Under the pieces are notes generated by a model, which was not told where the DNA came from, did not search any database, and saw nothing but the letters and a program-made list of their open reading frames with translations. A DNA stretch of 63,876 bases, the filler included, from Limisphaerales bacterium (GTDB taxonomy: Bacteria; Verrucomicrobiota; Verrucomicrobiia; Limisphaerales; SIBE01), in assembly GCA_044225505.1 (NCBI GenBank). It is 9 parts of 9 records of this genome, joined end to end, with 100 filler letters (N's around TTAATTAATTAA, not from the genome) between each part and the next. Parts side by side here need not be neighbours in the genome. Positions count along the whole stretch, not along the records: positions 44,632 to 51,752 come from JBGAIN010000280.1; 8 more parts are not named here. One strand, 5' to 3'. This document shows, piece by piece, positions 1 through 63,876 of this stretch (positions are counted from its first letter, which is position 1; each line of letters opens with the position of its first letter). The position numbers and the translations under genes were made by a program.

Positions 1-648
1 GCTGTCGAGCCCCAGCTTGTCCTGCTTGATCACCCCATCGATCCCGCCATCCCCGGACCGCCCCACCACCTTCCCCGCATCCTCCACCGACCCGCCATAC
101 CCCATCGCCACCAGCAAATCCACCACCGTCCGTTCAAACGCCGCCGGCGTCCCGTTCAGCATCGTCTCCAGCAGTTCCCCGGCGAGGCTCTCCTGCATCG
201 CCTGGAACGTCCTGTCCAGCGTCTCCTCCGGCGTCGCCTTAGTCTCCACCGCCGTCACCACCGGAGCCGCCAACGGCTCGTCCGCCGCCACCTCTTCCGC
301 GCCGCCACCTCCCACAAATTCCAGAAACTCCGGATACTGCCGTAAGAACTTCGCCGTGATCGCCGGAGGCGGCGCGGCCAACACCGAACGGCCGCGCTCC
401 GTGATCACATACACGCCCCGCCGGACCAACCGGATCAGCCCCGCCGCCTTCAGATACTGCACCGCCCACGCGCAACGATTCGCGAACACCGTTTGCGTGT
501 TGCTCGGCAACCGCTGCGCGAGTTCTTCCTCGGACAACCCAAGCAAAACCCCCAGCCGCTGCCGGACCTCCGCCCGCGAACGCTCCGCCCCGTCCTCCAT
601 CAGTTGGAGCGCTGGCAGCATCAGTGATTGATAGTCAGGGATAGTCAT
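1..648 (-). CDS. mrr: Mrr-family (type IV) restriction endonuclease, 3' end runs off the window
   Basis: Not in the ORF track because it has no stop in the window. Manual translation from ATG 648 gives MTIPDYQSLMLPALQLM...NRCAWAVQYLKAAGLI...RGVYVITERG...TPEETL...FERTVVDLLVAMGYGGS...GRSGDGGIDGVIKQDKLGLD, matching the Mrr_N and Mrr_cat signatures. Confidence 0.95.
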   Translation of the reverse strand, partial: MTIPDYQSLMLPALQLMEDGAERSRAEVRQRLGVLLGLSEEELAQRLPSNTQTVFANRCAWAVQYLKAAGLIRLVRRGVYVITERGRSVLAAPPPAITAKFLRQYPEFLEFVGGGGAEEVAADEPLAAPVVTAVETKATPEETLDRTFQAMQESLAGELLETMLNGTPAAFERTVVDLLVAMGYGGSVEDAGKVVGRSGDGGIDGVIKQDKLGLDS

Positions 649-907
649 TCGTCTCGCTTCTGGGTTGCCAATTAGGCCTCCGCCTCGCACCTGTTAGTAT
701 CACCCACTGCGACTGCCACCACTATGCCCCGTGACTCTCGCCGAACCGTCATTCTCCTGTTCGCCGCCCGTCCCGATAACTCATCGCGTGACGAACTCTG
801 TCTTGGCCGAGCCACCCGACCAACATCAAGTTTCCATTACGTCAAAAACATGAAACAATATCTACCTCGTCGCGCCGAGCCCGACTCAAAGATCAGGTCA
901 CTAAGTG

Positions 908-3391
908 ATGAAGCTTGCCTTTCAAACCATTTGCTGGAACCATCGAGTCAAAAAAGCGCACTGGCCTCAACTCTTCAAGTCCATCAAAGCTGCCGGCTTT
1001 GACGGCGTCGAAGTATTCCAGCATCCCGACGACCTTCCTGCCTGGCCGACCTTCCGCGATCACGCGGAGGCATCTGGCCTCAAGATACTCGGACTCACCG
1101 GTGGCACCGTAGCCCAACGAGTCAATTACCTTCGCCCAGTCGGAATCCGGCCGTCAGGCGAAGAACCCTATCTCTACATCGAGCGATGGGATGACGAAGC
1201 GGAGTCAGCCTACGAGTCCGACTTTGTACTAGCTCTTCACTATCACCATCTCAGCGCCCTACCGAGCGTCTCGGATGCGCTGGAGCTTCTCACGAGCAAG
1301 CCCAAGTTAAAGTGGCTTCCGGACACCGCCCACCTCTTCATCGGCCAACAAAACAACGATCGCCTGCAGGAATTGCTTTTGCGGCATCTTGATCGAACCA
1401 TCGCCGTGCATCTTAAGGACTGGAAGGCCTCTTACGGCAGGTTCTCGCACCGCTACGCCAGAGGTTTCTGCGTCATCGGCCAGGGACAGATCAAGATCAA
1501 GGAGTTGGTGAAGCGCCTGAACAAGAGTGGGTATCAGGGATGGTACGTGGTCGAACTCGATTACGCCGCCTCCAATCCTGACGACGACATGCAAGCCTCC
1601 GCGCATACCTTGCAGGAGTGGAAGTTCCTCAGTCGGAAACCCACCACGGAGCCCAGCGACATCCCCACGGACATCGATACCGAGCGGGTCAGTTTCACTG
1701 CCGATAAGCTACTTCACCTCGCCTCTCGCGGGGAAACTTCTTTTTACTCCGATGTAGCCAAATTGCTCCGGGAACAGTTCAAGGCCGATGGTGCCGCGAT
1801 CTGTCTCACCAGTAACGCAGCCGCGGGTACCAGCGTTCAGGCACTTCTACCGGCTCCGGATCTCGCCGGCGATCCGCACCTTCAACGCCACACGGAAGAT
1901 TTGGCCCGCCGGTGCGTGAAACACAAAACACCGCAATCTGAGCGTTATGGACAGCTGGAACGGCTCGCTATCCCCGTAGAGAACCGCTATAGCCCGAATC
2001 AGATCCGCTTGGTCCTCGTCTTCGATGTCCGCCAGGGGAACACCGGTTTTGATCGCACTACCGCCGAGTCAAAGCTCTTTCAGCTGATGTTTGGTGACGT
2101 CCAGGATGTTTTTGTCACCGAGCGTTGTTTGGCTGCCTCGGCCGAGGCCAGTCGTCTAGCCTCTCAGTATTCCAATCAGGGTAGCTACCTGAACGCCATC
2201 GCCAATCTCGTCAAGAGAAAACTCGATTGTGAAGGAGTGACGATCTTCGTCAGCACGCCATCCCACGAAGCCCTCGTCGTAGGGGGCACCACCGGCATCC
2301 ATTGGGCGCCAGAGTATCAATGGCCGACGCGGCAACGATACGACTACGGAACTGGCCGCACCGGCCGCTCCGCCCAAACCCGCAGCTACAGCATCTTCCG
2401 CGATAGCGACGAGTTGCGGAAGGAACAAAAAGTGGGAAAAGCACGATCCCACGAAACCGGCGTCAATGTCGACGTTGATGGTTGCCTGATCGCGCCGTTC
2501 TTTGACAGCCGAGACGAGGTCGCCGGTGTCGTACGCTGCCGCAACAAAAAAGATGGCCAGGACGTCATGTACTTTAGCGAGGAGGACCTCGCCTTGGTCG
2601 AGGCCATCATGCAGGTCGTCCAACCAACCCTAGAGGTACTCGCCGAAGACCGTCTAGTCACCGACGCCGTTACCCTCCTCGCTCATGAACTCGGCAATCC
2701 CATCTTCGCCATGCGAGGCGCCCTAGCGGATCTCGAATTCGAGGTCACCAACCAGCGTTATATTCGCCCAGACAGCTTTCCCGACCTCCAGAGTTGGCTG
2801 GACCTGATGGTTCGTCAGCTCAAGCAATATGAATTATTCGTGGGCTCCAAGATGACGGCCTGGGAGCCCAAAAGGAGTGTCGTAAAGTTTATCGGCGACA
2901 TTGTCGCCCCGACCGTCGCGCAGGCGCGCATGCTTCTTCAAGAGCGCGGCTTCTCTCCCACCCGCATCAACTATGGCAAACTGAGCGATTGGCTCAACAT
3001 TCCTTTCCTTTATGTCGATCGCAACATGTTCGAGCAGGTAGTCTTCAATCTCATTAGCAACGCGATCAAATACGCCGATAGCGATCCCACGTTGTTTCAC
3101 TTAACCATCCGCGGCGAACGCCATGGTGAGCGCGTCCATCTGATCTTCGAGGACAACGGCATTGGCGTGCCACCCAGCTGGGAACAGGACATCTTTCTGC
3201 AGCACTCGCGCGTCATCGCTGAAGACAGAGCCGCCACGTCCGGTCATGGACTCGGCTTGTGGGTCGTTGACCGCATCGTCAAACTGCACCGCAGCCGAGT
3301 GTTCTTAGATTCTCTATCGTCGCCCACGCGATTTGTAATCGACCTCCCACCCACCGCCCTTGCCAAGCGAACAGGAAACACCGGCTACTAG
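908..3391 (+). CDS. Sensor histidine kinase with N-terminal sugar-phosphate isomerase/epimerase (IolE/AP-endonuclease-2-like) TIM barrel, GAF domain(s), HisKA and HATPase_c
   Basis: N-terminal motifs AAGFDGVE, DTAH, HLKD and GYQGWYVVELD. C-terminal H-box LAHELGNP, N-box FNLISNAIKY, G1 DNGIGVP and G2 GHGLGL. No obvious TM helix. ATG at 908. Confidence 0.85.
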   Translation: MKLAFQTICWNHRVKKAHWPQLFKSIKAAGFDGVEVFQHPDDLPAWPTFRDHAEASGLKILGLTGGTVAQRVNYLRPVGIRPSGEEPYLYIERWDDEAESAYESDFVLALHYHHLSALPSVSDALELLTSKPKLKWLPDTAHLFIGQQNNDRLQELLLRHLDRTIAVHLKDWKASYGRFSHRYARGFCVIGQGQIKIKELVKRLNKSGYQGWYVVELDYAASNPDDDMQASAHTLQEWKFLSRKPTTEPSDIPTDIDTERVSFTADKLLHLASRGETSFYSDVAKLLREQFKADGAAICLTSNAAAGTSVQALLPAPDLAGDPHLQRHTEDLARRCVKHKTPQSERYGQLERLAIPVENRYSPNQIRLVLVFDVRQGNTGFDRTTAESKLFQLMFGDVQDVFVTERCLAASAEASRLASQYSNQGSYLNAIANLVKRKLDCEGVTIFVSTPSHEALVVGGTTGIHWAPEYQWPTRQRYDYGTGRTGRSAQTRSYSIFRDSDELRKEQKVGKARSHETGVNVDVDGCLIAPFFDSRDEVAGVVRCRNKKDGQDVMYFSEEDLALVEAIMQVVQPTLEVLAEDRLVTDAVTLLAHELGNPIFAMRGALADLEFEVTNQRYIRPDSFPDLQSWLDLMVRQLKQYELFVGSKMTAWEPKRSVVKFIGDIVAPTVAQARMLLQERGFSPTRINYGKLSDWLNIPFLYVDRNMFEQVVFNLISNAIKYADSDPTLFHLTIRGERHGERVHLIFEDNGIGVPPSWEQDIFLQHSRVIAEDRAATSGHGLGLWVVDRIVKLHRSRVFLDSLSSPTRFVIDLPPTALAKRTGNTGY

Positions 3392-3401
3392 GATCATCTT
3401 T

Positions 3402-3848
3402 ATGTATTTTTTCATTGACGACAACTGGCTGGCACTCACGAGCTGGATTCGCATGTTGGAAAGAGCAGGGAAACAGACGGCGAGAAACAACGATGCGAGG
3501 CGATCAATCCAGTTCCTGGAAGAAAACAAAGAGCACATTTGTTGCGTTATTCTCGACGTGATGATGCCGGCCGCACCAGAATGGATCGAGAACGCGGACC
3601 GCGGGAAAGGGACTGGACTAATCGTAGCTGACAACCTGCGGGGAATTTCAGACAAGCTGCCGATCATCTTTCTGACCAATCATCGTGACAGCGCCGTGAT
3701 TGCTGAGCTCAAGCGATATCCTTACTCTCGATATCTCGACAAGCGCGATGTTCGTCCGACTAACTTCGCAGAAACCGTGCTTTCATTACACAACGAGATC
3801 AAAGCAGACATTAAGAACGATGAGGCCCAAAAAAAGAACGCCCACTAA
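3402..3848 (+). CDS. Single-domain response regulator (REC)
   Basis: FIDD...ILDVMMP...G..G...PIIFLT receiver motifs; lies directly downstream of the kinase; ATG at 3402. Confidence 0.85.
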   Translation: MYFFIDDNWLALTSWIRMLERAGKQTARNNDARRSIQFLEENKEHICCVILDVMMPAAPEWIENADRGKGTGLIVADNLRGISDKLPIIFLTNHRDSAVIAELKRYPYSRYLDKRDVRPTNFAETVLSLHNEIKADIKNDEAQKKNAH

Positions 3849-5005
3849 CGCAGCCGGGACAACCTCCGGAGCCGGTCTAGAAAGACCGCCCCCTCGGCGC
3901 TCCACCCCGCAATTTTGAGCGGATCATAATCTATCAATCGCTGATAAGGTCGAGTTAGGTCCTCCGGAGCATCGCCGTTTGAGAGGAGCAGATCCCATCG
4001 TTCTTGGATCGCTTCCGCCATCGTCGGCGCGTCGAACTTTGGATAGCGCTCTGCTAGGCACACCAAGTCGAAAAGTGCGGTTGTCGGTGCTTTGGGCGGG
4101 ACGTCTAAGATCAGAAGCAATAGAAAATCGCGCAACCGAACTGCGTCGCGAAGCATCGCTGCATGTAGTTCTGCAAGCTCGCGATCGGGTCCTCTCGCCA
4201 ACTGCCGTAATATGTCCTCCCACGACAAGCTATCGGGTGGACAATATCCGATCACACCCAAAGGCTGACACAAATCCAACGGAGTCAAGGAGCCGATTCG
4301 GGTCATCAGCGTGCCCAGATGCCTGATATTCTCGGCAGCGGTCTTCCATTCTTGATCGGATCGAAACTCAAGAACCGTGGGCCGATCCCTTTCCTCCAGG
4401 CGGACGCCGATGCCCTCATCGATCCAGCGCCGCCAAAAATAGCGGAGCTCGCCCTGCGTGTTGTCATCCTCGATCAGTGGCTCCAGTTTTTTAAGTCTCT
4501 TGCTGAGCTTCTCAACCACACTATCTACGGGGACACGTCCCGGCAATTGACTCGGCGTCTTTAACAAATACATTAGATCTTCAATCTGCGCCTTAAAATC
4601 AATGCGCGTCTCCTCCACTCGCACATTTGTTGAATCGAGAAGGTCACTTGCGGTGAACGATCGGGCACCCCGTTCCCAATGCCGAGCGGCGCCATAGAGA
4701 ACCTGATTCAAGGGCTCCAAAAGGTCCGGATGCTCCCGAAGCAGTTCCCAGGTGTTTGGCGCGTCCACCACGGCCTCCACACAAAGTTGAAAGAACACTT
4801 GATATTGAAAAGACAACACTTCGGTCAGAGGCGGCGAACCTAGATATACAGTCCCGTCTGGATTTTGCAGCGCGGAAATACAATCGTGCAGTCGAGAGAG
4901 TTGCCCCTTCGCACGGAAAAGATATAAGTGCTTGATAAATTCCAGAGACACGCTGTCCTGATCGTTTTCGGTTGTATCCCATTTGTTAGACACGTTAATA
5001 CCCAC
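3845..5005 (-). CDS. Hypothetical protein, possibly the separated C-terminal part of the upstream KAP-type NTPase
   Basis: 386-aa ORF with protein-like composition, on the same strand and downstream of the NTPase ORF. Confidence 0.5.
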   Translation of the reverse strand: MGINVSNKWDTTENDQDSVSLEFIKHLYLFRAKGQLSRLHDCISALQNPDGTVYLGSPPLTEVLSFQYQVFFQLCVEAVVDAPNTWELLREHPDLLEPLNQVLYGAARHWERGARSFTASDLLDSTNVRVEETRIDFKAQIEDLMYLLKTPSQLPGRVPVDSVVEKLSKRLKKLEPLIEDDNTQGELRYFWRRWIDEGIGVRLEERDRPTVLEFRSDQEWKTAAENIRHLGTLMTRIGSLTPLDLCQPLGVIGYCPPDSLSWEDILRQLARGPDRELAELHAAMLRDAVRLRDFLLLLILDVPPKAPTTALFDLVCLAERYPKFDAPTMAEAIQERWDLLLSNGDAPEDLTRPYQRLIDYDPLKIAGWSAEGAVFLDRLRRLSRLR

Positions 5006-5483
5006 AGTTCAAGCGAAAAGGCTGGCAGAGTAGTGAAGCCGTATGAAACCGGACCGCGCGACGAGCATTACGACAAGAGGGCTGACTATGGGGTATTGGT
5101 CACGAGCGACGCAGCCCGAGCGTCGACTCGGCGCAGCAATCACGCGCAGCCCAGCCCAAATCCTTGCCAAAAACGCTAACGCATCCGGGCGTGGGAAACC
5201 GCCCATACCAAACGAGTTGCGCGAATTGACCGAAAAACAGCTCCGCAAACGCGAAGTTGGTAAGCGCTCAGTGCGCTCGATTTTAGTGAGACCATGCGAA
5301 TCTCCCTCTCTGCTCATACGTCCACCTTCTCCAGTTTTCACTCATCTGGCTGGGCTGATTAGCTTCCTTCTCCAATCTCGGCGAGTGCCGCTCACGGGCT
5401 ACTCGCCTGGCTTCTCCTTTATCTTCCCCACCCCCTTTCCCACCGAAGCACGGGCGCAACTTGTGCTTAGCGCTTGGAGTCAG

Positions 5484-6955
5484 TCAGATTCCTGCATCCG
5501 TATCTACAATGAGTCGTTCCTCAAGATATTGAAGCAGTTCTTTCCGACGATGGCTGACGAGGATTCGATCTGTGAAGAATGAGGCAAGGTCCCCGTCTCG
5601 GCCGCTGTGAATATCCTCGTAAAAACGCCGGGGTGCCAGGAAGCAAATAAACGCTTGGTCAGCCGCAAAATACTTGAGATCTCTAGCAAGTGCAGCGATA
5701 CGACCGCGGAGATCGCTGCCCTTTACCGTTGACCCAGCGCCAACACCGTCGATCCGATCCAGTTCATCGACAATGATCACGGGAAACAGTCCGGCCGCCT
5801 CAACACGACGCAGTACGATGGGCAGTGCCCGCTCAAGCGAAGCGAAACTGTCGTCGCTCATCATCTTCCCTGCCTCGTGCGCCGCACTCATGACGTTCGA
5901 TAACAGCGTGGTGACAAACCCTGCGACGAACGCAAGAAGTAGCCCGGCTGGGATGTCACCTACCTCCTTTAAATAGGCTACAAACACGACCGCTCCGACA
6001 ACAAACCCAATTAGAGGGTTAAGGGCCCTTCCCCCGCCGTGTAGCATGAACTTGAAAAATGCTCGCATCCAAGTCGTCGTGTCCTCATCCACCTTGCTGC
6101 CGATTCTTGCGTAAGGATGCGTACTCTCCTCCAGGTCTACCGCGCCGTCCTCTGCAATAGACCTTGCGCTGTGTTGCCGCGACCGCTCGTTATCGCGATG
6201 AGCATTGATCTCTCGGCACATGCGAAGTGAGGTATCGAATGCTACCAGCTCGCGGTGTACTTGGTCCGCGGGCACTTGGCTCCCCCCCGCCAAGCCGGGA
6301 AGGATGGGGTCCAACCGGTAAGACGGCAAGGAGAAGTCAGCCCACATCTCCCGCAGACGCTCGCTTTTCGGGCCGCAGTCAAGCTCCATTCGGAACTGCG
6401 CCGCTCGTTCTTGAAGGTCAACATTGTCGCCGGCTTTGCCCCGGAACATCTCGCCATACTCCTCGCAGAGGGCAACATGAATTGCTTCGGCGAACATGCG
6501 AAAAGCCGCCCGCGACGCCGGTGCGCCGGTACGATTGTCGCCTAAGAGAGAAGGCCCATGTATCCGAACAGGCAGGGGGCGAGGAAAATGAAGAGACCTT
6601 ATCGGATCATAGCTGGCAAGGTGGGGGCGGCGCCAGCGTAGCCGTTCAATAGCCTTGAGGACCATTGATGTGCGACCAGCGCCCCGATCGCCACCGAGCA
6701 ATACAGAACATCCCGCGGTTCTTCCGTCGACATAGCCCTTCAAAAGTGATTCGAAACATAAAAAACAGCGGTTATACCGTCGACATAGCCCATCAAAAGT
6801 GATACTAAACGGACCAGGCTGAGAGAGGTAACAGTCCCGTTCTTGATTCCCACCCAGGGAGCGTTTGGGTTTAGGTACGACCCGATGGTCAGCGGATCAC
6901 AAACCGGCTTAACGCGAATAGCGCGCGGAAAGGGCGCTGGAGGCGGGAGAGACAT
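5484..6955 (-). pseudogene. KAP-family P-loop NTPase with two inserted TM helices, frameshifted near its 5' end (ORFs 6740-6955 and 5484-6743)
   Basis: Walker A GDRGAGRTS, a hydrophobic helical hairpin (LIGFVVGAVVFVAYL / GLLLAFVAGFVTTLL) and Walker B VIIVDELDRI. A degenerate duplication with 53-bp period (GYVDG encoded twice, at 6724 and 6777) shifts the frame. Confidence 0.65.
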
Positions 6956-6974
6956 GCTTCATTGACCTCTATAG

Positions 6975-7499
6975 CTACTGTTTCCGCCCCGCCGCCTCAG
7001 ACGAACAAGGCGGGCAGGGCTTGATGGTTGACGTGGGGTTGTTGTCGGCTTGGTTTCTCGGAATGATCAGCTTTCGCCTATGGCGAGCTACCTCATCGTC
7101 TTTCTGGCCGCCTTCCTTCACGCGGGGTTGGACTGACGCCGGTGTCTCGGAACTTGATTTCTCCGCGTTCGAATCCAGCTTTGGGGTCTGACTTGGGGCA
7201 ACGACTGCGGCATGAGTGCAGGGAGTCGGAACAACGATTGCCGGCACCGGGCATTTTGGCTCTTTGTCACCCGGCTTCTCTGCATCTTTCTTACCCAACG
7301 TCGACAAGCTATACCCACCAACAATGGCGAACATACCCCCAAAGATCAACGTCGCCATCAACAGCCCCAAGGAACGCGAAATGCGCCAGCCTCCCAAAGC
7401 TCCGCCGAAGCCTCCCCAGTGCCCCTGAAATTCAATCGGTTCCTTGGCGCGAACTAAGGCCAAAAATGAAATGAGCGTCACGAGTCCGAGCGTCACCAG
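6975..7499 (-). CDS. Hypothetical membrane protein, 5'-truncated by contig end
   Basis: Two hydrophobic segments around a GHWGGFGGALGGWRIS motif, followed by a low-complexity tail. Confidence 0.55.
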   Translation of the reverse strand: MVTLGLVTLISFLALVRAKEPIEFQGHWGGFGGALGGWRISRSLGLLMATLIFGGMFAIVGGYSLSTLGKKDAEKPGDKEPKCPVPAIVVPTPCTHAAVVAPSQTPKLDSNAEKSSSETPASVQPRVKEGGQKDDEVARHRRKLIIPRNQADNNPTSTIKPCPPCSSEAAGRKQ

Positions 7500-7599
7500 N
7501 NNNNNNNNNNNNNNNNNNNNNNNNNNNNNNNNNNNNNNNNNNNTTAATTAATTAANNNNNNNNNNNNNNNNNNNNNNNNNNNNNNNNNNNNNNNNNNNN
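7500..7599. other. Artificial contig spacer (N44-TTAATTAATTAA-N44). The same spacer recurs at 14919-15018, 22274-22373, 29708-29807, 36948-37047, 44532-44631, 51753-51852 and 58836-58935
   Basis: Identical 100-bp N-padded linker with stops in all six frames; ORFs are cut at each junction. Confidence 0.99.
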
Positions 7600-8310
7600 G
7601 TTCCACACGACTTCCAATTCGCATTCAAGGTCACCGATGAAATCACAGTCAAACGCTTTCCGAAGTTGCCGCGGTTCGGAGCGCGCGCCGGAACGGAGAA
7701 CCCGAATTTTCTCAATGCCGAACTCTTTAGCAAGGCGTTTTTGCAAGTGGCCGAGCCCTTTCGGAGCAACATAGGTCTGCTTATTTTTGAGTTCTCGAGA
7801 TTTTCGCCCCAGGACTTCGCGAGAGGGCGCGAGTTCATGGATCGCCTCGATGCCTTCTTTGCATCCTTGGCATCAGACTGGCGTTACGCCGTTGAGATTC
7901 GCAACCGAGGGTTTTTGCATCCTGACTATTTTGCGATGCTGGCAAGCCATAAGGTCGCCCATTGCTACAACAGTTGGACAGACATGCCTTCCGTCAGCGA
8001 TCAGATGAGTTTGCCAGGCAGTCAAACGAACCACTCCTTTTCGGCGGCTCGCTTTCTCCTCAAGCCGGGGCGAACCTACCAAACCGCCGTCAATCGGTTT
8101 GGCCCGTACGACCAACTCAAAGAGGTCAATCCAGAATGCCGTTCCGCAGGAGCGGCTCTCATTCGTAGGGCGATAAAGAATCCAGGCCGCGAAGAGTCGT
8201 GGATTTACGTCAACAACCGACTAGAGGGCAATGCCCTGGCGTCGATCGCAGCCATGATTCGTCATTGGAGAGGGGAAGAGACGCTTTCGGTTGAGGAAAC
8301 TGGAGTATAA
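7600..8310 (+). CDS. DUF72 domain protein, 5'-truncated
   Basis: The frame is open from the contig start: VPHDFQFAFKVTDEITVKRFP...YAVEIRN...ARFL...IYVNNRLEGNA. Confidence 0.88.
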   Translation, partial: VPHDFQFAFKVTDEITVKRFPKLPRFGARAGTENPNFLNAELFSKAFLQVAEPFRSNIGLLIFEFSRFSPQDFARGREFMDRLDAFFASLASDWRYAVEIRNRGFLHPDYFAMLASHKVAHCYNSWTDMPSVSDQMSLPGSQTNHSFSAARFLLKPGRTYQTAVNRFGPYDQLKEVNPECRSAGAALIRRAIKNPGREESWIYVNNRLEGNALASIAAMIRHWRGEETLSVEETGV

Positions 8311-8329
8311 GACCTGGCTTATAGGCCGG

Positions 8330-11300
8330 TCACGTGTCCAAAGCAGCACGAAGCTGGTTGAATTCCGATGCCAGTGCGCGTACGCGTTCCTCGACAGCCG
8401 CTTGGTCGCCGCCTTTGGCGCTGGCCTCCACCGCGGCTGCGAGCGCGCGCATTCGCTCTCCGGAAACGTTGGCTGCCGCTCCCTTGATACGATGAGCTAC
8501 CGCTGCAATCGTCCCGTAGTCAAAGGCAGCGGCCGAACCTGTTAAAGACTGGATGGCTCCGGGCATGTCGTTCAGGAATGCTTTGGCAACGCTCCGCATT
8601 AGAGATTCGTCCCCCAAAACTCTCGCCAGAAATGCGGACCGGTCGTGCACCGGAATGGAGTCAGCAACTAATGCGTTGGATGGTCGCTCAACCGTTGGCA
8701 CGGGACCAGGAGCGGTCAGTGTTGCATTCTCTGGGAGCCACTTTTTCAAAGCTGCAAACAACGCCCCTGGCTCAATCGGCTTCGTCAAAAAATCGTTCAT
8801 CCCAGCGGCCAAACAGAGTTCTTTGTCGTGTGCAAAAGCGTGGGCCGTCATGGCGACGATCGGCACGACAAATCCTGGGGTGATATTGCGCTCGTGCTCT
8901 CGAATTCGTCGGGTGGCTTCCAGCCCATCCATGACGGGCATCTGCACGTCCATGAGGACCAGGTCGTAGGGCAACTGAATCAACGAGTCCAAGGCCTCCT
9001 GTCCGTTGTCTACGGCGTGGGCTTCCACGCCAAACAGTTTCAGGATACCCAGGGCCACTTGCTGGTTCGTGGCATTATCGTCTGCGATCAACAGGCGCGG
9101 CGGATGGGAGTCATTCAAGTCAGCTTGGCGATGTGGTTGTGGCGCCTTGGGGTCTTTTAGGTCGTCCAGTTCGCCGTTCAGGCGCGCCATGGCGTGATAA
9201 AGTTGGCGATGCCTGACCGGCTTGCGCAAGCAAGCTAGGTTCGCAATGCCCTGAAATGCTTGCTCATTTGGTATGCGGTCTAGCAAAGACAACAGCACGA
9301 GCGCGGTTTGAGCGAAGCGTGGGTCCATTCGAAACACTTGAGCGAAGGTTGTCCCGTCGCTTCCCGTCATGGCCATATCGACAATCGCCACTGTAAACGG
9401 TTGATCGTTGTTGGCAGCCGATAGAAGAGCTGCCTGCGCGGTACTCAAGTCGGGCGCTTCCTCCGGAAGCATTCCCCAAGCCGCGCACTGCGTCCGAAGA
9501 ACGTCTCGATGCGTATCGTTATGTTCAACGATCAAGACTCGCATTCCGCGCAGGCCATCTTCGAGGATTGAGTCTGCGGGTAGGTTCGGCTGCAGCCGAA
9601 AGCGCGCGGTAAACCAGAACTCGGATCCAGTTCCGGGAGTCGAGTGGACACCAATCTTCCCTCCCATTTTCTCCGCGAGCTGCCGACAAATGGCGAGCCC
9701 GAGTCCGGTGCCACCGTAGCGTCGGGTGATCGAGGCGTCTACTTGGGTGAATTTTTCGAAAAGTATAGCTAGTTTGTCTGCCGAGATCCCAATTCCAGTG
9801 TCGCGAATGGAGAATCGCAAAGATACCTCCGCAGCCGAGTGAGTTTCCACGGAGACTCGGATGGCGACTTCGCCTCGGTCCGTGAACTTGAGCGCATTTC
9901 CGACTAGATTGGTCAGGACCTGGCGCAGTCGACCGGGGTCCCCTTGAAGGCGCAGCGGAACCTCCGGCGCCGGTGCGCAGATAAGTTCCAAGCCCTTCTC
10001 CGTAGCTTTCACCGCCATCAGGGTGGCCAAATCTTCCAGAACGTCTCGTAAATTAAAGTCCAGACTCTCAAGTTCCAGCCTTCCCGCTTCGATCTTTGAA
10101 AAGTCCAAAATATCATCGATCAGCCGAAGCAGTGTTCGACCACTGGCGCGGACGGTTTGGGCGTAATGTCGCTGCGCATCATCCAGGCGTGTTTCCAACA
10201 GCAAGCTGGTCATCCCAAGTATTCCGTTCATCGGAGTTCGAATCTCGTGGCTCATATTCGCCAGAAACTCACTCTTGGCCGCACTCGCCAGATTGGCTTG
10301 CACCGCAAGTTCATGGGCTAAATGAGTGGCCTCCTCCAATCGATGATTGGATGCCAAAAGGGTCTCCTCCGCCTGCCGGCGGCTCGTAATATCTCGAACC
10401 ACCCCGACAGCGTTCCAGCCGTCCTCCAGTCGGATTGCGGACAGCGAGAGTTCGATAGGGAACTCCTCTCCATTTTTGCGGCAGGCTTGCAGCTCTGTCA
10501 CTCGATTCACGGCACTCCCCGCCCCTGTTTGGAGAAAATCTCGCCAGGCGACCGATTGTGCTTGGTGGTAGCGACTTGGGGCAATGAGTTGGTGTAACTG
10601 CTGCCCGATCACCTGATCACGGCCAAAACCGAAAATTCGCTCTGCGGCTGGATTCCAGAACGAGACTCTCCCGCGAGAGTCCATCATGATGATGGCATCT
10701 TGTGCCGATTCTGTAATGGCCCTCAATCGAGTCTCGCTCTCGCGGAGCGCTTCTTGAGCTCGCTTTTGATCGGTGATATCGCGACTCAATCCGACGACTC
10801 CTATCAGGGTCCCGTCGGGCAACCAATAAGGTGTCTTCAGCGTATCGAGGAGCGCCTTACGTCCGTTCGGGTAGGTGATTAGTTCCTCATTATGGCGCGG
10901 CATTTTTGACGCCAACATGCGCTCATCGTTTTCGCGAAAAGCCGCCGCGACGTCCGGAGCAAACAAATCATAGTCCGTCTTGCCGATGATTCCCTCTTTC
11001 TTCCGCCCGACAAACTCCGCGAACGAGGGGTTACAACCGAGATAAACTCCTTCTACATTCTTGAAGAAGATCATATCCGGCAATGAATCAAGGAGAGAGT
11101 TGATCAAGCTGGCCTGGCGTTTGACTTCTTCCTCCGCTTCACGTCGTGCCGAGATGTCGATCATGGAAACCAAAACGCCAGCGCATTTCCCTGGTTCGTC
11201 GAGAAATGGCGCGCGAGTCACTTGAAGCCAACGGAGTTTTCCAGCGACTTGAACGAGTTCATCCCGACTCACTGTCCTCCCGGAATCCACCACCTCTTGA

Positions 11301-13621
11301 TCCACGGACCGACCTGCAACGCCTCCGTTCGACCCGAAGATCTGCGCGTCGCTTTGTCCCAAAACCTCCGCTGCCGGCTTCTGGAGAAAAGCGCAGAACG
11401 CTTGGTTGACCAGTCCGTAAACGCCGGACAGATCTTTCAAAATCAGGAAATTGGGTATGGAATCGAGGATCGTTTGCAGGAGCCGATGCTGACGAGCGAG
11501 CGCTGCTTCCACCTGTTTTCGATGGGTAATGTCGACGAGGCATTGCAGCACCTTTTCCCCGTTTGCCACGCGTATCCGGCGGACCGAAACCAGCACGAAC
11601 AACGAGGTGCCGTCGGGACGAACCAGTTCACGCTCGACATTTTCCATGAATTGATCGCGGAGACACCCGACACATTCGTCCGAGTTTGAGGGGCAAAGCG
11701 TGGAGCGACAGTCGCGTCCTATCAACGTGACCGCTGGTTGGCCAAACATCAGGGCTGCTTGTTGATTGACACTCTCAATGCGACGATCTCCGTGATCAAT
11801 CACGACCACTCCCGTTGGCAAGCTCTCGAGCAACGCCCGTTGATTAGACTCGCTTTGTCGCAATTCACTCGTGCGGGAATCGATCAACCTTTCGAGCAGG
11901 GCACGCCGGGAGGTCAGCACGGCGACCAGTCCAGTGAGAATGCCGGTGATCAGCATTCCAAGAAGGCCGGCGATCCAGCCCTTCCAGAGTGGATGAGCCG
12001 AGAGGTAAGTAGGTTGGGCGTCCAGTTCTAAGAGAAACCCTTTATCGGACAAGAACAGCGGCAAGCTGACGCTCAGGTCGGAACTTGGCCTTTTCAGTGA
12101 CCTCTCATGGGCCATTGACGCTATCGGCACACTCGGAACCGTGGTGCCCGCCACCTTTTGGCCTTGTCCAGGCTCTAGGATGAAGAGCGTTGCCTCCAGC
12201 CCCAGTTCTTCATTGCCATATCCCCGAAAGGTTTGTCGGAGCACCTGCTCCAGCGGCAGCACCGTCATTACAAATCCACGCAACTTGTCCTGGTCAGACA
12301 CAGAGTGTACGGCGACGAGACCGCGGCCTGACTCGCTCGCACCATTCAATTCGAAAGCGTCTGTGGCCGCTGGTGATCTCGTTTGGAGTGCGTGCTCCAG
12401 AGCCGCCCGCCTTAATGGCTCGGAGTTGACGTCGAATCCTACAATCTGTCCGTTACTGGCTTGAGGTTCTGAGTAATAAACCGGGTAGTAAACAGGCCGA
12501 TCGCCCGGCGGAGTTCTAGCTTGATCTGAGTCGAGTTCATAAATGGTAAAATCCGGACTGCTTTCTCGCCGTGCCTGAGCCTCAAAACTCTGCACGGAAT
12601 CCTTCGGAACCGCCGGAGCCCAGATCCAGCCTTGGTCGATCGCGTGCCGGTTTATAAAAGCGGCATAGTCTCGGAATTCCTGGCTGGTTATTTCTCGGCT
12701 GCCCAGGAGAAAGTGGGCCATCGATTCCAATCCCGTATCGACCTCCCGGAACGAGCGGCTGAGCCCCTCGGCTTCGGCCAACGCCAACGCGCCGAAAGCC
12801 CTTCTTCGATCGTCGCGTTCTGTTTCGTGGACTTCGGTCGCAATGGCCAGCGTCATGGCCAGTCCCAGTAAAGCACACCAGGCCGGTTCTAGATGACGCA
12901 GGCGCCGTTGAGCTGCAATCGCAAGTCCCGATCTCCACCTTAGGACGCCGTTTCCAAGGATCACCATCGCGAGAAGTCCGCCGGTTAGTAGTAGAGGCGT
13001 CACCTGGGCCTGCCGAATCGCTCCCTGCAAGCGCGCCGCCTCTTCACTCACACCGAGAACCGCGATGACTCTGCCACTTTGAGGATCAAGCACAGGCGAC
13101 CAACCGCTGACCAACGAACTCCCGTCGGTTGGATACGGTCCTCCCGTCGTAGCGTGCCGCGATTGGAAGACCTGCACCAATTCCGGCGGCGGATTTTTGA
13201 AAGGCTTGCCACACTCGGCACTGGAATCGTCTTGGCTCCCACTGCGGGGGCCATAAAGTATTTGGTCTCCTCGAGATATGAGACTGTCAATGCGTGACAA
13301 CCCTTTCGCCCGTGTGTAGGTCCCTAGCTGCGAACACAACTTACGGTAGGCGGGATTGGCACCGTCCTGAGGAGAGAATGTAAGGGCCTCCAGTTGCTCC
13401 TTCTTGATCGCCCGAGCGATGGCATTCGCCTGAACCAGGAGTTCTTCCCGCCGGAGAAGATTCTCAGTCTTACCCGACCATTGAGTCGCGGCAATTCCGC
13501 CTAAGAGCAGCGAGACAATCGTTGCGGCGGTCATCGCCGATGACCAACGACGCTGGCCATTCTTTTCAGCGCGGTTTAAGGGCGTTTCGGCCTTCGAAAG
13601 CGGCTCGACTTGGCGGTTCAC
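8330..13621 (-). CDS. Hybrid sensor histidine kinase (CHASE, 4x PAS, HisKA, HATPase_c, 2x REC, Hpt)
   Basis: [56 protein letters not shown] and the Hpt motif AHRIKGAA; N-terminal TM helices and a CHASE-like segment. Confidence 0.95.
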
Positions 13622-13752
13622 ACGTTAATTCCCTGATCCCAGATCAATACGGCACGAACGGGTAAAACCGGCATTGCACCGCTCGTGTCCCCGAAGCCAG
13701 CAGTGGTCTGAATGCGCCCGGTATTTTGGGGTCGGTTGAACAAGTTACAGGC

Positions 13753-13832
13753 GGAACACCCCTCGCCGTGGTTTGGCTCTTTGGAATCCCGGGGAACACC
13801 CCTCGCCGTGGTTTGGCTCTTTGGAATCCCGG
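13753..13832. repeat. Perfect 40-bp tandem duplication (intergenic)
   Basis: GGAACACCCCTCGCCGTGGTTTGGCTCTTTGGAATCCCGG at 13753 and 13793. Confidence 0.95.
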
Positions 13833-13848
13833 CATACTCCCGGGGCGC

Positions 13849-14568
13849 TTAGTTTTGGCCATCCAAATCAATGATCTCCATGTTCCCGTTCATATAAGGG
13901 GTCGTGCGGCAGTGCATCAGATTCATAATCCGGCGCGTGACCTGACCTAGCCGTTTGACTCCGTCGCGAATTGCCGTCACCAGTTCGTTGGAAGCGGTTG
14001 ATTGGTCCATGAGGAGCAGATCGGCAGCGCTCAGAACCGCTTGCAGTGGCTGGTTCAGTTCGTGGCAAACCGCTGCGGCCATCTGAAGAACGCCTTGCAG
14101 GCGCTCTTGCTGCCCAACCTGGGCTTGAAGATCGACAATGCGGTGCCCCACCCGCAGTCGCGCTTGCAGTTCGCGACCATCGAACGGCTTAATAATAAAA
14201 TCATCCGCTCCAGCATCTAACGCCTGCGCGACCTGTTCCGGCGCACGCATTGAGGTTAACATGATCAAATAGGGGGCAATCGGCAGTTTTCTGGCTCGAA
14301 TTTGCCGACATACTTCCAGCCCATCCACTTCCGGCATCATCCAGTCGATCAGCGCTAAGCGAGGCCCTTCCGTCCCGTGAAATTTGGCCAACGCCTCAGC
14401 GCCGTTGGAAGTCCCGACGACGCGGTACCCCCATTTGGTCAATAGTCCGATCAACAGCTCGCGTGAGCCAGAATCATCCTCAGCAACCAGAATCTCTCGG
14501 TGCTGTGCCCGTTCTCCGGGCGATCCTGGCAAGAGGCGATTGCCTGGACTTTCCTGCAATGTATTCAT
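13849..14568 (-). CDS. Response regulator with C-terminal HisKA-like helix pair
   Basis: ILVAEDD, LIDWMMPEVDG, GADDFIIKPF, then CHELNQPL with no ATPase domain. Confidence 0.9.
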   Translation of the reverse strand: MNTLQESPGNRLLPGSPGERAQHREILVAEDDSGSRELLIGLLTKWGYRVVGTSNGAEALAKFHGTEGPRLALIDWMMPEVDGLEVCRQIRARKLPIAPYLIMLTSMRAPEQVAQALDAGADDFIIKPFDGRELQARLRVGHRIVDLQAQVGQQERLQGVLQMAAAVCHELNQPLQAVLSAADLLLMDQSTASNELVTAIRDGVKRLGQVTRRIMNLMHCRTTPYMNGNMEIIDLDGQN

Positions 14569-14821
14569 AGCTAGGCCTATTAACCAATGTATCGGCTATA
14601 GGTCTCGCCTCTCAACCCCGGTAAACCACCACTCTGCTTCCGGAAAACCCTCAAACCGATCAAGATACCTTGATCCACTCTTCTCTCGTCCCTCCCACGT
14701 CGTCGCAACTCTTGGATCGATGCGTCAACTCTTGGTCAACCGCAATACGGCTCGACCAATTCGTGGTTCGCAGCACTCACTCCAGCCAGCGCAGTCTCGT
14801 TCTAAACAGCCTCGGGACGGG

Positions 14822-14895
14822 ATGAGAGCCCTATGAGACCCCTATGAGAGCCATATCGCGATAGGGGTCTCATAGGGGTCTCATAGGGCTCTCAT
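14822..14895. repeat. Palindromic element built from 11-bp units
   Basis: ATGAGAGCCCT-ATGAGACCCCT-ATGAGAGCCAT-atcgcgat-AGGGGTCTCAT-AGGGGTCTCAT-AGGGCTCTCAT. Confidence 0.85.
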
Positions 14896-15229
14896 GCTGT
14901 TTTCAGCGGCAGGACAAGNNNNNNNNNNNNNNNNNNNNNNNNNNNNNNNNNNNNNNNNNNNNTTAATTAATTAANNNNNNNNNNNNNNNNNNNNNNNNNN
15001 NNNNNNNNNNNNNNNNNNAACCCAAACGCCCTTTCTCGCCGCACTCAGCCGCCCCTCCGGGGCTTGGGCCCTCTCACTGGAGCACCCGGCGCTAAAGCGA
15101 CCGGGCTTCTCTCATTCTGTCCCTTCCGGGACTGAATAGAATTACCGAATGGCATTAGAATAAATTCCGCGCACCGATCATCGCTAAAGCACGACGAAAC
15201 ATCATTGATTCTCGTCGGACCACAGGAAG

Positions 15230-15400
15230 GAGGGGACACTGCTGTCCAAATCTGGATCCGCACGGCGTTGACCCTGGTGCCCACGAGGGTTTTTATCGTC
15301 AGCGGTTGCTTGAGCAGTTTGAAGAATAGTTCGATTTGCCATCTTTCTTTATAGATGGTGGTAGGGAGTGTTTCATTATGTCGAACGAATCGAAGGCATT
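15230..15400 (-). mobile_element. IS4-family transposase remnant
   Basis: IYKERWQIELFFKLLKQ.L.IKT.VGT..NAVRIQIWTA is the IS4 Y-R-E-K region; fragment only. Confidence 0.75.
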
Positions 15401-16032
15401 TGGACGCGAGTGCTGTATCGAGAGTTTCAGAGGGGAGCTGCAGTTGGGGCAAAGCATGCCCTTGAATCTAAGAGTGCACTGACTGATGCAATCTGGTTAC
15501 CCGTCGAGGCCGTGATCGTGGGAGACGGGACTCGGCAATAACTTCGCGATCCCAACGCCAACGGGTCGTCGTGTTTCTATCGAGTCAAAGCGGAGTAGGG
15601 ACCAGCTCGGACGCAGCTCGGCTCCTTTGCTAGAGCAATTGGCGATTCTAAGAATTCCTCACTCCGAGAGCCGATTGAACCGAGGTCAAGCGATGCTTTG
15701 GGCCGAGGGAACGAAGGCCAAAGACCGCCTGATAGAAGCAGGACTTTAGCCAGCGTAACCCATTACCAGTGAACAACCTAATAGGATGTCTGTCGGGTTT
15801 TGGCGGCGGCTTGACGGGCTTTCAGGATGCTCATCCTCCAAAAGACTGGGGGCCATGATCGCGTATTCCCGGAGTCACCAGTTTTTCGGACACCGATTGC
15901 GGACTGACACTCGTTGAGTTTTCAGTGTCCGTGCTAGCGCTTTCCACCTTGACGGCGGGCATAGCCCCCTGGAGTTTGGCTCGTGCCCGGCAACTTTTTC
16001 GCGGGCGCGGGGTTTGATTGACTTGGTTTGCT

Positions 16033-17307
16033 ATGCCACAGTTTTCGTATAAAGCGCGACGACGTTCCGGCGAGGTAGTCCTTGGGAGCGTAGAAGTTCC
16101 AGATCGGGCGGCGGCGTTGGTCCAGATCGAGCGGCTGGGATTGTTTCCCGTCGCGGTCGATGCGGCCAAAGGGTCCGGTCCCGCCAAAGCAGAACCTACC
16201 TCTGAGACGTCGACCGGAAGAACCGTCATTTTGCCGCCGGCGCTCCGGGAATTGCTCCAGCGCAAGCGCAAGCCCAAGTTGCAGGAGCTTGCTACGTTTA
16301 CCCAGCAGTTGTCGAATTTGCTGCACTCGGGCATGCCTTTGACAGTGGCGCTAAACAGCATGACTCACCTGGAGTCCAAGGGCATTCCATCCGATGTCAG
16401 CAAACAGTTGAAGCAGGACGTCATGGAAGGGAAGAGCCTTTCGGACGCGATGTCCAAACAACCAGTTATCTTTTCTGATCTCTACGTCAACATGGTCCGC
16501 GCGGGGGAACAGAGCGGCGCCCTGGGGGAGGTGCTGAAACGTCTCTCGGATCATTTCGAGCGTTTTGCGGAAGTGCAACAGAAGTTCGTCTCGTCGCTCA
16601 TCTATCCTGCTGTCGTGGCTTGTGTGGGACTGGCGATCATCGTCTTTTTCATGAGCTATATGCTCCCGAAGTTCATGTCGATTTTCGAGGGGATGCAAGT
16701 CCAGCTTCCCGCAGCGACCCAGTTTCTCATCGCGTTGAGCCACTTGTTTAGCCATTACTGGTGGCTGATGCTACTGGTTCTGCTGGCTGCATTCGTCCTG
16801 TTCAAACGGTATCAATCCAGCGAAATCGGCAAGCGGACGATCGATAATTGGAAGATGCGCGTTCCGGTGGTTGGACGTGTCGTAAAGCTGAATCTGTTCG
16901 GCCAGTTCGCGCGGACCCTCGCCACCTTGTTGCAGAATGGCGTGCCCGTTTTGACAGCGCTGAAGATCACCGAAGAAGTGATTCCGAATCGAATCTTGAA
17001 GGAGGCCATCGCCAAGACGCGGGAGGAAGTGACCGACGGCAAAACCATTGCTCAGCCGTTGGCGCGAAGTAAGATTTTCCCCCAACTCATGATTGACCTG
17101 CTGAAAATTGGGGAAGAAACCGGTGACGTTCCCGGGGCGCTGCAGAATTTGGCGAATACCTACGAGAATGAGTTGTCCATCGCCCTGCGAGTCATGACCA
17201 ATTTGATTGAACCGCTAATGATCATTGTCATGGCTCTCGGCGTGGGTTTCCTCCTGTTTAGCGTGCTCTCCGCGATGTTCGCGATCACGTCGAATATCGC
17301 CCGTTAA
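16033..17307 (+). CDS. gspF: Type II secretion inner-membrane platform protein F
   Basis: MPQFSYKARRRSG, FTQQLSNLLHSGMPL, VRAGEQSGAL and GEETGDV...LIEP; two T2SSF repeats. Confidence 0.93.
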   Translation: MPQFSYKARRRSGEVVLGSVEVPDRAAALVQIERLGLFPVAVDAAKGSGPAKAEPTSETSTGRTVILPPALRELLQRKRKPKLQELATFTQQLSNLLHSGMPLTVALNSMTHLESKGIPSDVSKQLKQDVMEGKSLSDAMSKQPVIFSDLYVNMVRAGEQSGALGEVLKRLSDHFERFAEVQQKFVSSLIYPAVVACVGLAIIVFFMSYMLPKFMSIFEGMQVQLPAATQFLIALSHLFSHYWWLMLLVLLAAFVLFKRYQSSEIGKRTIDNWKMRVPVVGRVVKLNLFGQFARTLATLLQNGVPVLTALKITEEVIPNRILKEAIAKTREEVTDGKTIAQPLARSKIFPQLMIDLLKIGEETGDVPGALQNLANTYENELSIALRVMTNLIEPLMIIVMALGVGFLLFSVLSAMFAITSNIAR

Positions 17308-17891
17308 TGATCGATCTAAAGCCCCAAGGGATTTGCCGCAATCAAAGCTTGGCGTGCTTGCGACCGCGCCGAGCGTGGGCTTTTACATTGATCGAATTAA
17401 TGATCGTCATCGGCATTGTCGCGATCATCGCGGCCGTTGGCCTTCCCGCATTTGTGCATGGAATGCGAAAAGAAGGATTGCGGAAGGCCGTCAGTGATGT
17501 TGTCGAAGGCTGCAGTCACGCCCGGGCGCAAGCGATCCTGCGCGGAGTTCCAACGGAACTGCTCATCCGGGCGGAGGACGGACAAATCAGCGTTCGGCCC
17601 TACCAGCCCAGAAGTGCGGAGGAAGCGGTCGAGGTTGGCACGGTCTCGGCGGCCCCGAGTGCAGCCGCTGCGGCCGTTTCCACTTTCAAAGCGAATCTCC
17701 CAGACGATATCGCCGTGAAGTTGCTTTATGTGAATTTTAAGGACCAGATGGAAAATCCGGAAGCGCACATTCGGTTTTTTCCAAACGGAACCTGCGATGA
17801 GTTTACCGTGATTCTTTCGTCTCTAACGGCAGAACAACAGATCAGTCTTGATGTGATCACGGCGCTGGCTGATGTGAAAGTAATCCGATGA
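17307..17891 (+). CDS. Minor pseudopilin (GspH-like)
   Basis: Prepilin site AFTLIELMIVIGIVAIIAA and IRFFPNG; position in the gsp operon. Confidence 0.8.
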   Translation: MIDLKPQGICRNQSLACLRPRRAWAFTLIELMIVIGIVAIIAAVGLPAFVHGMRKEGLRKAVSDVVEGCSHARAQAILRGVPTELLIRAEDGQISVRPYQPRSAEEAVEVGTVSAAPSAAAAAVSTFKANLPDDIAVKLLYVNFKDQMENPEAHIRFFPNGTCDEFTVILSSLTAEQQISLDVITALADVKVIR

Positions 17892-18301
17892 CATCGATGC
17901 GGCCTCATCAAAACGCCTTTTCGCTGCTCGAAGTGATGATTGCCATGGGCATCTTCTTTGTCGCGATCTTTGGGATCCTGGCGCTCACTTCGCAGAACAT
18001 TGGAGCCGCGCGGCTCTTGCAGCGGAATGAAGCGGATATCACGACACTGGCCGCGCAACTCAGCCTTACCAACCGGCTGGAGGAAGGCGTTGAGTCAGGC
18101 GATTTTGGGGAGATGTATCCTGGCGCGGTCTGGTCGCGAGCGGTGACAGAGGTTTCCAGCAACGGCCTGTTTCGAGTCGACTTTACCCTGCACGAACCGA
18201 CGCAGAACCGGAAGGCACCGTTGGCCGAACGCCATTTGACCATCCTCCTTTACCGGCCGCTCTCGTCGGGTCCCATCGGCATCGGCAATCGGAGACGATG
18301 A
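17888..18301 (+). CDS. Minor pseudopilin (GspI-like)
   Basis: AFSLLEVMIAMGIF; 137 aa; operon order. Confidence 0.8.
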   Translation: MTSMRPHQNAFSLLEVMIAMGIFFVAIFGILALTSQNIGAARLLQRNEADITTLAAQLSLTNRLEEGVESGDFGEMYPGAVWSRAVTEVSSNGLFRVDFTLHEPTQNRKAPLAERHLTILLYRPLSSGPIGIGNRRR

Positions 18302-19080
18302 TGCGCAACACCTCGACCGTACGTCCCAGTTCTCCTGGCTCGCAGAGGCCGCCAGGGCGATGCCGATTGCTGACCAAGCCTCGTCCTGTCGAGGCCTTTA
18401 CCCTGATCGAGGTCATGGTCGCGATGGCTATCTTCACCATGGTGATGATTGCCATTTATTCGAGTTGGACGGCCATCCTGCGCGGTTCCAAAGTGGGCCT
18501 GACCGCCGCCGCAGAAGCGCAACGCACACGCGTCGCGGTCCGAGCGGTTCGAGATGCCTTAACTTCCGGCCAGCTCTACATGGAGAATTTGCGATACTAC
18601 TGGTTTATGGCTGATACCAGCGCGGATTTCGCGGCGTTAAGCTTGGTCTCACGCCTGCCCGCTTCTTTCCCTGGCAGCGGGCTTTTTGGCAACCAAATCG
18701 TCCGACGGGTCTCGTTCACCGTGGAGCCCGGGCCGAACGGGCAAAAGCAATTAATCTTACGCCAAACCCCACTCCTTGAACCGCCGGACACCGCACAGAC
18801 TCCATACACCACGGTGTTGGCGCCAAACGTCAACCTTTTCTCGCTCGAGTTTTGGAACACCAACACTCTCGAATGGGACCCGGAGTGGCCTTGGACCAAT
18901 CAGTTGCCGAAACTTGTCCGGGTTGCGGTGAGCGTCGGGCCACCGCAGCATCGTGCGACTCCTGCCGATACGGCGGTGGAGACTGCGCTGGTGAGTTCGG
19001 TAGCGATTCCCCGGGCCCTGCAGGTCCCAGCGGTTCGCCGCGGCATTGGTGCGGTGCCTGGTGGACGCCCCCCTCAATGA
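18298..19080 (+). CDS. Minor pseudopilin (GspJ-like)
   Basis: AFTLIEVMVAMAIF and the C-terminal W..TNQLPKLVRV motif. Confidence 0.82.
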   Translation: MMRNTSTVRPSSPGSQRPPGRCRLLTKPRPVEAFTLIEVMVAMAIFTMVMIAIYSSWTAILRGSKVGLTAAAEAQRTRVAVRAVRDALTSGQLYMENLRYYWFMADTSADFAALSLVSRLPASFPGSGLFGNQIVRRVSFTVEPGPNGQKQLILRQTPLLEPPDTAQTPYTTVLAPNVNLFSLEFWNTNTLEWDPEWPWTNQLPKLVRVAVSVGPPQHRATPADTAVETALVSSVAIPRALQVPAVRRGIGAVPGGRPPQ

Positions 19081-20174
19081 CAATTCGTCTCCAACCTTCC
19101 CGTGCCATCGCGATGGTGATCGTGATGTTGGTCATCGTTGTGCTTGGCATCCTCGCGGGAGGATTCGCTTTCTCCATGAAAGTAGAAACGAAACTGGCGC
19201 AGAACAGCGGCTTTGAAGGGGATTTGGAATGGTTGGGGCGTTCCGGGGTGGAGCTGGCGCGCTTTATCCTCGTCCAGGAACTGAATGTGCCCACTGAACC
19301 CTGGGATTCTCTAAATCAGAAATGGGCTGGGGGACCGATGGGGACGAACGAGGTGCTCGAGACGGTTTCTCTCGAAAACAATGAATTGGGGCTGGGAGTC
19401 TTCTCGATAAAAATCATCGATCTGGAGCGGAAGGTGAACATTAATCTGATCAATGAAGTCAGTGTCCCCATCTTGCAGCAGGCGCTCAATGCTGCGGGGG
19501 CAGACCCAGCCGATGCGGCAACGATCAGTGACTCTTTTCTAGATTGGATCGACGTTGACGAAAACCCTCACCTAAGCGGCAGTGAGAGTTCTGAGTATGT
19601 TGCACGCCCTAACCCAGGCTACGCGCCCTACGTGGCGAAGAATGGACCGATCGACGACCTTTCAGAGCTTCTGCTGATTCGTGGAGTGACGCCAGCTATC
19701 TACTTCGGGTCGGATGAGCCTGGACCTGGACCGGGAGTAGGTCCGCGTCCGCCGATGGCCTTCATGAATCTGGGAACCCCGCAAAGTTCTGGGCCAGTCG
19801 GGTTGGTGGACTTATTCACTCCGATTTCGTCCGGGATGATCAACATCAACACGGCATCCGCGCAGGTGCTGCAACTTATCCCAGGAATTGATCCAAGCCT
19901 GGCCCAGGCGATTGTCACAACTCGGGCTGGTTTAGATGGCGTGGAAGGCACCGAGGATGACGTTCCATTTCGCACAGCCGGGGAGTTGATCAATGTCCCT
20001 GGAATGCCCCCAACCGTGATTCAGCAGGCGACGGGCCTGTTTGTAACTCGAAGCATGACCTTTGAGGTGGTGGTGGACGCTCGCATCGGCCAGTACCGAC
20101 GTCAGTACATCGGCGTGCTGCGAAGGAATCCCGCTAATCGCGACGTCCAATCTCTGCTCTTCCACGCTCGGTAG
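19077..20174 (+). CDS. gspK: Type II secretion protein K
   Basis: Hydrophobic N-terminus, DSLNQKWA, DLERKVNIN, LDWIDVD, KNGPIDDLSELLLIRG and ININTAS; ATG overlaps the previous stop. Confidence 0.9.
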   Translation: MTIRLQPSRAIAMVIVMLVIVVLGILAGGFAFSMKVETKLAQNSGFEGDLEWLGRSGVELARFILVQELNVPTEPWDSLNQKWAGGPMGTNEVLETVSLENNELGLGVFSIKIIDLERKVNINLINEVSVPILQQALNAAGADPADAATISDSFLDWIDVDENPHLSGSESSEYVARPNPGYAPYVAKNGPIDDLSELLLIRGVTPAIYFGSDEPGPGPGVGPRPPMAFMNLGTPQSSGPVGLVDLFTPISSGMININTASAQVLQLIPGIDPSLAQAIVTTRAGLDGVEGTEDDVPFRTAGELINVPGMPPTVIQQATGLFVTRSMTFEVVVDARIGQYRRQYIGVLRRNPANRDVQSLLFHAR

Positions 20175-20179
20175 CACCC

Positions 20180-20896
20180 ATGGCCAAACTTGTTTTTGTC
20201 ACGGGAACCGACACGGGCTCAGGCAAAAGTGTTCTCACTGCGCTTTTGGTCGCATCGCTTCGGGCTGGCGGTCACGAAGCGCTGGCAATGAAGCCGTTCT
20301 GCTCTGGATCGTGGGACGATGTCGATTTGCTGGCGACGGCGCAGGACTACCGACTCGACCGGAACCGCATTTGCCCGTTTCACTTTAAGCAACCGTTGGC
20401 TCCGTGGGTTGCTGCCAGGCTTACAGGGCGCAAGGTGCGCTTGGCTGAAGTCATTGACTCCATCCACAATGTGGCGCACCACTGTGAGATCCTCTTGATC
20501 GAAGGGGTGGGAGGCCTGCGAGTCCCGCTCGGTGAGGGGTATTCGGTGCTCAGCCTGATAAAGACGCTAGACTGTCCCGCGATCATCGTGGCTCGAAATG
20601 AACTCGGCGCCATAAGCCACACGCTGTTGACGTTGGACGCCCTGTGCCACGGTCAGTGTCAGCCTGGCTGTGTGGTGTTAATGCAGCCGTCGAGGCGCTC
20701 CCAGGTGACACGAACGAACGTCGAGGCGATCGCGGAACTAGTGGCGCCTGTCCCTCTGCAAACGCTTCCGTATTTGGGTCAAAATCCTTGCAAGAACCAG
20801 AGACTGAAAAAAAATGCGCAAGAATTGAAAAAAACACTTGCTCGAATTTTGGAGGTGAGTATCTTCACCACCACTTCGGACGCGGTGAGGAAATAA
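20180..20896 (+). CDS. bioD: Dethiobiotin synthase
   Basis: FVTGTDTGSGKS, MKPFCSG, LIEGVGGLRVP and LGAISHTLLT. Confidence 0.93.
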   Translation: MAKLVFVTGTDTGSGKSVLTALLVASLRAGGHEALAMKPFCSGSWDDVDLLATAQDYRLDRNRICPFHFKQPLAPWVAARLTGRKVRLAEVIDSIHNVAHHCEILLIEGVGGLRVPLGEGYSVLSLIKTLDCPAIIVARNELGAISHTLLTLDALCHGQCQPGCVVLMQPSRRSQVTRTNVEAIAELVAPVPLQTLPYLGQNPCKNQRLKKNAQELKKTLARILEVSIFTTTSDAVRK

Positions 20897-21006
20897 AAAG
20901 GGTTGCAGGGGAAGGGGACAGTGATAGAGTTTCCGCCGCAAGTAAGCGAGCTACCGAGAGCAGGTGAATAAAAACCTGTTGACGCCAAAGCGGGTGTTGC
21001 TAAGGT
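20838..21006 (+). promoter_or_regulatory. Three tandem rRNA-type sigma70 promoters
   Basis: TTGCTC-16-TATCTT (20838-20865), TTGCAG-16-TAGAGT (20903-20930) and TTGACG-16-TAAGGT (20979-21006), each preceded by an A-tract, upstream of 16S. Confidence 0.7.
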
Positions 21007-21083
21007 AGGTGAAGCTCAACTGAGATGCCGGAAGGCAGCGAAACGGCACTCGGTTTTTTTGTCCCCAAAAGGGGAAAGTTTTT

Positions 21084-21114
21084 GAGGTGGAAACGCCTCT
21101 TAGCTCTTTGAAAA
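21084..21114 (+). promoter_or_regulatory. rrn leader antitermination boxB/boxA
   Basis: Hairpin GAGGTG-GAAA-CGCCTC followed by GCTCTTTGAAAA. Confidence 0.7.
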
Positions 21115-21266
21115 TTCAAATGTGCGATAAGAAAGAGAGCCCCTCGAAGGTCATGGAAGTGGGTTAGGCAACTAGCCTATGGAAGTGGGCTTTGAGAGTT
21201 TAATCGAAGTAGAACGAAGAAGCCTGATTGAGAATCGATCAGGTGGAATTGAACTGCATCTGTTTT

Positions 21267-22273
<1,007 letters not shown>

Positions 22274-22373
22274 NNNNNNNNNNNNNNNNNNNNNNNNNNN
22301 NNNNNNNNNNNNNNNNNTTAATTAATTAANNNNNNNNNNNNNNNNNNNNNNNNNNNNNNNNNNNNNNNNNNNN

Positions 22374-24133
22374 GTGCTTCCGGGAGAAACTCCTGTTACA
22401 TTAAAAGATTCCACGGCGAAGCTGTATTCTTGTCCGGCGGTCAGTGCTCGAATTTCTAAAGACGGACCCTGATCCGAAAACACCTGGTATGTTTGATAGA
22501 GTTTACGAGGTTCGATTCCCCAAAGCACGTTGTAACCGACCGCTCCTGGAACTTCCTCCCACGAAACGAACGCATTCCTCGGATCTACATCCCGCCGAGC
22601 CTTCAACTTAAGCGGCTGTGCGGGGCGGTCGCTCAAACCGGAGCCGAACACGCGCAAGTCGCTGATCGCCAGATGAGATGATGCCACGTAGATATGCTCG
22701 TATTTGATAAACCTCGCCCGAATTGACTCAGGCAGTTCAAAGTAGGCGTTGGGTCGATCTCGCTTTTCACCGCTGAGGTCGACAAAAGAAATCCAATTCG
22801 TTCCGTCCAGTGAATGCAGCAGTCGAAACTGAGTAAAGACATCAGGCCCACTTCGGTAGATGCCCGCCTTGTAGTCGGTGTAGTTCACTTGAACGGCGCG
22901 GACGTCACAGGGGTGCTCGAGATCAATGGTCAGCCATTCGCCCGCTCGATTTTGTGACGCTAGCCAAAACGTACGGGGGTTTTCGTCTGCAACATTTGCG
23001 GCTGTGTACGGACTGAGGACGGTGGAGGCCGTGCACTGCTTCCGATAGGAAAGGAGCATCCATCCTGTAAAAAGACTTTCCGATTCAGCTAGCTTCCGCG
23101 AGGGAAGATGATGCGGAAAATCGCCGAAACGAGTCGTTGCGTGGAGAAGACCTTCAGTGTCAAAGGCGGCCGGAAACATGGCGATTCGACGCTCAAAAGG
23201 AAAATTCACTGCAATCCAAGGAGTCCCCGTATTCCAATAATTGCCGTAGTTATCTTGAAAGGTGTTGCCATGACCGGCGCCAGTGACGAACCCGCCGGGC
23301 TTATAGGAGATCGGGGTGTTGGGGGCATACGTGAAGGGACCGAATGGGGTCTTTCCTACATACGCGCCATTCGCGTAGACGTTGTATTCCGTGCCTGGCG
23401 CTCCGTACTGCAAATAGTACATACCGCGATGTTTGGTCATCCACGCGCCTTCAATGAACGGTTTGATAGGATCGCGATGATCACGGCCGAACCGTTCCCA
23501 TCCGTGAATGTCAGGCCGCAAAGCGATGAGTTCTTTGGAGGTCCCCTGGTATGTCAGCTGCCGCGCGAAATCGAGCTCGATCCCGTAGAGGGGATAGAGA
23601 TTGGAAGATCCAAAGTACATGAACCAACGGTCGGTGTCTTCGTCGTGGAAAATCGCAGGATCCCACGGCCCTTGCGCTCCCGGCACGAACGGCAGCATGG
23701 GGTTGAACAATTTCAGAATGCCATTTTCCGGGGTCGTTGTGGAGTAAATCGGTCGTTGTTCGAATGTCGATTGAAACAGGTAGAGCGTGTCGCCCACAGA
23801 CAGAGCGGCGGGCGCGCACATATCTTCCTTCGGCCAGGTGTTCGGTTTGACGTAGTCCCAATGGAGCAGGTCTTTGGAATGCCACCAGCCGCCGGAAATG
23901 GTTACAAACAGGTAGTACTCGCCTTTGTGGTTGACGATTACGGGATCCGCTCCCGACCGAAAGGAGAGGTGATTGGTCTCTTGTTCAAAATTGTATTGGT
24001 AGTTAATGTCGATTGGATTGCAGTAGGTCGCCGCCTTGGACTGAGCCCCCAATAGCGTTGAGCCTACAGTCACCACGGCCAGCGGCAGCAATCTCCGCAC
24101 GCGCGCGCGCAGGTTTAAGAACGGGTGAAGCAT
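22374..24133 (-). CDS. Secreted GH43-family glycoside hydrolase with F5/8-type C and FN3 domains, 3'-truncated
   Basis: Signal peptide, YCNPIDINY, ADPVIV, WDPAIFHD, FIEGAWM and GAGHG; discoidin and FN3-like tail. Confidence 0.88.
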
Positions 24134-24305
24134 GCAACCAGCTTGTCCTTTCCGATACAAACCGTAAAACAAAATTGCTGCTTAGGCGTGGCAAGCCGAA
24201 AGTGTGCAGATTTGCACTCGTCTCCAAAATCCACCGGATTGAGGATGTGCCACGCAATGACTACTGACGCTTTGCTGGATTGGCGCGAACGGATCCAAAT
24301 TGAAT

Positions 24306-26786
24306 TCAAGGCGAACTTCGTATCAACCAGACCTCAGAGACTTGGCAACCCCGGCCATTACCTCCGAGACCTGGTTCTCCGGTCCAACTCAGCGTCAGAG
24401 TGCCGGACTCTGTGGCGCTGTGGGGCAGTTTGAACTCCAGCGGCCGAAAGGGCATCGGCTTAGAGAGCAACGGATGAATCTGGATCACATCGTTGGCCGT
24501 AAGGCTAATTTGTCGTTTTGGGTTGTCGCCAGCGTAGGTCACGCGAACCAGATAGGTAGCGTCTTTCTCCAACCCAGTGTAGCGCAAGCGCAAGGGAGCA
24601 TCGTAAAGAGTCTCGGCGTGGTCCAGCCAGGAGACCCGACGATTTCCTTGCGGCGGAGGGTCATCATCGTCAAGCACGAGGTCCTCTTCAAAGCCCGACC
24701 TAGGTGACCGGAAACAGCCCGGATCCTGGTCCAAGCCTGGGCCCCGGACGAGATGCGCTTGGCGTGCGGAATTTCCAAGATCATCATAGAACCCGCCCGG
24801 GCCTGGGTTTTCCCAGGCGATGACTTGCTGCAGAGCCGATAGCCTTTGAGGTTCAAAGGAAACGGATCGAATTCGGCGGAATTGCTCTTTCAGCCATAGG
24901 CGGTTGTTCAGAGGAAAGTCCAATGTATCCAATGCGGCGCCTCGATCGACCGCGATTGCTCCGTATTTATGGACGCTCAGCTGCATTCCGATACTCTGAA
25001 AAAGAGCGGCTCCCAACTCCAGGATCCGATCTCGAATGTCGGGCGCAACACTCGTTTTTAACGCTCGATCGAGGATTTGCTCAGCCTCGTCCATGGCGGT
25101 CAGCGAGCCGGTGACGTCGGCTCGCCGTAACCGATCAAGGGCTTCGTTTTCTAACAAGGTTTCCGCTAGCAGCCGCCGTCGAACATAGACATCGTAATAG
25201 GACCGGAAAAGTCCTTGCTGGAACCGCCAATTCTTTAACCGTTCAGGTGTTGCAGACCTTTCAAGATCTCGGAACTGCTGCCAAGTCACCTCGACGTCGT
25301 TGTTAGCGAGCAGGGGACCTCTCCAGTTTCGTTCCAAGCCTAGCAAACCTTGCGCAAAGCCCTCCGCGCCTGAATGGCTGATGTAGCAACGGCTGTATTG
25401 CCTTAGGATATCAATCACAGCCACGTCTGGATCCCACCCCAGAGCACTCCAGACCGCCTTGTTGACGTCATCATTACAGCCTTCCGAATACGTAATAAAG
25501 CCGATGGTATCATGCTGCGTGGCTCGGAAGAGGATTGCTTCGTCCATTGGTCGCGGATTGATGCACTCTCGCGCCTCCGTCACCGCAAAGGCGACGTCCC
25601 AGTCCGGGACGGGGTACTGACATTGCCGAGTATGCGTGATGTCGGGGTAGTGTCGGATTGGAAACTGCCGCGGAACCAAGGCGCGCAGATCCGGCAGGCT
25701 TAGTCGAACTTGCGGGCCGTAAACGAGCCCAGTCAGCCATTGGGGCGGCTCTTTTTGCAGTAAGGAGAGAAACTCATCCATCCACGCACGGTTGAAGCTT
25801 TGCGGGGAAACCCACATTTCTGCGCGGGGATGATACTGATGAAGGCTTGCGATCTGGCGTTTGAGCAGTTCCAGGAGTTGGTGGGGCGGGGTGTGTCCCG
25901 GATCACCACCAGGAACAAAGACGGCGTTGAGCTTAGGCAGCTTCTCAAGGACGAGACCCCATTCTTGAAGGGCGAACTGAAGGGTTGCCTCGTCCCCATA
26001 GTCCTTGTCCATGGCGGGATACCAAACCCAGACGTCGAGGCCGTATTTCGCCGCCAAGCCTGACATCGCGATCATCATATCCAGTGGACGACGGGGAAAG
26101 TGCGCGCTATCAGAGGCATCGTCCGATCGAGGGGGAATGAGTTCGATCGCATTACATCCGAAAATGATTAAGTCGCGAATGTACTGCTCCCACTGCTCAA
26201 CATCCCAGGCATCATACGAGTTCGTCTTGGGCCGGTAGCCAAGCTGGTGCCCGCGAAGTGCTGTCCTTGGCGCTGTCGAAATTGCAAAGTCGTCCCGCAG
26301 TTGCGCCACACCTCGCTCCAGGATCAACTCTCTCAGGAGGCGGCCGACTCCGAAAAGGCTCCCGCGAGGGTCATTGCCAGCAATGAAGACGAGTGGAAAC
26401 GGCGTAGTTTGAACCCCGATCTGGAAACCGTCGCTGGCTTGCGAAATGGCGTTCTTAGCCAGTGGAACTCGGCTCGCAAGTCCGTCTCCGGCATGGCGGA
26501 GTGTCTCAACGGACCCCAAGACCACCACAGCGCTTGCCGAACTCGGGAGGGCGTTGGTCCGTTCCCAGCGCACATGCGCGCGTTTCTCGACTTCTTCGAC
26601 GAGCATGACGGCTGCCTGCATTTCGATAGGAGTGGCTGAAGACGGCAATACGACCACAGCCTTGGTGAGATCAACCATTCCTGCGCGGCCGTGGTCCTGC
26701 CCGAGGACCAGCCCAAGACTCATCAGGCAGACGTAACGTAATGGCTGACCAAGGAATCGGGTTGAGAAAGTGATGCTAGAGTTCAT
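24306..26786 (-). CDS. Secreted glycoside-hydrolase-like protein (GH20/GH67-type N-terminal domain plus TIM barrel)
   Basis: Signal-like N-terminus, IAGNDPRGSLFGVGRLLR, RGHQLGYRPKTNSYDAW and VFVPGGDPG. Confidence 0.65.
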   Translation of the reverse strand: MNSSITFSTRFLGQPLRYVCLMSLGLVLGQDHGRAGMVDLTKAVVVLPSSATPIEMQAAVMLVEEVEKRAHVRWERTNALPSSASAVVVLGSVETLRHAGDGLASRVPLAKNAISQASDGFQIGVQTTPFPLVFIAGNDPRGSLFGVGRLLRELILERGVAQLRDDFAISTAPRTALRGHQLGYRPKTNSYDAWDVEQWEQYIRDLIIFGCNAIELIPPRSDDASDSAHFPRRPLDMMIAMSGLAAKYGLDVWVWYPAMDKDYGDEATLQFALQEWGLVLEKLPKLNAVFVPGGDPGHTPPHQLLELLKRQIASLHQYHPRAEMWVSPQSFNRAWMDEFLSLLQKEPPQWLTGLVYGPQVRLSLPDLRALVPRQFPIRHYPDITHTRQCQYPVPDWDVAFAVTEARECINPRPMDEAILFRATQHDTIGFITYSEGCNDDVNKAVWSALGWDPDVAVIDILRQYSRCYISHSGAEGFAQGLLGLERNWRGPLLANNDVEVTWQQFRDLERSATPERLKNWRFQQGLFRSYYDVYVRRRLLAETLLENEALDRLRRADVTGSLTAMDEAEQILDRALKTSVAPDIRDRILELGAALFQSIGMQLSVHKYGAIAVDRGAALDTLDFPLNNRLWLKEQFRRIRSVSFEPQRLSALQQVIAWENPGPGGFYDDLGNSARQAHLVRGPGLDQDPGCFRSPRSGFEEDLVLDDDDPPPQGNRRVSWLDHAETLYDAPLRLRYTGLEKDATYLVRVTYAGDNPKRQISLTANDVIQIHPLLSKPMPFRPLEFKLPHSATESGTLTLSWTGEPGLGGNGRGCQVSEVWLIRSSP

Positions 26787-26885
26787 TCCATCCGGTGGTG
26801 CACTCGCTAAGCTTACAAAGCCTGAGTCCGCTTGGCACGACAATCCCACCGCCAATCTGCCGGGCGGTATCGACCGCCGGCAAGT

Positions 26886-29359
26886 TCAACCGTTCCAAAA
26901 GTGCTGGAGATAAAGAGCGATCTGCTCATTGTCACGGGCCGGTACCACCTGCCAGTGGCCGGGAAAGAGACTTAGGTAACGCGCCTCCGCAAAGCGACGA
27001 TCGATCAATAGAATCGCACCACGGTCGGTCTCGGTTCGAATGACTCTGCCGATTGCTTGCAGAACGCGATTCATTCCTGGAAACAGGTAAGCATAGTCGA
27101 ATCCCGCCCCAAGTTTTTCCTCGAAATGCTCGCGCATTAAGTCTCGTTCGAAGCTTAGCTGCGGTAGTCCAACTCCCACGACAACGGCACCGATCAGCCG
27201 GTCGCCCACCAAGTCGATTCCTTCGCCGAAGATGCCTCCCATCACTACGAAACCGATTTGAGTCTCTGCTGGATTCACTTGGAATAGGTCGAGAAAGGCA
27301 TCGCGGTCGCCATCGTTCATTCCCGGTTGCTGGACGCGGACTTGTAGCTCTGGGGCCAACGCCGAGAAACGCTCCTGCAGCGTCTCGAGGTACTGGTACG
27401 AAGGTAGAAATACCAGATAATTACCGCGTTTCGCCTGAACAAACGAGCGAATGTGACTGGCAACCTGATCCATCGTCATGGCGCGGCTCTGGTAGTCCGT
27501 CCGCACGCGGTCTTGCATCAACACAGCGAGATTTTGAGCAGGGAACGGGGACATGAAGCGCACCGTGGGATCTTTAACTCTGCCTCCCAGGAGATCTCGG
27601 TAGTAGGTGAGCGGCGTGAGGGTCGCGGAAAAGAGCACTGCACCTTTGACTCGATCAAATGCTCCTGCAAGTAAAGCGGCGGGGTCCATGCAAAAGAGTT
27701 TCAAGCTGCCGCCGTTTCCGAGGGAATAGATCGTCCGATACGCCCGGTCGTAACGCTCCGCGGTCAGTAGTATCGCGTGCAGGCTAAAGTAAACGTCGAG
27801 TAATGCGGGGCGGAACTCTGCGGGTTCGTTCTGAACCAACCATGCTTCCGCTTGATCGAGCGCTTTCTCGATCAGCGGGATCAGTTCCTCAGGCAGATCC
27901 AGGAAGACATGCGTTTCCGCTTCGGATGCGCGACGATGCACCTGACTTGGCGTGGCGGCCAATTCTTTCGCTCCGGGGAGGGCAGAGAGAGGCCCAGTTC
28001 GAGCGGAGGCGTTTCGAGAATACTGTTCTCCTTCTCATTAGCAGTTTCGTCGTGGGAACGACTTTCGCGACCGAGCTTTCGAATGGCCGAGAGCACTTTT
28101 TGCAGGGCTCGGCTGCACCGCGGAACGGCCGTAGCAGTCTCCCGGCGGACCGACCGGAGGTCGCTCAAAGAAATCTCCGCGGAGAACATGTCTCGGCCTC
28201 GATCCACCAGGTTATGGGCTTCGTCGATCAGGAGCATCGCATTGGAATGATTCTCATCAAAATGGCGGCGCAGGTAGACCCTGGGATCTAATGCGTAATT
28301 ATAATCGCCGATCACCGCGTCCACCCACATCGATGCATCCAGCGATAGCTCAAACGGACAAACGTGATGCTCGCGTCCAATCTCCTCGAGAAGGGGCCGG
28401 GTGATGGCATCGTGACTGAGCAGTGCGCGTAGCGCCGGTTTGCGCCGGTCGAAATAGCCGCGTGCGAGCGGGCAGAGGAGCATATCGCACGGTTGACCTT
28501 GGAACTGGCAGATCTTTTCCTTCGCTGTCAGAGTCAATGTCTTTGCTTTCAATCCCGCTTTCTTGAGATCCGCAAAACCTTTCTCTGCCGATCGATTGCC
28601 AGTGGTGCGGGCTGTGAGATAGAACAATCGGTCCGTGTGCCCTTCGCCCATGGCTTTAAGTGCGGCAAATAGGATAGCGACAGTTTTTCCCAGCCCGGTA
28701 GGCGCCTCGGCAAACAGGCGATCACCCTGCCGGACAGCCCGGTAAGCCGTTACCGCCAACGACCGTTGTCCCGAGCGGTAATCCAAGAAAGGGAAAGGCA
28801 ATGAAGAAATGCTGGCATCGCGCTCGCCGCGCCAACGCCAACGTTCTCGCAGCCAATCCGCGTAAATGCGCGCGGTGTTATAAAAGAAGGCGGCTAGCTC
28901 TTGAGTGCTTGCCGTCTCGACAAACGTATATTGCTCCTCGCTCAGAAGGTTCAGGTAAACCAGTTGCAGCGAGATCTTTGGCAGTGGATGGTCTTGGCTG
29001 TAGATAAACGCGTAGACTCTTAGCTGCGCCCAATGCAACGGATCGGGCTCTCCTTTCCAATGCCCCTGAACAGTCTTGATCTCCTCCAAAAGCCCTTCGG
29101 ACCCGTCTTGCTGAACGCCATCAATGCGACCTTGGACCCGCAGCGTGAACACTTCGTCAACCAAGTCAAAGACGACTCGGACCTCTTTCTGATACCCTGG
29201 CGGCCTGCTCTGCTGCACCTTCTGATGGCCGCGCGTCCCAGCGAGCGCTCGATTTCGGCCGACGAATTTCTGCTCTCCACCCAGGTCGCCAGTTCGGCAA
29301 ACGAACTCGACGAGCTCCCGAACAGAAACGATAACAATTGGCCTTGTCTCCGACTGCAC
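26886..29359 (-). pseudogene. DinG/Rad3-family ATP-dependent helicase with N-terminal PD-(D/E)XK (Cas4-like) domain, split by one frameshift near 27960
   Basis: QGRIDG...EEIKT, APTGLGKT, Fe-S cysteines and LIDEAHNL are in ORF 27881-29491. FSATLTP, FLPSY, FGEGIDL and QAIGRVIR are in ORF 26886-27962. Confidence 0.85.
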
Positions 29360-29402
29360 TAAACCAGCTTCGTTGTTCTCGCGGAGAGCAGCAACTGATT
29401 TG

Positions 29403-29707
29403 TCATGCGGATGCCAGAGGGCGCGGCGGACGAACAATGAGCGGGAGGAGGACGCTGGCCGCCATGACGAGCGCCATCGTGGATAATGCAAACTGGTAGT
29501 TGTTTGTCCGGTCTTTCGCTTGCGCGATGAGGATTGGCCCTAACACTCCTCCTGCGGACCAGGCGCTGAGCATTAGACCATAAACTTTCCCAGCATGTTT
29601 GCTCCCGAAGTAGTCCGCCGCAAAGGCCGGCATCGTGCCGAACCCGCCCCCGTAGCACAGCGCAACGATCATAAAAAGGATGCTCAAGGAGGGAAATCCA
29701 TGGACTG
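29403..29707 (-). CDS. MFS transporter (OFA-like) C-terminus, 5'-truncated
   Basis: LCYGGGFGTMPAFAADYFGSKHAGKVYGLMLSAWSAGGVLGP. Confidence 0.85.
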
Positions 29708-29807
29708 NNNNNNNNNNNNNNNNNNNNNNNNNNNNNNNNNNNNNNNNNNNNTTAATTAATTAANNNNNNNNNNNNNNNNNNNNNNNNNNNNNNNNNNNNN
29801 NNNNNNN

Positions 29808-32288
29808 AAGGACGCGTTTGGCGAGTTGCTCTCCAAGTTGATTCCTGTGACTCAAGCAGTGTTCAACAACGACGTGGTGATTGCGGTGCTGCCCGAATCC
29901 GCGACCGAGACGTACTTTACCTACGGAGCCACACCGCCGAGCAGCCTGGAGGACAACATACCGTCTCCCAATCGACTCATCGGAAACAGTCCGCCGATCT
30001 ACCGTGATGGCGTGCACCCAGACGAAGTGCCTCCATCTATTTTTCCGGCCCAACCCGACGTCACCGTCAAAGTTATCGGCACTCAAGATGGTCGTCGCCC
30101 GAGTTCCGTGGTTCAAGCCAGATTCCAATTCAAGACCGCGAATCCGTCGATCTTGGGGGACAACGCCGCGTCTTTTGTTATCACGAACGTCACGGCTAAC
30201 GCGGAAATGTGGTACACCGTGGATGGATCAGACCCGAGCGTCAACGGCCCCACCAGCAAACAAATCTCCATCGGCGTGAATTCATTGAAGCGCAGTGCCT
30301 CACCGATCTTGTTCAAGGTCCGCGCGTTTCGCACCGACTACAAATCCAGCGAAATCGTGAGCAAGACGTTCTTGCCCGAAGATTTTCAGGCCAACCGGAT
30401 CAGCTTCGGATTTGAGAGTGGTGAAGCATCGAGTGACTTCACGGCGTCGCCCGGGCAAACGTTCTACGCACCGGTGACGCTGTCGCTGCTGCCGTCGCAA
30501 GCCATGTATACGTTGCAGTTCAATATGACGGTCACCAACTTGAATTCCAGTCCGCCGGTGACGCCGGGAGCGGTCGGGTTCGAGTCCATGCTCGAAGAGC
30601 ACTTGGACAACGAGATCTATCGAACAATCCCGCCCTCTTTCTTCCTCAACGGGAAATCCGTCCCGCCCGAACTTCGATCCGATCCGCGGTTTGCGGACCT
30701 GGTCACCACCAATTCCGCGGTGAATCTACTTGCGGTGGGGTGGCTCGAACGCCGCGGCCAGACAAACCTCTACGATACCACGAAGCAGGATCTCATTACT
30801 TACTCTATCGCTCACGACACGGTTTTCTTAAGCGCGGGCCAGAAGGTCGTCGTCGGTGGATATAACTTCAAAGTGCCGGACACGGCGGTGGCCGGAAATA
30901 CTTATCAGATTCAGGTCGCTCGCCCATCGGCCACAGCGGATGGAATTAGCCAAGACAATTACATCGAGGCACCCCTGGATGGAACGCTGACCGCTACTCC
31001 GACCAACCTGGTCAATAGCATCAAGATCGTGACCGTTGCGCAGCGTCGTTATATCGTGGGGGATGTCGCGCCGTTTCGCTGGTTCAACGCAGGCGACTTT
31101 GGTGAAGGTCTGCTCCTGAACAACGATGTTGTCCAGGTCTTCCAATCTGCGGTCATGCTTTTTAACCGGCCTCCCGATGACAGCGATTTCTTCGACGCGA
31201 TGGACTCATCCGACGGCTCGACCAATGGCGTCTTCTTTGGATCTGATCTGGCCATCAACGACATTCGTCTCGGGGATGGCGTTCTCAATGTCGACGACAT
31301 TTACGTCACATTCCGCCGCGCGTTGGATCCGACCTTGACGTGGTATGCGCGATACTGGGAAGGCGGAACTCGACAAGCCACTCCGGTCCCGAACGTGTTC
31401 CGCGCGTCCCCTAGCCAGGCTGGGGAACGGCTCACGTTGCGTTCATCGGATCTGCCCGCCGAATCCTTTATCGCCGGACCTCCCTCCGCTATCTTCCAGA
31501 TTGACGATGTCCTCGTGCAACCTGGCCAAGTGGTTCAAGTGCCTGTTCGCGCCCGGATTACCGGCAGTTACCCATTGCGCGTTTTGATGCTGAACGTGGA
31601 GGCCGAAGCACTCGACGGATCTCCTGCAATCGACGGCGGTCTGGAGTTCGTCCCGGTTCCCGCTTTGGGCAATCCTACGCTAACCGCCTCGCTTTCGGCG
31701 CACAGTTTTGCTGGCGCCTGGTTGGACAGCAAGGTCGTGGGCGTTGCTGGAAACGCCATTGTCGGATATTTCCAGGTGAAGATTCCATCGACCGCGACGC
31801 CGAGTTCCGCGTATCGCCTCCACTTCGGACACGCCTCCGGTTCGCCCAACGGGCTCGGACTCTTTCCGAAAGCCGTGCAAGATGGATTGCTGACGTTGCA
31901 GGATCGCTCCGCGTCGAGCTTGTCCGACGGAATCCCAGACTCCTGGCGCCTGCGCAGTTTCGGTGCCGTGACCAGCCCAATCGCCGCCGCGAGCACGGAC
32001 GCCGATGGGGATGGGGTCTCTAACTTGGCCGAGTTTAAGGCGGGCACGGACCCAATGAGCGTGAACTCGCACTTCCATCTGGCGGCGAATCGCAGTTCCA
32101 GTCCGTTCACGCTGCGCTGGCCAAGCTCTCTGAACAGATCCTATGCGGTGGAGTCCGCTTCCTCCCTGTCGGGTGGCAAATGGACGACCGTGGGGCCGGT
32201 AATCCCTGGAACTGGGCAGGAAATTCAGTTCACTCCAGACGCCGCCGGAAGTTCGACCTTGTTCTTCCGCGTCCGGCTTACCGATTGA
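29808..32288 (+). CDS. Large secreted beta-rich protein (Fn3-associated/CHB_HEX_C-like, cohesin- and dockerin-like segments, DADGDG repeat), 5'-truncated
   Basis: MWYTVDGSDP, GDVAP...GDFG, GDGVLNVDDIY, DADGDGVSNLAEFKAGTDP and a C-terminal FFRV. Confidence 0.7.
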   Translation, partial: KDAFGELLSKLIPVTQAVFNNDVVIAVLPESATETYFTYGATPPSSLEDNIPSPNRLIGNSPPIYRDGVHPDEVPPSIFPAQPDVTVKVIGTQDGRRPSSVVQARFQFKTANPSILGDNAASFVITNVTANAEMWYTVDGSDPSVNGPTSKQISIGVNSLKRSASPILFKVRAFRTDYKSSEIVSKTFLPEDFQANRISFGFESGEASSDFTASPGQTFYAPVTLSLLPSQAMYTLQFNMTVTNLNSSPPVTPGAVGFESMLEEHLDNEIYRTIPPSFFLNGKSVPPELRSDPRFADLVTTNSAVNLLAVGWLERRGQTNLYDTTKQDLITYSIAHDTVFLSAGQKVVVGGYNFKVPDTAVAGNTYQIQVARPSATADGISQDNYIEAPLDGTLTATPTNLVNSIKIVTVAQRRYIVGDVAPFRWFNAGDFGEGLLLNNDVVQVFQSAVMLFNRPPDDSDFFDAMDSSDGSTNGVFFGSDLAINDIRLGDGVLNVDDIYVTFRRALDPTLTWYARYWEGGTRQATPVPNVFRASPSQAGERLTLRSSDLPAESFIAGPPSAIFQIDDVLVQPGQVVQVPVRARITGSYPLRVLMLNVEAEALDGSPAIDGGLEFVPVPALGNPTLTASLSAHSFAGAWLDSKVVGVAGNAIVGYFQVKIPSTATPSSAYRLHFGHASGSPNGLGLFPKAVQDGLLTLQDRSASSLSDGIPDSWRLRSFGAVTSPIAAASTDADGDGVSNLAEFKAGTDPMSVNSHFHLAANRSSSPFTLRWPSSLNRSYAVESASSLSGGKWTTVGPVIPGTGQEIQFTPDAAGSSTLFFRVRLTD

Positions 32289-32424
32289 CGCGAACCATCT
32301 CAGCCCTCGGAAAGACCATAAGGATCAACCCCTCGCGAGCGTCCCAGGCGCCGGGAGGGTTCATCATTTTCGTCGATTCCATTTCGCCCTCGGCTTCCTC
32401 GTTAACGGGACTTCCACAAGTTCT

Positions 32425-33619
32425 CAGGTAGTCAACATGCATACGTCCTCGAACCTGTTCCAGGGCTGCGGTCCCCAGGCTTTCGAGCAGATATCCAGGT
32501 CGCCATCCCCATCCACATCGCCCACCTGCAATTCGTGTCCTCCATGCGCATGTCCAGGATCACATGTTCCTCAAATCGGCCGCCCTCCCGGTTTAGCCAA
32601 ACGATCCAACGCGGGTTCTCACGCCCGACCGGAAGGAGTTCTTCTTGTTCGTTGCTCACCACGTCGAGACGACCATCCCCGTTCATATCAGCCACGGCGA
32701 GGGAATGCAGCGAGCCGTACGCGAAGCTCTGCGGAAGTTCAGTTTTTGTCCATCGGCCTCCTTTGGAATCTTCATTGCGCAAGATCGCCACCTTGGAGTT
32801 CTCGATGTCTGCGTCGGCCATGACCAGCTCAGCTCGGCCATCACCGTCCATGTCCGCAATAGCGGTCCGCACGCAGATACCGTAAGGGCCTTTTCGGCCC
32901 ATCGGGATATTCGGATGCGCAACTCACGCTTCACCTTTTCCATCCCGATTTTCATACCAGGTGTCGGCCCGGACAATGTCGAGGTCTCCATCTCCATCCA
33001 GATCTCCACTCCAGATGGCGTAACGTTATACTGTGGACCGACGGGATGGCGCTTCCAAGGCTGCGTTGGATCGGCGGGAATCTCGTACCAACACAGTGCA
33101 TTCAGTTTCGTCCGTTGATCGCCCATCAGCACGAGGTCCGGACGACCATCACCATTCATATCCGCAGCAAGGATGTCGTGGGCACCGGCTGCTTCAAGAT
33201 CGAACGGGATGCGTTCAAACGGCTCTTGGCGAGGGTTCCCCGGGTTGCGAAACCATACGCCGCTGCAGACTAAGTCGATCGAGCCGTCTCGATCGACGTC
33301 CAACGCGGTCAGTCCCACGTCGGACAGGTAATTCGTTCCGGACCGTGTGTCGTTTCCAGGACTGGTCCGGTTGATGTTCGTACCAATAAAGGCGGGCAGG
33401 GGAGACGGAGCGTCCGCCCAAGACGAAATCGAGGTCGCCGTCGCGGTCCAAGTCAGCGAGCGCCGTCAAGCCGTAATCGCCGTATCCCTGTCCATTGACC
33501 GGAAGCGTCAGGTCGACTGCATGGTGCTGGAATTTCATCTCGCCGGACAATGCTTGGGGCAGCATCAAGGTTAACGCGGTGGCGGCAAGAACAGCGGACT
33601 GGCAGAGATAGTAGGTCAC
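32425..33619 (-). pseudogene. FG-GAP/VCBS repeat protein broken by several frameshifts
   Basis: The repeats ADLDRDGDLD, DVDRDGSID, ADMNGDGRPD and ADMDGDGRAE are spread across three or more reading frames. Confidence 0.8.
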
Positions 33620-33805
33620 CCGGATAGAATGTGCCCCTCATCAGGTAAATCGATGAAAAACACAGCACGACCCGCTGGAAAGCCGAATTGCAGGCGGCGC
33701 AGCCCAATGCTGGATTGACCTTCGGCAAAATCGGACGAGGATCCGACAAGATCGGGAGAGCTCTGGCCCAAGTCCTGATCTTAACTGCCATGAATAGGAG
33801 ATTCT

Positions 33806-35065
33806 ATGGCGCACGAAAATCGAACCGAAGTCTTGGTTGTCGGAGCCGGGCCGGTGGGCATGTTGACGGCCCTGGCGCTCTCCCACGCAGGCGTTCAAGT
33901 CCATATCATCGATCAGGAATGGCGCACGACATCCCGAACCTATGCCTGTGCCTTACATTCGCGCACTCTCAAACTCCTCGACCAATTTGGGATCGCCCGC
34001 GATGTTCTAGCGGCGGGCCGAGTCATCGATTCTGTTGGGTTTTACGAAGGTGAAAAACGACGTGGCGAGGCGAAGCTGTCCCAATTGAAAGCGGAGTTCC
34101 CGTTTCTCGTGGTGCTTCCCCAAAGCGTTTTCGAACAGCTTCTTGAAACAAAACTTAAGAAAGACGGCACCGTGGAAGTCCACTGGAACCGCCAGCTCAC
34201 CGGGTTGGGAATGGAGTCGGATTCAGTGGTGGCTTCGGTCGACCATTTGGCCGTCTCGGCCAAAGGATACTCCATTCCTGAAATGGAGATTTCCGTTCAA
34301 CGCACTGAAACTATCCGGGCGAATTATGTGATTGGTGCGGATGGTCCCAACTCCATCGTGGCGCGGGAGCTGAATCCTGGATTCGAAACGGTGGGCGAAT
34401 CGGAGTTCTTCGCCGTTTACGAGTTCCAGTCAGATTGGGAGAACAACAAGGAGCTTCAGATTGTGCTCCACAAGGATACCACAAGTGTTCTGTGGCCGCT
34501 GGCCGGCAACCGATTTCGATGGAGTTTTCAATTGCGGCAGGAGCATCTCCAGGATTTCCCGATGAAAGAGAGGAAGTCCTTGTTGATCGGCGATCCCGAG
34601 GCGGATCGGGCCAATCGTCAGTTTATCGATCGGCTGCTGCGCGAGCGCGCGCCTTGGTTCAAGGGAACAATCCAGGAAGTGGGCTGGTCTACCGACGTCG
34701 AGTTTCAGCACCGCGTCGCGAAGTCGTTCGGCAATCTTCGGTGCTGGCTGGCAGGAGACGCAGCCCATCAAACCGGCCCCGCCGCGATGCAAAGTATGAA
34801 CCTCGGTCTCCTGGAAGGTCCCCATTTGGCCGAGGCGATCATCCAAGTTCTGCGCGCCAAAGGCTCGCCAGGGTTGCTGAGAGCCTACGACGAAATGTGT
34901 CGAACGGTCTGGCGGCAAATGCTCGGACTGAATGGGGCTCCGCGCGGTCTACCTGGCGTTGACCCATGGGTGCAGCAGCGCGGCGCTCGCATTCTTGCTT
35001 GCCTGCCCGCTTCCGGCGACGACTTGCACCAACTCCTGCATCAGCTTCATTTGGAGGTGCTTTAA
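33806..35065 (+). CDS. FAD-dependent monooxygenase (FAD_binding_3 family)
   Basis: VVGAGPVG, IGADGPNS and LAGDAAH...MNLG. Confidence 0.9.
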   Translation: MAHENRTEVLVVGAGPVGMLTALALSHAGVQVHIIDQEWRTTSRTYACALHSRTLKLLDQFGIARDVLAAGRVIDSVGFYEGEKRRGEAKLSQLKAEFPFLVVLPQSVFEQLLETKLKKDGTVEVHWNRQLTGLGMESDSVVASVDHLAVSAKGYSIPEMEISVQRTETIRANYVIGADGPNSIVARELNPGFETVGESEFFAVYEFQSDWENNKELQIVLHKDTTSVLWPLAGNRFRWSFQLRQEHLQDFPMKERKSLLIGDPEADRANRQFIDRLLRERAPWFKGTIQEVGWSTDVEFQHRVAKSFGNLRCWLAGDAAHQTGPAAMQSMNLGLLEGPHLAEAIIQVLRAKGSPGLLRAYDEMCRTVWRQMLGLNGAPRGLPGVDPWVQQRGARILACLPASGDDLHQLLHQLHLEVL

Positions 35066-35165
35066 ACGCAGGCTGGTCGCGACCATTGTTGGCCTCGCAC
35101 CGAAAGCGAGGTGTCCAAGCTCATTCGGTGTTGCCAAGGCCACGGGGGCGGCGTTTGATCGTGCC

Positions 35166-36302
35166 ATGAGGCCCGGTTCTAACGCCCCTTGTCACACTCT
35201 CGTCACTTGGTTCGTATTGCTGGCGAGCGCCGCCTCGGCCTTGGCCCAGCGTGAAGTTCCACGCCCTCCCGCGCAGCTGACCAACGCTTTTCGTTGGACG
35301 ATGCGCGAACCGCTGTTCAGCGCAGTCCAGCGGCCGCCTGATCACTGCTATTCCGTCAAGGATCCCACCGTGGTTCGATTTGAAGACCGCTGGCATCTTT
35401 TCGTCACAATCCGAAGTGTCCAACGCTCTCATCAAATCGAATACATCTCGTTCTCTGACTGGTCGAACGCTGCTCAAGCGACACGGCATGTCTTAACGTT
35501 AACCAATGGATACTTTTGTGCCCCTCAGGTCTTCTTCTTTGAGCCACAAAAGAAGTGGTATCTTATCTACCAGGCTCTCGACACCTCCCGCAAAGTCCCG
35601 CTCCAACCCGCATTTTCAACCAGCACCAATCTTTCCGATCCTTCCTCCTGGAGTTCGCCAAGTTTTCTCTTTCCATCGCATCCGGAGAATGTCCCAGGTT
35701 GGATTGATTTCTGGGTCATCTGCGACGACCGCAAAGCCCACTTGTTCTTCACGTCGAATAACGGCCTCATGTGGCGCGCTGAGACCTCGCTTGCTGATTT
35801 TCCACATCATTGGACCACCCCTCAGATCGTGTTGCGGGATGATATCTTCGAGGCGAGTCATACCTACAAACTGACGGGTTCAGAACAGTTCTTGACGGTT
35901 GTGGAAAGCCTCGGCCCCAGCGGGAGGCGTTATTACAAAGCCTACCTCGCTTCCCAACTCGATGGTTCAGAACAGTTCTTGACGGTTGTGGAAAGCCTCG
36001 GCACGAGCGGGAGGCGTTATTACAAATCCTACCTCGATTCCCAACTCGATGGCCAAAGGCAACCGCTCGCCACAACGTGGGAAAAGCCTTTTGCCGGCCT
36101 CACCAATCTCTCCGTGCAGGGAGCGGCCTGGACCGATTCCGTAAGCCATGGGGAACTCATCCGTGCCGGCTTTGATCAACGGATGGAGCTAAACCCAATT
36201 CGGTTAAAGTTTCTATTTCAAGGAGTTTCGGACGCTGACCGCGCTGGGAAGAAATATGGCGAAATTCCATGGCAACTCGGCTTGCTGGAATGCGACCTCT
36301 GA
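35166..36302 (+). CDS. Secreted GH62-like alpha-L-arabinofuranosidase, with an in-frame 29-aa duplication
   Basis: SVKDPTVV, WHLF, YFCAPQVFFF, IDFWVICDD, FEASHTYK and SHGELIR. Confidence 0.82.
   Translation: MRPGSNAPCHTLVTWFVLLASAASALAQREVPRPPAQLTNAFRWTMREPLFSAVQRPPDHCYSVKDPTVVRFEDRWHLFVTIRSVQRSHQIEYISFSDWSNAAQATRHVLTLTNGYFCAPQVFFFEPQKKWYLIYQALDTSRKVPLQPAFSTSTNLSDPSSWSSPSFLFPSHPENVPGWIDFWVICDDRKAHLFFTSNNGLMWRAETSLADFPHHWTTPQIVLRDDIFEASHTYKLTGSEQFLTVVESLGPSGRRYYKAYLASQLDGSEQFLTVVESLGTSGRRYYKSYLDSQLDGQRQPLATTWEKPFAGLTNLSVQGAAWTDSVSHGELIRAGFDQRMELNPIRLKFLFQGVSDADRAGKKYGEIPWQLGLLECDL
35877..36050. repeat. 87-bp near-perfect tandem duplication inside the GH62-like gene
   Basis: GGTTCAGAACAGTTC...CCAACTCGAT at 35877 and 35964, with about 4 mismatches. 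Confidence 0.92.
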
Positions 36303-36404
36303 GATTTGGAAGGGAGGATTATCTCGGACCGGCTGGCACCGCTGGATGCAGGCGCTTTTTTAAGTTGACAGTTACTGTATGACTGTTACCGTACAGCCAT
36401 TCGC

Positions 36405-36947
36405 ATGAACCGCGTCATTGAGGCTTTTATGTTTATCCGTCCATCTCTCGTTCCTAACTCGCGTCGTTCTTCGCTCTCCGTCCTCTCCTGGCTCTTTGCT
36501 TGCACCGTCTTATTCGCTCTCTCAGGACCTCTTCAGGCCGCGAACCTTGCCCCTAAGGTTCGCATCTCCCAACCGTCCTTTGGAACTGGCTTCTCTGCTC
36601 CGACCAAGGTCGAGATCACCGTGGAAGCAGAAGATGCGGATGGCCAGCTGACGGAAGTGGAAGTGATTACCGACCTCGGCAGTTTGGGCAAAAGGCCCCT
36701 CTCTGACCCCGCCACGGGGCCAATTCAAATCCTGCAGTGGATCTGGGAAAACCCTCCGTCAGGCGAACACAAGCTCTCGGCCCGCGCCACTGATAATGAA
36801 GGAGCGACCACCTACTCGGAGTCTGTCCTTATTACTGTCAAAGGGGATCTTCCAGCGGATGTCTCCACTCTAAAGTTTGTGAGCCCGTCGCCTGGAGAGG
36901 TATTTCCGCCCGGTGCATCCATCCATTTGGAACTTGTCGCGATCGAT
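36405..36947 (+). CDS. Secreted protein with bacterial Ig-like domain, 3'-truncated
   Basis: Signal peptide, then NLAPKVRISQP...AEDADG...ARATDNEGATT. Confidence 0.75.
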
Positions 36948-37673
36948 NNNNNNNNNNNNNNNNNNNNNNNNNNNNNNNNNNNNNNNNNNNNTTAATTAAT
37001 TAANNNNNNNNNNNNNNNNNNNNNNNNNNNNNNNNNNNNNNNNNNNNTCTGTCCGATGTAAGCACGGGCGTCATACCAAACACCTGAAAACGGATCGTTT
37101 CTAGCGCAAGTGATTGCCTAGCAGGAGTTGGCTGCGGTTGACAAATTGTTTACTAACCCTCGGTCATCCCAGTCATTCCAGGTAGAACGCGGCGAAAGTA
37201 AGCCCGGTCGCTTTAGGGTCATGGGGTGGCCAGTTGAAGAAGACCCAAGCCCGCGAGGGAGCGGATATGCCTTATCCAGAACCGATACCGATGCCGATGC
37301 CGACCCCGACCGCGACGTGGAAGGGACATTAGTGTGGGTGCGGGGTCGGACCTGAGTAAGAGTCTCACCTGTTGGCGGTTGTGCATTTCGATATCGTTAA
37401 CACCCGGGCTTAGCGGCTGATTTGCTCCCATCGAAGTTGGCTAGAAGAGGTAGGCCTATCCCGTGGAGATCTCCTCCTGTGCCAAGAGCCTACAGGAATT
37501 TGCCGTGGTTCGGGATCCGGTGTCGCGCTTGTTTCAGCCCCGCCGCTGGAGTGCTTTCTGGAAGATGTTCGCTCCACATCGGATAGCGAATTCATCTCCA
37601 ATGCCGGAAGGGCCGCTCTGGTTTTTCCGTCGGTCAGTCCCTAATATGGGATTCTGCGGGTTAGCGTTGGTCC

Positions 37674-39509
37674 TCATCTCGAAGGCGAACATTCCTGAGC
37701 GACTGGGCCAAAAATAGAATCCCGCCATAGTTCAGCCGGTAACGGCGAGCGATGCTTGAGGCAGGCCAACACCACAACCGAGATGGGCAGCCCCTCGGGA
37801 AATGAGGTTTTTCGAGCACTGCGACTCTTTCGAATGAACTTTTCAAAATGGCCTGCGATCGTCGAACCATCCTGTAGGGCGTCAGGGCCAAGCGTTTCAA
37901 AACTCTGCGATTCACCTTCATCGGCCAAACCTTTAATGAGAATCTTCTTTCCCCAATCCTCCGGCGGGACCCAGCCAAGCAAGTCGATCGGCTGCGAATC
38001 TCCCAGAGGCTGCCCTTCGCTATCTCTACCCAGGACGAGCTGCTTGTAATACAACTCCACGAGCCGATCTCGTTCTTGGATCGGGAGGCTGAAGCACCAT
38101 TCCAAAATGCAGAGCAACAGCATTGAGCTTTGATCGCAGAACTCAAGTGGCTTCTCTTCCGTAGCAACGGCCTCGAATACCGAGGTGAGAGAGTTTCCGC
38201 CTTCCAAAAATGGCAGGGGGGTTGCCCCGGCGCGTCGAACCATCAGGCAATTCCCCAAACCGAGAAGCCAAGCGAAGATGTCGTTTGAACGACCCAACTG
38301 CCAAAACGTTCTCCAGATGAGGAATAGCTCGATGTGGTGAAGATCGAGCAGCGGTCGGAGCGCCGCAGGATTTGCGTTGAGCAAGGCGGTCAGCCAGTTC
38401 GCTACTTTTCGCATTGCCTGTTTCAGAGCGGCCATTTCGTTCTTGTCCCCTCGCGGCAACCGTTCCCCGAAGGAAATGGCGAGGATTCCGAGACGGGCGA
38501 TATGCCAAAAGGCGACCATTGCGGCAACAACGGTGTCCACGTAACCGGCGGCGTGATTCACCTCCAGACCGTCTCTTGCAGCCAACTCATTGCTGTGGCC
38601 GTCGTAATACTGCTCCAGTTCAGCCAAATAGAATCCGACCCACATTTGATGCACTGCAAGTCGGACTCCACTATTGCGGGATGCCTGATGAACGTTCCAA
38701 GCGGAGAGCATTGCCCATTCAACCAAGTCGATCCAACCGGTCTGTGCAGTAGGATTCTCGATTCCATGCTCGCGGAGAATGAGCAGAGCCACAGGCAGCA
38801 GTCGGACTGCCCGTTCGTCAGCGTTCTCCGACAGCAAGTCAGTCAAGAAGCGTCGCCAATTGGGAATCAGCTGGTTCGTCCATTCGTCTGAGCCATGTCG
38901 AAAGTCGGCGAATTGTGAGCATAAGTAGCTGAATAAGCTAAAAAACCGCTGAGGCAGCAGTGATGGGGTTAGCAGCCTCTCTCTAACTTCTTCCGTTAAC
39001 GTAGTGAGATTCCATCGCTCGAATCTGAGCTGGACATTGTCGCCGACCTTTGTTCCGAGCGTTTTCGTCTGACGCTCAAACAGTTCAATGCCAGTCTGGT
39101 CTTCGTCTTTGTTGTAGACGAGGATGACTCGTACCACAGAAATGCTCTTTAGCCCGCTTGCTTCCAAGTCCGGAGCAGCTGCTCGTCTCAGATCCGCATC
39201 GAAATCATTTTGCGTCCAGGTTGAGTTTGTGAGAGGTTCGTCCTTCAACACGAAAATCGTGAGCACCTTGTCGTCACGCGATACGAACGCCGCATCAATA
39301 CCGAATTCAGCTTCCGTCTTGGTCTTTGAAATCTCGTTCGCTCCACCACGGAAGAAGGGAAGGCGATGCGGAATCAGGTCCTCGGCCAATGCCAGGTTGT
39401 AGATGATCCAGTCGAATCCGAATTTTGTGCCTTTCTTCTCCGCGCGAGTCCGTTCCGCCAGACCCCGAATGTAATACGTAAGGAACGATGTTTTGAAATC
39501 GATACTCAT
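37674..39509 (-). CDS. Hypothetical protein with N-terminal restriction-endonuclease-like (PD-(D/E)XK) motif
   Basis: 611 aa; EFGIDAAF...TIFVLKD; ATGA overlap with the upstream gene. Confidence 0.6.
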   Translation of the reverse strand: MSIDFKTSFLTYYIRGLAERTRAEKKGTKFGFDWIIYNLALAEDLIPHRLPFFRGGANEISKTKTEAEFGIDAAFVSRDDKVLTIFVLKDEPLTNSTWTQNDFDADLRRAAAPDLEASGLKSISVVRVILVYNKDEDQTGIELFERQTKTLGTKVGDNVQLRFERWNLTTLTEEVRERLLTPSLLPQRFFSLFSYLCSQFADFRHGSDEWTNQLIPNWRRFLTDLLSENADERAVRLLPVALLILREHGIENPTAQTGWIDLVEWAMLSAWNVHQASRNSGVRLAVHQMWVGFYLAELEQYYDGHSNELAARDGLEVNHAAGYVDTVVAAMVAFWHIARLGILAISFGERLPRGDKNEMAALKQAMRKVANWLTALLNANPAALRPLLDLHHIELFLIWRTFWQLGRSNDIFAWLLGLGNCLMVRRAGATPLPFLEGGNSLTSVFEAVATEEKPLEFCDQSSMLLLCILEWCFSLPIQERDRLVELYYKQLVLGRDSEGQPLGDSQPIDLLGWVPPEDWGKKILIKGLADEGESQSFETLGPDALQDGSTIAGHFEKFIRKSRSARKTSFPEGLPISVVVLACLKHRSPLPAELWRDSIFGPVAQECSPSR

Positions 39510-41560
39510 TCAGTGGTGTTGCCAAGTTCCCGGATTCTGACGGACGCTTGATAACGCCGAAGGTTCATTCCTTCCGGATCGATGAATTCCATGCGTGGCA
39601 TCTCCACGGAACTGGAGAACTGTTGCAGGCTCGACGCATCGCTCAAGCTGTCGTCATGAAACGTGCTCCATTGCTTTCCGTAGAGGAGTCGCACCTTCCT
39701 GAACAGCTTGATGAACACCGACATCTCTTCTGCACTCTTTGCGACTGTGCGCGAAAACCGCCTTGCGTGCAGCTTTGCCGCCTGCGGAGCCCCTGCCACC
39801 TCCATAGCAGCTAAACCCGATTCGCTCGCGGTCTTGAGTTGCTCAAAGTAAGCGTCGACCTCGGCAATCGCCTTCTGAAGAATCGGAAACTCGCGCAAGC
39901 GGTACAGGAATTCTTCACGGCATGCGCCGGGGTAATTCTTCAACTGAAGCACCAGTTCGTTATAGAACTCGCCTTGCATGGCGCTGTTCATGCGCTCTAT
40001 TGGAGGAATCAAGACAATAAGGAAACGTGCGTTCGCCGCCGCATGAAGCGACGTGCGTTGGGATTCATAAAAGGCGAGTGCAAGCCGGCGTTCATCCAGT
40101 CGCTCAAGCACCTCCTTGGGAACTGCGGCCAAATCGAGGTCGTCGAAAAAGAAGAGGCCAAGCTTCCGACACTGAGCCGTTTCATCGAATAGAAGTTGTC
40201 CAACCGCGCCAGCGACATCTCGTCCGCGCATTTTCGACAGCAACCATTCGAACTCGCGAGCAGTCTTCAGGACCTTGAGCCAGTTAGCGGCGTTGGCGCG
40301 CGCGAACTTCACCAAAAAATCTGTGAACGCGGCGAAATCGTGCTGCAACAATTCCACTAAGAAATGCTCAACCCTCTGCCAAATACCCTTATGTTCAGGC
40401 AGGACCGGCTGCGCGGACAATATGAGCGCGGCAGCGTCACTTCTGCCTGGAGGTCTAACCTGCGCCGCGAACTCAATGACAGAGTACTTGGACGCAGGCG
40501 AAAGAGACGACGAGACGTTGGCCTGCAACCAAGCCATGCCAATGTCGAAACAGTCGGAAGAAATTACCGGGCTGAGCAGGACTCGACAAATGATCCCAAA
40601 ACCCTGATCGCGCTCTTCTTTGGTGCCGGCGGAGATACGTGAGGTGAGCGCCACAAAATCGGCCTTTTCCAATTTTCCTCGCCAAGCGGTGTGAATCCAC
40701 GAGCGGCTGTAAACGGCGCGTGGGCCTGGCGTCGCTGCCTGCGAAAACTCCAGCTCAGTGGGTGCCAGGACACGTTGAAGAGCAGAGTCCGTATTCAACG
40801 ACCGAAGCGTCCCGAGGACGCATGCAGCGACCAAGATTTGCTCCTCATCGCGCGTCGCCGCCAAGCACCGGAGCACCTCAACGGCATTTTGCGGATGAAA
40901 CTCGCAGTATGCTTCCAGTGCTTTCCAGAAACCACCGGATGCTGAATCGTTCCCGATTCTCTTTACCAATGAAGGGAACCAATCGGCTGCGAACTGGGGT
41001 CGCAATTCGCGCTCGCGGAGGAGAAAACCCAGGTAGTAAAGAGTTTGGAAGAATCCGGGACTACCGATGCGCGGCAGCGCCGCCAGTAGCGTTTCGCCGT
41101 TTTCGGCCTTTAGCTGTCCAATGGTATTGTCCAGGAGTGCGCCAGCCAGACGGTTTGACGTTTCATTCCATCCGAGACGCAAGTGCAAATCGTTGACACG
41201 CTCGAAAAACTCGGGAGCTAGCGGAACTCCGTTCGGAAACAAAGCGTGGACCAGGTCTGCAGTTCGTTTGGGATCCGCCAGCGTTGATTCGATTTCCTCC
41301 TTCAGGGCACTTGTAGATTCAGCACGATGTCGCGGTTCGTGCTCAGTCGTTTCCTTAACCAGATCAAGCAGCAGCGGGGCCGTTGTAGAAGGTGAATCCC
41401 GGGTCGGTTCGTCGCCTCGCTTTCGTTGATCTGCCAAACCGATAATCAAATCCTCACGAAGCCGTTCCAAAATTCGCAATTTCTCTCCGAACGGCAGCGC
41501 TCGGAGCTCAGCTCGTGTTTGCCGTTTGCTTTCAAAGGTCTTGCTGGTCTCGCTATTCAT
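39506..41560 (-). CDS. Large alpha-helical hypothetical protein whose N-terminus resembles the short partner peptide of the upstream nucleotidyltransferase
   Basis: ATG 41560 overlaps the upstream stop (ATGA); starts ...SKRQTRAELRALPFGEKLRILERLRE; about 680 aa. Confidence 0.6.
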   Translation of the reverse strand: MNSETSKTFESKRQTRAELRALPFGEKLRILERLREDLIIGLADQRKRGDEPTRDSPSTTAPLLLDLVKETTEHEPRHRAESTSALKEEIESTLADPKRTADLVHALFPNGVPLAPEFFERVNDLHLRLGWNETSNRLAGALLDNTIGQLKAENGETLLAALPRIGSPGFFQTLYYLGFLLRERELRPQFAADWFPSLVKRIGNDSASGGFWKALEAYCEFHPQNAVEVLRCLAATRDEEQILVAACVLGTLRSLNTDSALQRVLAPTELEFSQAATPGPRAVYSRSWIHTAWRGKLEKADFVALTSRISAGTKEERDQGFGIICRVLLSPVISSDCFDIGMAWLQANVSSSLSPASKYSVIEFAAQVRPPGRSDAAALILSAQPVLPEHKGIWQRVEHFLVELLQHDFAAFTDFLVKFARANAANWLKVLKTAREFEWLLSKMRGRDVAGAVGQLLFDETAQCRKLGLFFFDDLDLAAVPKEVLERLDERRLALAFYESQRTSLHAAANARFLIVLIPPIERMNSAMQGEFYNELVLQLKNYPGACREEFLYRLREFPILQKAIAEVDAYFEQLKTASESGLAAMEVAGAPQAAKLHARRFSRTVAKSAEEMSVFIKLFRKVRLLYGKQWSTFHDDSLSDASSLQQFSSSVEMPRMEFIDPEGMNLRRYQASVRIRELGNTTE

Positions 41561-42207
41561 GAGCCGTTGAGAAACTGCTGCCTGAACCGTATCCACTTCT
41601 CGAGCATTTGATGGCGACCAAGTATTTCCTCCAGTGCTTTCTGGTCAACTGCTTCCGCATCGATGAACTGCAGAATCCTCGCTTTGTCTTTTGGCCGGCC
41701 GGTTTCGAGGGCTACTGCGACAAGATGTTCAGCGGTGAACACGAACGTGGGGACGCCTTCAACATCGACCATCCTTGCTCGTGCAATAGCTTCTTCGGCG
41801 AGCGCTCCTGTTGGTGGTAGGAACTGGACGAGCCAATCCTCGACTTTGAGCGCCTCACCAACTGCGGTGTATCCACGCGCCGTCAGGTAGTCGTAAATGG
41901 GCTTTAGTGTGATGATCGAACTTCCGGTCTCAGGGTGAATCGCGACAAACACGTCTACATCCATCGTTGGCATCGGTTCCAGATAGAAAGTTGCGCCGAC
42001 CGCTCCGCCAATTGCGTATCGGCCGATGACTCCCGCTGCCTGCATCTCATTGATCACTTTGAGTGTCCGCGTAAGTTTTAGCGTTGCGCGCGGCAGCGCT
42101 GGGGCGTTAGGAGCATTTGATTCGCGTGAGGCATTCAAGTCCTCAGTGCGGATCTCGCCTATTCGCCATTCCTCGGGATTTTTCTTCGGCTTTCGTTTTC
42201 CGGCCAT
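41557..42207 (-). CDS. Pol-beta-like nucleotidyltransferase-fold protein (AbiEii/MNT-like)
   Basis: YAIGGAVGATFY...TMDVDVFV...GRPKD motifs. Confidence 0.75.
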   Translation of the reverse strand: MAGKRKPKKNPEEWRIGEIRTEDLNASRESNAPNAPALPRATLKLTRTLKVINEMQAAGVIGRYAIGGAVGATFYLEPMPTMDVDVFVAIHPETGSSIITLKPIYDYLTARGYTAVGEALKVEDWLVQFLPPTGALAEEAIARARMVDVEGVPTFVFTAEHLVAVALETGRPKDKARILQFIDAEAVDQKALEEILGRHQMLEKWIRFRQQFLNGS

Positions 42208-42385
42208 ATCTCTTCTGTGAAGAGTAATCCCTTTGCCTGCGCTTTTAAACGCAAATACTCAATAACCACGTCGCGTCAGCAAAAATGGGTGACCATGGCT
42301 TAAACCGATCGTTGTCAGTTGGGCGAATGCATACTCCATAGCGCGGAAGCGGTTAGAAGATGTTGACCGCGTGCTCGAAGAGAGC

Positions 42386-42486
42386 GGCGGACTAACCGGT
42401 GCAGCGAGCCAGAGCCAGGCGGCTGCACGACGGAGAAAGGGAAGATCAGCGGCGGCTGGCTCTGGTCGCTGACCTGATCGTTACGC
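42386..42486 (+). mobile_element. attC-like integron recombination site
   Basis: L'' GGTGCAGC pairs with L' GCTGACC leaving one extrahelical base; long inner stem AGAGCCAG/CTGGCTCT; 5-nt spacer, then R' GTTACGC. R'' is degenerate. Confidence 0.6.
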
Positions 42487-42503
42487 TGCGTGACCTCTCC
42501 GCC

Positions 42504-42911
42504 ATGAGAATCCAACATTCGGCGATTACCAGCCCGATTTTCGAACTGGTTAGGACGGTCGAAGTCGATTTGACTTTAGACGATGAAACTTGGCCCACTC
42601 GTTTTGAGATTTTCCGCGACACAGAGCGTTCGGATTTCTACAGGTGCCGCGTTTGGCAGTTAGAACTCTTCAGAATACAGTCCAGTTTTCCGCAGGAGGG
42701 AGCTAATCCTGCACATCAACCATCTGACCATCTGCTCATGGTCGAATGGAATGGCCCGCACGTGGGCTTATATGAAGACTTTGTTGCCGAAAGCGCGGAG
42801 GCGGCATTAAGCAAGGTGATGGCTGATTTCGCAGATCCTCGAACATACCACCTGCGAACCCGCAGCGCATCCACGGAACGCATCGAGCACCGCGAACGCA
42901 CCAAACCTTGA
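42504..42911 (+). CDS. Hypothetical protein, cassette-like ORF directly after the attC-like site
   Basis: ATG 17 nt after R'; 135 aa. Confidence 0.55.
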   Translation: MRIQHSAITSPIFELVRTVEVDLTLDDETWPTRFEIFRDTERSDFYRCRVWQLELFRIQSSFPQEGANPAHQPSDHLLMVEWNGPHVGLYEDFVAESAEAALSKVMADFADPRTYHLRTRSASTERIEHRERTKP

Positions 42912-43263
42912 ACGGACACCGGGCGCGCGGTGTCGATGATTCGGACTTTTGGACTGTTGCCAAGTCGGGGTCGAAGACACGTAGGTATTTTATGAAACTC
43001 AACGCGCCTTCCGTTCAGAGTGCGGTCGCTGTTCTGTCCGAGCTCTCGTGGCTGGGATCCTAGCCGGTGCTGGAGAGCTAACGATTGTGAACCGTGCCCA
43101 TGGGATGGGGACGATGGAAATGATGGAGCAACTGCTGGCGTCGGACTTCTTGTCAGCGATTGGGAGCTAGAGTGCGAGACTGGCAAAAGACCAAGCACCT
43201 CAGCGTCTGATGAGTCCAACGAATTGAGGCAATATCAACCTGAAGCTCGAGGGATAAGGAGTA

Positions 43264-43890
43264 ATGATTATGAAGGAACTGAAGGCTATCGCTGTAACTG
43301 CCCTGTCGCTTGGATGGATCGCGACAGCCGTTGTGAGCTGTGGTCGGAAGGATCAGACGAATCCGGACGTTTCTCAGATCTCACGGTCGGAGACGATCCA
43401 TACACTCGAAACCAATCTCGGCCCCGTCGTGAAGGTTCGAGTTGCCCTGCTCAACGAGAGGCGGGCTTTTGACGCTTCACCAAAGACGAAGAGATTTGAC
43501 GAAGAATTGCGGACATACGGACGTTCGTTGGAAGAGAAACTCAAAAAGCTGATGGACAATCAAGGAAGTTCGCCGGAGGACAAAGATCTTCAAATCGAGG
43601 AGTTCAAGCGCAGCGCGCAACAAGAGATGGAGAGCAAAAAGGTGAAAATGCGTGCCGAGATCCTCGCAGAGATTTCCCAAGCTGCAGCAACAGTGGCACG
43701 GAAAAACGGGTATAGCCTTGTTTTTGAGAGCAACTCGCTAAAGGAGGGAGCAAGGAAGGCTCTATTCGTTTCAGATGAAAGTGCCTTGGCGGACTCCGGC
43801 ACTCAAGTCCAGGCGCTGAGATCTGAATACGCATCGCTCCCAGACCTGACCGACGAGGTATGCAAGTCACTTACCGAGGGTAACCCATGA
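43264..43890 (+). CDS. OmpH/Skp-like periplasmic protein, probable lipoprotein
   Basis: Signal with VSC, coiled-coil middle, VARKNGYSLVF and a C-terminal DLTDEV. Confidence 0.7.
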   Translation: MIMKELKAIAVTALSLGWIATAVVSCGRKDQTNPDVSQISRSETIHTLETNLGPVVKVRVALLNERRAFDASPKTKRFDEELRTYGRSLEEKLKKLMDNQGSSPEDKDLQIEEFKRSAQQEMESKKVKMRAEILAEISQAAATVARKNGYSLVFESNSLKEGARKALFVSDESALADSGTQVQALRSEYASLPDLTDEVCKSLTEGNP

Positions 43891-44390
43891 ACCGTAGGCC
43901 TTTGACAGTTGCGTAAAAAGTCGAGGCAACAAATGCGCGGCGAGGAGATCAACCTGGAATCGGGGCGGCGCGAGACGCCGCTTATCCTTGCTCTGTTTCG
44001 TTCGGTGATTGGAAAAGCGTATGTTCATCCGACTTTTCTTGACCTCGTATTGGCTTGCCAAAGCACGTTGGAGAATCTTCGTCGCGTCGCTCGCCTTTGC
44101 GGTTTTGGTTGCTACGGCGTGGACGCTTCTTGCCCGCCCGGTCTACAGTGCAAAGACGGTTATTAATGTCCCGGACTTGTGTCCCAAGTGCCACCGCGCT
44201 CACTCTCAAAATATCGACATTGTGAGGCTTCAGATATCACCCTGTGACCTCCCATCGCCGAGTAAGCAATGAAACAGGAGCTACCGAACCATTCACCGAA
44301 ACGAACATCCGCCGGTTCTTCGCCGGCTGTGGTTTGCTTTCATCCTACCTTGAACAAGGATGGCTCTCACGGAGGCACCACGGCACGGAG

Positions 44391-44531
44391 ATGAAGGAGA
44401 ATGCGATCGGGACCATTGGGGGCGACGGTGCGGTCGAGTTGCACCGCGATTTAAGACCCGGTTTGCTGGAGACGGTCTATGAAGTAACCCTGGCCCGATT
44501 CCTGGAAGGATGTGGTTTAGGGATCCAGCGC
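44391..44531 (+). CDS. GxxExxY family protein, 3'-truncated
   Basis: MKENAIG...AVELHRDLRPGLLETVYE. Confidence 0.75.
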
Positions 44532-44631
44532 NNNNNNNNNNNNNNNNNNNNNNNNNNNNNNNNNNNNNNNNNNNNTTAATTAATTAANNNNNNNNNNNNN
44601 NNNNNNNNNNNNNNNNNNNNNNNNNNNNNNN

Positions 44632-44865
44632 AAGCTTGCCTTTGTACTTCACCGTCACCCGCTCCGACTTCTTGCCGAGGAAAACGCCGAAACCGCTCAC
44701 ATACAGCTGGGCGCCGCTTTCTGTCTTCAGCAGGCTGACGACCTCGTTGTCGCGAATTAGCGCCGGTTCTGCAAACGCCAATCGCAACTGCTCCGGCTCG
44801 GGCGCCTCATAGCTCTCGGTCACCCAGTTCCACTGTCTCGGCCAAACCTGCGCCAAAGCCGCCAT
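44632..44865 (-). CDS. cas1: CRISPR-associated Cas1 N-terminus, 3'-truncated by contig end
   Basis: LYVSGFGVFLGKKSERVTVK resembles the Cas1 N-terminal strands; RBS GGAGG; directly downstream of cas3. Confidence 0.7.
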
Positions 44866-44883
44866 AGCACCTCCCGCCTCTTG

Positions 44884-47208
44884 CTAGAGTCCGTCTCCCT
44901 CCCCGAGCTTCCGGATCTCCAAGCCGGAATCAGGCGAGTAGAATCGATCCACAATCGCCACATTGTCCTTCCACTCCGCCCCATCGCGCATGCTCCTCAG
45001 TTGACGCCCGCTCACCGGAATAGTGAGGGCGCTTGCTCGCGCGGGTTCTTGCTTCAACAAGTACTCATACTCTTTCTGGAGTGCACGAGGAAGAACTTCG
45101 TAGCCGTCGAACATGTCCTTAAACATCTGTCGAAGATGGTCGCTCGTCCCAACAAACGGCAGACAGTTGCTCAGCACCTCGGACTCGAATCGAGTCATCG
45201 CCGTGCGTAACGTGGTCTCCCATTCTGTGCCCATCTCGCTGTCATAGATTCGGTCGATCATTCCTTGGAGGGCGAGCTCATCAAGTCCAGTTCCGTTCCA
45301 ATGCTCCAACTCATCAATCGCAAAGCGAACCAGTCGCGCGTCATACACGGGTGAGCCATTGGGGATTACCCTACTGACGAATACCGGACGAAGGCCACGC
45401 TTGTTAGCACCTGCTTGACGGTTCACCCTACCGAATCTCTGAAACAGCGCTTCCAAGGGCGCGGGATCCGAAAATAGCGCGTCGAAATCGACATTGAGGC
45501 TTACCTCGACCACCTGAGTGGCGACTAACACGACTGCCTCCCTGGCAGCCTGATCCACGCCCCTCGCTTCAGCGAGTCTCTGCTCCTTTCGTGAACGATC
45601 TTGCCCATTGAAACGGCTGTGCAACAGTTCGACTGGCAGGGTGAGCCGCTCCTTAAGCTTCCGATAAACCTGTTTGGCGCGTTCCACTGTGGTGGCCACA
45701 ATCAACGGTGATCCGCCGGACTTTACGAACTGGACAATGCGCTCAATACTTGACTCGCTCACCAATTCCTCATCGACTAAATGAACTTCATGGCGGCGAA
45801 AGGACTCGCGCAAGCTGTCTTCGGCCTCCACGATCTGCATGCCCTGAAACTGTTCGGCCAGCAAGCTCGATAGGCGCCTTGGAAATGTAGCCGACATGAA
45901 GAAAAACTTCGCACCGTGATCCTTGGCAAGATGACGACAAAGAGCCAGTATCCGCCCCAGCCGCCCAGCATCATAGGCATGAATTTCATCGAGCACAAAG
46001 CACGACCCAGCGGCGTCCGTCCAAATCGCCTCCTGCCCACGCAGACCAAAAGCTGCGCCGAGCCAAGGGTAAGGACTCATAACTCGAATTGGCAGGGCAT
46101 GGAGCCGAGCCAAGCTTCGAGCGTTCTTGGCAATGCGTTGAGCATCTGCTTCCGCGTACCCTTTGTCCAGAGCCTGGGCGTATAGGGCTTGCAGGCTTCG
46201 AGAATGATGCAATGCCACCAACTCTCTGTTTGCGCCAAACGTTCGGTCAAGGCGCGTTTTCATGGCGTTCATGCTGGCTTGGAACGGAAGGCTGTAAAAG
46301 AGATTCGCCTCGTAGCTGCTATGACGTCGTTGGTTCTGATACCAAAGCAGCGCGGCCTCGGTCTTTCCACTCCCGGTCGGGGCAACCAACAAGCCGTGCC
46401 CCACCACTTCCGACGCGGCCCTTTGGTGGTAATACCAACTGTTTGCAGGAGGAAAAGAACTTTGGCTCATCGCTGCATTGAGGTCGCTTAGCCCCAGATA
46501 ACTTAAATCTTGTGCGGCCGATGCGGAATGGTCCGCGATCATCAATGCCCCTCGCAGAAAACGCCCTTCCATGAACGAAGTATCGGCAGCCCCCAAGCTA
46601 TCGACGTACTCTCGGCATTCCGTCGCTGTATCCTCTATCGACGTCCAAGCTTCACCTTCTGGCCACGGTCTCCGCGCGCCCTCCGACCAATTCTTCGGGA
46701 ACGGTCCGGCCGTCAGTTCGACGGCTGGCCAAATCAGTTCCGTTAGAAGTCTCTGAGCGATTGAAAGCCAATTGCTACCCAATTCCTTCTTCGTTCCCGG
46801 TGTCGGACCGCCGCAACACTCGCCGAACGCTCTGTTCCACTCCTTGTGGTGAGTAAGAATAGCGGCGCCAATGCGCGCCCGATCGGTAACGTCAGGCACA
46901 ATCCAACGGACCATTGCGACGGAGAACACCTCGTGACGCAGACCGAAACGTCTGGCGTGTCCATGCACCACAGCCTGAAACCCCGGACAGCACTTTCCGA
47001 GGTCGTGTAACGTAGCAGCCAGCAGCAAACGGCTCCAGAACCGATCGTCACCGATCAGAAGGCCGAGATCGATCGTCCTTTTTCGCAACGCCACAATTGA
47101 TTTAATGACGTCGAGTGTATGGCTAGTTAGTCTCTGCCCATCTGGGTCATCGCCGGTCGGCGACTTCGCCCAAATTGATTCGTCGAGTCTAGCCGTCTCC
47201 AAATCCAT
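44884..47208 (-). CDS. cas3: CRISPR-associated HD nuclease/helicase Cas3
   Basis: WAKS...SHTLDV, LHDLGK, IADHSAS, APTGSGKT, DEIH, MSAT, HSRF, ATQVVEVSLN and QRFGRVNR; likely start MDLETARL overlaps the cas5 end. Confidence 0.96.
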   Translation of the reverse strand: MDLETARLDESIWAKSPTGDDPDGQRLTSHTLDVIKSIVALRKRTIDLGLLIGDDRFWSRLLLAATLHDLGKCCPGFQAVVHGHARRFGLRHEVFSVAMVRWIVPDVTDRARIGAAILTHHKEWNRAFGECCGGPTPGTKKELGSNWLSIAQRLLTELIWPAVELTAGPFPKNWSEGARRPWPEGEAWTSIEDTATECREYVDSLGAADTSFMEGRFLRGALMIADHSASAAQDLSYLGLSDLNAAMSQSSFPPANSWYYHQRAASEVVGHGLLVAPTGSGKTEAALLWYQNQRRHSSYEANLFYSLPFQASMNAMKTRLDRTFGANRELVALHHSRSLQALYAQALDKGYAEADAQRIAKNARSLARLHALPIRVMSPYPWLGAAFGLRGQEAIWTDAAGSCFVLDEIHAYDAGRLGRILALCRHLAKDHGAKFFFMSATFPRRLSSLLAEQFQGMQIVEAEDSLRESFRRHEVHLVDEELVSESSIERIVQFVKSGGSPLIVATTVERAKQVYRKLKERLTLPVELLHSRFNGQDRSRKEQRLAEARGVDQAAREAVVLVATQVVEVSLNVDFDALFSDPAPLEALFQRFGRVNRQAGANKRGLRPVFVSRVIPNGSPVYDARLVRFAIDELEHWNGTGLDELALQGMIDRIYDSEMGTEWETTLRTAMTRFESEVLSNCLPFVGTSDHLRQMFKDMFDGYEVLPRALQKEYEYLLKQEPARASALTIPVSGRQLRSMRDGAEWKDNVAIVDRFYSPDSGLEIRKLGEGDGL

Positions 47209-47944
47209 GAAAGACGACACCTCGCTTGACTCCATCTCGAACTTTAGTGTCTGGATCGACGAGCCAATACTTCTGAGTCTCGTCCAGGTACTTCCAACTC
47301 GGCGCAATCGAGCCTTCGGAGCTGCCGCAGTAAAGCCGTTCACGCAACACGATGTACCGAGCAAGCTCTGCCTTCCGCTCGGGCGGAGGTGAGATGAAAC
47401 GTGGCATCGTAACCGTAGTCCCCTGGGCAGTAAATGGCCGCATCGAGAAAGGTAGAAGTGTACCTTGGAGGTACGCACCGGCCTCCGCCTTCAGCTCTAT
47501 CGTGTCGACACTGATCACGTCCGCGAGATCCTGCGACCGCCCCAACACCACGCAGAATGCCGGCCTGCGGAACGCATCCGCCCAATCTACACGATCAAGA
47601 TAGAGAGTCAGCCTAGCCCGAAAATGAAAGTCTCGGTACTGCGGCTGAACATTGCCTTCAATGTTCTTTGGAATCTTCTCACCTTGGTCTTTGAAGCTCC
47701 CACCTTGAGCATAAACGATATGCTGATGTTCTAGGTCGCTCGATCGTGCCTCCGATTCGAAATGATATCCGAACCGGAAACTTTCTCGATTGGGAATTTC
47801 ACCCAGCGCACTGGCGACATGCCCAAAGATCGTCGAGGGCGGCGGCATCTCGAATGTAGGTTGCCGAGCAATCAGCAAATGAGGGTGCCGAAACGAGGCT
47901 ACCCTAGCTTCTACCACGACACGTAAGACCGCTTGGTCAGGCAT
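47189..47944 (-). CDS. cas5: Type I-B Cas5
   Basis: ASFRHPH...QPTFEMPPPSTIFGHVASALG and VLGRSQDL. Confidence 0.94.
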   Translation of the reverse strand: MPDQAVLRVVVEARVASFRHPHLLIARQPTFEMPPPSTIFGHVASALGEIPNRESFRFGYHFESEARSSDLEHQHIVYAQGGSFKDQGEKIPKNIEGNVQPQYRDFHFRARLTLYLDRVDWADAFRRPAFCVVLGRSQDLADVISVDTIELKAEAGAYLQGTLLPFSMRPFTAQGTTVTMPRFISPPPERKAELARYIVLRERLYCGSSEGSIAPSWKYLDETQKYWLVDPDTKVRDGVKRGVVFHGFGDG

Positions 47945-49010
47945 ACCAGTCGGCGTTTGCAGACTTGCTCAACTCTGCGGCCATCGCCTCAAATTGCTCG
48001 ACCGGGTGAGCGAGAACAACCTTCACCGGACCGGAATAACTCGCTATCGCGCGCTCAAGTCTTCCTCGTTCTTCGTCGAGGAACCCCTTTTGCCATCCAA
48101 TCAGAACGGGTGAGAGAAAATCCTGCTCGTACACCGACAGTATCTCCGCGAACGCGTCTATATGAAACGACGTACTTCGATCCCTGGCGGCTGTAAAGAT
48201 TCGAGAAAACGGATTATTGCCGTGACGTGTAACCGCTAATACGTTCACCGCTGGCGTGATATCCGTATAGTGCAACGCTTGTTTAGCTCCGCCACTCCAA
48301 AATTTGAATGCCCGCAGGAGGGTGCTTACCCGCTCCTGTCGCTGATCCAGCGGTAATCGAAACGCCTGCTGATTACGAAGCTGCACAACTTCCAGACCAA
48401 TGGCTTGAGCATGCTCACGGCGATGAGTATCCAAGTTCCGGTAACCGACCCGCTCTCCGTCAAAAAAGGTCCCTGCCGCGGACAGATCTAGCGAGAGCAT
48501 CCCTGATAGATGCGCTCGGTAGAACTCATGTTCAAAAGGTACCGGATCTCCTTCATGTCGGGTCATGGTCCCAAAGTCACTCGTAATAGCAGCAGGAGCC
48601 ACGGAAACGAATGTACTCACCCGAAAAGGAGAGATTCTTGTGATATCACGATCCTTCTCGAGCGGAGCCGGAGGAGTCCCCTTCGCTTCTTTCTTCGATT
48701 CCTTCTTCGAGGGAGCTCGCATATAGCCAAACAAGTCGTCGTCCCAATAGCTAATTGGCTCGGCGTCGGTATAGGCGACTTTGTTCTCACGATGCACGGG
48801 CGCGAACTTCCAATCCGAGCCGTTAGTCTGCAGCGTCATTCTTAACCAATAGCGGACCGCCTGTGCGGACACATATGCATAGACGCCTCCACCAGTCCGA
48901 ATTTTCTTTACTGGAACTGTGTTATCCGTAGCCGCGCTATCCTCTGCCTTACCGTTGTTGAGCGCGGAGGCAGGGCAATCAAGCATGATCAATCCGGTCA
49001 AAAATGGCAC
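47937..49010 (-). CDS. cas7: Type I-B Cas7 (Cst2/DevR family)
   Basis: ASALNNG, YVSAQAVRYWLR, DDDLFGYMRA, RISPFRVS and GGAKQALHYTD. Confidence 0.94.
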   Translation of the reverse strand: MPFLTGLIMLDCPASALNNGKAEDSAATDNTVPVKKIRTGGGVYAYVSAQAVRYWLRMTLQTNGSDWKFAPVHRENKVAYTDAEPISYWDDDLFGYMRAPSKKESKKEAKGTPPAPLEKDRDITRISPFRVSTFVSVAPAAITSDFGTMTRHEGDPVPFEHEFYRAHLSGMLSLDLSAAGTFFDGERVGYRNLDTHRREHAQAIGLEVVQLRNQQAFRLPLDQRQERVSTLLRAFKFWSGGAKQALHYTDITPAVNVLAVTRHGNNPFSRIFTAARDRSTSFHIDAFAEILSVYEQDFLSPVLIGWQKGFLDEERGRLERAIASYSGPVKVVLAHPVEQFEAMAAELSKSANADWYA

Positions 49011-50599
49011 TAGGCCACCTCACTTTCTTTCTCTGACTCGTCTTCCTCCGATTCCTCAGGCAGCACATCTGCATCCATCGCCTTTAAATCGATCAGTTTT
49101 TCTACCACCCGCAGGGAAATCAGTGAACGAACAACTCGCCAATCGCCGACTCGTAAATTGTCATCAATCGCAAAAACTTCAATGTAGTTCGCCCAGCTAA
49201 TCAAAAGCTTCCCACCTTGGGCAACTCTCGATTGCTCTTTTGCCAAGATTGCATGGAGATCCTCCGGCCTTCTTGCCATCAGAATCCGTCGCAGTAGGCG
49301 CTTGTTTCCAGCTGCGATCTCGACCGCAAGCAGATCGCTGAAAGCCTTGATTCGGTCTAACCTGCTACTATTCATTCCCAGCACCTCTATCAGGAAAAGC
49401 TCTGCAATTAGCCACGCACCCTCCCTAATCTGCCCTGTTCTTATCCGGTGTGTGTCTTCACCGCGAAGAATGTCTCCGGCGGCACTATGCATTTTTCTCC
49501 GACTACCCAAAAGATGATATGAGACAAATGCGTTTGCCGCGTCGTCATTAATGCTGCCCTCTTCCGGAAACACTGCCATGAGATCCTGAAGCACGTGATT
49601 TTTCGACGTTCCGGGCTGCTGAAGTGAGCGTCTCCCCGAAGAGGAAGATTCGACCTCGGCGGTGGGCTTGCGATCCTTCTCTTTCTTTCGCTCGGATTCC
49701 CAGGACTTCGCCACAAGCCGTTGCCACGGCTGCCGGTATTCGCCACGCATAGCGTTATTAAGGAACGTGACCAGCGAGCTCGGAATGCCGAATACCCTGA
49801 GCGATGGTCCTTGCCCAGAGTTACTCATCCAAAGAGCCTCGACCGACGCATTAATGCGAGTGAACGACGGAAAGGCAGTCAGCAAAATATCTTGCAAATC
49901 GGAGAGGAGAAGCGTAGCCGGCGCTTTGGCATCAGCATACTTGGGGGAGCCCTTTTGCTTGTCATAAGCCGATAGCGCTCTCTCCAATACGTCATCGGCA
50001 TTTGGCAGCTGATTGGAACGCGCCAAATTGAAGTATCGTTGGTTGTCACGCCAATAGCGCGATGCAAAACTGAGCGTGAGAGTTGGCTGGTCCGAATGAA
50101 CAATCAGCAGTTTTCCCTCGCAACGCCTGCCCGCCAATGGCAAAGTCTGAAGGGCAGTCAAATATGGCCCAGCGATGGCCAGCCCGCCCTGTAAATTCGG
50201 AAAGAAGTTAAACACACCGTCGCCAGTAATCATCGGCATCTGGGATCGGTGAATTATGTGTGTTGCAAGCCCCCCGGAGAACGCACAAGCTAGACCACCA
50301 GCATCTGGGTCGCCGGCATACCGGTGAGCATAGAGCACCCGCCGAACGTACTTCTCGCGGGTCGCAGCTTTCTTTTCCGCTTGGGCTTCTTTCCCAGCAG
50401 GCTGCACGAACTCCGAGTTCATAAAAACACAACTCAGATAGCTCGAGTAGTATGCGTCGAAATAACGCCGCGTCATTTCTTCGGCCGCCTGATCGAGATC
50501 CTCTAGCGTTAGCAACGAAGGGCTCGTTCTCTGGGTAATCGCGCATAATCCCGCGATGCCTACATCGACAAGAGGGTTTCCGGTCCAGTCAAGTAACAC
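49010..50599 (-). CDS. cas8b: Type I-B large subunit Cas8b (Cst1-like)
   Basis: WTGNPLVDVGIA N-terminus, PMITG..VFNFF and MSNSGQGP; precedes cas7; GTG start. Confidence 0.85.
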   Translation of the reverse strand: MLLDWTGNPLVDVGIAGLCAITQRTSPSLLTLEDLDQAAEEMTRRYFDAYYSSYLSCVFMNSEFVQPAGKEAQAEKKAATREKYVRRVLYAHRYAGDPDAGGLACAFSGGLATHIIHRSQMPMITGDGVFNFFPNLQGGLAIAGPYLTALQTLPLAGRRCEGKLLIVHSDQPTLTLSFASRYWRDNQRYFNLARSNQLPNADDVLERALSAYDKQKGSPKYADAKAPATLLLSDLQDILLTAFPSFTRINASVEALWMSNSGQGPSLRVFGIPSSLVTFLNNAMRGEYRQPWQRLVAKSWESERKKEKDRKPTAEVESSSSGRRSLQQPGTSKNHVLQDLMAVFPEEGSINDDAANAFVSYHLLGSRRKMHSAAGDILRGEDTHRIRTGQIREGAWLIAELFLIEVLGMNSSRLDRIKAFSDLLAVEIAAGNKRLLRRILMARRPEDLHAILAKEQSRVAQGGKLLISWANYIEVFAIDDNLRVGDWRVVRSLISLRVVEKLIDLKAMDADVLPEESEEDESEKESEVA

Positions 50600-50699
50600 G
50601 AATTACAATTTGCCTTAATGTATCTCAATTTCAGACGGCGTGGAATACAATTTCACGTCAAGCTAAAAAAAGATTCTCCTCAGTACAGTATCCGTGGGT

Positions 50700-50777
50700 G
50701 TCCCCTACATATCGGGGCAGTCGATGACTCTTGAATACAGATTTCAGTCCCCTTCATTTCGGGTATACTCTGATTGC
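50700..50777 (-). CRISPR. Mini-CRISPR (crRNA-like RNA gene, CreA/CreR-like): one 37-nt repeat, short guide, one truncated degenerate repeat
   Basis: On the minus strand, repeat 1 is GCAATCAGAGTATACCCGAAATGAAGGGGACTGAAAT (50777-50741) and the guide is CTGTATTCAAGAGTCATCGACTG. The repeat 2 core CCCCGATATGTAGGGGAC (50717-50700) is 15/17 identical to the repeat-1 hairpin. Confidence 0.85.
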
Positions 50778-50779
50778 CT

Positions 50780-50871
50780 CGGAGAGAGAGGGATTCGAAC
50801 CCTCGGTTCGTGGTACGAGCACGAACGACCGCTTTGGAGGCAGCTGCATTAAACCACTCTGCCATCTCTCC
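50780..50871 (-). tRNA. Class II tRNA with serine-type body and CCA (Trp) anticodon; CCA tail not encoded
   Basis: GGAGAGA TG GCAGAGTGGTTTAATGC A GCTGC-CTCCAAA-GCGGT C-GTTCGTG-CTCGTAC-CACGAAC-C GAGGG-TTCGAAT-CCCTC TCTCTCC G. It forms a full cloverleaf with a 7-bp variable arm and G73. Confidence 0.92.
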
Positions 50872-50881
50872 GCAGCAACAC

Positions 50882-50911
50882 GGCGGGGCCGCAAGGCCCC
50901 GCCTTAATTTT
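50882..50911. terminator. Strong GC hairpin between the promoter and the tRNA (T-tract only on the + strand)
   Basis: GGCGGGGCC-GCAA-GGCCCCGCC followed by TTAATTTTT on +. Confidence 0.6.
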
Positions 50912-50961
50912 TGCAATGGTCAATCCCTGATGTCAAGATTTATGACTCTTGAATACAGGGG
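50907..50961 (-). promoter_or_regulatory. Sigma70-like promoter of the tRNA/mini-CRISPR unit with adjacent protospacer and PAM-like CCC
   Basis: Minus strand: CCC-CTGTATTCAAGAGTCAT (50958-50942)-AAATC-TTGACA (50936-50931)-18 nt ending TGC-AAAAAT (extended -10-like). Confidence 0.72.
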
Positions 50962-51752
50962 AGTTTTCATTGGAGACTTCCATCCAGCCTTTTCCCCAAA
51001 CCGTCTGCCGCCCCACACCTACCCATCGTCCAGCCTCCAGCCACGCAAGAAATGCACCATACTCGCCCTCATAGTCCACCCATCCAACGAACCCGCCGAT
51101 CTGGTGACGTTGCTTCGTCTTCGAGCTCTTCCTCTCCACGCTGGACCAAGAAACCGTTCCTCCGACGATGCGCAGGCGGTCGGCTGCTTGTATCAGGTCC
51201 TGATAGTCCGCAGTTGGGCGGCCGCCCTGGTACATCGTGCAAAGATTTCCAACGCGCATTGACAACCGTCGAAACAGGGTACCGAACTCAGGTCGAACTG
51301 CCACTTCGCCAGACTCTTTGAACTCGGTCGGAGAAAGAAAATGGACTCGCAGTAACCCGCTGGACGCCAGGGCACTTGCAAGCGGGATCGCAATTCCCGG
51401 TACAGCATTCCCGGCAAGCACTCCATCGGCGTAGACCACAGCCCCTTCGTTCTGGTTGCGGTCGAGCGTGGTGATTCGCGTCAGTAGAACTTTTGCCCGC
51501 CTTGGCCCCACACCTTCTGTGGCCATCTGACGAAACGCTAGGACGAAATAAGCGAACAGATCAGGCTTCCCCGAGAATAGATGCAGGTCGAAGTAGAACG
51601 CGCCCCCCGAAGGAATGGTGTCGCCCCGAAAGCCCGTTGGTCGAAACACAAACGCCCGCGGCGGATCTGCCAAACCGCTGGGGCCACCCTCCCACCTTGG
51701 CTCAAAGACCTGCGCATACGGGCATTCATGTGCCCCGGAGCATTGCGCGGGC
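50933..51752 (-). CDS. cas6: CRISPR-associated endoribonuclease Cas6, 5'-truncated by contig end
   Basis: CPYAQVFEP...PPRAFVFRP, FLSPTEFK, GGFVGWVDYEG and the G-rich loop VGVGRQTVWGKG. Confidence 0.92.
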
Positions 51753-51852
51753 NNNNNNNNNNNNNNNNNNNNNNNNNNNNNNNNNNNNNNNNNNNNTTAA
51801 TTAATTAANNNNNNNNNNNNNNNNNNNNNNNNNNNNNNNNNNNNNNNNNNNN

Positions 51853-52971
51853 CACGCGGACATGCGCAAGGGATTTCATCCCGACTGGAATACCTACATT
51901 TTCAATTACGGTCGGCATGAAGTCCGCAGTTTTCTGCTGAGCAATGCGGTTTTCTGGCTCGATAAATATCATGTGGACGGCCTGCGGGTCGACGCGGTCG
52001 CTTCCATGCTCTACCTCGATTACTCACGCCAGCCAGGTCAGTGGATTCCCAATCAGCACGGCGGGCGCGAGAACCTGGAGGCGATCGGTTTTCTTCGGCA
52101 GTTCAACGACACGGTTAATCGCGAATATCCGGGCGTCCAGACCTACGCCGAAGAATCGACAGCGTGGCCTCAGGTGTCGAGACCTACTCACCTGGGTGGT
52201 TTGGGCTTCAGCTTCAAGTGGGACATGGGCTGGATGCACGACACGCTGCACTATTTTGCCTGTGATCCAATCCATCGCAAACACCATCACAGACGCCTGA
52301 CTTTTCGTAGCTTGTATGCCTTTGCCGAGAATTTTGTCCTGCCGCTCTCCCACGATGAGGTCGTGTTCGGCAAAGGCTCCTTGATTTCCAGAATGCCTGG
52401 GGATGAATGGCAGAAATTTGCCAATCTTCGCCTCCTGCTGGCCTATCAGTGGGCGCAGCCTGGCAAGAAGCTTTTGTTTATGGGTGGCGAATTTGGTCAA
52501 TGGAACGAATGGTATCATGAAGCCAGCCTCGACTGGCACGTTGTGAGAAATAACAACCGTCACAACGGACTTCAAAAACTGGTGGGCCATCTGAACTGGC
52601 TTTATAGGCAGGAACTCGCCCTGCACGAGGGTGATGCCTCACCCCCTGCTTTTGAATGGGTGGACGCGGACGATGCCGATCAGAGCACGCTCAGTTTTTT
52701 GCGCAAGTCGGAGCGCACAGGCGACGTAATCCTTACGGTATTCAACTTCACTCCGGTGCCGCGGCACAATGCTAGGATTGGTGTGCCGCGAGACGGCTTC
52801 TGGCGAGAAATCCTAAACTCGGACGCCATGGAGTATGGCGGCAGCGGTCAGGGCAATCAAGGTGGCACGGAGGCAGCACCTTTCGGCTGGCACTCCAAAT
52901 CCCATTCAGTCGCTATCACCTTGCCACCGCTGGCAGCGGTGTTTTTCAAGCACAACGAACCAAAGCGATAA
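51853..52971 (+). CDS. glgB: 1,4-alpha-glucan branching enzyme, 5'-truncated
   Basis: [44 protein letters not shown] and NFTPVPR. Confidence 0.97.
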
Positions 52972-53016
52972 ACCCAGCGGGTTCCACGAAGCAAAGAACC
53001 AGCTGGAGACTCACGA

Positions 53017-54510
53017 TCAGAGCTGGACTTCGATTGGTTCGCTTTTGAGCGGACTTCCACCTGGGTTCAAAGGGCCCAGGTCGAATTCTACTTGTACTGC
53101 GCCCTTCTGACCGGTGTATCTCCGGGGCACAGGCCAGTTCTTGGTGTAGAATTGGTCTTGCCTCCCGTCCAAACGCCCACTTCCAATCCGCCATCCACGT
53201 TCGTTCAAGACTTCGAAACGAGGCCCTTTGAGTGGCGTCAGTCTTCGCAACGATTTGCCTTGATAGAATTTCGGATACACTTCCGCTCCCGCTCCGATCA
53301 CCTCGGCCTTGATGAATACGCTCTGGCCCGAAAAGGATCCTTGTCCCCTGATCATTTCGTAAATCGATGAAGCAGTCGTGTTTGTTGCTTCAACTCTGAG
53401 CAGGAGCGGCGTGCCACACTTTACTACCGAGCGTTCACCTTCTTTGACGGTAACGATTTCCCCCGGCGCGTTGACAAACCCGACGCCGACTGTCCAAACG
53501 TCGGTGCGTGTTTTTGCGCCAATTTTACAGCGGTAAAGAGAGTACTCGCCGCAGGGCACGGCGGCTTGGCCGTTGATCACCTGTGGAGCAAGCGTGTCCC
53601 AGTACCCACCGCCGGAGTCGCGCAAGAGCGTCAGGTTCTGAATCGCGTTCGAAGTCGACACCATCAAAGTGGCAAGGGATCCTGCATAGGGTTGCAGGCC
53701 GAGAACGCTCAGATTCTCGCTCAGGAGAAGCGTAAACGGCCTCCCGCCAAAGTAGATTGGATCAGCGAAGCACTGAGCTTCATCCCGAAAAACGGAGCGC
53801 CTGAATTCGGCAGTTCCGTCGAGGCCGCGCAGCACGTAATCTACCGGCAAAGCGTCCCAATCCTGGCTTCGGAGACTTCCATCCTTTGGCAACTGTGCGC
53901 GATCCGCGAGCTGAAAATTGCAGTTCCCATCCAGCAAACGGATGCGTTCTTTGACTGCATTAAACGAAACTGTCGCCTCCAGGCACCAAGCAGGTTTCAG
54001 CAATAACAATCCGACCGTGGTGCTTGAAATTGGCCTGTCCGACGAAAGAGCCTTGGGATCGAAAATCACGATTTCCGCGTAGAATCCGAAGCGTCCATGC
54101 TCATCGGGTCGCCGTGGAGAAAGGTCCACGGGACCAAAGTCAATACGCCTTCGCAGCGTTTTGCGGGTATTTCGATTCCCCTCGGCGTTGATCACGCCAT
54201 CGTCTCTCAAATCGCCGTTTGCATTGAGGTCGATGATCAGTTGGTCGTATCCGTTCCCAGTGCCGTTGGATTCGTCGAGACGAAAGGACATGCCGCTGTC
54301 AAGGGTCCCATAAAGTGGCCGAGAGGATGTGGACTTTGGCTCACTTCGAACAGCAGCAGGCCTCGCAAACTGGAGAGAACCACTGCACCGACCCGGACTC
54401 TCCCACGCGGCGAGCGCCGGCAGGCGGACCGCCGTCAGGGGGAAATCGACTGCACATGTACGGATAGCACAGAGCACCATGAAGGCCAGGAGTCGCATTT
54501 GCAGAGGCAT
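53017..54510 (-). CDS. Secreted hypothetical protein
   Basis: 497-aa ORF with signal peptide and DLNANGDLRDD motif. Confidence 0.65.
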   Translation of the reverse strand: MPLQMRLLAFMVLCAIRTCAVDFPLTAVRLPALAAWESPGRCSGSLQFARPAAVRSEPKSTSSRPLYGTLDSGMSFRLDESNGTGNGYDQLIIDLNANGDLRDDGVINAEGNRNTRKTLRRRIDFGPVDLSPRRPDEHGRFGFYAEIVIFDPKALSSDRPISSTTVGLLLLKPAWCLEATVSFNAVKERIRLLDGNCNFQLADRAQLPKDGSLRSQDWDALPVDYVLRGLDGTAEFRRSVFRDEAQCFADPIYFGGRPFTLLLSENLSVLGLQPYAGSLATLMVSTSNAIQNLTLLRDSGGGYWDTLAPQVINGQAAVPCGEYSLYRCKIGAKTRTDVWTVGVGFVNAPGEIVTVKEGERSVVKCGTPLLLRVEATNTTASSIYEMIRGQGSFSGQSVFIKAEVIGAGAEVYPKFYQGKSLRRLTPLKGPRFEVLNERGWRIGSGRLDGRQDQFYTKNWPVPRRYTGQKGAVQVEFDLGPLNPGGSPLKSEPIEVQL

Positions 54511-55354
54511 GCTCTATAGAACACTTTTCTCAAGCGAGAAACAAGATCAGCCTATCGATGGCCCGACGACTGTCACCTCAGTCTTGGGCCCCGGATATTC
54601 AGCGTGCCGCTGAGGCGAGATGGGGTCTGCGCGATTAAAGAGGAGAACCTGCGAGGCTATGGTGGATTCGTTTGGCGTAGCGCAGACGCACCTAAAACCA
54701 GCCCCCCTTTCCTGAAATTCCAAGTCGCAATCTTCCTATAGGAAGAGGGAGTTTGCCCCGGATTGAACACCTGCTGCTTGGATTGTGAGGTGGCGGCCAT
54801 GAAACTTCCCTCTCTCTTTGCCGGGGTATCACTTGCGTGCCTAGTCGACTTTTTGTGCACGCCGCACCGGAAACTCTAGAGCATTGCGGTCGGACCCGAT
54901 CCTGGTCCAGGGTTGCTCCGAGCATGGCCAGACTTGGTGCGCCCTTCGTTCGACCGCTGGCGAAGGGACCCTGGCTAGCCTCGAACCAGGGCCGAACGAA
55001 GCCCGAACCAACCCCGGATAATCCCAGGAGTAACCCGGATGAAAGGGTGAACGAAGAACTGGTCGATCCCGCCTCAAGCCTGCATAAACTGCGACGCAAA
55101 AAGCAAAGGAAAGCGAATCGACTATGCCTGACAACCAAGACCGAGTGAGGTTCCATAGCAACAACTTAGGAATGGAACGCATTTTTTGTGCACAACGAGT
55201 GATCCATCGTCTGCCACAAGCTGCTGGAACCCGGCGGCTGGCGTGGGGCTAAGCGGGCGGAGTTGGTTCGGCATTCAATGCATTCTCCCTGTCCTTCTGG
55301 CGATCGCAGTCTCGTGCTTTTGGTTCTTCAGGAAAGACTCAGGGTTACGCGCAC

Positions 55355-56401
55355 ATGGTAAAGCATTGCATGCAACCGAATGACCGGTCGGTAACGAAAC
55401 AAGCGCAGAACAGGACTCGGGCTCCGCTGTCATTGCTGCTCGGCCTTTTGTTGTGGCTGAGTGGCGGGTGGGGAACGGCGGAACAGGCTGTCATTGCAAA
55501 GCCGGGCAGCAGAGGCTGCTGGTTGTCCGCACGACATGATTTGTTTCCGATGGAGAACGTCGAGCCGTTCGTTGAATTGGACCAAAGCAATCTTGGACTG
55601 GAGAGCGTCGCTTACGTCGCGCATAGATCTCAGCTGCCCGTGACTTCGGATCGGATCGTCGAACCGCTGTTTGGAAGGAGACTAAAAACCGTGAAGATTC
55701 TCGATCGCCGGTTAGAGGGGGCGACGATCTATCTCGTGAGCGGTCACGGTGGACCGGATCCAGGAGGCATTGGGCACAGGGCGGGGCATCAGCTCTGCGA
55801 GGACGAATACGCCTACGATGTGACGCTACGCTTGGGACGGCGTCTTCTCGAGCATGGGGCGAAAGTGCATTTCATCATTCGTGATCCAGAAGATGGGATT
55901 CGCGACGAGCGCTACTTGGTTCCGGACCAGACGGAGCGTTGCTATCCGAACCAGGAGATCCCACTGAATCAATTGTCGCGGCTGCGCCAGCGCACCCGAG
56001 CGGTAAACGAGTTATGCGAGCAGGAGGCCCCAAATCGTTATCGCCGCTGTCTTGTAATCCATGTAGATGCGCGGCGGCGGCGCGAAAAGATTGACATCTT
56101 CTTTTATCACCACCGAGATGGCGGCGACGGCCAGCGGTTGGCGGTGCGATTGCGAGATACCGTGGAGGAACAGTATCATGCGCATCAGCCGAGACGGGGA
56201 TACACCGGAACGGTACGAGATCGTGGGTTATTCGTCATCAACAAGACGGTTCCGCCAGTGGTCTTTATCGAGCTAGGAAACATCCACCACCCGCGCGACC
56301 AGGAACGGCTGATCGAACCTGACAACCGTCAGGCCTTGGCTCACTGGCTCTGCGAAGGTATTCTGAGAGATTTCGAATCCAGCAAGCGGTTCGGAAGGTA
56401 G
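55355..56401 (+). CDS. N-acetylmuramoyl-L-alanine amidase (Amidase_3)
   Basis: SGHGGPDPG, EDEYAYDV, IHVD and VFIELGNI. Confidence 0.88.
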   Translation: MVKHCMQPNDRSVTKQAQNRTRAPLSLLLGLLLWLSGGWGTAEQAVIAKPGSRGCWLSARHDLFPMENVEPFVELDQSNLGLESVAYVAHRSQLPVTSDRIVEPLFGRRLKTVKILDRRLEGATIYLVSGHGGPDPGGIGHRAGHQLCEDEYAYDVTLRLGRRLLEHGAKVHFIIRDPEDGIRDERYLVPDQTERCYPNQEIPLNQLSRLRQRTRAVNELCEQEAPNRYRRCLVIHVDARRRREKIDIFFYHHRDGGDGQRLAVRLRDTVEEQYHAHQPRRGYTGTVRDRGLFVINKTVPPVVFIELGNIHHPRDQERLIEPDNRQALAHWLCEGILRDFESSKRFGR

Positions 56402-56424
56402 TAAATCTTAGAACGGATGGATTT

Positions 56425-57293
56425 ATGGAGACTCTGTCAAATATCCTGACCCAACTTCACCAAGTTCTGGAATACCCTCTTGTCAAGGTTGGTCCGACTC
56501 AAGTGACCTTGGCCTCGCTCCTGATCTTGGGCCTGCTTTTTGGACTGGTTCTGGTTACCGAACGCCTGCTTCGCCAGCAATTGCTCCAACGGGTGCTCAA
56601 ACGCACGCCCCTGGACCCAGCTCTGCAGTTTGCGGTGGGCAGAATTGCCGGCTACGCCTTCATCGTCTTGGGCTTTTATGTTGCCCTGCAGTTTGTTGGG
56701 ATCAATCTGACTTCACTGGCCGTTATCGCGGGCGCCGTCGGAGTGGGACTGGGCTTCGGTCTTCAGAATATCGTGCACAACTTCGTCAGTGGCTTGATTA
56801 TCCTGGCTGAGCGGCCTATCGCCATCGGTGATCGCATTGAGGTAGGAGGTGTTGCCGGACAGGTCCGTCAAATCCGCCTGCGCAGCACAACGGTTGTGAC
56901 CAACGACAATATCACCATCATCGTGCCAAACTCCGATTTCATCAGTCACACCGTCACGAACTGAGTCATGGCGACCCGAAGGTGCGAATTCGATTGCCGC
57001 TTGGAGTAGCCTATGGAAGCGACCTTGAAAAACTCAGGCGGGTTCTGCTCGAGGTCGCGGCCGAAAACCCTAAAGTTCTCCAGACGCCCGCTCCGTCGGT
57101 TTTTTTTCAAGGATTTGGTGAGAGCTCGCTCAACTTCGAACTCGCCGTCTGGACAAGCGAGATGACATTCAATCCACGACGATTTCGAAGTGATCTCTAC
57201 TTTGCGATTGAAATGAAGCTCCGGGAGAATCAAATCGAGATTCCGTTCCCTCAACGGGATATCCACGTCCGCTCCGGCCGTTTTGACCTTTGA
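56425..57293 (+). pseudogene. mscS: MscS-family mechanosensitive channel with a single-base frameshift at ~56963
   Basis: GVGLGFGLQNIVHNFVSGLIILAERP...IVPNS in frame 1 and GVAYGSD...IEIPFPQRD in frame 2. AACTGAGTCAT lacks one G of the expected AAC TGG AGT CAT (NWSH). Confidence 0.88.
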
Positions 57294-57347
57294 TGACCTG
57301 ATGGCTTGCGGGCTTAAGCCTTTTCGGCGAGTGTAGCGCCCTTCCGC

Positions 57348-58745
57348 ATGAAGTTTCAAATTACCCTTCACGGTGCTGCCGGAGAAGTCACTGGCTCGGC
57401 GTATCACGTGGAGACCTCGCGGGCATCCGTGATGGTAGATTTCGGCCTCTTTCAGGGACGCGAGATGGCGCATGAGGCAAATCACGTCCCGCGCATACTC
57501 GACGTTGAAAGACTCGACGCCGTCGTTCTCACACACGCGCACCTCGACCATACCGGGCGGTTGCCGTTACTCGTAAAGCGTGGATACAAAGGGCCGATTT
57601 ACGCCACGCCAGCTTCCATCGACATGACGCAACTGATTCTTGAAGACTCGGCCAAAGTCCAGGAGCAGGATACTGATCGCGAAAACCGCAAACGCGCTGA
57701 GGTAGGCAAATCACCGCTGCCACCCCTCTATACTGCGCAGGATGTTTCTGGTGTGGTGGCATTGCTGCGAACGGTGCCTTATAGGTCACCGTTCGAGATC
57801 GCGCCAGGGGTGACGGTGCGAATGTTCGAGGCTGGACACATCCTCGGCTCGGCGAGCATCGAAATGACTGCCGAAGACTCCGGCGTGAGGCGGGTAATCG
57901 TCTTCTCCGGAGACATTGGCCCGCGTGGCGGCCCTATTCTGCAAGACGCGGACTGCCTGGAACGTGCCAACCTCGTTTTCCTGGAATCGACCTACGGCGA
58001 CCGCAATCACCGATCGCTTCAAGAGACCGTCGATGAGTTTCAGCAACTGGTCCGCAACGCTGTGGTTGAAAAGGCGAAAGTACTGGTGCCGACCTTCGCC
58101 GTCGGCCGGGCGCAGGCCATTCTCTACCACCTCGCGGGAATGTTTGCGAAAGGCACGGTGAGTCCATTTCCAGTGGTGCTCGACAGTCCGATGGCCATCG
58201 AAGCCACGAAATTGCACACGCGCCATCCCGAGTTGTTTGACGAAGAGATGGCTGAGCTCGCGGGCGAAAAACAGTTCCTCAAAGGCTTCTCGACACTTCA
58301 GCATTCCGTAACCGCGGACGACTCTCGCGCCCTTAACGAGATGCCGGGGCCGTGCCTGATCATGGCTGGCGCCGGCATGTGTAACGCCGGACGCATTCTC
58401 CATCACCTCAGGCACAACCTCAGCCTGCCTGGGACAGTCGTCATTATCGTCGGTTATCAAGCGCCGGGCTCGCTAGGTCGCGTACTCGTCGAGGGCGCCA
58501 AGGAAGTAAGGATTTTCGGCGAGACAATTCCTGTTCGGGCAAAAGCGCACAGCCTTGGCGGATTCAGCGCTCATGCGGGCCAAAGCGATCTACTGCAATG
58601 GTTTTCGTGTCTGGCGCCCAGACGGCCGCGTGTAGTCCTGACTCACGGCGAAGAACGCGGCCGTGAACCGTTGGCCGCTCTCATCGAAAATCGGTTCAGA
58701 ATAAAGGCTGAACGTCCTCAACTGGGAGATGTCATAGAGGTTTGA
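57348..58745 (+). CDS. MBL-fold beta-CASP ribonuclease (YSH1-like)
   Basis: GAAGEVTGS, LTHAHLDHTG, AGHILGS, ESTYG, FSAHA and LTHGE. Confidence 0.93.
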   Translation: MKFQITLHGAAGEVTGSAYHVETSRASVMVDFGLFQGREMAHEANHVPRILDVERLDAVVLTHAHLDHTGRLPLLVKRGYKGPIYATPASIDMTQLILEDSAKVQEQDTDRENRKRAEVGKSPLPPLYTAQDVSGVVALLRTVPYRSPFEIAPGVTVRMFEAGHILGSASIEMTAEDSGVRRVIVFSGDIGPRGGPILQDADCLERANLVFLESTYGDRNHRSLQETVDEFQQLVRNAVVEKAKVLVPTFAVGRAQAILYHLAGMFAKGTVSPFPVVLDSPMAIEATKLHTRHPELFDEEMAELAGEKQFLKGFSTLQHSVTADDSRALNEMPGPCLIMAGAGMCNAGRILHHLRHNLSLPGTVVIIVGYQAPGSLGRVLVEGAKEVRIFGETIPVRAKAHSLGGFSAHAGQSDLLQWFSCLAPRRPRVVLTHGEERGREPLAALIENRFRIKAERPQLGDVIEV

Positions 58746-58935
58746 ACCCGCAAGCCGTTCGTTCGCGGCTTCGGTGGGCGGATTCCCGTGCCGAGGTTGG
58801 TCCGCAAGCAACCGTCTCGTTCTATTCAACGCTTGNNNNNNNNNNNNNNNNNNNNNNNNNNNNNNNNNNNNNNNNNNNNTTAATTAATTAANNNNNNNNN
58901 NNNNNNNNNNNNNNNNNNNNNNNNNNNNNNNNNNN

Positions 58936-60126
58936 GAGGAATGTTATCACCATGGCGGCTGTCACCGGCCAAAAGAAGATTCGTTGCATGCCTTTCCAAT
59001 GGCCCCAAAGGATTTCTTTGATCCGGAGGGGCGTCGCCAAGATCAGTTCCACGGCGCCGGTGCGACGGGCCTCTGCCAGAGTCGCGCACGCGTACCACGC
59101 GATCCACAGCTTTAAAATCAGTCTTATCGCAATGCCAAGTGCGGTCGTTAGGGCAGGGGATGCCTGATTCGACGATAAGCTCAGACCAAAGGTCAGCAGA
59201 GAAGCGAAGGTGAGAACCGCGACGATCGCCCAGATGAGCTTTCGATGCCGTTCATTGCGCGTAGTCAACCACAGAATCGGGCTAACATTCAAAAGCTGCT
59301 GCCGGAATTGGTAGTTCGGTTGCTGGCGTGACAGTGCGGATTCGCTTCCTTTACGAGTATCGACTCCGTCTTGCCAATAGCGCGGCAAACCCCAGCTCGC
59401 CAGGACGAGGAACATCCATCCCAGCGAATGATTCCCAAACAACGTTAGCCAGAAACCGAATGCTTGGGACCGATATGTGAGGTCAGCCGCGCGGAGACCG
59501 CAGGCGGCCGGACTCAGGAGATCGAACGCTATCCAAGACCCTTTGCCCGCGCCGGCACAAAGGTAGGTTATGCCCGGTGGCAAGGAGATCGAAATCGCCA
59601 GCAATACGAGCACCAGCGCCAAGGACACGTGAGACTCAGAGCAAAATGTCGAGACGCAAAGGCTGACGCACAAAGCGAAAAAGAGCGCATTCGTTAGGAC
59701 CAATGAAGCACGCCAGAATTCTCCGGCGGTAATACCGCCCAGCACTAAGCCGACGGAAAGCACGGGTAAGAAGGCGAAGAGCCCTTGAAAGGCTCGTGCA
59801 GAGACCCCCACGAACTTGCCCAAAATGACGTCGTAGCCTTTCAAATCTGTTAAAAAGAGCAGGCCCAGAGTTCCTTCTCGCTTCTCTTCGCTGATGCTGT
59901 CGGCAGCTATGCTTGCGGCGGCAAGCAAGCAATAAAAGAACGCCAAGCTAGCCAGGGTCGGGAACACAGCCTGCCCGACCTGGCGTCCAAAAGTTTGATC
60001 TCCGATCAAGACAAGGAGCGCTGCGACGAGACTCGTCACGAGAGTAAAAAGAGTTCGCCAGCGATAGGTCGACGGTTTGCGGGCGGCAGCTCTTAATTCG
60101 CGCTCGACGATAGGCAAAAACGTCAC
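58936..60126 (-). CDS. ABC-2-type transporter permease-like membrane protein, 3'-truncated
   Basis: LPIVERELR, ADSISEEKREGTLGLLFLTDL and EARRTGAVELILATPL. Confidence 0.85.
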
Positions 60127-61793
60127 GGTGTCGGAAGCGGGGGGACCAAGGCAGGTTCGAGCCCGTGGGCTGTCGCGGTGGCCGGCTCAGCTCCAGCGGC
60201 AAAGCGCTCGGTGGCCACCTGCCGGAAATGCGATTCTAGGTTCTTTTTGGCCCAGGCAATCCAGAGGGCGTCGTTCACAGCGGCAATCCCAAATGCCCCT
60301 ACGAACAATCCGACTTCGTCAGGTTCTAGATTGTGCCATTGCACCATCGCCAAGAGACTCAGCGCAAAGACAAAGATGGCCCAAGGAAGAACCAGGACTC
60401 GTCCGACCGCACCGGTGACAGCCCTGTTTGAACGTTTGCACGTCAGGCTGAGCCACAACCCGACCCAACCCAAGGTGTAAAGATCCGCCACAAATAGCGC
60501 CATTAAGCCAAGGCAAAGAAAAAGCCAATCGTTGAAACCGTCCATCGCTTGATCGCTGCTGCCGGCGACGAGCATGATCAAATCCGCAAACAGAACCATC
60601 ATAACAGGCCAAGCAAACTGTCGCACCAGCGCTAGGTGGTGGCCGTGGAGAATCTCGCGAACGGAAAGGGGCGTAGAGAGGAGAAGTTCTAAAGCTCCAC
60701 TTTTTCGGTCTTCGGTTAATGTCCTTCCTACATCTGACGCGAGCCAGAGTTTGAAGAGCGTGTGTGCGGTATAAGACGTCAAGACGTAGAAGCTCGGATC
60801 AAGGACGACGCTGCCGAACTTTATATAAAGCCAGGCCCAGAGCAGTGCCAAGCCCAACACCGTGGCTACTCCTATGATCATCCGAAACCGTCCGCGCCCG
60901 GAGAGCCACAATATCGGATTGGTATCCAGCAGGTGCTTCCGGAGCGCTAAACGATGGCTTGGACGCCCAAATTGCCAGGAAAGCCAAAGATCTCGCCACC
61001 ATGTGGAGGTGCTGTTCGTTGGCCGATCTTGCCAGGTCCGCCTGACACACAGACTGGCTAAGATGAGAAAGGTCCAAGTGAAGGCGTGCGTGAGCCCCGT
61101 GGCGATCCAAAACATGGTTTGCGCCGCGCGATAGCGCGTTTCCAGGGCGAGGACACCTGGATAAGCGGCGCTGGTAAGAAGCCAGGCCGGATCGAGACTC
61201 CCGGACCGCTTGATTATGGCGACAATCAAACCAACGAGTGGGGGTCCCGCAGTCAAAAGGAGGATGAGTAATAAAGTCCCGGCTAGAGCACGCCGCTCTT
61301 GCCGGCTTATCGATGAAATCAGCATCCCGGCGGCCAAGGAAAAGAGCAGCGTGTTCAGCAACGCCAGGATCATCCGCCAGAATTCGCCCGCAGTCATTGC
61401 TCCAAGAAGCAAAGGAATCGCGAGGATCGGAAATACAGAGAGTAACCGATAGACAGCGTTCAACGATGTCGCCACGAGCTTGCCAAGAACGACGTCGTAG
61501 CCGTGCAAATCCGTTAGGAAAAGCAGGCCCAGCGTCCCTTCGCGCTTCTCTTCGCTAAGGCAATCAGCGGTGATTCCAACTCCGGCCAACAGGCTATACC
61601 CGAACGCGAGGCAGGAGATAACGCGGAACAGAATTTGGCCTCGTTCGTGAGCTGGATGACCGTCCGTAACCCAACCCCAAATCCAGGTGCTAAGAACCAA
61701 GGTAGCAAGGGCCGCAAAGAAACGGGTCCAATACGTCTGACGACGGCGTGCCGCGATGCGCAGTTCTCGTTCTACGACGGGTAGAAACGTCAT
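60123..61793 (-). CDS. ABC-2-type transporter permease-like membrane protein
   Basis: MTFLPVVERELR, ADCLSEEKREGTLGLLFLTDL and EDRKSGALELLLSTPL. Confidence 0.87.
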   Translation of the reverse strand: MTFLPVVERELRIAARRRQTYWTRFFAALATLVLSTWIWGWVTDGHPAHERGQILFRVISCLAFGYSLLAGVGITADCLSEEKREGTLGLLFLTDLHGYDVVLGKLVATSLNAVYRLLSVFPILAIPLLLGAMTAGEFWRMILALLNTLLFSLAAGMLISSISRQERRALAGTLLLILLLTAGPPLVGLIVAIIKRSGSLDPAWLLTSAAYPGVLALETRYRAAQTMFWIATGLTHAFTWTFLILASLCVRRTWQDRPTNSTSTWWRDLWLSWQFGRPSHRLALRKHLLDTNPILWLSGRGRFRMIIGVATVLGLALLWAWLYIKFGSVVLDPSFYVLTSYTAHTLFKLWLASDVGRTLTEDRKSGALELLLSTPLSVREILHGHHLALVRQFAWPVMMVLFADLIMLVAGSSDQAMDGFNDWLFLCLGLMALFVADLYTLGWVGLWLSLTCKRSNRAVTGAVGRVLVLPWAIFVFALSLLAMVQWHNLEPDEVGLFVGAFGIAAVNDALWIAWAKKNLESHFRQVATERFAAGAEPATATAHGLEPALVPPLPTP

Positions 61794-61920
61794 CGGCGTA
61801 GTTTCTGGATTTATCCGCGAGATGCAAGCAATGCTAAGGCACAAACTCAAGGCCTGGTTTCGCTGCCGCGAGCTTGCCGTGAAACGATCCTAACATTTGA
61901 GGGAGCCGCGGCAGCTCCGA

Positions 61921-63630
61921 TCAAAACGCCGATCGCAGGGTCACAAACGTTCGGCGGATCAAATGTCCGTGCGTCTTGACTCCCAGGGCCGTCGCGACGA
62001 TTCCTTGAAGTGCAACGACGATCCAGAACAGCTCCATGGAGTCATTCGGAGGGGCAGGGAATCGCGATAGAAACCAAAAATTTAAGCCGCCGATGCGATC
62101 CACCAAACCTCCGCTCAATTCCGGGCTGAGCAATGGCAGGCCAAGCGAAACGAATATGCCTAGGAGGAAAGCGGGGACGATCCCGACGAATCGTGCTGAA
62201 GCATAGAGCCCAATAAATGGAATTGTCACAAAGTTGGCGACGACAAAACATCCTACTGGAAAGAAGCCTGGCGTCGCCCAGTCAAGCCATGCCATCAGCC
62301 AAGCCAGCCCAATGAGCAGAGCAACGGGAGCGGCAAACCGCCTCCAGAAGCCGCACACCTGGCGATAGATTACCGCTGCTGGGCGGATGGGAGTAACCAA
62401 GAGCAACTCCATAACACCCGAGTCACGTTCGCTGCGAAAGATCAGAATTGCTGCCCAGTTCATGTGCAAAACAAGCAGGATAGCTAGCCAGAGCTGAGTC
62501 AGATCGTAGTATTTCCATGGCTCGCGGCTCAGCGCTAAAACGCTTTCGACCAGCAGAATCGCGGCACACCCTCCGAGATTTATCGCGCGGGTTCGGGCCG
62601 AGTAGCGATGCAACCACCCCAGCGGATTACGCTCTAAACTCCGGGAGCGGATCGATTGGAAATGACCCAACCAAAAGCGAGGTGTGAACCAAAAGTCGCG
62701 ACGCAGCTGTTGTCTTGCCGAAGGCGGCTTTTCCATCCAAGCGACTCCCGCGTGGTAGGTGGCGAAAGAGACCAATGCGAGAAAGCCCAGAAGCGACAAT
62801 AAGAAGATCTCCCAGAGAATTCCGCTCCAAACCGCGATTCCGAGGGACCCAGCGGGGCGGAGATAACCACTCCAACCAAGCGCAGGAGTCATTCCCATAA
62901 AGATAGCCAGGGGGGCATCAAAAAGTTCAAAGCGGGTGAAAGGCACTGAATTTTGAAATAGAAAAGGACTTAGTTGGAATCGAGTCGCCAGCCCTAAAAC
63001 GGCAATTTGGAAAACAAGCAGGGCGGTGCCCAGCAGTTCCGCAACGAGGAGCGCCGCAATCGGACTTCGCAGACAAGAGGAAACGGCCAGACCCGCCGCG
63101 AGCGCCCAGATTCCGGTAGTGAGCTCAAAGATTAGCGCACTTAGAACGTCGATATGTGCAACTCCGCCAAACAGGATCGGGACCATCACGATCGGAAACC
63201 CAGCGAGCCAAAGCGTGAATAGCCGCGTCATGTGAACCATACCTTTCCCGATCACAATCGCGCGGGACGTCAGATTCGTCATAAACAGCAGTCCAAGGGT
63301 GCCATCGCGTTGCTCTCGACCGATCGCATCGCATGTCAAGGCAGGTCCAATCCAAGCCAGCGCGCAGATGAGGACCGTGTGGGAGCTGACAAACAATCGA
63401 ATGCTTAGCGACGCGGATAGCCGACTGTCGTCGGATAGCATCGCCGCCATCAGGACGGCCAGGCTTGCTGCACCGAGCAGGCGCAGCCACGGTTGAAAAT
63501 GACGGCGTGCCTCAGCCTTGAGCTCGCGAAGTATTAATGGCCAAGGGCCAACCGAAAAGGTAGCGTGACCCGTTTGGACAGGCCTGTCGATCGCGCCCGC
63601 CGCCCCGTTAACAGTCAAGCTCGCGTTCAC
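61921..63630 (-). CDS. ABC-2-type transporter permease-like membrane protein
   Basis: PLILRELK, REQRDGTLGLLFMTNL and ERDSGVMELLLVTP. Confidence 0.82.
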   Translation of the reverse strand: MNASLTVNGAAGAIDRPVQTGHATFSVGPWPLILRELKAEARRHFQPWLRLLGAASLAVLMAAMLSDDSRLSASLSIRLFVSSHTVLICALAWIGPALTCDAIGREQRDGTLGLLFMTNLTSRAIVIGKGMVHMTRLFTLWLAGFPIVMVPILFGGVAHIDVLSALIFELTTGIWALAAGLAVSSCLRSPIAALLVAELLGTALLVFQIAVLGLATRFQLSPFLFQNSVPFTRFELFDAPLAIFMGMTPALGWSGYLRPAGSLGIAVWSGILWEIFLLSLLGFLALVSFATYHAGVAWMEKPPSARQQLRRDFWFTPRFWLGHFQSIRSRSLERNPLGWLHRYSARTRAINLGGCAAILLVESVLALSREPWKYYDLTQLWLAILLVLHMNWAAILIFRSERDSGVMELLLVTPIRPAAVIYRQVCGFWRRFAAPVALLIGLAWLMAWLDWATPGFFPVGCFVVANFVTIPFIGLYASARFVGIVPAFLLGIFVSLGLPLLSPELSGGLVDRIGGLNFWFLSRFPAPPNDSMELFWIVVALQGIVATALGVKTHGHLIRRTFVTLRSAF

Positions 63631-63672
63631 AGATCTCTCCGCTCGTGGTCGACAACTCGCCTGGAGAAGGCA

Positions 63673-63876
63673 TTACTGGGTCTCGCCTCGAGTCACGCGA
63701 AGAAATACCTCTTCCAGCCCGAGTTCGTCTTCCCAAAGCCCGGTCAGTTTCAATCCGCCGTGCACCAAAACGGCGGCGATAAACCCGGGGTCAGTATCAT
63801 GACTCTTTAGAGTCAGCTTGATCTGGTTATCCGTCGGAACCGCTTCGGCGACCTCGTCTTGCGCTTGAAGAAGCTG
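63673..63876 (-). CDS. ABC transporter ATP-binding protein C-terminus, 5'-truncated by window end
   Basis: Manual translation ends ...LWEDELGLEEVFLRVTRGETQ*, the typical LE.VF tail, upstream of the permeases. Confidence 0.75.
   Translation of the reverse strand, partial: QLLQAQDEVAEAVPTDNQIKLTLKSHDTDPGFIAAVLVHGGLKLTGLWEDELGLEEVFLRVTRGETQ

Follow-up and report, generated by a model that had tools for sequence, protein, structure and literature searches.

The window, a stretch of 63,876 nucleotides from a Limisphaerales bacterium, consists of contigs of about 7 kb chained by N linkers. One of these contigs carries a type I-B cas operon on the minus strand, in which a small module sits between cas6 (upstream) and cas8b-cas7-cas5-cas3 (downstream; Table 1). 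Cas6 has 45 homologues, mostly of about 316 aa, with a top identity of 62%. Cas8b is 22% identical (E 1e-16) to the ORF at the same position of a comparison locus, L090, and Cas7 shows 45% identity to an ORF of that locus. A CRISPR array was not found in the host's own assembly, in which no 16-mer occurs three or more times at array spacing, and the true repeat used for comparison was therefore taken from L090's genome.

Table 1. Features of the module and the surrounding cas operon (positions of the window).
Feature	Position	Strand	Remarks
Contig carrying the module	44633-51752
cas3 (HD nuclease + helicase)	44884..47478	minus	TIGR01587, E 9.7e-73; TIGR01596, E 8.2e-18
cas5	47189..47944	minus	TIGR02593, 38.6 bits, above cut-off; TIGR01895, 77.9 bits, below cut-off
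cas7 (Cst2/DevR type, subtype I-B)	47937..49010	minus	TIGR02585, E 2e-49
cas8b	49010..50599	minus	GTG start; TIGR01908, 19.1 bits, slightly below the 19.4 cut-off
Run of seven T	50665..50671	minus	3′ of the mini-array
Second degenerate repeat	50694..50730	minus	in phase with the true repeat; degenerate 5′ part shared with the guide
Guide (spacer-like)	50718-50740	minus	23 nt, bounded by the handle and the following hairpin; first 17 nt identical to the target
First degenerate repeat	50741-50777	minus	37 nt, ends in an 8-nt 5′ handle
tRNA, serine-type body, anticodon CCA	50780-50871	minus	92 nt
All-GC hairpin	50882-50903	minus	9 bp; marks the expected transcript 5′ end
Promoter	50907..50936	minus	TTGACA (50936-50931), 18-nt spacer, AAAAAT (50912-50907) preceded by TG (extended -10)
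Target	50942-50958	minus	17 nt, identical to the guide start; stops 5 nt before the -35 hexamer
CCC, PAM-like triplet	50959-50961	minus	5′ of the target, on the guide-matching strand
cas6	50933..51673	minus	PF10040, 59.5 bits; 5′ part missing, contig end near 51752

Along the minus strand, the module begins with the PAM-like triplet and the target, which is part of the last cas6 codons, and the cas6 stop codon TGA (50935-50933) falls within the -35 hexamer of the promoter. With a score of 10/12 this promoter is the sole promoter-like site within 50400-51200, where shuffled sequences averaged 0.7 sites. The GC hairpin, the tRNA gene and a degenerate mini-CRISPR with a short guide follow. The first-pass annotation had listed all of these elements between cas6 and cas8b, and all were found there. 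Its claim of a guide beginning with the promoter site is likewise exact: the window contains the 17-mer two times and no more, even with up to three mismatches permitted, against 0.05 expected occurrences, and none of 100 shuffles gave two matches.

The first repeat starts 2 nt past the tRNA and matches the CRISPR repeat of L090's genome at 23 of 37 bases, with 13/14 in the last 14 (counted by eye). It was not found elsewhere in the host genome at up to three mismatches, and its 24-nt core is unique to the module. True spacers of the L090 array measure 35-36 nt, compared with 23 nt for the guide. The second repeat, which agrees with the same true repeat at 17/37 bases (by eye), retains a CCCC...GGGG hairpin (50702-50717) with the AC that follows it, while the 3′ handle is gone. 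A first repeat keeping the handle and a second keeping the hairpin but losing its 3′ end are also described for CreA in the accessible text of Cheng et al. 2021 (PMC8501985), and the position in the cas6-cas8b gap together with this repeat pattern bears out the CreTA-like character ascribed to the module at first sight.

No promoter lies between the tRNA and the guide, in keeping with the co-transcription previously assumed from their arrangement. Between the mini-array and cas8b, neither a separate promoter nor a terminator was called (50400-51200), nor was a terminator hairpin called directly after the mini-array. Judged from this layout, transcription is likely to read through past the T run into cas8b, and tRNA, guide and cas8b probably share one transcript.

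The first-pass annotation had also called for confirmation of the region with reads. We used an independent assembly of run X1, which possibly stems from the same sample as the window's assembly. One X1 contig spans 50815-51100 with zero differences at a depth of about 5. It takes in the target and promoter, the hairpin and, of the tRNA, positions 1-57, the CCA anticodon and the long variable arm. Positions 50560-50765 are spanned by another X1 contig. No single X1 contig crosses positions 50766-50814, the T arm common to other tRNA-Ser genes.

Serine-type tRNA with a CCA anticodon

ARAGORN reported a 'tRNA-Trp(cca)' at 50779-50872, and the Rfam tRNA model scored 54.8 bits compared with a gathering score of 29. 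The anticodon CCA (50835-50837) lies in the loop CUCCAAA, which is that of the host tRNA-Trp, and the X1 contig agrees with it without differences. A bacterial tRNA-Ser is recognised by its long variable arm and G73, along with an acceptor stem and D arm of the serine type. The 7-bp acceptor stem of the module tRNA is identical to that of the host tRNA-Ser(GGA) and tRNA-Ser(GCU); the T stem comprises 5 bp, position 73 is a G, and the long variable arm has a 7-bp stem. Alignment A2 shows no variation in the acceptor stem or at G73.

Among the host's 45 other predicted tRNAs, the closest are four tRNA-Ser with 72, 65, 64 and 64 of 92 bases identical. Two host 'tRNAs' on contigs C311 and C154 appear to be false calls. 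In 400 genomes of the order, the best 29 matches were tRNA-Ser(GGA) in 28 cases and tRNA-Ser(GCU) in one. The host tRNA-Trp (76 nt, contig C221) is outside the ten host tRNAs most similar to the module tRNA and has only the anticodon loop and G73 in common with it, so that the molecule lacks a tRNA-Trp body. It has the body features of a bacterial tRNA-Ser, with an anticodon that does not read serine codons. Both halves of the earlier description, a serine body and a CCA anticodon, therefore hold.

A CCA end is not encoded in the module tRNA, while it is encoded in all 14 host Ser, Leu, Tyr and Trp tRNAs examined. RNase Z was not found above cut-off in the host genome (95% complete), and maturation of a tRNA without an encoded CCA end may therefore be poor. 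A gene of the CCA-adding/poly(A) polymerase family is present. Bacterial TrpRS recognises G73 along with the CCA anticodon. If it reads both here, some of the tRNA could receive tryptophan and form a harmless fraction. UGG codons are used at 17.4 per 1000 codons, and tryptophan is present in 3568 of 3642 crude ORFs of at least 300 aa. The Cas proteins, with 1.2-2.4% Trp, showed no sign of Trp avoidance.

Guide, target and slot in related loci

The first-pass annotation had pointed to related I-B loci as the place to look for the same arrangement and for covariation of guide and promoter. We scanned 161 loci, 160 of them anchored on Cas6 plus the present contig, for a handle, a CC PAM and a seed match. 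Ten loci matched, two of them apparently spuriously; the control PAMs GG, AA and TT gave 0, 3 and 1 matches. The module layout recurs in divergent acidobacterial I-B loci. In nine analogous modules the PAM is found at the same place, as CCC in seven and CCT in two, and the target lies 18-34 nt upstream of a TTGAC in 8/9. Guides agree with their own target at 11-15 of 15 positions and unrelated pairs at no more than 8, demonstrating that guide and promoter site covary.

The 15 compared positions exclude guide positions 6, 12 and 18. These are mismatched in 21/27 cases, about as often as unrelated bases, whereas the other positions are mismatched in 12/135. Sixth positions were disregarded by the scan during pair selection, and the evidence therefore consists only in their lack of constraint. 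Such a pattern fits the bases that are flipped out in Cascade, and in the comparison set the unconstrained evolution of these three positions stands out cleanly as an evolutionary footprint of Cascade pairing geometry.

The slot between promoter and mini-array was searched for tRNAs in the 160 loci with model R1 and ARAGORN. Three loci contained one: L090 (UAU, 79 bits) and the pair L137 and L186 (UGC, about 61 bits). In all three lineages (window, L090, L137/L186) a serine-type tRNA bears a non-serine anticodon. By our own reading of the fold, the L137/L186 tRNA is of the 9/3 type and resembles allo-tRNAs in shape. Between L186 and L137, the tRNA is identical at 85/86 and the guide at 24/24 positions, above the values for cas8b (93.8%) and spacer DNA (80%). 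Other loci carry different cargoes. The slot of L079 is occupied by the gene of a HicA toxin (PF07927, 46.7 bits). In L070 a Shine-Dalgarno motif precedes a 6-codon ORF with AGA as its second codon, and in L156 a hairpin with a 13-bp stem carries at its tip a sequence copying the tRNA-Trp anticodon arm, a whole tRNA being absent. Small RNAs occupy the slot in further loci. In L090, L186, L164 and L079 the second repeat ends about 0-20 nt from the cas8b start codon, and cas8b is therefore transcribed through the mini-array in these loci.

Using blastn with 50600-50970 against the 400 genomes of the order, we detected no close relatives of the whole module; matches were confined to the tRNA part and hit ordinary tRNA-Ser genes at 74-80% identity. 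The closest Cas6 loci, L032 and L033 (58-60% identity), have unrelated DNA after cas6 and no module. Several candidates were discarded. A pattern search for a T arm followed by the repeat handle gave two additional matches in the 400 genomes, both due to chance, the first lying in coding sequence and the other behind an initiator tRNA. The same pattern hit 14 loci in viral contigs, where the handle motif was mostly the anticodon arm of a phage tRNA-Phe and the remainder had no cas context. Matches in L134, L169, L047, L053 and L054 were ordinary tRNAs outside the slot, that in L036 was a 3′ fragment of a tRNA, and those in L037 and L142 were unconvincing. A common 'UCCAAA' loop theme in the non-tRNA slot RNAs was dropped, as a convincing tRNA-Trp anticodon arm was present only in L156.

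Relation to known systems

CreTA, a CRISPR-repressed toxin-antitoxin RNA pair of haloarchaeal type I-B systems, was reportedly described by Li et al. in Science in 2021. The comparisons made here and below draw on the accessible parts of the cited sources. Like the present module, CreTA occupies the gap between cas6 and cas8 in a I-B operon and has a guide with a partial match to a PAM-flanked promoter site of a small gene that encodes no protein, and this arrangement makes Cascade hard to lose (PMC8501985). In contrast, known CreT toxins are very small mRNA-like RNAs by which a rare tRNA is sequestered, whereas the candidate toxin here is a complete, putatively miscoding tRNA. Furthermore, toxin and guide would share one promoter and transcript, probably with cas8b, and the guide is unusually short with 23 nt. 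CreR (10.1101/2023.03.10.532045; 10.1101/2023.03.03.530964) also consists of a degenerate mini-array whose guide matches the promoter before cas8 and confers self-repression of Cascade, but there the tRNA gene with a mismatched anticodon between promoter and mini-array is absent.

CRISPR-repressed protein toxins (10.1101/2024.01.05.574328) are toxic genes silenced by Cascade with a crRNA-like guide and released by anti-CRISPRs, a description to which the HicA gene of L079 conforms. CRISPR-supervised defence genes (10.1101/2024.12.27.630466) likewise have a guide-silenced promoter that is released when anti-CRISPRs block Cas. Both systems differ from the present one in that their cargoes are proteins.

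For the tRNA itself, the closest known counterparts are allo-tRNAs and other serine-identity tRNAs with non-serine anticodons, which insert serine at sense codons in E. coli and have been noted close to toxin-antitoxin genes (Mukai et al. 2017, PMC5389517). They are acidobacterial, as are our comparison loci, and combine a long variable arm, G73 and a serine-type acceptor stem with anticodons of other amino acids, the commonest being UAU as in L090 (PMC5389517). An 8/4 or 9/3 fold, a long D stem and a tetraloop define allo-tRNAs, whereas the window and L090 tRNAs have an ordinary 7/5 structure. New relative to allo-tRNAs is the putative control by a Cascade guide. In yeast, tRNA-Ser variants with non-serine anticodons are still charged with serine after the anticodon swap and many are lethal on accumulation (Zimmerman et al. 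2018, PMC6125640). Those variants are man-made and eukaryotic, whereas the present gene is natural, bacterial and equipped with a putative built-in off-switch.

The first-pass annotation knew of no CreT that is a miscoding tRNA, and this assessment stands for the searchable literature, in which no CreT that is a tRNA was found; subscription-only papers and supplements could hold one. In the accessible text of PMC8501985 the terms 'tRNA gene', 'tRNA-like', 'mistransl' and 'suppressor' do not occur. In that of Shmakov et al. (10.1101/2023.03.03.530964) 'tRNA' appears once, in a reference title; that of Mukai et al. (PMC5389517) has no mention of CRISPR, and that of 10.1101/2024.12.27.630466 contains neither 'tRNA' nor 'HicA'.

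Proposed mechanism and competing explanations

We favor, with a probability of roughly 55%, the interpretation that the locus is a CreTA-type module in a type I-B cas operon whose toxin is a Cascade-repressed missense tRNA placing serine at UGG codons. A single sigma-70 promoter overlapping the end of cas6 would give rise to one transcript composed of the leader hairpin, a serine-accepting tRNA(CCA), the degenerate mini-CRISPR and probably cas8b-cas7-cas5-cas3. Cas6 would cut both degenerate repeats and release a short crRNA-like guide. Loaded into Cascade, this guide is predicted to pair with the 17 nt beside the CCC PAM, 5 nt upstream of the -35 hexamer, and to block the promoter. Since it would be too short for a full R-loop, no cutting by Cas3 is expected; a 17-nt match and a 23-nt guide fit binding without Cas3 cleavage. 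The resulting negative-feedback loop would hold the tRNA low while Cascade functions. Loss or mutation of Cascade or Cas6, or their block by an anti-CRISPR, would open the promoter, and the tRNA would be matured by RNase P, 3′ trimming and CCA addition. SerRS would charge it with serine because this enzyme ignores the anticodon, and serine would be incorporated at UGG codons proteome-wide, resulting in growth stop or death. The best reading of the role of such a module is addiction or anti-anti-CRISPR. In addition, it may autoregulate cas expression in a CreR-like manner.

If this is correct, the module would be the first natural toxin that acts by genetic-code misreading under CRISPR guide control, and a new toxin class for CreTA-type guards. 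It would assign a physiological role to natural tRNAs with a mismatch between anticodon and amino acid and join two separate puzzles, namely the allo-tRNAs of Acidobacteria and the way CRISPR-Cas protects itself from loss and anti-CRISPRs. Promoter, tRNA and guide, about 300 bp in all, would together form a kill switch that is compact and programmable. More tentatively, and with somewhat less than even odds, Cascade silences natural missense tRNAs in acidobacterial type I-B systems in general, which would be serine-charged, carry anticodons for Trp (CCA), Ile (UAU) or Ala (UGC), and become miscoding toxins once Cascade is lost or hit by an anti-CRISPR. Policed missense tRNAs of this kind would explain why Acidobacteria have many serine-identity tRNAs, including allo-tRNAs, with non-serine anticodons.

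Some observations sit uneasily with a toxin. As cas8b seemingly has no promoter of its own, expression of the Cascade genes would always entail production of the tRNA, an odd arrangement for a strong toxin. Apart from the window, a slot tRNA is present in only 3/160 related loci (two lineages), and none was seen in the 400 sampled genomes of the order. No array was found in the host assembly, so the system may not be active. The Trp content of the Cas proteins and the unencoded CCA end likewise speak against a strong toxin.

An unlikely alternative is that the module is a CreR-type autoregulator of the cas8b-cas7-cas5-cas3 promoter and the tRNA a harmless passenger. Autorepression of this type has been described for I-B, I-E and V-A systems (10.1101/2023.03.10.532045; Shmakov et al., 10.1101/2023.03.03.530964), and both the lack of a called cas8b promoter or terminator after the mini-array and the close spacing of second repeat and cas8b in L090, L186, L164 and L079 are consistent with it. 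As variants of a passenger, one may think of a leader structure cut by RNase P that defines or stabilises the guide precursor, or of a captured tRNA gene in decay. A processing element needs no anticodon change, yet three lineages have non-serine anticodons on serine-type bodies. Moreover, the cloverleaf is intact, the tRNA is the best-conserved segment in L186/L137, and a HicA toxin occupies the same slot in L079, all of which argues against a passenger. Autoregulation and a toxin do not exclude each other.

Rather improbable, in our view, is a Cascade-repressed tRNA toxin that acts without miscoding. Such an RNA might titrate SerRS, TrpRS, a modification enzyme or EF-Tu, or, in uncharged form, compete for UGG at the ribosome. 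Known CreT RNAs sequester tRNAs (PMC8501985), and of six allo-tRNA(UAU) variants that were inactive in translation in E. coli, two were lethal (PMC5389517). The unencoded CCA end together with the failure to find RNase Z above cut-off, and the L156 hairpin with its tRNA-Trp anticodon arm in place of a whole tRNA, would also suit a decoy. However, an acceptor stem, G73, and D, T and long variable arms as in a working tRNA-Ser exceed what a decoy needs, and anticodons that vary by lineage (CCA, UAU, UGC) leave no single synthetase or codon as a common target.

That the tRNA serves a useful recoding, with low-level serine at UGG or missense suppression under stress at a level set by Cascade, is very improbable: Mukai et al. 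propose missense or nonsense suppression or a regulatory RNA function for allo-tRNAs (PMC5389517), but no gain from Trp-to-Ser changes is apparent, and the link to the cas operon and the toxin genes in the slot better fit a toxin. That assembly of a low-depth metagenome bin created a chimera at the conserved T arm, as the gap in the X1 coverage, the many 31-mers shared there with other tRNA-Ser genes and a depth of only about 5 might suggest, is hardly credible, as guide and target agree 17/17 across the gap, depth is equal on either side (5.2 and 5.4), a single X1 contig joins the serine-type 5′ half to the CCA anticodon and variable arm, and the independently assembled L090, L137 and L186 show the same layout.

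The GC hairpin of the leader also has the form of an intrinsic terminator when read on the opposite strand. Promoter-proximal hairpins of a similar kind were seen by eye in L090, L070 and L123.

Genomic context and elements of the module

A 115-nt unit recurring every 7.1-7.6 kb along the window consists of runs of N around TTAATTAATTAA, and the window is therefore a chain of approx. 7-kb contigs and not a single genome stretch. The contig of the module (44633-51752) is C73 of the host assembly (9.04 Mb, 342 contigs, 95% complete). Its minus strand carries a subtype I-B operon in the order cas6, a 333-nt gap, cas8b, cas7, cas5 and cas3, followed by what looks, judged by eye only, like the beginning of cas1. 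Cas6 homologues mostly comprise about 316 aa, and cas6 is therefore cut by the contig end. Another gene truncated at a contig edge is a GlgB reading frame from 51862, which matches only the C-terminal part of the profile. Its Cas6 relatives were found in Bryobacteraceae, Bryobacterales and other Acidobacteriota assemblies.

Positions of the module elements, cas genes and linkers in the window
Feature	Position	Strand	Source or score
PAM-like CCC	50959-50961	minus	sequence
17-nt target site	50942-50958	minus	identical to guide start
9-bp GC hairpin	50882-50903	minus	
tRNA	50780-50871	minus	ARAGORN, Rfam
cas6		minus	PF10040, 59.5 bits
cas8b		minus	TIGR01908, 19.1 bits, slightly below cut-off
cas7		minus	TIGR02585, E 2e-49
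cas5		minus	TIGR02593, above cut-off
cas3		minus	TIGR01587, E 9.7e-73
N/TTAATTAATTAA linkers	7495-7617, 14914-15036, 22269-22391, 29703-29825		
N/TTAATTAATTAA linkers, continued	36943-37065, 44527-44649, 51748-51870, 58831-58953		

All elements listed in the first-pass annotation (CCC, site, promoter, hairpin, tRNA and mini-array) were present in this order on the minus strand at the cas6-cas8b junction. The promoter, TTGACA and AAAAAT preceded by TG with an 18-nt spacer (score 10/12), is the sole promoter-like site within 800 nt around the module. The cas6 stop codon lies inside its -35 hexamer, and the target of the guide lies within the final cas6 codons. Strong promoter-proximal hairpins are preceded by an A-tract here and in three related loci (L090:4797-4832 and the leaders of L070 and L123), and therefore read as intrinsic terminators on the opposite strand, not in sense. 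They could provide insulation from antisense transcription or stabilize the 5' end.

Two nucleotides past the tRNA begins a repeat-like stretch of 37 nt whose last 8 nt are the handle; the guide and a second, degenerate repeat follow. The reported identity of the first 17 nt of the guide with the site beside the -35 region held: at up to 3 mismatches, the 17-mer occurs exactly twice in the window, against 0.05 occurrences expected. As the host assembly yielded no CRISPR array, repeat bases were counted by hand against the true 37-nt repeat of the L090 genome, whose array has 35-36-nt spacers. The first repeat kept 23/37 bases, including 13 of the 14 at its 3' end, which spans the 3' side of the hairpin and the handle. 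In the second repeat 17/37 bases were kept; the hairpin is present and the handle gone. This pair matches the 'divergent degeneration' of CreA repeats described in PMC8501985. The distance from the handle to the following hairpin is only 23 nt, compared to about 48 nt in a true array, which makes the guide short; we infer that it should allow binding without a full R-loop.

In its acceptor stem and in the D and T arms, the tRNA is of the acidobacterial tRNA-Ser(GGA) type (alignment A2); base 73 is G, and the variable arm is long, with a stem of 7 bp. The earlier description as a Ser-bodied tRNA with CCA anticodon was borne out: among 45 other predicted host tRNAs, the four tRNA-Ser were closest (identity 72/92, 65/92, 64/92 and 64/92 bases). 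The ordinary host tRNA-Trp of 76 nt was outside the ten most similar host tRNAs and has the anticodon loop CUCCAAA in common with the module tRNA. Two other ARAGORN predictions in the host, a second 'tRNA-Trp(cca)' (C311:116032-116118) and an odd 102-nt 'tRNA-Ser(cga)' (C154:33138-33239), have mismatched stems and are probable false positives. When 400 genomes of this order were searched with the region, matches were confined to its tRNA, the best 29 being 28 tRNA-Ser(GGA) and one Ser(GCU); this tally and that of the tRNA-repeat pattern include one unpublished genome, G311, used nowhere else. Unlike the host Ser, Leu, Tyr and Trp tRNAs compared, the module tRNA has no encoded CCA end. The host genome contains a CCA-adding/poly(A)-polymerase family gene; a profile search of the 95%-complete assembly detected no RNase Z above cut-off.

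Covariation of guide and target site in related loci

After alignment of 35 Cas6 sequences (A1), related loci were fetched, with genomes and metagenomes contributing 80 each. The 11-nt 3' motif of the repeat was present in 19/161 loci (this contig counted), mostly directly before cas8b. A blind scan of the 161 loci (handle with up to 2 mismatches, CC PAM, exact 5-nt seed, at least 12/15 non-sixth positions) yielded ten matching loci, two of them apparently spurious; control PAMs gave 0 (GG), 3 (AA) and 1 (TT).

The expected covariation of guide and promoter in related I-B loci was observed. In nine modules, 11-15 of 15 positions agreed between the guide and its own site, compared to no more than 8 between unrelated modules. 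The PAM was CCC in seven and CCT in two, and in 8/9 the target site lay 18-34 nt upstream of a TTGAC. Guide positions 6, 12 and 18 were mismatched in 21/27 cases, as for unrelated bases, compared to 12/135 at the remaining positions, a low value that is partly by construction because the scan ignored sixth positions. In type I complexes every sixth guide base is flipped out. This caveat does not apply to the unconstrained drift of each sixth base, which is as predicted from the flipped-out bases of Cascade and forms an evolutionary footprint of that flip. At L137, one guide has two CCC-flanked candidate sites upstream of the promoter (3465 and 3493), with 28 nt from one to the other.

The slot between promoter and guide

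The anticipated tRNA-bearing arrangement recurred in related I-B loci. L090 (Cas6 43%, Cas7 45% and Cas8b 22% identical to the window) has the same order of site, TTGACA-17-TATATT, GC hairpin, tRNA, repeat, guide, repeat and cas8b; the tRNA in its slot is of the serine type, 86 nt long, with UAU as anticodon (79 bits with model R1). L137 and L186 are arranged as cas6, cas3, module and cas8b. In both, the tRNA carries the anticodon UGC, encodes its CCA end and combines a long variable arm with an acceptor stem of the serine type; by our own reading it would fold with 9 bp in the acceptor stem and 3 bp in the T stem, like the 'allo-tRNA' described by Mukai et al. When L137 and L186 are compared, conservation is highest in tRNA (85/86) and guide (24/24), against 93.8% for cas8b and 80% for spacer DNA. 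Model R1 and ARAGORN found no further module tRNAs in 160 loci; none were found in the 400 sampled genomes of the order or in viral contigs. In eight of the latter (L204, L207-L211, L214, L216) the 3' motif coincides by chance with the tRNA-Phe(GAA) anticodon arm in phage tRNA clusters.

Other relatives carry other cargo. In L079 (5574-6150) the match of the guide is flanked by CCC and sits at the promoter that drives a HicA toxin gene (PF07927, E 3.3e-12), a predicted Cascade-repressed protein toxin; a weak HicB-like reading frame immediately upstream has no such site. At L156 (4731-4960) the place of a whole tRNA is taken by a hairpin with a 13-bp stem and a tip that reproduces the anticodon arm of tRNA-Trp (loop CUCCAAA), and the guide matches its site at 16/16 positions adjoining CCT. 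The slot of L070 (6392-6700) contains strong hairpins, a Shine-Dalgarno motif and a reading frame of 6 codons, the second being AGA, which recalls the classic tRNA-sequestering CreT. The L070 guide apparently has one additional base at position 6 relative to the site.

Predicted function, alternatives and assembly

The module is built as one unit of promoter, tRNA and guide. The 2-nt gap between tRNA and repeat, the lack of a called promoter or terminator before cas8b and the abutment of the second repeat and the cas8b start in relatives argue for a single transcript, which would carry tRNA and guide behind the leader hairpin and probably extend into the Cascade genes. In the most probable reading, guide-loaded Cascade would occupy the site beside the -35 region and close the promoter, giving negative feedback. 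Upon failure of Cascade or Cas6 the tRNA would accumulate and, once charged with serine, insert it at UGG, a codon with a frequency of 17.4 per 1000 that occurs in 3568/3642 crude long host reading frames. SerRS is described as disregarding the anticodon and many anticodon-swapped tRNA-Ser variants as lethal in yeast (PMC6125640); in E. coli, acidobacterial allo-tRNAs are described as placing serine at sense codons (PMC5389517). Repression, charging and toxicity are all inferred.

The toxin reading is opposed by the unencoded CCA end, the apparent co-expression of the tRNA with cas8b and the rarity of modules with a tRNA. TrpRS may possibly charge the module tRNA via G73 and CCA, which also counts against it. 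An autoregulator of the CreR type with the tRNA as passenger is unlikely. Toxicity by sequestration instead of miscoding is rather less probable, and regulated recoding useful to the cell is very improbable.

CreTA, CreR and CRISPR-repressed protein toxins have already been described, as have acidobacterial serine-identity tRNAs with non-serine anticodons. The module would work like CreTA; its toxin type and single-transcript wiring appear new. Among openly readable main texts and abstracts, no paper was found to join Cascade-guide control and such tRNAs, and none listed a tRNA acting as CreT. A December 2025 review contains neither 'mistranslat' nor 'suppressor'. In the text portions retrieved, 'tRNA gene', 'tRNA-like', 'mistransl' and 'suppressor' are absent from Cheng et al. 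2021 (PMC8501985), 'tRNA' and 'HicA' from the 'CRISPR-Cas supervises' preprint and 'CRISPR' from Mukai et al. (PMC5389517); 'tRNA' occurs once in Shmakov et al., in a reference title.

Comparison with read-derived contigs, in line with the check proposed at first pass, supported the region in part. Logan contigs from sequencing run X1 cover 50815-51100 (depth 5.4) and 50560-50765 (depth 5.2) with zero differences to the window, and the first unites the serine-type 5' half, CCA anticodon and variable arm; the T-arm stretch between them is unbridged. As X1 may be the source sample, these contigs are an independent assembly, not independent data. An assembly chimera is hardly credible: guide and target, one on each side of the unbridged gap, agree at 17/17 positions, the two sides have equal depth, and the three analogues L090, L137 and L186 were assembled independently.

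Elsewhere in the window, a bacterial 16S rRNA match (21275-22166) covers model positions 9-873 only and ends about 100 nt short of the contig end, which may reflect a truncation, an insertion or a mis-join. Two other contigs contain tandem duplications, a perfect one of 40 nt (13753-13832) and one of 87 nt, 95% identical, within a long reading frame (35877-36052).

Follow-up and report, generated by a model that had tools for sequence, protein, structure and literature searches.

What does a short guide do in a cas locus when its first 17 nt match a site beside the promoter that stands upstream of it, and what would that promoter make if it were released? We examined these questions in a Limisphaerales bacterium, in a window of 63,876 nucleotides (the whole stretch of DNA that was analysed) made of nine separate contigs joined by runs of N, in which true genomic context is confined to positions 44,632-51,752, a single 7.1-kb contig. 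The source assembly is a draft of 9.0 Mb in 342 contigs and is 95% complete. A k-mer spacing search and two motif searches found no CRISPR array in the 9.0-Mb assembly, and no Cas1 match (cas1) was found in the same sequence.

Anatomy of the locus and its guide

Read along the minus strand, the contig carries cas6 and a 17-nt target preceded by CCC; a sigma-70-like promoter, a strong hairpin and a tRNA come next, ahead of a degenerate two-repeat mini-CRISPR and cas8b-cas7-cas5-cas3. The contig ends directly past cas3 on one side and directly before cas6 on the other. Its features are as follows.

50,933-51,673, minus strand: cas6 (Pfam PF10040 CRISPR_Cas6, E 5.3e-16, 59.5 bits), whose final codons contain the PAM and the target
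50,959-50,961, minus strand: PAM, CCC, 5' of the protospacer on the non-target strand (read from the sequence, with CCN at 7 of 7 related mini-array/target pairs)
50,942-50,958, minus strand: target, 17 nt, identical to guide positions 1-17; a 23-nt protospacer would extend to 50,936
50,907-50,936, minus strand: promoter-like site, TTGACA, 18 nt, AAAAAT, with TG before the -10 (10/12 matches, a consensus match only)
50,882-50,903, minus strand: leader hairpin between promoter and tRNA, 9 bp, all G:C (-22.9 kcal/mol, z -3.8)
50,780-50,871, minus strand: class II tRNA, serine-type in its body, with anticodon CCA at 50,835-50,837 (ARAGORN tRNA-Trp(cca); 54.8 bits with the Rfam tRNA model, gathering score 29)
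50,741-50,776, minus strand: degenerate repeat 1 (psiR1), ending GGGG-ACTGAAAT, in which ACTGAAAT is the presumed 8-nt 5' handle (CRISPR-DR10 alignment)
50,718-50,740, minus strand: guide (pseudo-spacer), 23 nt, with positions 1-17 (50,740-50,724) matching the target
50,700-50,717, minus strand: degenerate repeat 2 (psiR2), a CCCC-N8-GGGG hairpin (50,717-50,702) plus AC, with a 3' tail that is not repeat-like
50,665-50,671, minus strand: run of seven T past repeat 2 (read from the sequence; no call in the terminator scan)
49,010-50,599, minus strand: cas8b, Cst1 type (NCBIfam TIGR01908, 19.1 bits against a cut-off of 19.4, hence borderline)
47,937-49,010, minus strand: cas7, Cst2/DevR (TIGR02585, 168.4 bits)
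47,189-47,944, minus strand: cas5 (TIGR02593, 38.6 bits; TIGR01895, Cas5b, 77.9 bits, under its cut-off)
44,884-47,478, minus strand: cas3, HD and helicase (TIGR01587, 245.3 bits; TIGR01596, 65.1 bits)

The cas genes on this contig form a type I-B effector cluster (Cst1), and many of the 166 homologues of its cas8b are labelled Cst1/Cas8b1. The original prediction had mapped the mini-CRISPR as a repeat ending GGGG-ACTGAAAT, then 23 nt, then a CCCC-N8-GGGG hairpin, and the sequence agrees at 50,741, 50,740-50,718 and 50,717-50,702, respectively. It had also paired guide positions 1-17 with 50,958-50,942, preceded by CCC at the target and by a repeat-derived AAT at the guide; that pairing is exact, and both triplets are where it placed them. 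Across all 63,876 bases of the window the 17-mer is found at two places and no more, even when up to 2 mismatches are allowed, and none of 100 dinucleotide shuffles gave any match. Identity between guide and target begins at the first base past the repeat and the flanking sequences are unrelated, which argues against a plain duplication. Beyond position 17 the two differ at positions 18, 19 and 21-23, and position 23 of the protospacer coincides with the first base of the TTGACA promoter-like site.

Repeat 1 aligns end to end with the Rfam family CRISPR-DR10 (RF01323) at 17.3 bits, short of the 39 bits of the gathering score, and repeat 2 gave no match to this family. Repeats from two related loci score higher, at 33.2 bits (L076) and 28.7 bits (L034), both still under 39. 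These are all degenerate relatives, as CreA-type repeats are expected to be. Repeat 2 has 15 of 17 positions in common with the hairpin core of repeat 1 and folds with a 4-bp stem, but the stability of the repeat hairpins is no better than that of shuffled sequences. The locus shows two hallmarks of CreA and CreTA: an ectopic pair of degenerate repeats around a spacer-like sequence, here between cas6 and cas8b, and a PAM-flanked, PAM-proximal partial complementarity at a promoter, here CCC plus 17 nt.

The promoter-like site is the only one called in the 800 bases scanned on both strands (50,400-51,200), and no second candidate was called before cas8b within this interval. The leader hairpin downstream of it has equivalents of about -25 kcal/mol (z -5 to -6) in the related loci L076 and L079. 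Read on the plus strand, the same hairpin scores as a terminator.

A tRNA under the targeted promoter

The original prediction's regulatory reading of the guide is supported, but it left out the gene that lies between target and mini-CRISPR and that the targeted promoter would drive, the tRNA at 50,780-50,871. This gene starts 3' of the leader hairpin, and repeat 1 begins three bases past its end. Bacterial tRNA-Ser identity resides in a long variable arm, a G73 discriminator and a G1-G2-A3 acceptor start, and the cargo tRNA has all of these features in a canonical cloverleaf whose variable arm is 7 bp long. Its sequence is 61-67% identical to the four host tRNA-Ser genes and 43-47% identical to the nearest host Tyr and Leu genes, and its acceptor (GGAGAGA/TCTCTCC with G73) is the same as in two of the host tRNA-Ser genes. 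The anticodon is not one of serine (NGA or GCU), being CCA in the window and UAU in L076 and L079.

The host encodes its own canonical 76-nt tRNA-Trp elsewhere. An encoded 3' CCA is missing from the cargo tRNA and present in all canonical host tRNAs. TrpRS recognises the CCA anticodon and G73, and the cargo tRNA might therefore be charged in part or in full with Trp and do no harm. An 8-bp acceptor stem formed through C-1:G73 pairing was considered and dropped, as a complementary -1 base is also found in 23 of 46 host tRNAs. Additionally, the cargo tRNA lacks an 8/4 or 9/3 arrangement of acceptor and T-stem, and the three-sequence consensus fold with L076 and L079 has 7 acceptor and 5 T-stem pairs. 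What appears to be new at this locus is the cargo of the repressed promoter, an intact class II tRNA that joins a serine-type body to the Trp anticodon CCA.

Recurrence of the guide and of the tRNA layout

A locus search with the single Cas8b sequence gave 37 pattern matches, none of which was confirmed, and an alignment of Cas8b homologues led to 60 related loci in public genomes. Several of these cas8b loci carry a repeat-like CCC-N8-GGGGACTGAAA element directly upstream of cas8b. The host array is missing, so the repeats were compared by proxy with the arrays of relatives: in three genomes with a related cas8b (G440, G443 and G444), the repeats of true arrays (19 to 43 copies, period 73-76) end in this same 3' half, CCC-N8-GGGGACTGAAA, and the same end is found in metagenome arrays. 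One spacer each from the arrays L073, L075 and L077 was searched against viral contigs, and none of the three had a protospacer there.

We then took the 23 nt past each repeat-like motif in 63 sources (12 motifs) and looked for a nearby match pairing from position 1, with every sixth base ignored. Guides of the window, L019, L069, L076 and L079 have nearby targets that shuffles never reached (0/200), and those of L012 and L034 have weaker ones (0.12). In the same 63-source test, no significant nearby target was found for L018, L078 or three spacers of true arrays. The six mini-arrays besides that of the window carry differing guides, each matching a site at its own promoter. CCN precedes the target in all seven loci (CCC in five, CCT in one and CCA in one), among which L012/L034 and L019/L069 are related pairs, leaving about five independent cases. 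The target lies directly upstream of the TTGACA box in the five plus-strand cases for which downstream sequence was seen (window, L076, L079, L012 and L034).

Drift within the guides is also patterned. Type I Cascade flips out every sixth base (6, 12 and 18) and leaves it unpaired, and in the five loci with drifted guides, 14 of the 17 mismatches within guide positions 1-18 fall at position 6, 12 or 18. This is the pattern that selection for Cascade binding would leave. The suggestion of a regulatory, non-cleaving crRNA-like RNA, made originally from this one locus, is thus strengthened by comparison, through the DR10-like repeat, the six other mini-arrays, CCN in 7 of 7 cases, the every-sixth-base mismatches and the placement of targets at promoters. 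We consider it highly probable that the guide is a regulatory RNA that directs Cascade. Regulatory mini-CRISPRs (CreA and CreR) are already known, and it is well supported by these sequence comparisons that the guide, taken alone, would be one more of that kind.

The tRNA layout is rare. Metagenome records, 241 million in all, were searched for a T-arm with a repeat end at a distance of 12-42 nt downstream, which gave nine loci, three of which (L076, L079 and L078) have the layout. The remaining six were rejected as modules, four being ordinary arrays with a T-arm-like word in a spacer (L073 and L074 being identical in sequence) and two being copies of a tRNA cluster. No tRNA was found at the cas8b locus in any of the 60 related loci. 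Among 401 genomes of the host's phylum the layout occurs in this genome only, and it was found in none of 401 genomes from the phylum of G440 and nowhere in a scan of viral contigs. In 40 related genomes there were no matches to the mini-CRISPR or the target, and matches to the cargo tRNA were ordinary tRNA-Ser genes only, at 71-79% identity.

L076 and L079 repeat the order of the window, with cas6 (PF10040), a CCC- or CCT-flanked target, TTGACA, a hairpin, a class II tRNA, a mini-array and a cas gene; the promoter scan called a site in L079 and made no call in L076. Their tRNAs (Rfam tRNA scores of 59.5 and 38.9 bits, respectively) have a GGAGAG acceptor start, G73 and anticodon UAU, and lack an encoded CCA. 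Identity among the three loci is 36-47% for Cas6 and 55-62% for the tRNA. Across this divergence the cloverleaf is kept, with compensatory changes on both sides at 9 of 25 pairs, and acceptor positions 1-6 and G73 are invariant. All three serine-type cargo tRNAs have a non-serine anticodon (CCA, UAU and UAU). The tRNA of L078 is of a different build, a 9/4, Sec-like (or allo-like) molecule with anticodon UAG that scores best as tRNA-Sec (43.6 bits); it is followed by one repeat and a terminator-like hairpin, and is flanked by an unknown ORF and a weak match to Cas3-HD.

The related loci also bear on whether the promoter feeds the cas genes. In the window, mini-array and cas8b lie 100 nt apart, and the run of seven T falls within this gap. 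In L019 and L069 the promoter and mini-array are followed by the start of cas8b 24-29 nt on, and in L076 repeat 2 is followed after 7 nt by the start of a helicase gene with a weak likeness to Cas3. In L079, tRNA and cas genes would lie on a shared transcript, because cas8b begins 18 nt past repeat 2; over these three cas8b cases the distance spans 18-30 nt. A description of L019 as a single repeat abutting cas8b was rejected, as its mini-array has the normal two repeats and lies 29 nt ahead of the true cas8b start. Thus, CreR-like read-through into the cas8b operon, which the original prediction had raised, seems plausible in the window from its sequence. By analogy, the basic circuit of the relatives resembles published CreR autorepression, and autorepression of the effector is likely in L019, L069 and L079.

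What the putatively repressed promoter would deliver

From this anatomy we infer that the locus is transcribed, that Cas6 processes the RNA and Cascade binds, and that the tRNA is charged with serine and is toxic, in a chain that would begin at the cas6 end. The promoter there would drive the leader hairpin, the serine-type tRNA(CCA) and the mini-CRISPR, and probably reads on into cas8b-cas7-cas5-cas3. Cas6 would cut both degenerate repeats, with a predicted crRNA-like product of about 47 nt (8 + 23 + 16, for handle, guide and hairpin). Cascade carrying this guide would read the CCC PAM and pair over 17 nt, too short a stretch to license Cas3 or to complete an R-loop, and with its far end at the -35 box it would act as a roadblock, holding down the promoter and with it the tRNA, the guide and probably the cas operon. 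Should Cascade or Cas6 be lost or inhibited, by mutation or by an anti-CRISPR, the promoter would be freed and the tRNA would build up. SerRS, ignoring the anticodon, would charge it with serine, and Ser would enter proteins at UGG codons. The resulting proteome damage would stop growth, and the tRNA would then be a new kind of CreT toxin.

We regard it as an evenly balanced proposition, on the strength of the sequence, that this type I-B (Cst1) system has at the locus a self-repressing module of the CreTA/CreR type, with a CRISPR-repressed, mistranslating tRNA cargo in the place of the CreT toxin. To our knowledge, the CRISPR-repressed toxins described so far are all small RNAs of the rare-codon kind, apart from a protein and a single small RNA of another kind. 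Literature searches found no paper on a tRNA as a CRISPR-repressed toxin or cargo, although supplements may list such loci.

The closest parallel is the creTA operon of Halobacterium hubeiense, which, in the portions of PMC8501985 that we draw on, is ordered promoter, creT, creA, yields an 8-nt 5' handle through Cas6 and has a guide that pairs at positions 1-5 and 7-11 beside the PAM. Like that operon, the locus is type I-B and combines a degenerate two-repeat mini-CRISPR beside cas genes with a PAM-flanked partial match at a promoter, an expected 8-nt 5' handle and a cargo transcribed before the guide. It differs in its host, a bacterium with a Cst1-type system, in its PAM (CCN rather than the TTC of haloarchaeal CreTA) and in its match of 17 contiguous nt. 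It differs further in its cargo: the CreT elements described in those portions are small mRNA-like RNAs whose rare codons tie up a rare tRNA, whereas the cargo here is a full tRNA predicted to miscode.

The locus is also close to CreR, as presented in part of bioRxiv 10.1101/2023.03.10.532045, and to the mini-arrays surveyed in 10.1101/2023.03.03.530964, likewise taken from part of that source, in placing a mini-array at a cas locus and in the partial match of its guide to a promoter beside cas8. CreR is toxin-free by definition, whereas the window has a tRNA between promoter and mini-array, and has its mini-array set off from cas8b by the gap described above. In the main text of the survey (10.1101/2023.03.03.530964), as far as it was covered, tRNA occurs in a reference title only.

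Natural counterparts of the cargo itself come from the Acidobacteria, for which the parts of PMC5389517 used here describe serine-type tRNAs with non-serine anticodons, UAU being the commonest, near toxin-antitoxin genes, and report that 2 of 6 serine-type variants tested in Escherichia coli killed the cell. The cargo tRNA is like these allo-tRNAs in serine identity and non-serine anticodon; unlike them (8/4 or 9/3 stems), it is a canonical 7/5 class II molecule, and L078 is the only allo-like or Sec-like case. The word CRISPR has no occurrences in the main text of PMC5389517, so far as that text was available. Engineered tRNA-Ser anticodon variants offer a second comparison: according to excerpts of PMC6125640, SerRS depends on the variable arm and not on the anticodon, and such variants remain serine-charged, many being lethal in yeast. 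The window tRNA likewise pairs a serine body with a foreign anticodon, and Ser is predicted at other codons, but it is a natural gene, with predicted control by a CRISPR effector.

The same anatomy could be read as CreR and nothing else, the mini-CRISPR autoregulating the promoter of itself and of the cas8b operon, with the tRNA as a harmless passenger (a processing or stabilizing element, a relic that is not charged or an additional, usable Trp tRNA). Such autorepression of I-B, I-E and V-A systems is published (bioRxiv 10.1101/2023.03.10.532045, in part), and mini-arrays are given for about 19% of bacterial I-B loci in the part of 10.1101/2023.03.03.530964 used here. Within our own set, the circuits of L019 and L069 are free of cargo, the interval from promoter to mini-array holds nothing but a long hairpin in L012 and L034, and the shared transcript of L079 fits this reading too. 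Against it, Cas6 can release a guide without a tRNA, the host already has a canonical tRNA-Trp, and a purely structural tRNA has no reason to drop the serine anticodon. The loss of that anticodon in three of three cases, together with the retained acceptor identity and the covarying stems, is hard to reconcile with a purely structural passenger. We consider the passenger reading rather doubtful, though it deserves serious weight.

Two further explanations were weighed. If the locus were a decayed array remnant, or an assembly chimera joined through shared tRNA sequence, the identity would be functionless, and it is true that the assembly lacks an array and cas1 and that repeat 2 is barely recognizable. 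The locus stretch is listed for a single DNA run (X1) and for no RNA run; coverage is 5-6x, and among the 8 of 23 pieces listed, independent Logan contigs of this run stop at 50,765 and resume at 50,815, within the 3' half of the tRNA, where depth is raised by shared tRNA words. Guide and target, however, lie on opposite sides of this break at equal depths (5.2 and 5.4), with cas genes on both sides, and the same order recurs in two independent metagenome assemblies; a chimera is unlikely. A functionless remnant, moreover, is at odds with identity that starts at guide position 1 behind a CCN PAM and abuts a promoter, and with the co-variation of guide and target across related loci, and we hold this explanation as a whole to be very improbable. 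An ordinary self-targeting spacer would have Cas3 cut the cas locus, an autoimmune step towards losing the system, and the correct PAM and perfect PAM-proximal match are what it would show. Yet pairing ends at 17 nt, the distance from handle to hairpin is 23 nt as against about 50 in real arrays, the partial-match design is found again in six other loci, and known CreA/CreR guides pair over 10-15 nt without cleavage (portions of PMC8501985 and bioRxiv 10.1101/2023.03.10.532045). This explanation seems to us scarcely credible.

Returning to the self-repressing module with a tRNA cargo, a promoter shared with the cas genes would mean that the tRNA is made whenever Cascade is made, and it would have to be tolerated at that level. 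A second lock is conceivable: the 5' part of repeat 1 forms the 3' trailer of the tRNA, which lacks an encoded CCA, and Cas6 sitting on the repeat 1 hairpin could block 3' maturation of the tRNA. We tentatively propose, at somewhat less than even confidence, that a serine-charged tRNA reading UGG (AUA in the relatives) serves as a suicide or addiction toxin of this type I-B system, freed when Cascade or Cas6 is disabled and possibly restrained by this second lock.

If this is true, a complete tRNA that rewrites Trp (or Ile) codons as Ser would represent a new toxin principle and would link CRISPR addiction modules to natural mistranslation. It would also give serine-type missense-suppressor tRNAs in soil bacteria a natural function and explain why they are retained. 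Additionally, the related loci yield a CCN PAM and a Cascade-type, every-sixth-base signature for the poorly studied Cst1-type lineage of type I-B systems.

Contig boundaries and doubtful tRNA-like calls

The window joins nine unrelated contigs (C66, C67, C68, C69, C70, C72, C73, C75 and C127) through N runs; genes on opposite sides of a run are not neighbours. This applies to a glgB fragment on the contig that follows C73, which carries the tRNA-bearing module.

Window 7500-7599, 14919-15018, 22274-22373, 29708-29807, 36948-37047, 44532-44631, 51753-51852 and 58836-58935: N runs
Window 51862-52971: glgB fragment

Outside the window, ARAGORN made two further calls in the same genome: one of 87 nt, labelled 'tRNA-Trp(cca)', has a long perfect hairpin at its core (C311:116032-116118), and one of 102 nt, labelled 'tRNA-Ser(cga)', contains numerous G:U pairs (C154:33138-33239). 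Both are probably false calls. A sub-threshold Rfam match to Plastid-psbl-rps4 (window 50780-50836, plus strand; 49.5 bits against a threshold of 68) lies on the strand opposite the module's tRNA, and was rejected as a separate element because it echoes the T-arm and acceptor sequence of that tRNA.

A stable hairpin ahead of the tRNA

In all three tRNA-bearing modules, those of the window and of metagenome loci L076 and L079, a very stable hairpin (z from -3.8 to -5.9) separates the promoter from the tRNA 5' end.

Window 50882-50903: leader hairpin
L076:337-385, minus strand: leader hairpin
L079:2390-2436: leader hairpin

The hairpins of the window and L076 can be read as terminators on the opposite strand, and that of L079 carries a T tail on the same strand. 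The leader hairpin could act as an insulator, an attenuator or an RNase P brake.

Cargo in related loci

Metagenome locus L078 carries an element (L078:413-620) in which a 9/4 tRNA, Sec-like or allo-like, with anticodon UAG precedes a single CRISPR repeat end, then a spacer-like stretch of 22 nt and lastly a hairpin resembling a terminator. An unknown ORF borders the element on one side and a weak Cas3-HD match on the other. The 1.3-kb contig yielded no target for the spacer-like stretch. In the acidobacterial cas8b loci L012 and L034, the interval from the targeted promoter to the mini-array holds no tRNA; its place is taken by a long-stem hairpin of 73 nt (L012:990-1062 and the corresponding stretch of L034; -31.9 kcal/mol, z -3.7), which matched no Rfam family. 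A coding role is disfavoured, because the two intervals differ by a 1-nt indel.

Possible module loss and exchange between cas6 and cas8

The related locus L013 has a Cas6 that matches the L079 protein at 92% identity. Its intergenic region (L013:3375-3503) still has the promoter, repeat 2 and a CCC target-like site, but lacks repeat 1 and cargo of any sort. The arrangement resembles a module that has undergone deletion. Cas6 of L079 shares 89-92% identity with its counterparts in L012 and L013, whereas Cas8 identity between L079 and L012 is only 24%, and the cargo is a tRNA in L079 versus a hairpin in L012. Modules seem to have been exchanged at the cas6-cas8 junction.

Follow-up and report, generated by a model that had tools for sequence, protein, structure and literature searches.

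The closest described relatives of the locus reported here are the CreTA modules, the type VIII toxin-antitoxin systems of Halobacterium hubeiense and Haloarcula hispanica (PMC8501985). In H. hubeiense, creTA is a single operon in which the toxin precedes the guide and which is auto-repressed more than 30-fold by seed pairing (PMC8501985). A preprint of June 2026 (10.64898/2026.06.02.729485) distinguishes three classes of CRISPR-repressed toxin: RNAs that sequester rare tRNAs, a small protein, and proline-codon RNAs. Of the regulatory mini-arrays, one Salmonella CreR matches 15 consecutive nucleotides (10.1101/2023.03.10.532045). On the side of the tRNA, induced allo-tRNAs with serine identity and leucine anticodons insert serine and bring growth arrest and death to E. 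coli (PMC5389517); the word Trp is absent from the main text of that paper, which describes no CRISPR control. Mistranslating tRNAs are also covered in PMC7609411. Seryl-tRNA synthetase (SerRS) ignores the anticodon, and the CCA anticodon and G73 are major elements for tryptophanyl-tRNA synthetase (TrpRS) (PMC9976931). Here we describe a locus in which a serine-bodied tRNA whose anticodon is that of tryptophan occupies the putative toxin slot of a CreTA-like module, which suggests that the cell may keep a protein-corrupting tRNA off while its CRISPR machinery works.

A serine-bodied tRNA with a CCA anticodon in a type I-B cas operon

The window, by which we mean the whole stretch of 63,876 nucleotides that was analysed, is a composite of nine separate contigs, linked (7500-58935) by N runs and 12-base linkers, and genes across these joins are not neighbours. 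The tRNA gene lies with five cas genes on one of these contigs (C73, 44632-51752), within the 330 bases that separate cas6 from cas8b1; the operon is of type I-B. In the direction of transcription, the features are as follows.

50933..51673, minus strand: cas6, 246 aa; Pfam CRISPR_Cas6 E 5e-16, Gly-rich loop intact
50959..50961, minus strand: PAM-like CCC, 5' of the protospacer
50942..50958, minus strand: protospacer, which the spacer matches over 17 nt, lying 6-22 nt upstream of the -35 box
50907..50936, minus strand: predicted sigma70-like promoter; TTGACA, 18 nt, AAAAAT, extended -10 TG
50882..50903, no strand assigned: all-GC hairpin of 9 bp where transcription is predicted to start; resembles a terminator on the plus strand
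50780..50871, minus strand: Ser-bodied tRNA, 92 nt, CCA anticodon at 50837-50835, without an encoded CCA end; candidate toxin
50741..50777, minus strand: repeat-like unit 1, 37 nt; hairpin and 8-nt ACTGAAAT handle, beginning 3 nt past G73
50718..50740, minus strand: spacer-like segment, 23 nt, the first 17 nt equal to the protospacer
50700..50717, minus strand: repeat-like unit 2, degenerate; CCCC-loop-GGGG hairpin retained, folds
50665..50671, minus strand: seven consecutive T downstream of the mini-array; perhaps a weak transcript end, not called as a terminator
49010..50599, minus strand: cas8b1/Cst1, 529 aa; TIGR01908 19.1 bits, just below the 19.4 cut-off
47937..49010, minus strand: cas7/Cst2; TIGR02585 E 2e-49
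47189..47944, minus strand: cas5b; TIGR01895 under its cut-off, TIGR02593 over
44884..47193, minus strand: cas3; TIGR01587 and TIGR01596 over cut-off, HD and helicase motifs intact

The homologs of cas8b1 bear the name Cst1, the best being 52% identical, and the last codons of cas6 overlap both the protospacer and the -35 box. The composition of C73 is atypical (second lowest among 78 small contigs), and the contig is therefore foreign or misbinned; neither cas1 nor a CRISPR array was found in the assembly, which is 95% complete. In a second assembly, from a run that may be the source sample (X1), one Logan contig spans 50815-51400, and with it the anticodon, promoter and target, with 0 differences at a depth of 5.4, this being evidence from contigs rather than raw reads. 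Another X1 contig covers the mini-array, and no contig spans 50766-50814, a stretch whose T arm is common to other tRNAs; runs X2 and X3 do not cover the locus.

Both ARAGORN and Rfam call the minus strand of 50780-50871 as a tRNA (Rfam tRNA 54.8 bits). By stem check, the acceptor stem has seven of seven Watson-Crick pairs, including G1-C72, G2-C71 and A3-U70; the D stem has three pairs plus G13.A22, with C11-G24 present; the anticodon stem is paired at all five positions, two of them G-U, and carries the loop CU-CCA-AA; the variable arm (7/7) and T stem (5/5) are fully paired and the discriminator is G73. An earlier note on this DNA had reported serine identity elements with a CCA anticodon, listing the three acceptor pairs, C11-G24, G73, the 7-bp variable arm, the anticodon loop, the two G-U pairs and the lack of an encoded CCA end, every one of which we confirm, and its description of a canonical 7/5 fold, unlike the 8/4 or 9/3 acceptor branch of allo-tRNAs, is borne out by the same calls and stem check. 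The sequence is identical to host Ser(GGA) at 72/92 positions, to the other three host Ser tRNAs at 64-65 (Ser(CGA) at 64) and to the host Trp tRNA at 53. Profiles built with the anticodon masked from 30 Ser, 12 long CCA and 8 short CCA tRNAs score it at 62.5 bits as Ser, 23.0 as long-arm phage Trp and 9.2 as short Trp; in leave-one-out trials the own profile was best for 13 of the 14 Ser tRNAs tested (of 30) and for 10/12 long CCA tRNAs. It thus has serine identity elements with a non-Ser anticodon, as allo-tRNAs do. With bacterial tRNA-Trp it shares the CCA anticodon and G73, and in place of A1, G3-C70 and a short variable loop it has G1-C72, A3-U70 and the 7-bp arm. Identities, masked profiles, stems and the published identity rules (PMC9976931) together back the assignment of serine identity with a tryptophan anticodon, and the caveat raised with it, that TrpRS uses CCA and G73, matches those same rules. 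The host already carries a normal Trp tRNA and Ser tRNAs with GCT, CGA, GGA and TGA anticodons, and the gene is therefore an extra one.

Maturation is the weak link of the mistranslation reading. An encoded CCA end is present in 42/45 other host tRNA calls and absent here; the host has RNase PH and SerRS, its CCA-adding-like enzyme falls short of the family cut-offs, and RNase Z is matched only under the cut-off. The tRNA leader can pair with the trailer at 7/8 positions, including C(-1):G73, and can extend the acceptor helix, a pairing that might hinder processing. Two SerRS genes, 75% identical, lie on small contigs (C83 and C13) and are either paralogs or bin contamination. The second of them was considered as part of the locus and set aside, as it is on another contig, is not linked and may be contamination.

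The mini-array, its target and the search for relatives

The predicted promoter, with 10/12 consensus matches, is the sole promoter-like site in 50500-51810, though the scan is weak by itself because shuffled sequence gives 0.6 sites on average. The scan found no antisense promoter, and neither a second promoter nor a called terminator between the mini-array and cas8. A leader mini-ORF with rare codons was considered and judged incidental: the 10-codon frame from 50881 has CGG-AGA, no ribosome-binding site is free for it, and it is a by-product of the tRNA-Ser sequence.

Downstream of the tRNA, the first repeat-like unit agrees in length and in its 3' half with the 37-nt array repeats of three related operons (L035, L037, L057), while the degenerate second unit is 88% identical to the first over 17 nt and resembles the second repeat of L005. 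The spacer and its target agree at 17/17 bases as an exact direct repeat; this 17-nt sequence has two exact copies in the whole genome, the spacer and the target, and a repeat of at least 17 nt was reached in 0/5000 simulated regions. Set in a type I cas operon, the locus carries a repeat-like unit, spacer-like segment and degenerate second repeat (judged against the repeats of related operons) and a limited match (17 nt) at the putative toxin promoter beside a PAM-like CCC, and so shows every feature of the CreTA regulatory half that a sequence can reveal. A further repeat-like match, on contig C126, lies inside open frames without a cas gene and was taken as chance.

These features were compared with the best 80 of 160 confirmed related operons, some of which end before the region upstream of cas8; the cas6-cas8 gap was read by eye in 18. 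A CCN PAM flanks all four targets of non-array repeats with at least 10 seed matches, namely those in the window (CCC, 17/17), L005 (CCC, 16/18), L021 (CCT, 16/17) and L037 (CCA, 10/11). Three further non-array repeats have 9 matches only and other flanks, and seven lack a target; where true array spacers match 9-10 positions by chance, the flanks are not CCN. We regard it as highly probable that the guide controls the promoter of the tRNA. The earlier note's reading of a natural missense suppressor stands in its combination of serine identity and Trp anticodon, and fails in treating the gene as free-standing, since a mini-CRISPR guide targets the gene's own promoter.

Several of the related operons are of interest in themselves. 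The mini-arrays at L005:3195-3310 and L021:836-1530, with nearby 16-match CCN-flanked targets, are CreR-like. In L037 (2600-3470) a DUF3800 gene fills the cas6-cas8 slot and its promoter region is matched by a mini-array spacer with a CCA PAM, which makes it a candidate CRISPR-repressed protein cargo; L062 retains a remnant. Two tRNA-like remnants (L006:1943-2027 and L036:1136-1218, one of them Leu-like with a GAT anticodon) were rejected as counterparts, being upstream of cas6 and probably integration relics.

No credible tRNA was found upstream of cas8 in the best 80 of the 160 related operons, and of 8000 candidates scored for Cas8 the closest shares 52% identity. Other serine-bodied CCA tRNAs do exist, one in viral contigs and seven matches (6 distinct) in metagenomes, most without an encoded CCA end and in mobile-looking DNA; the seven other distinct examples show no match to these five Cas proteins, a test that other CRISPR types escape. 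Cas7 occurs in 2/13 genomes of the family (its own and one weak partial match) and is confirmed in no viral contig; Cas8 occurs in one plasmid record (26%) and, in the phylum of G657, in 1/401 genomes, G657 itself. The intergenic DNA has no match in phages and one in plasmids, to the tRNA part only; of 401 phylum genomes 388 match, among the matches listed by the tRNA part only (73-80%). The serine-body pattern with a subset of non-Ser anticodons is found in 1/251 in the order (the own genome) and elsewhere in 1/401 (an amber tRNA among IS elements) and 0/251, and the pattern of tRNA plus repeat gave 0 matches in viral contigs. The CRISPR-tRNA module is thus a singleton within the searched DNA, and this is the main limit on our confidence.

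The other serine-bodied CCA tRNAs (L112:4001-4092, L113:124-216, L114, L116:636-722, L117, L119; mostly without encoded CCA) are varied in setting: that of L116 follows an HTH gene and a DUF3467-like gene, that of L113 follows an odd CTG-anticodon tRNA, and L114 has an enlarged variable arm. A further one, L115, looks like a Ser(CGA) tRNA with a consensus error or recent point change. Of 14 viral long-arm CCA tRNAs, 13 look like true Trp tRNAs with A1-type acceptor stems and are apparently class II-shaped tRNA-Trp; these 13 sit in phage tRNA clusters (L083-L093, L095, L096, near 2990-3080 each). When the anticodon pattern was widened, the 100 viral Ser-body matches (L120-L219) comprised 94 Ser tRNAs with the unusual ACT anticodon and 6 that are non-Ser; viral Ser bodies with CAC, CTA, TAT and CTT anticodons are also present. 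Ser-body amber (CTA) tRNAs with a long variable-arm insert occur in L167 and in L226 (about 1450-1540), the latter among insertion-sequence genes.

A candidate tRNA toxin and competing explanations

The best explanation of this locus, which we hold at slightly better than even confidence, is a CreTA-type CRISPR-repressed toxin-antitoxin module whose toxin is a Trp-to-Ser mistranslating tRNA. The transcription, Cas6 processing, repression, tRNA maturation, serylation and toxicity that we infer from the sequence would proceed as follows. The promoter at the end of cas6 would make one RNA holding the tRNA and then the crRNA-like guide, and Cas6 would cut the two repeat-like hairpins to yield a short guide of about 47 nt. 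Type I-B Cascade would then bind the 17-nt target, with its CCC flank, next to the -35 box, and the pairing would be too short for Cas3 cutting, so that the promoter would only be damped; that 17-nt pairing supports binding without Cas3 cutting rests on the precedent of CreA and CreR. Were Cascade lost by deletion or disabled by an anti-CRISPR, the tRNA would accumulate and SerRS would charge it. Serine would then be inserted at UGG, the only tryptophan codon, and the cell would be arrested or killed, a toxicity that we propose by analogy with allo-tRNAs.

In favor of this reading, the position between cas6 and cas8b1 is that of H. hispanica creTA (PMC8501985), the unit of promoter, toxin and guide follows the auto-repressed H. 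hubeiense operon, and the full spacer-target match and CCN PAMs are accompanied by the L037 cargo in the same slot. The tRNA keeps its stem pairs, scores as Ser and is redundant to the host Trp and four Ser tRNAs; induced allo-tRNAs of the kind described above arrest or kill E. coli; and the host offers SerRS, RNase PH, a CCA-adding-like enzyme and tryptophan in 3833/3914 long open frames. Against it stand the single case, with the other serine-bodied CCA tRNAs unmatched to these Cas proteins, the missing encoded CCA end, an RNase Z seen only below cut-off, the leader-trailer pairing that might hinder processing, the two G-U pairs that weaken the anticodon stem, the presence of CCA and G73 as major TrpRS elements, the long-arm Trp-type tRNAs that phages carry, a promoter that may also serve cas8-7-5-3, and the missing cas1 and array.

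The most serious competitor, which we regard as unlikely though deserving of weight, is CreR-type cas autoregulation, in which the guide would damp the cas8-7-5-3 promoter and the tRNA would be a harmless passenger from an insertion, or would aid guide release by way of tRNA processing. The predicted promoter upstream of the tRNA could read through to cas8, with no second promoter or called terminator after the mini-array, and may thus serve cas8-7-5-3, which would explain a guide without a toxin. Moreover, CreR autorepression is widespread (bioRxiv 10.1101/2023.03.10.532045), four relatives (L005, L008, L036, L062) have mini-arrays upstream of cas8 without any tRNA, and the lack of an encoded CCA end would suit a passenger. 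However, an inert passenger is not expected to retain all of its stem pairs, a processing aid has no need of a Trp anticodon, and CreA can repress toxin and cas promoters alike (10.1101/2023.03.10.532045), so that a toxin role is compatible with cas control.

The regulatory evidence is equally at home in a CreTA-type module that acts without mistranslation, an option that we consider improbable, in which an uncharged or unprocessed mimic would sequester SerRS, TrpRS or EF-Tu or make ribosomes stall at UGG. The absent CCA end and extended leader-trailer pairing would agree with such a mimic, as would some allo-tRNA variants that killed E. coli while the reporter was not suppressed (PMC5389517), whereas the canonical 7/5 fold, the complete Ser identity set and the CCA-adding-like enzyme of the host speak against it.

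It is very unlikely that the gene encodes an auxiliary tRNA-Trp, a substrate of TrpRS that would be switched on together with the cas genes, for example against anticodon nucleases. The CCA anticodon and G73 are the elements that TrpRS would read, and phages do carry long-arm tRNAs of Trp type, but those phage tRNAs start with A1, the Ser profile far outscores the long-arm Trp profile here, SerRS ignores the anticodon (PMC9976931), and the Cas proteins are not rich in tryptophan (1.2-2.4% vs 1.7% overall). Finally, the idea that an ordinary Ser(CGA) gene was altered by a consensus error, or recently by a neutral point change, scarcely merits credence: CCA is indeed one change from CGA, as the earlier note cautioned, depth is only about 5 and L115 is a seeming case elsewhere, but the caveat is weakened because the second assembly agrees on CCA, the host has its own, clearly distinct Ser(CGA), the anticodon stem is unlike those of the host Ser tRNAs yet stays paired, and an ordinary Ser tRNA needs no guide against its promoter.

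Comparison with known systems

A tRNA is not named as a toxin in the accessible text of a 2025 review (PMC12737573) or of 10.1101/2023.03.03.530964 (a mini-array survey), 10.1101/2024.01.05.574328 (CreP) and PMC9458426, nor does one appear in two supplements of that survey (PMC10120712). In the open literature we found no tRNA gene described as a CRISPR-repressed toxin; subscription papers lie outside this search, among them Li et al. 2021 (Science), whose supplements may bear on novelty. We put at about even the chance that the locus represents a new CRISPR-guarded toxin class, a bona fide tRNA that would recode the tryptophan codon to serine proteome-wide, with a crRNA-like antitoxin, and that would be freed by anti-CRISPRs or cas loss.

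Mismatched tRNAs of body and anticodon recur in mobile DNA, and this locus offers them a specific, testable off-switch and purpose. If true, our reading would add a further class of CRISPR-repressed toxin and tie deliberate mistranslation to anti-phage defence, in a 260-base kill switch requiring just Cascade and host translation. Mistranslation would then be an evolved effector of abortive infection and addiction, and mismatched tRNAs beside cas genes would be a searchable signature.

With CreTA (PMC8501985), the locus shares the type I-B setting and cas6-cas8 position, one promoter followed by the toxin slot and then repeat, spacer and degenerate repeat, a spacer seed matched at the promoter region beside a PAM and, as we propose, an action on translation. 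It differs in that each known CreT RNA is a mini-ORF mRNA, one that sequesters rare tRNAs or relies on proline codons, and CreP is a protein, whereas here a full tRNA gene, predicted to miscode, takes the slot, in place of a small protein or of a mini-ORF RNA with its ribosome-binding site and its rare or proline codons; and CreTA pairs over 10 seed nt beside a TTC PAM, whereas pairing here extends over 17 contiguous nt beside a CCN PAM. The locus thus lies outside the described CreT classes, and its tRNA, by its 7/5 fold, outside the allo-tRNAs. CreR and other regulatory mini-arrays (10.1101/2023.03.10.532045; 10.1101/2023.03.03.530964) share the degenerate mini-array upstream of cas8 and the short promoter match, and differ from this locus in which a tRNA gene stands between the targeted promoter and the mini-array. 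Allo-tRNAs (PMC5389517) share serine identity, a long variable arm and a non-cognate anticodon, are toxic when induced and are often near toxin-antitoxin genes. Natural mistranslating tRNAs such as fungal tRNA-Ser(CAG) likewise derive from Ser or Ala tRNAs, as those synthetases ignore the anticodon (PMC11415595); the tRNAs described there have no CRISPR link, whereas here expression appears to be held down by a guide RNA.
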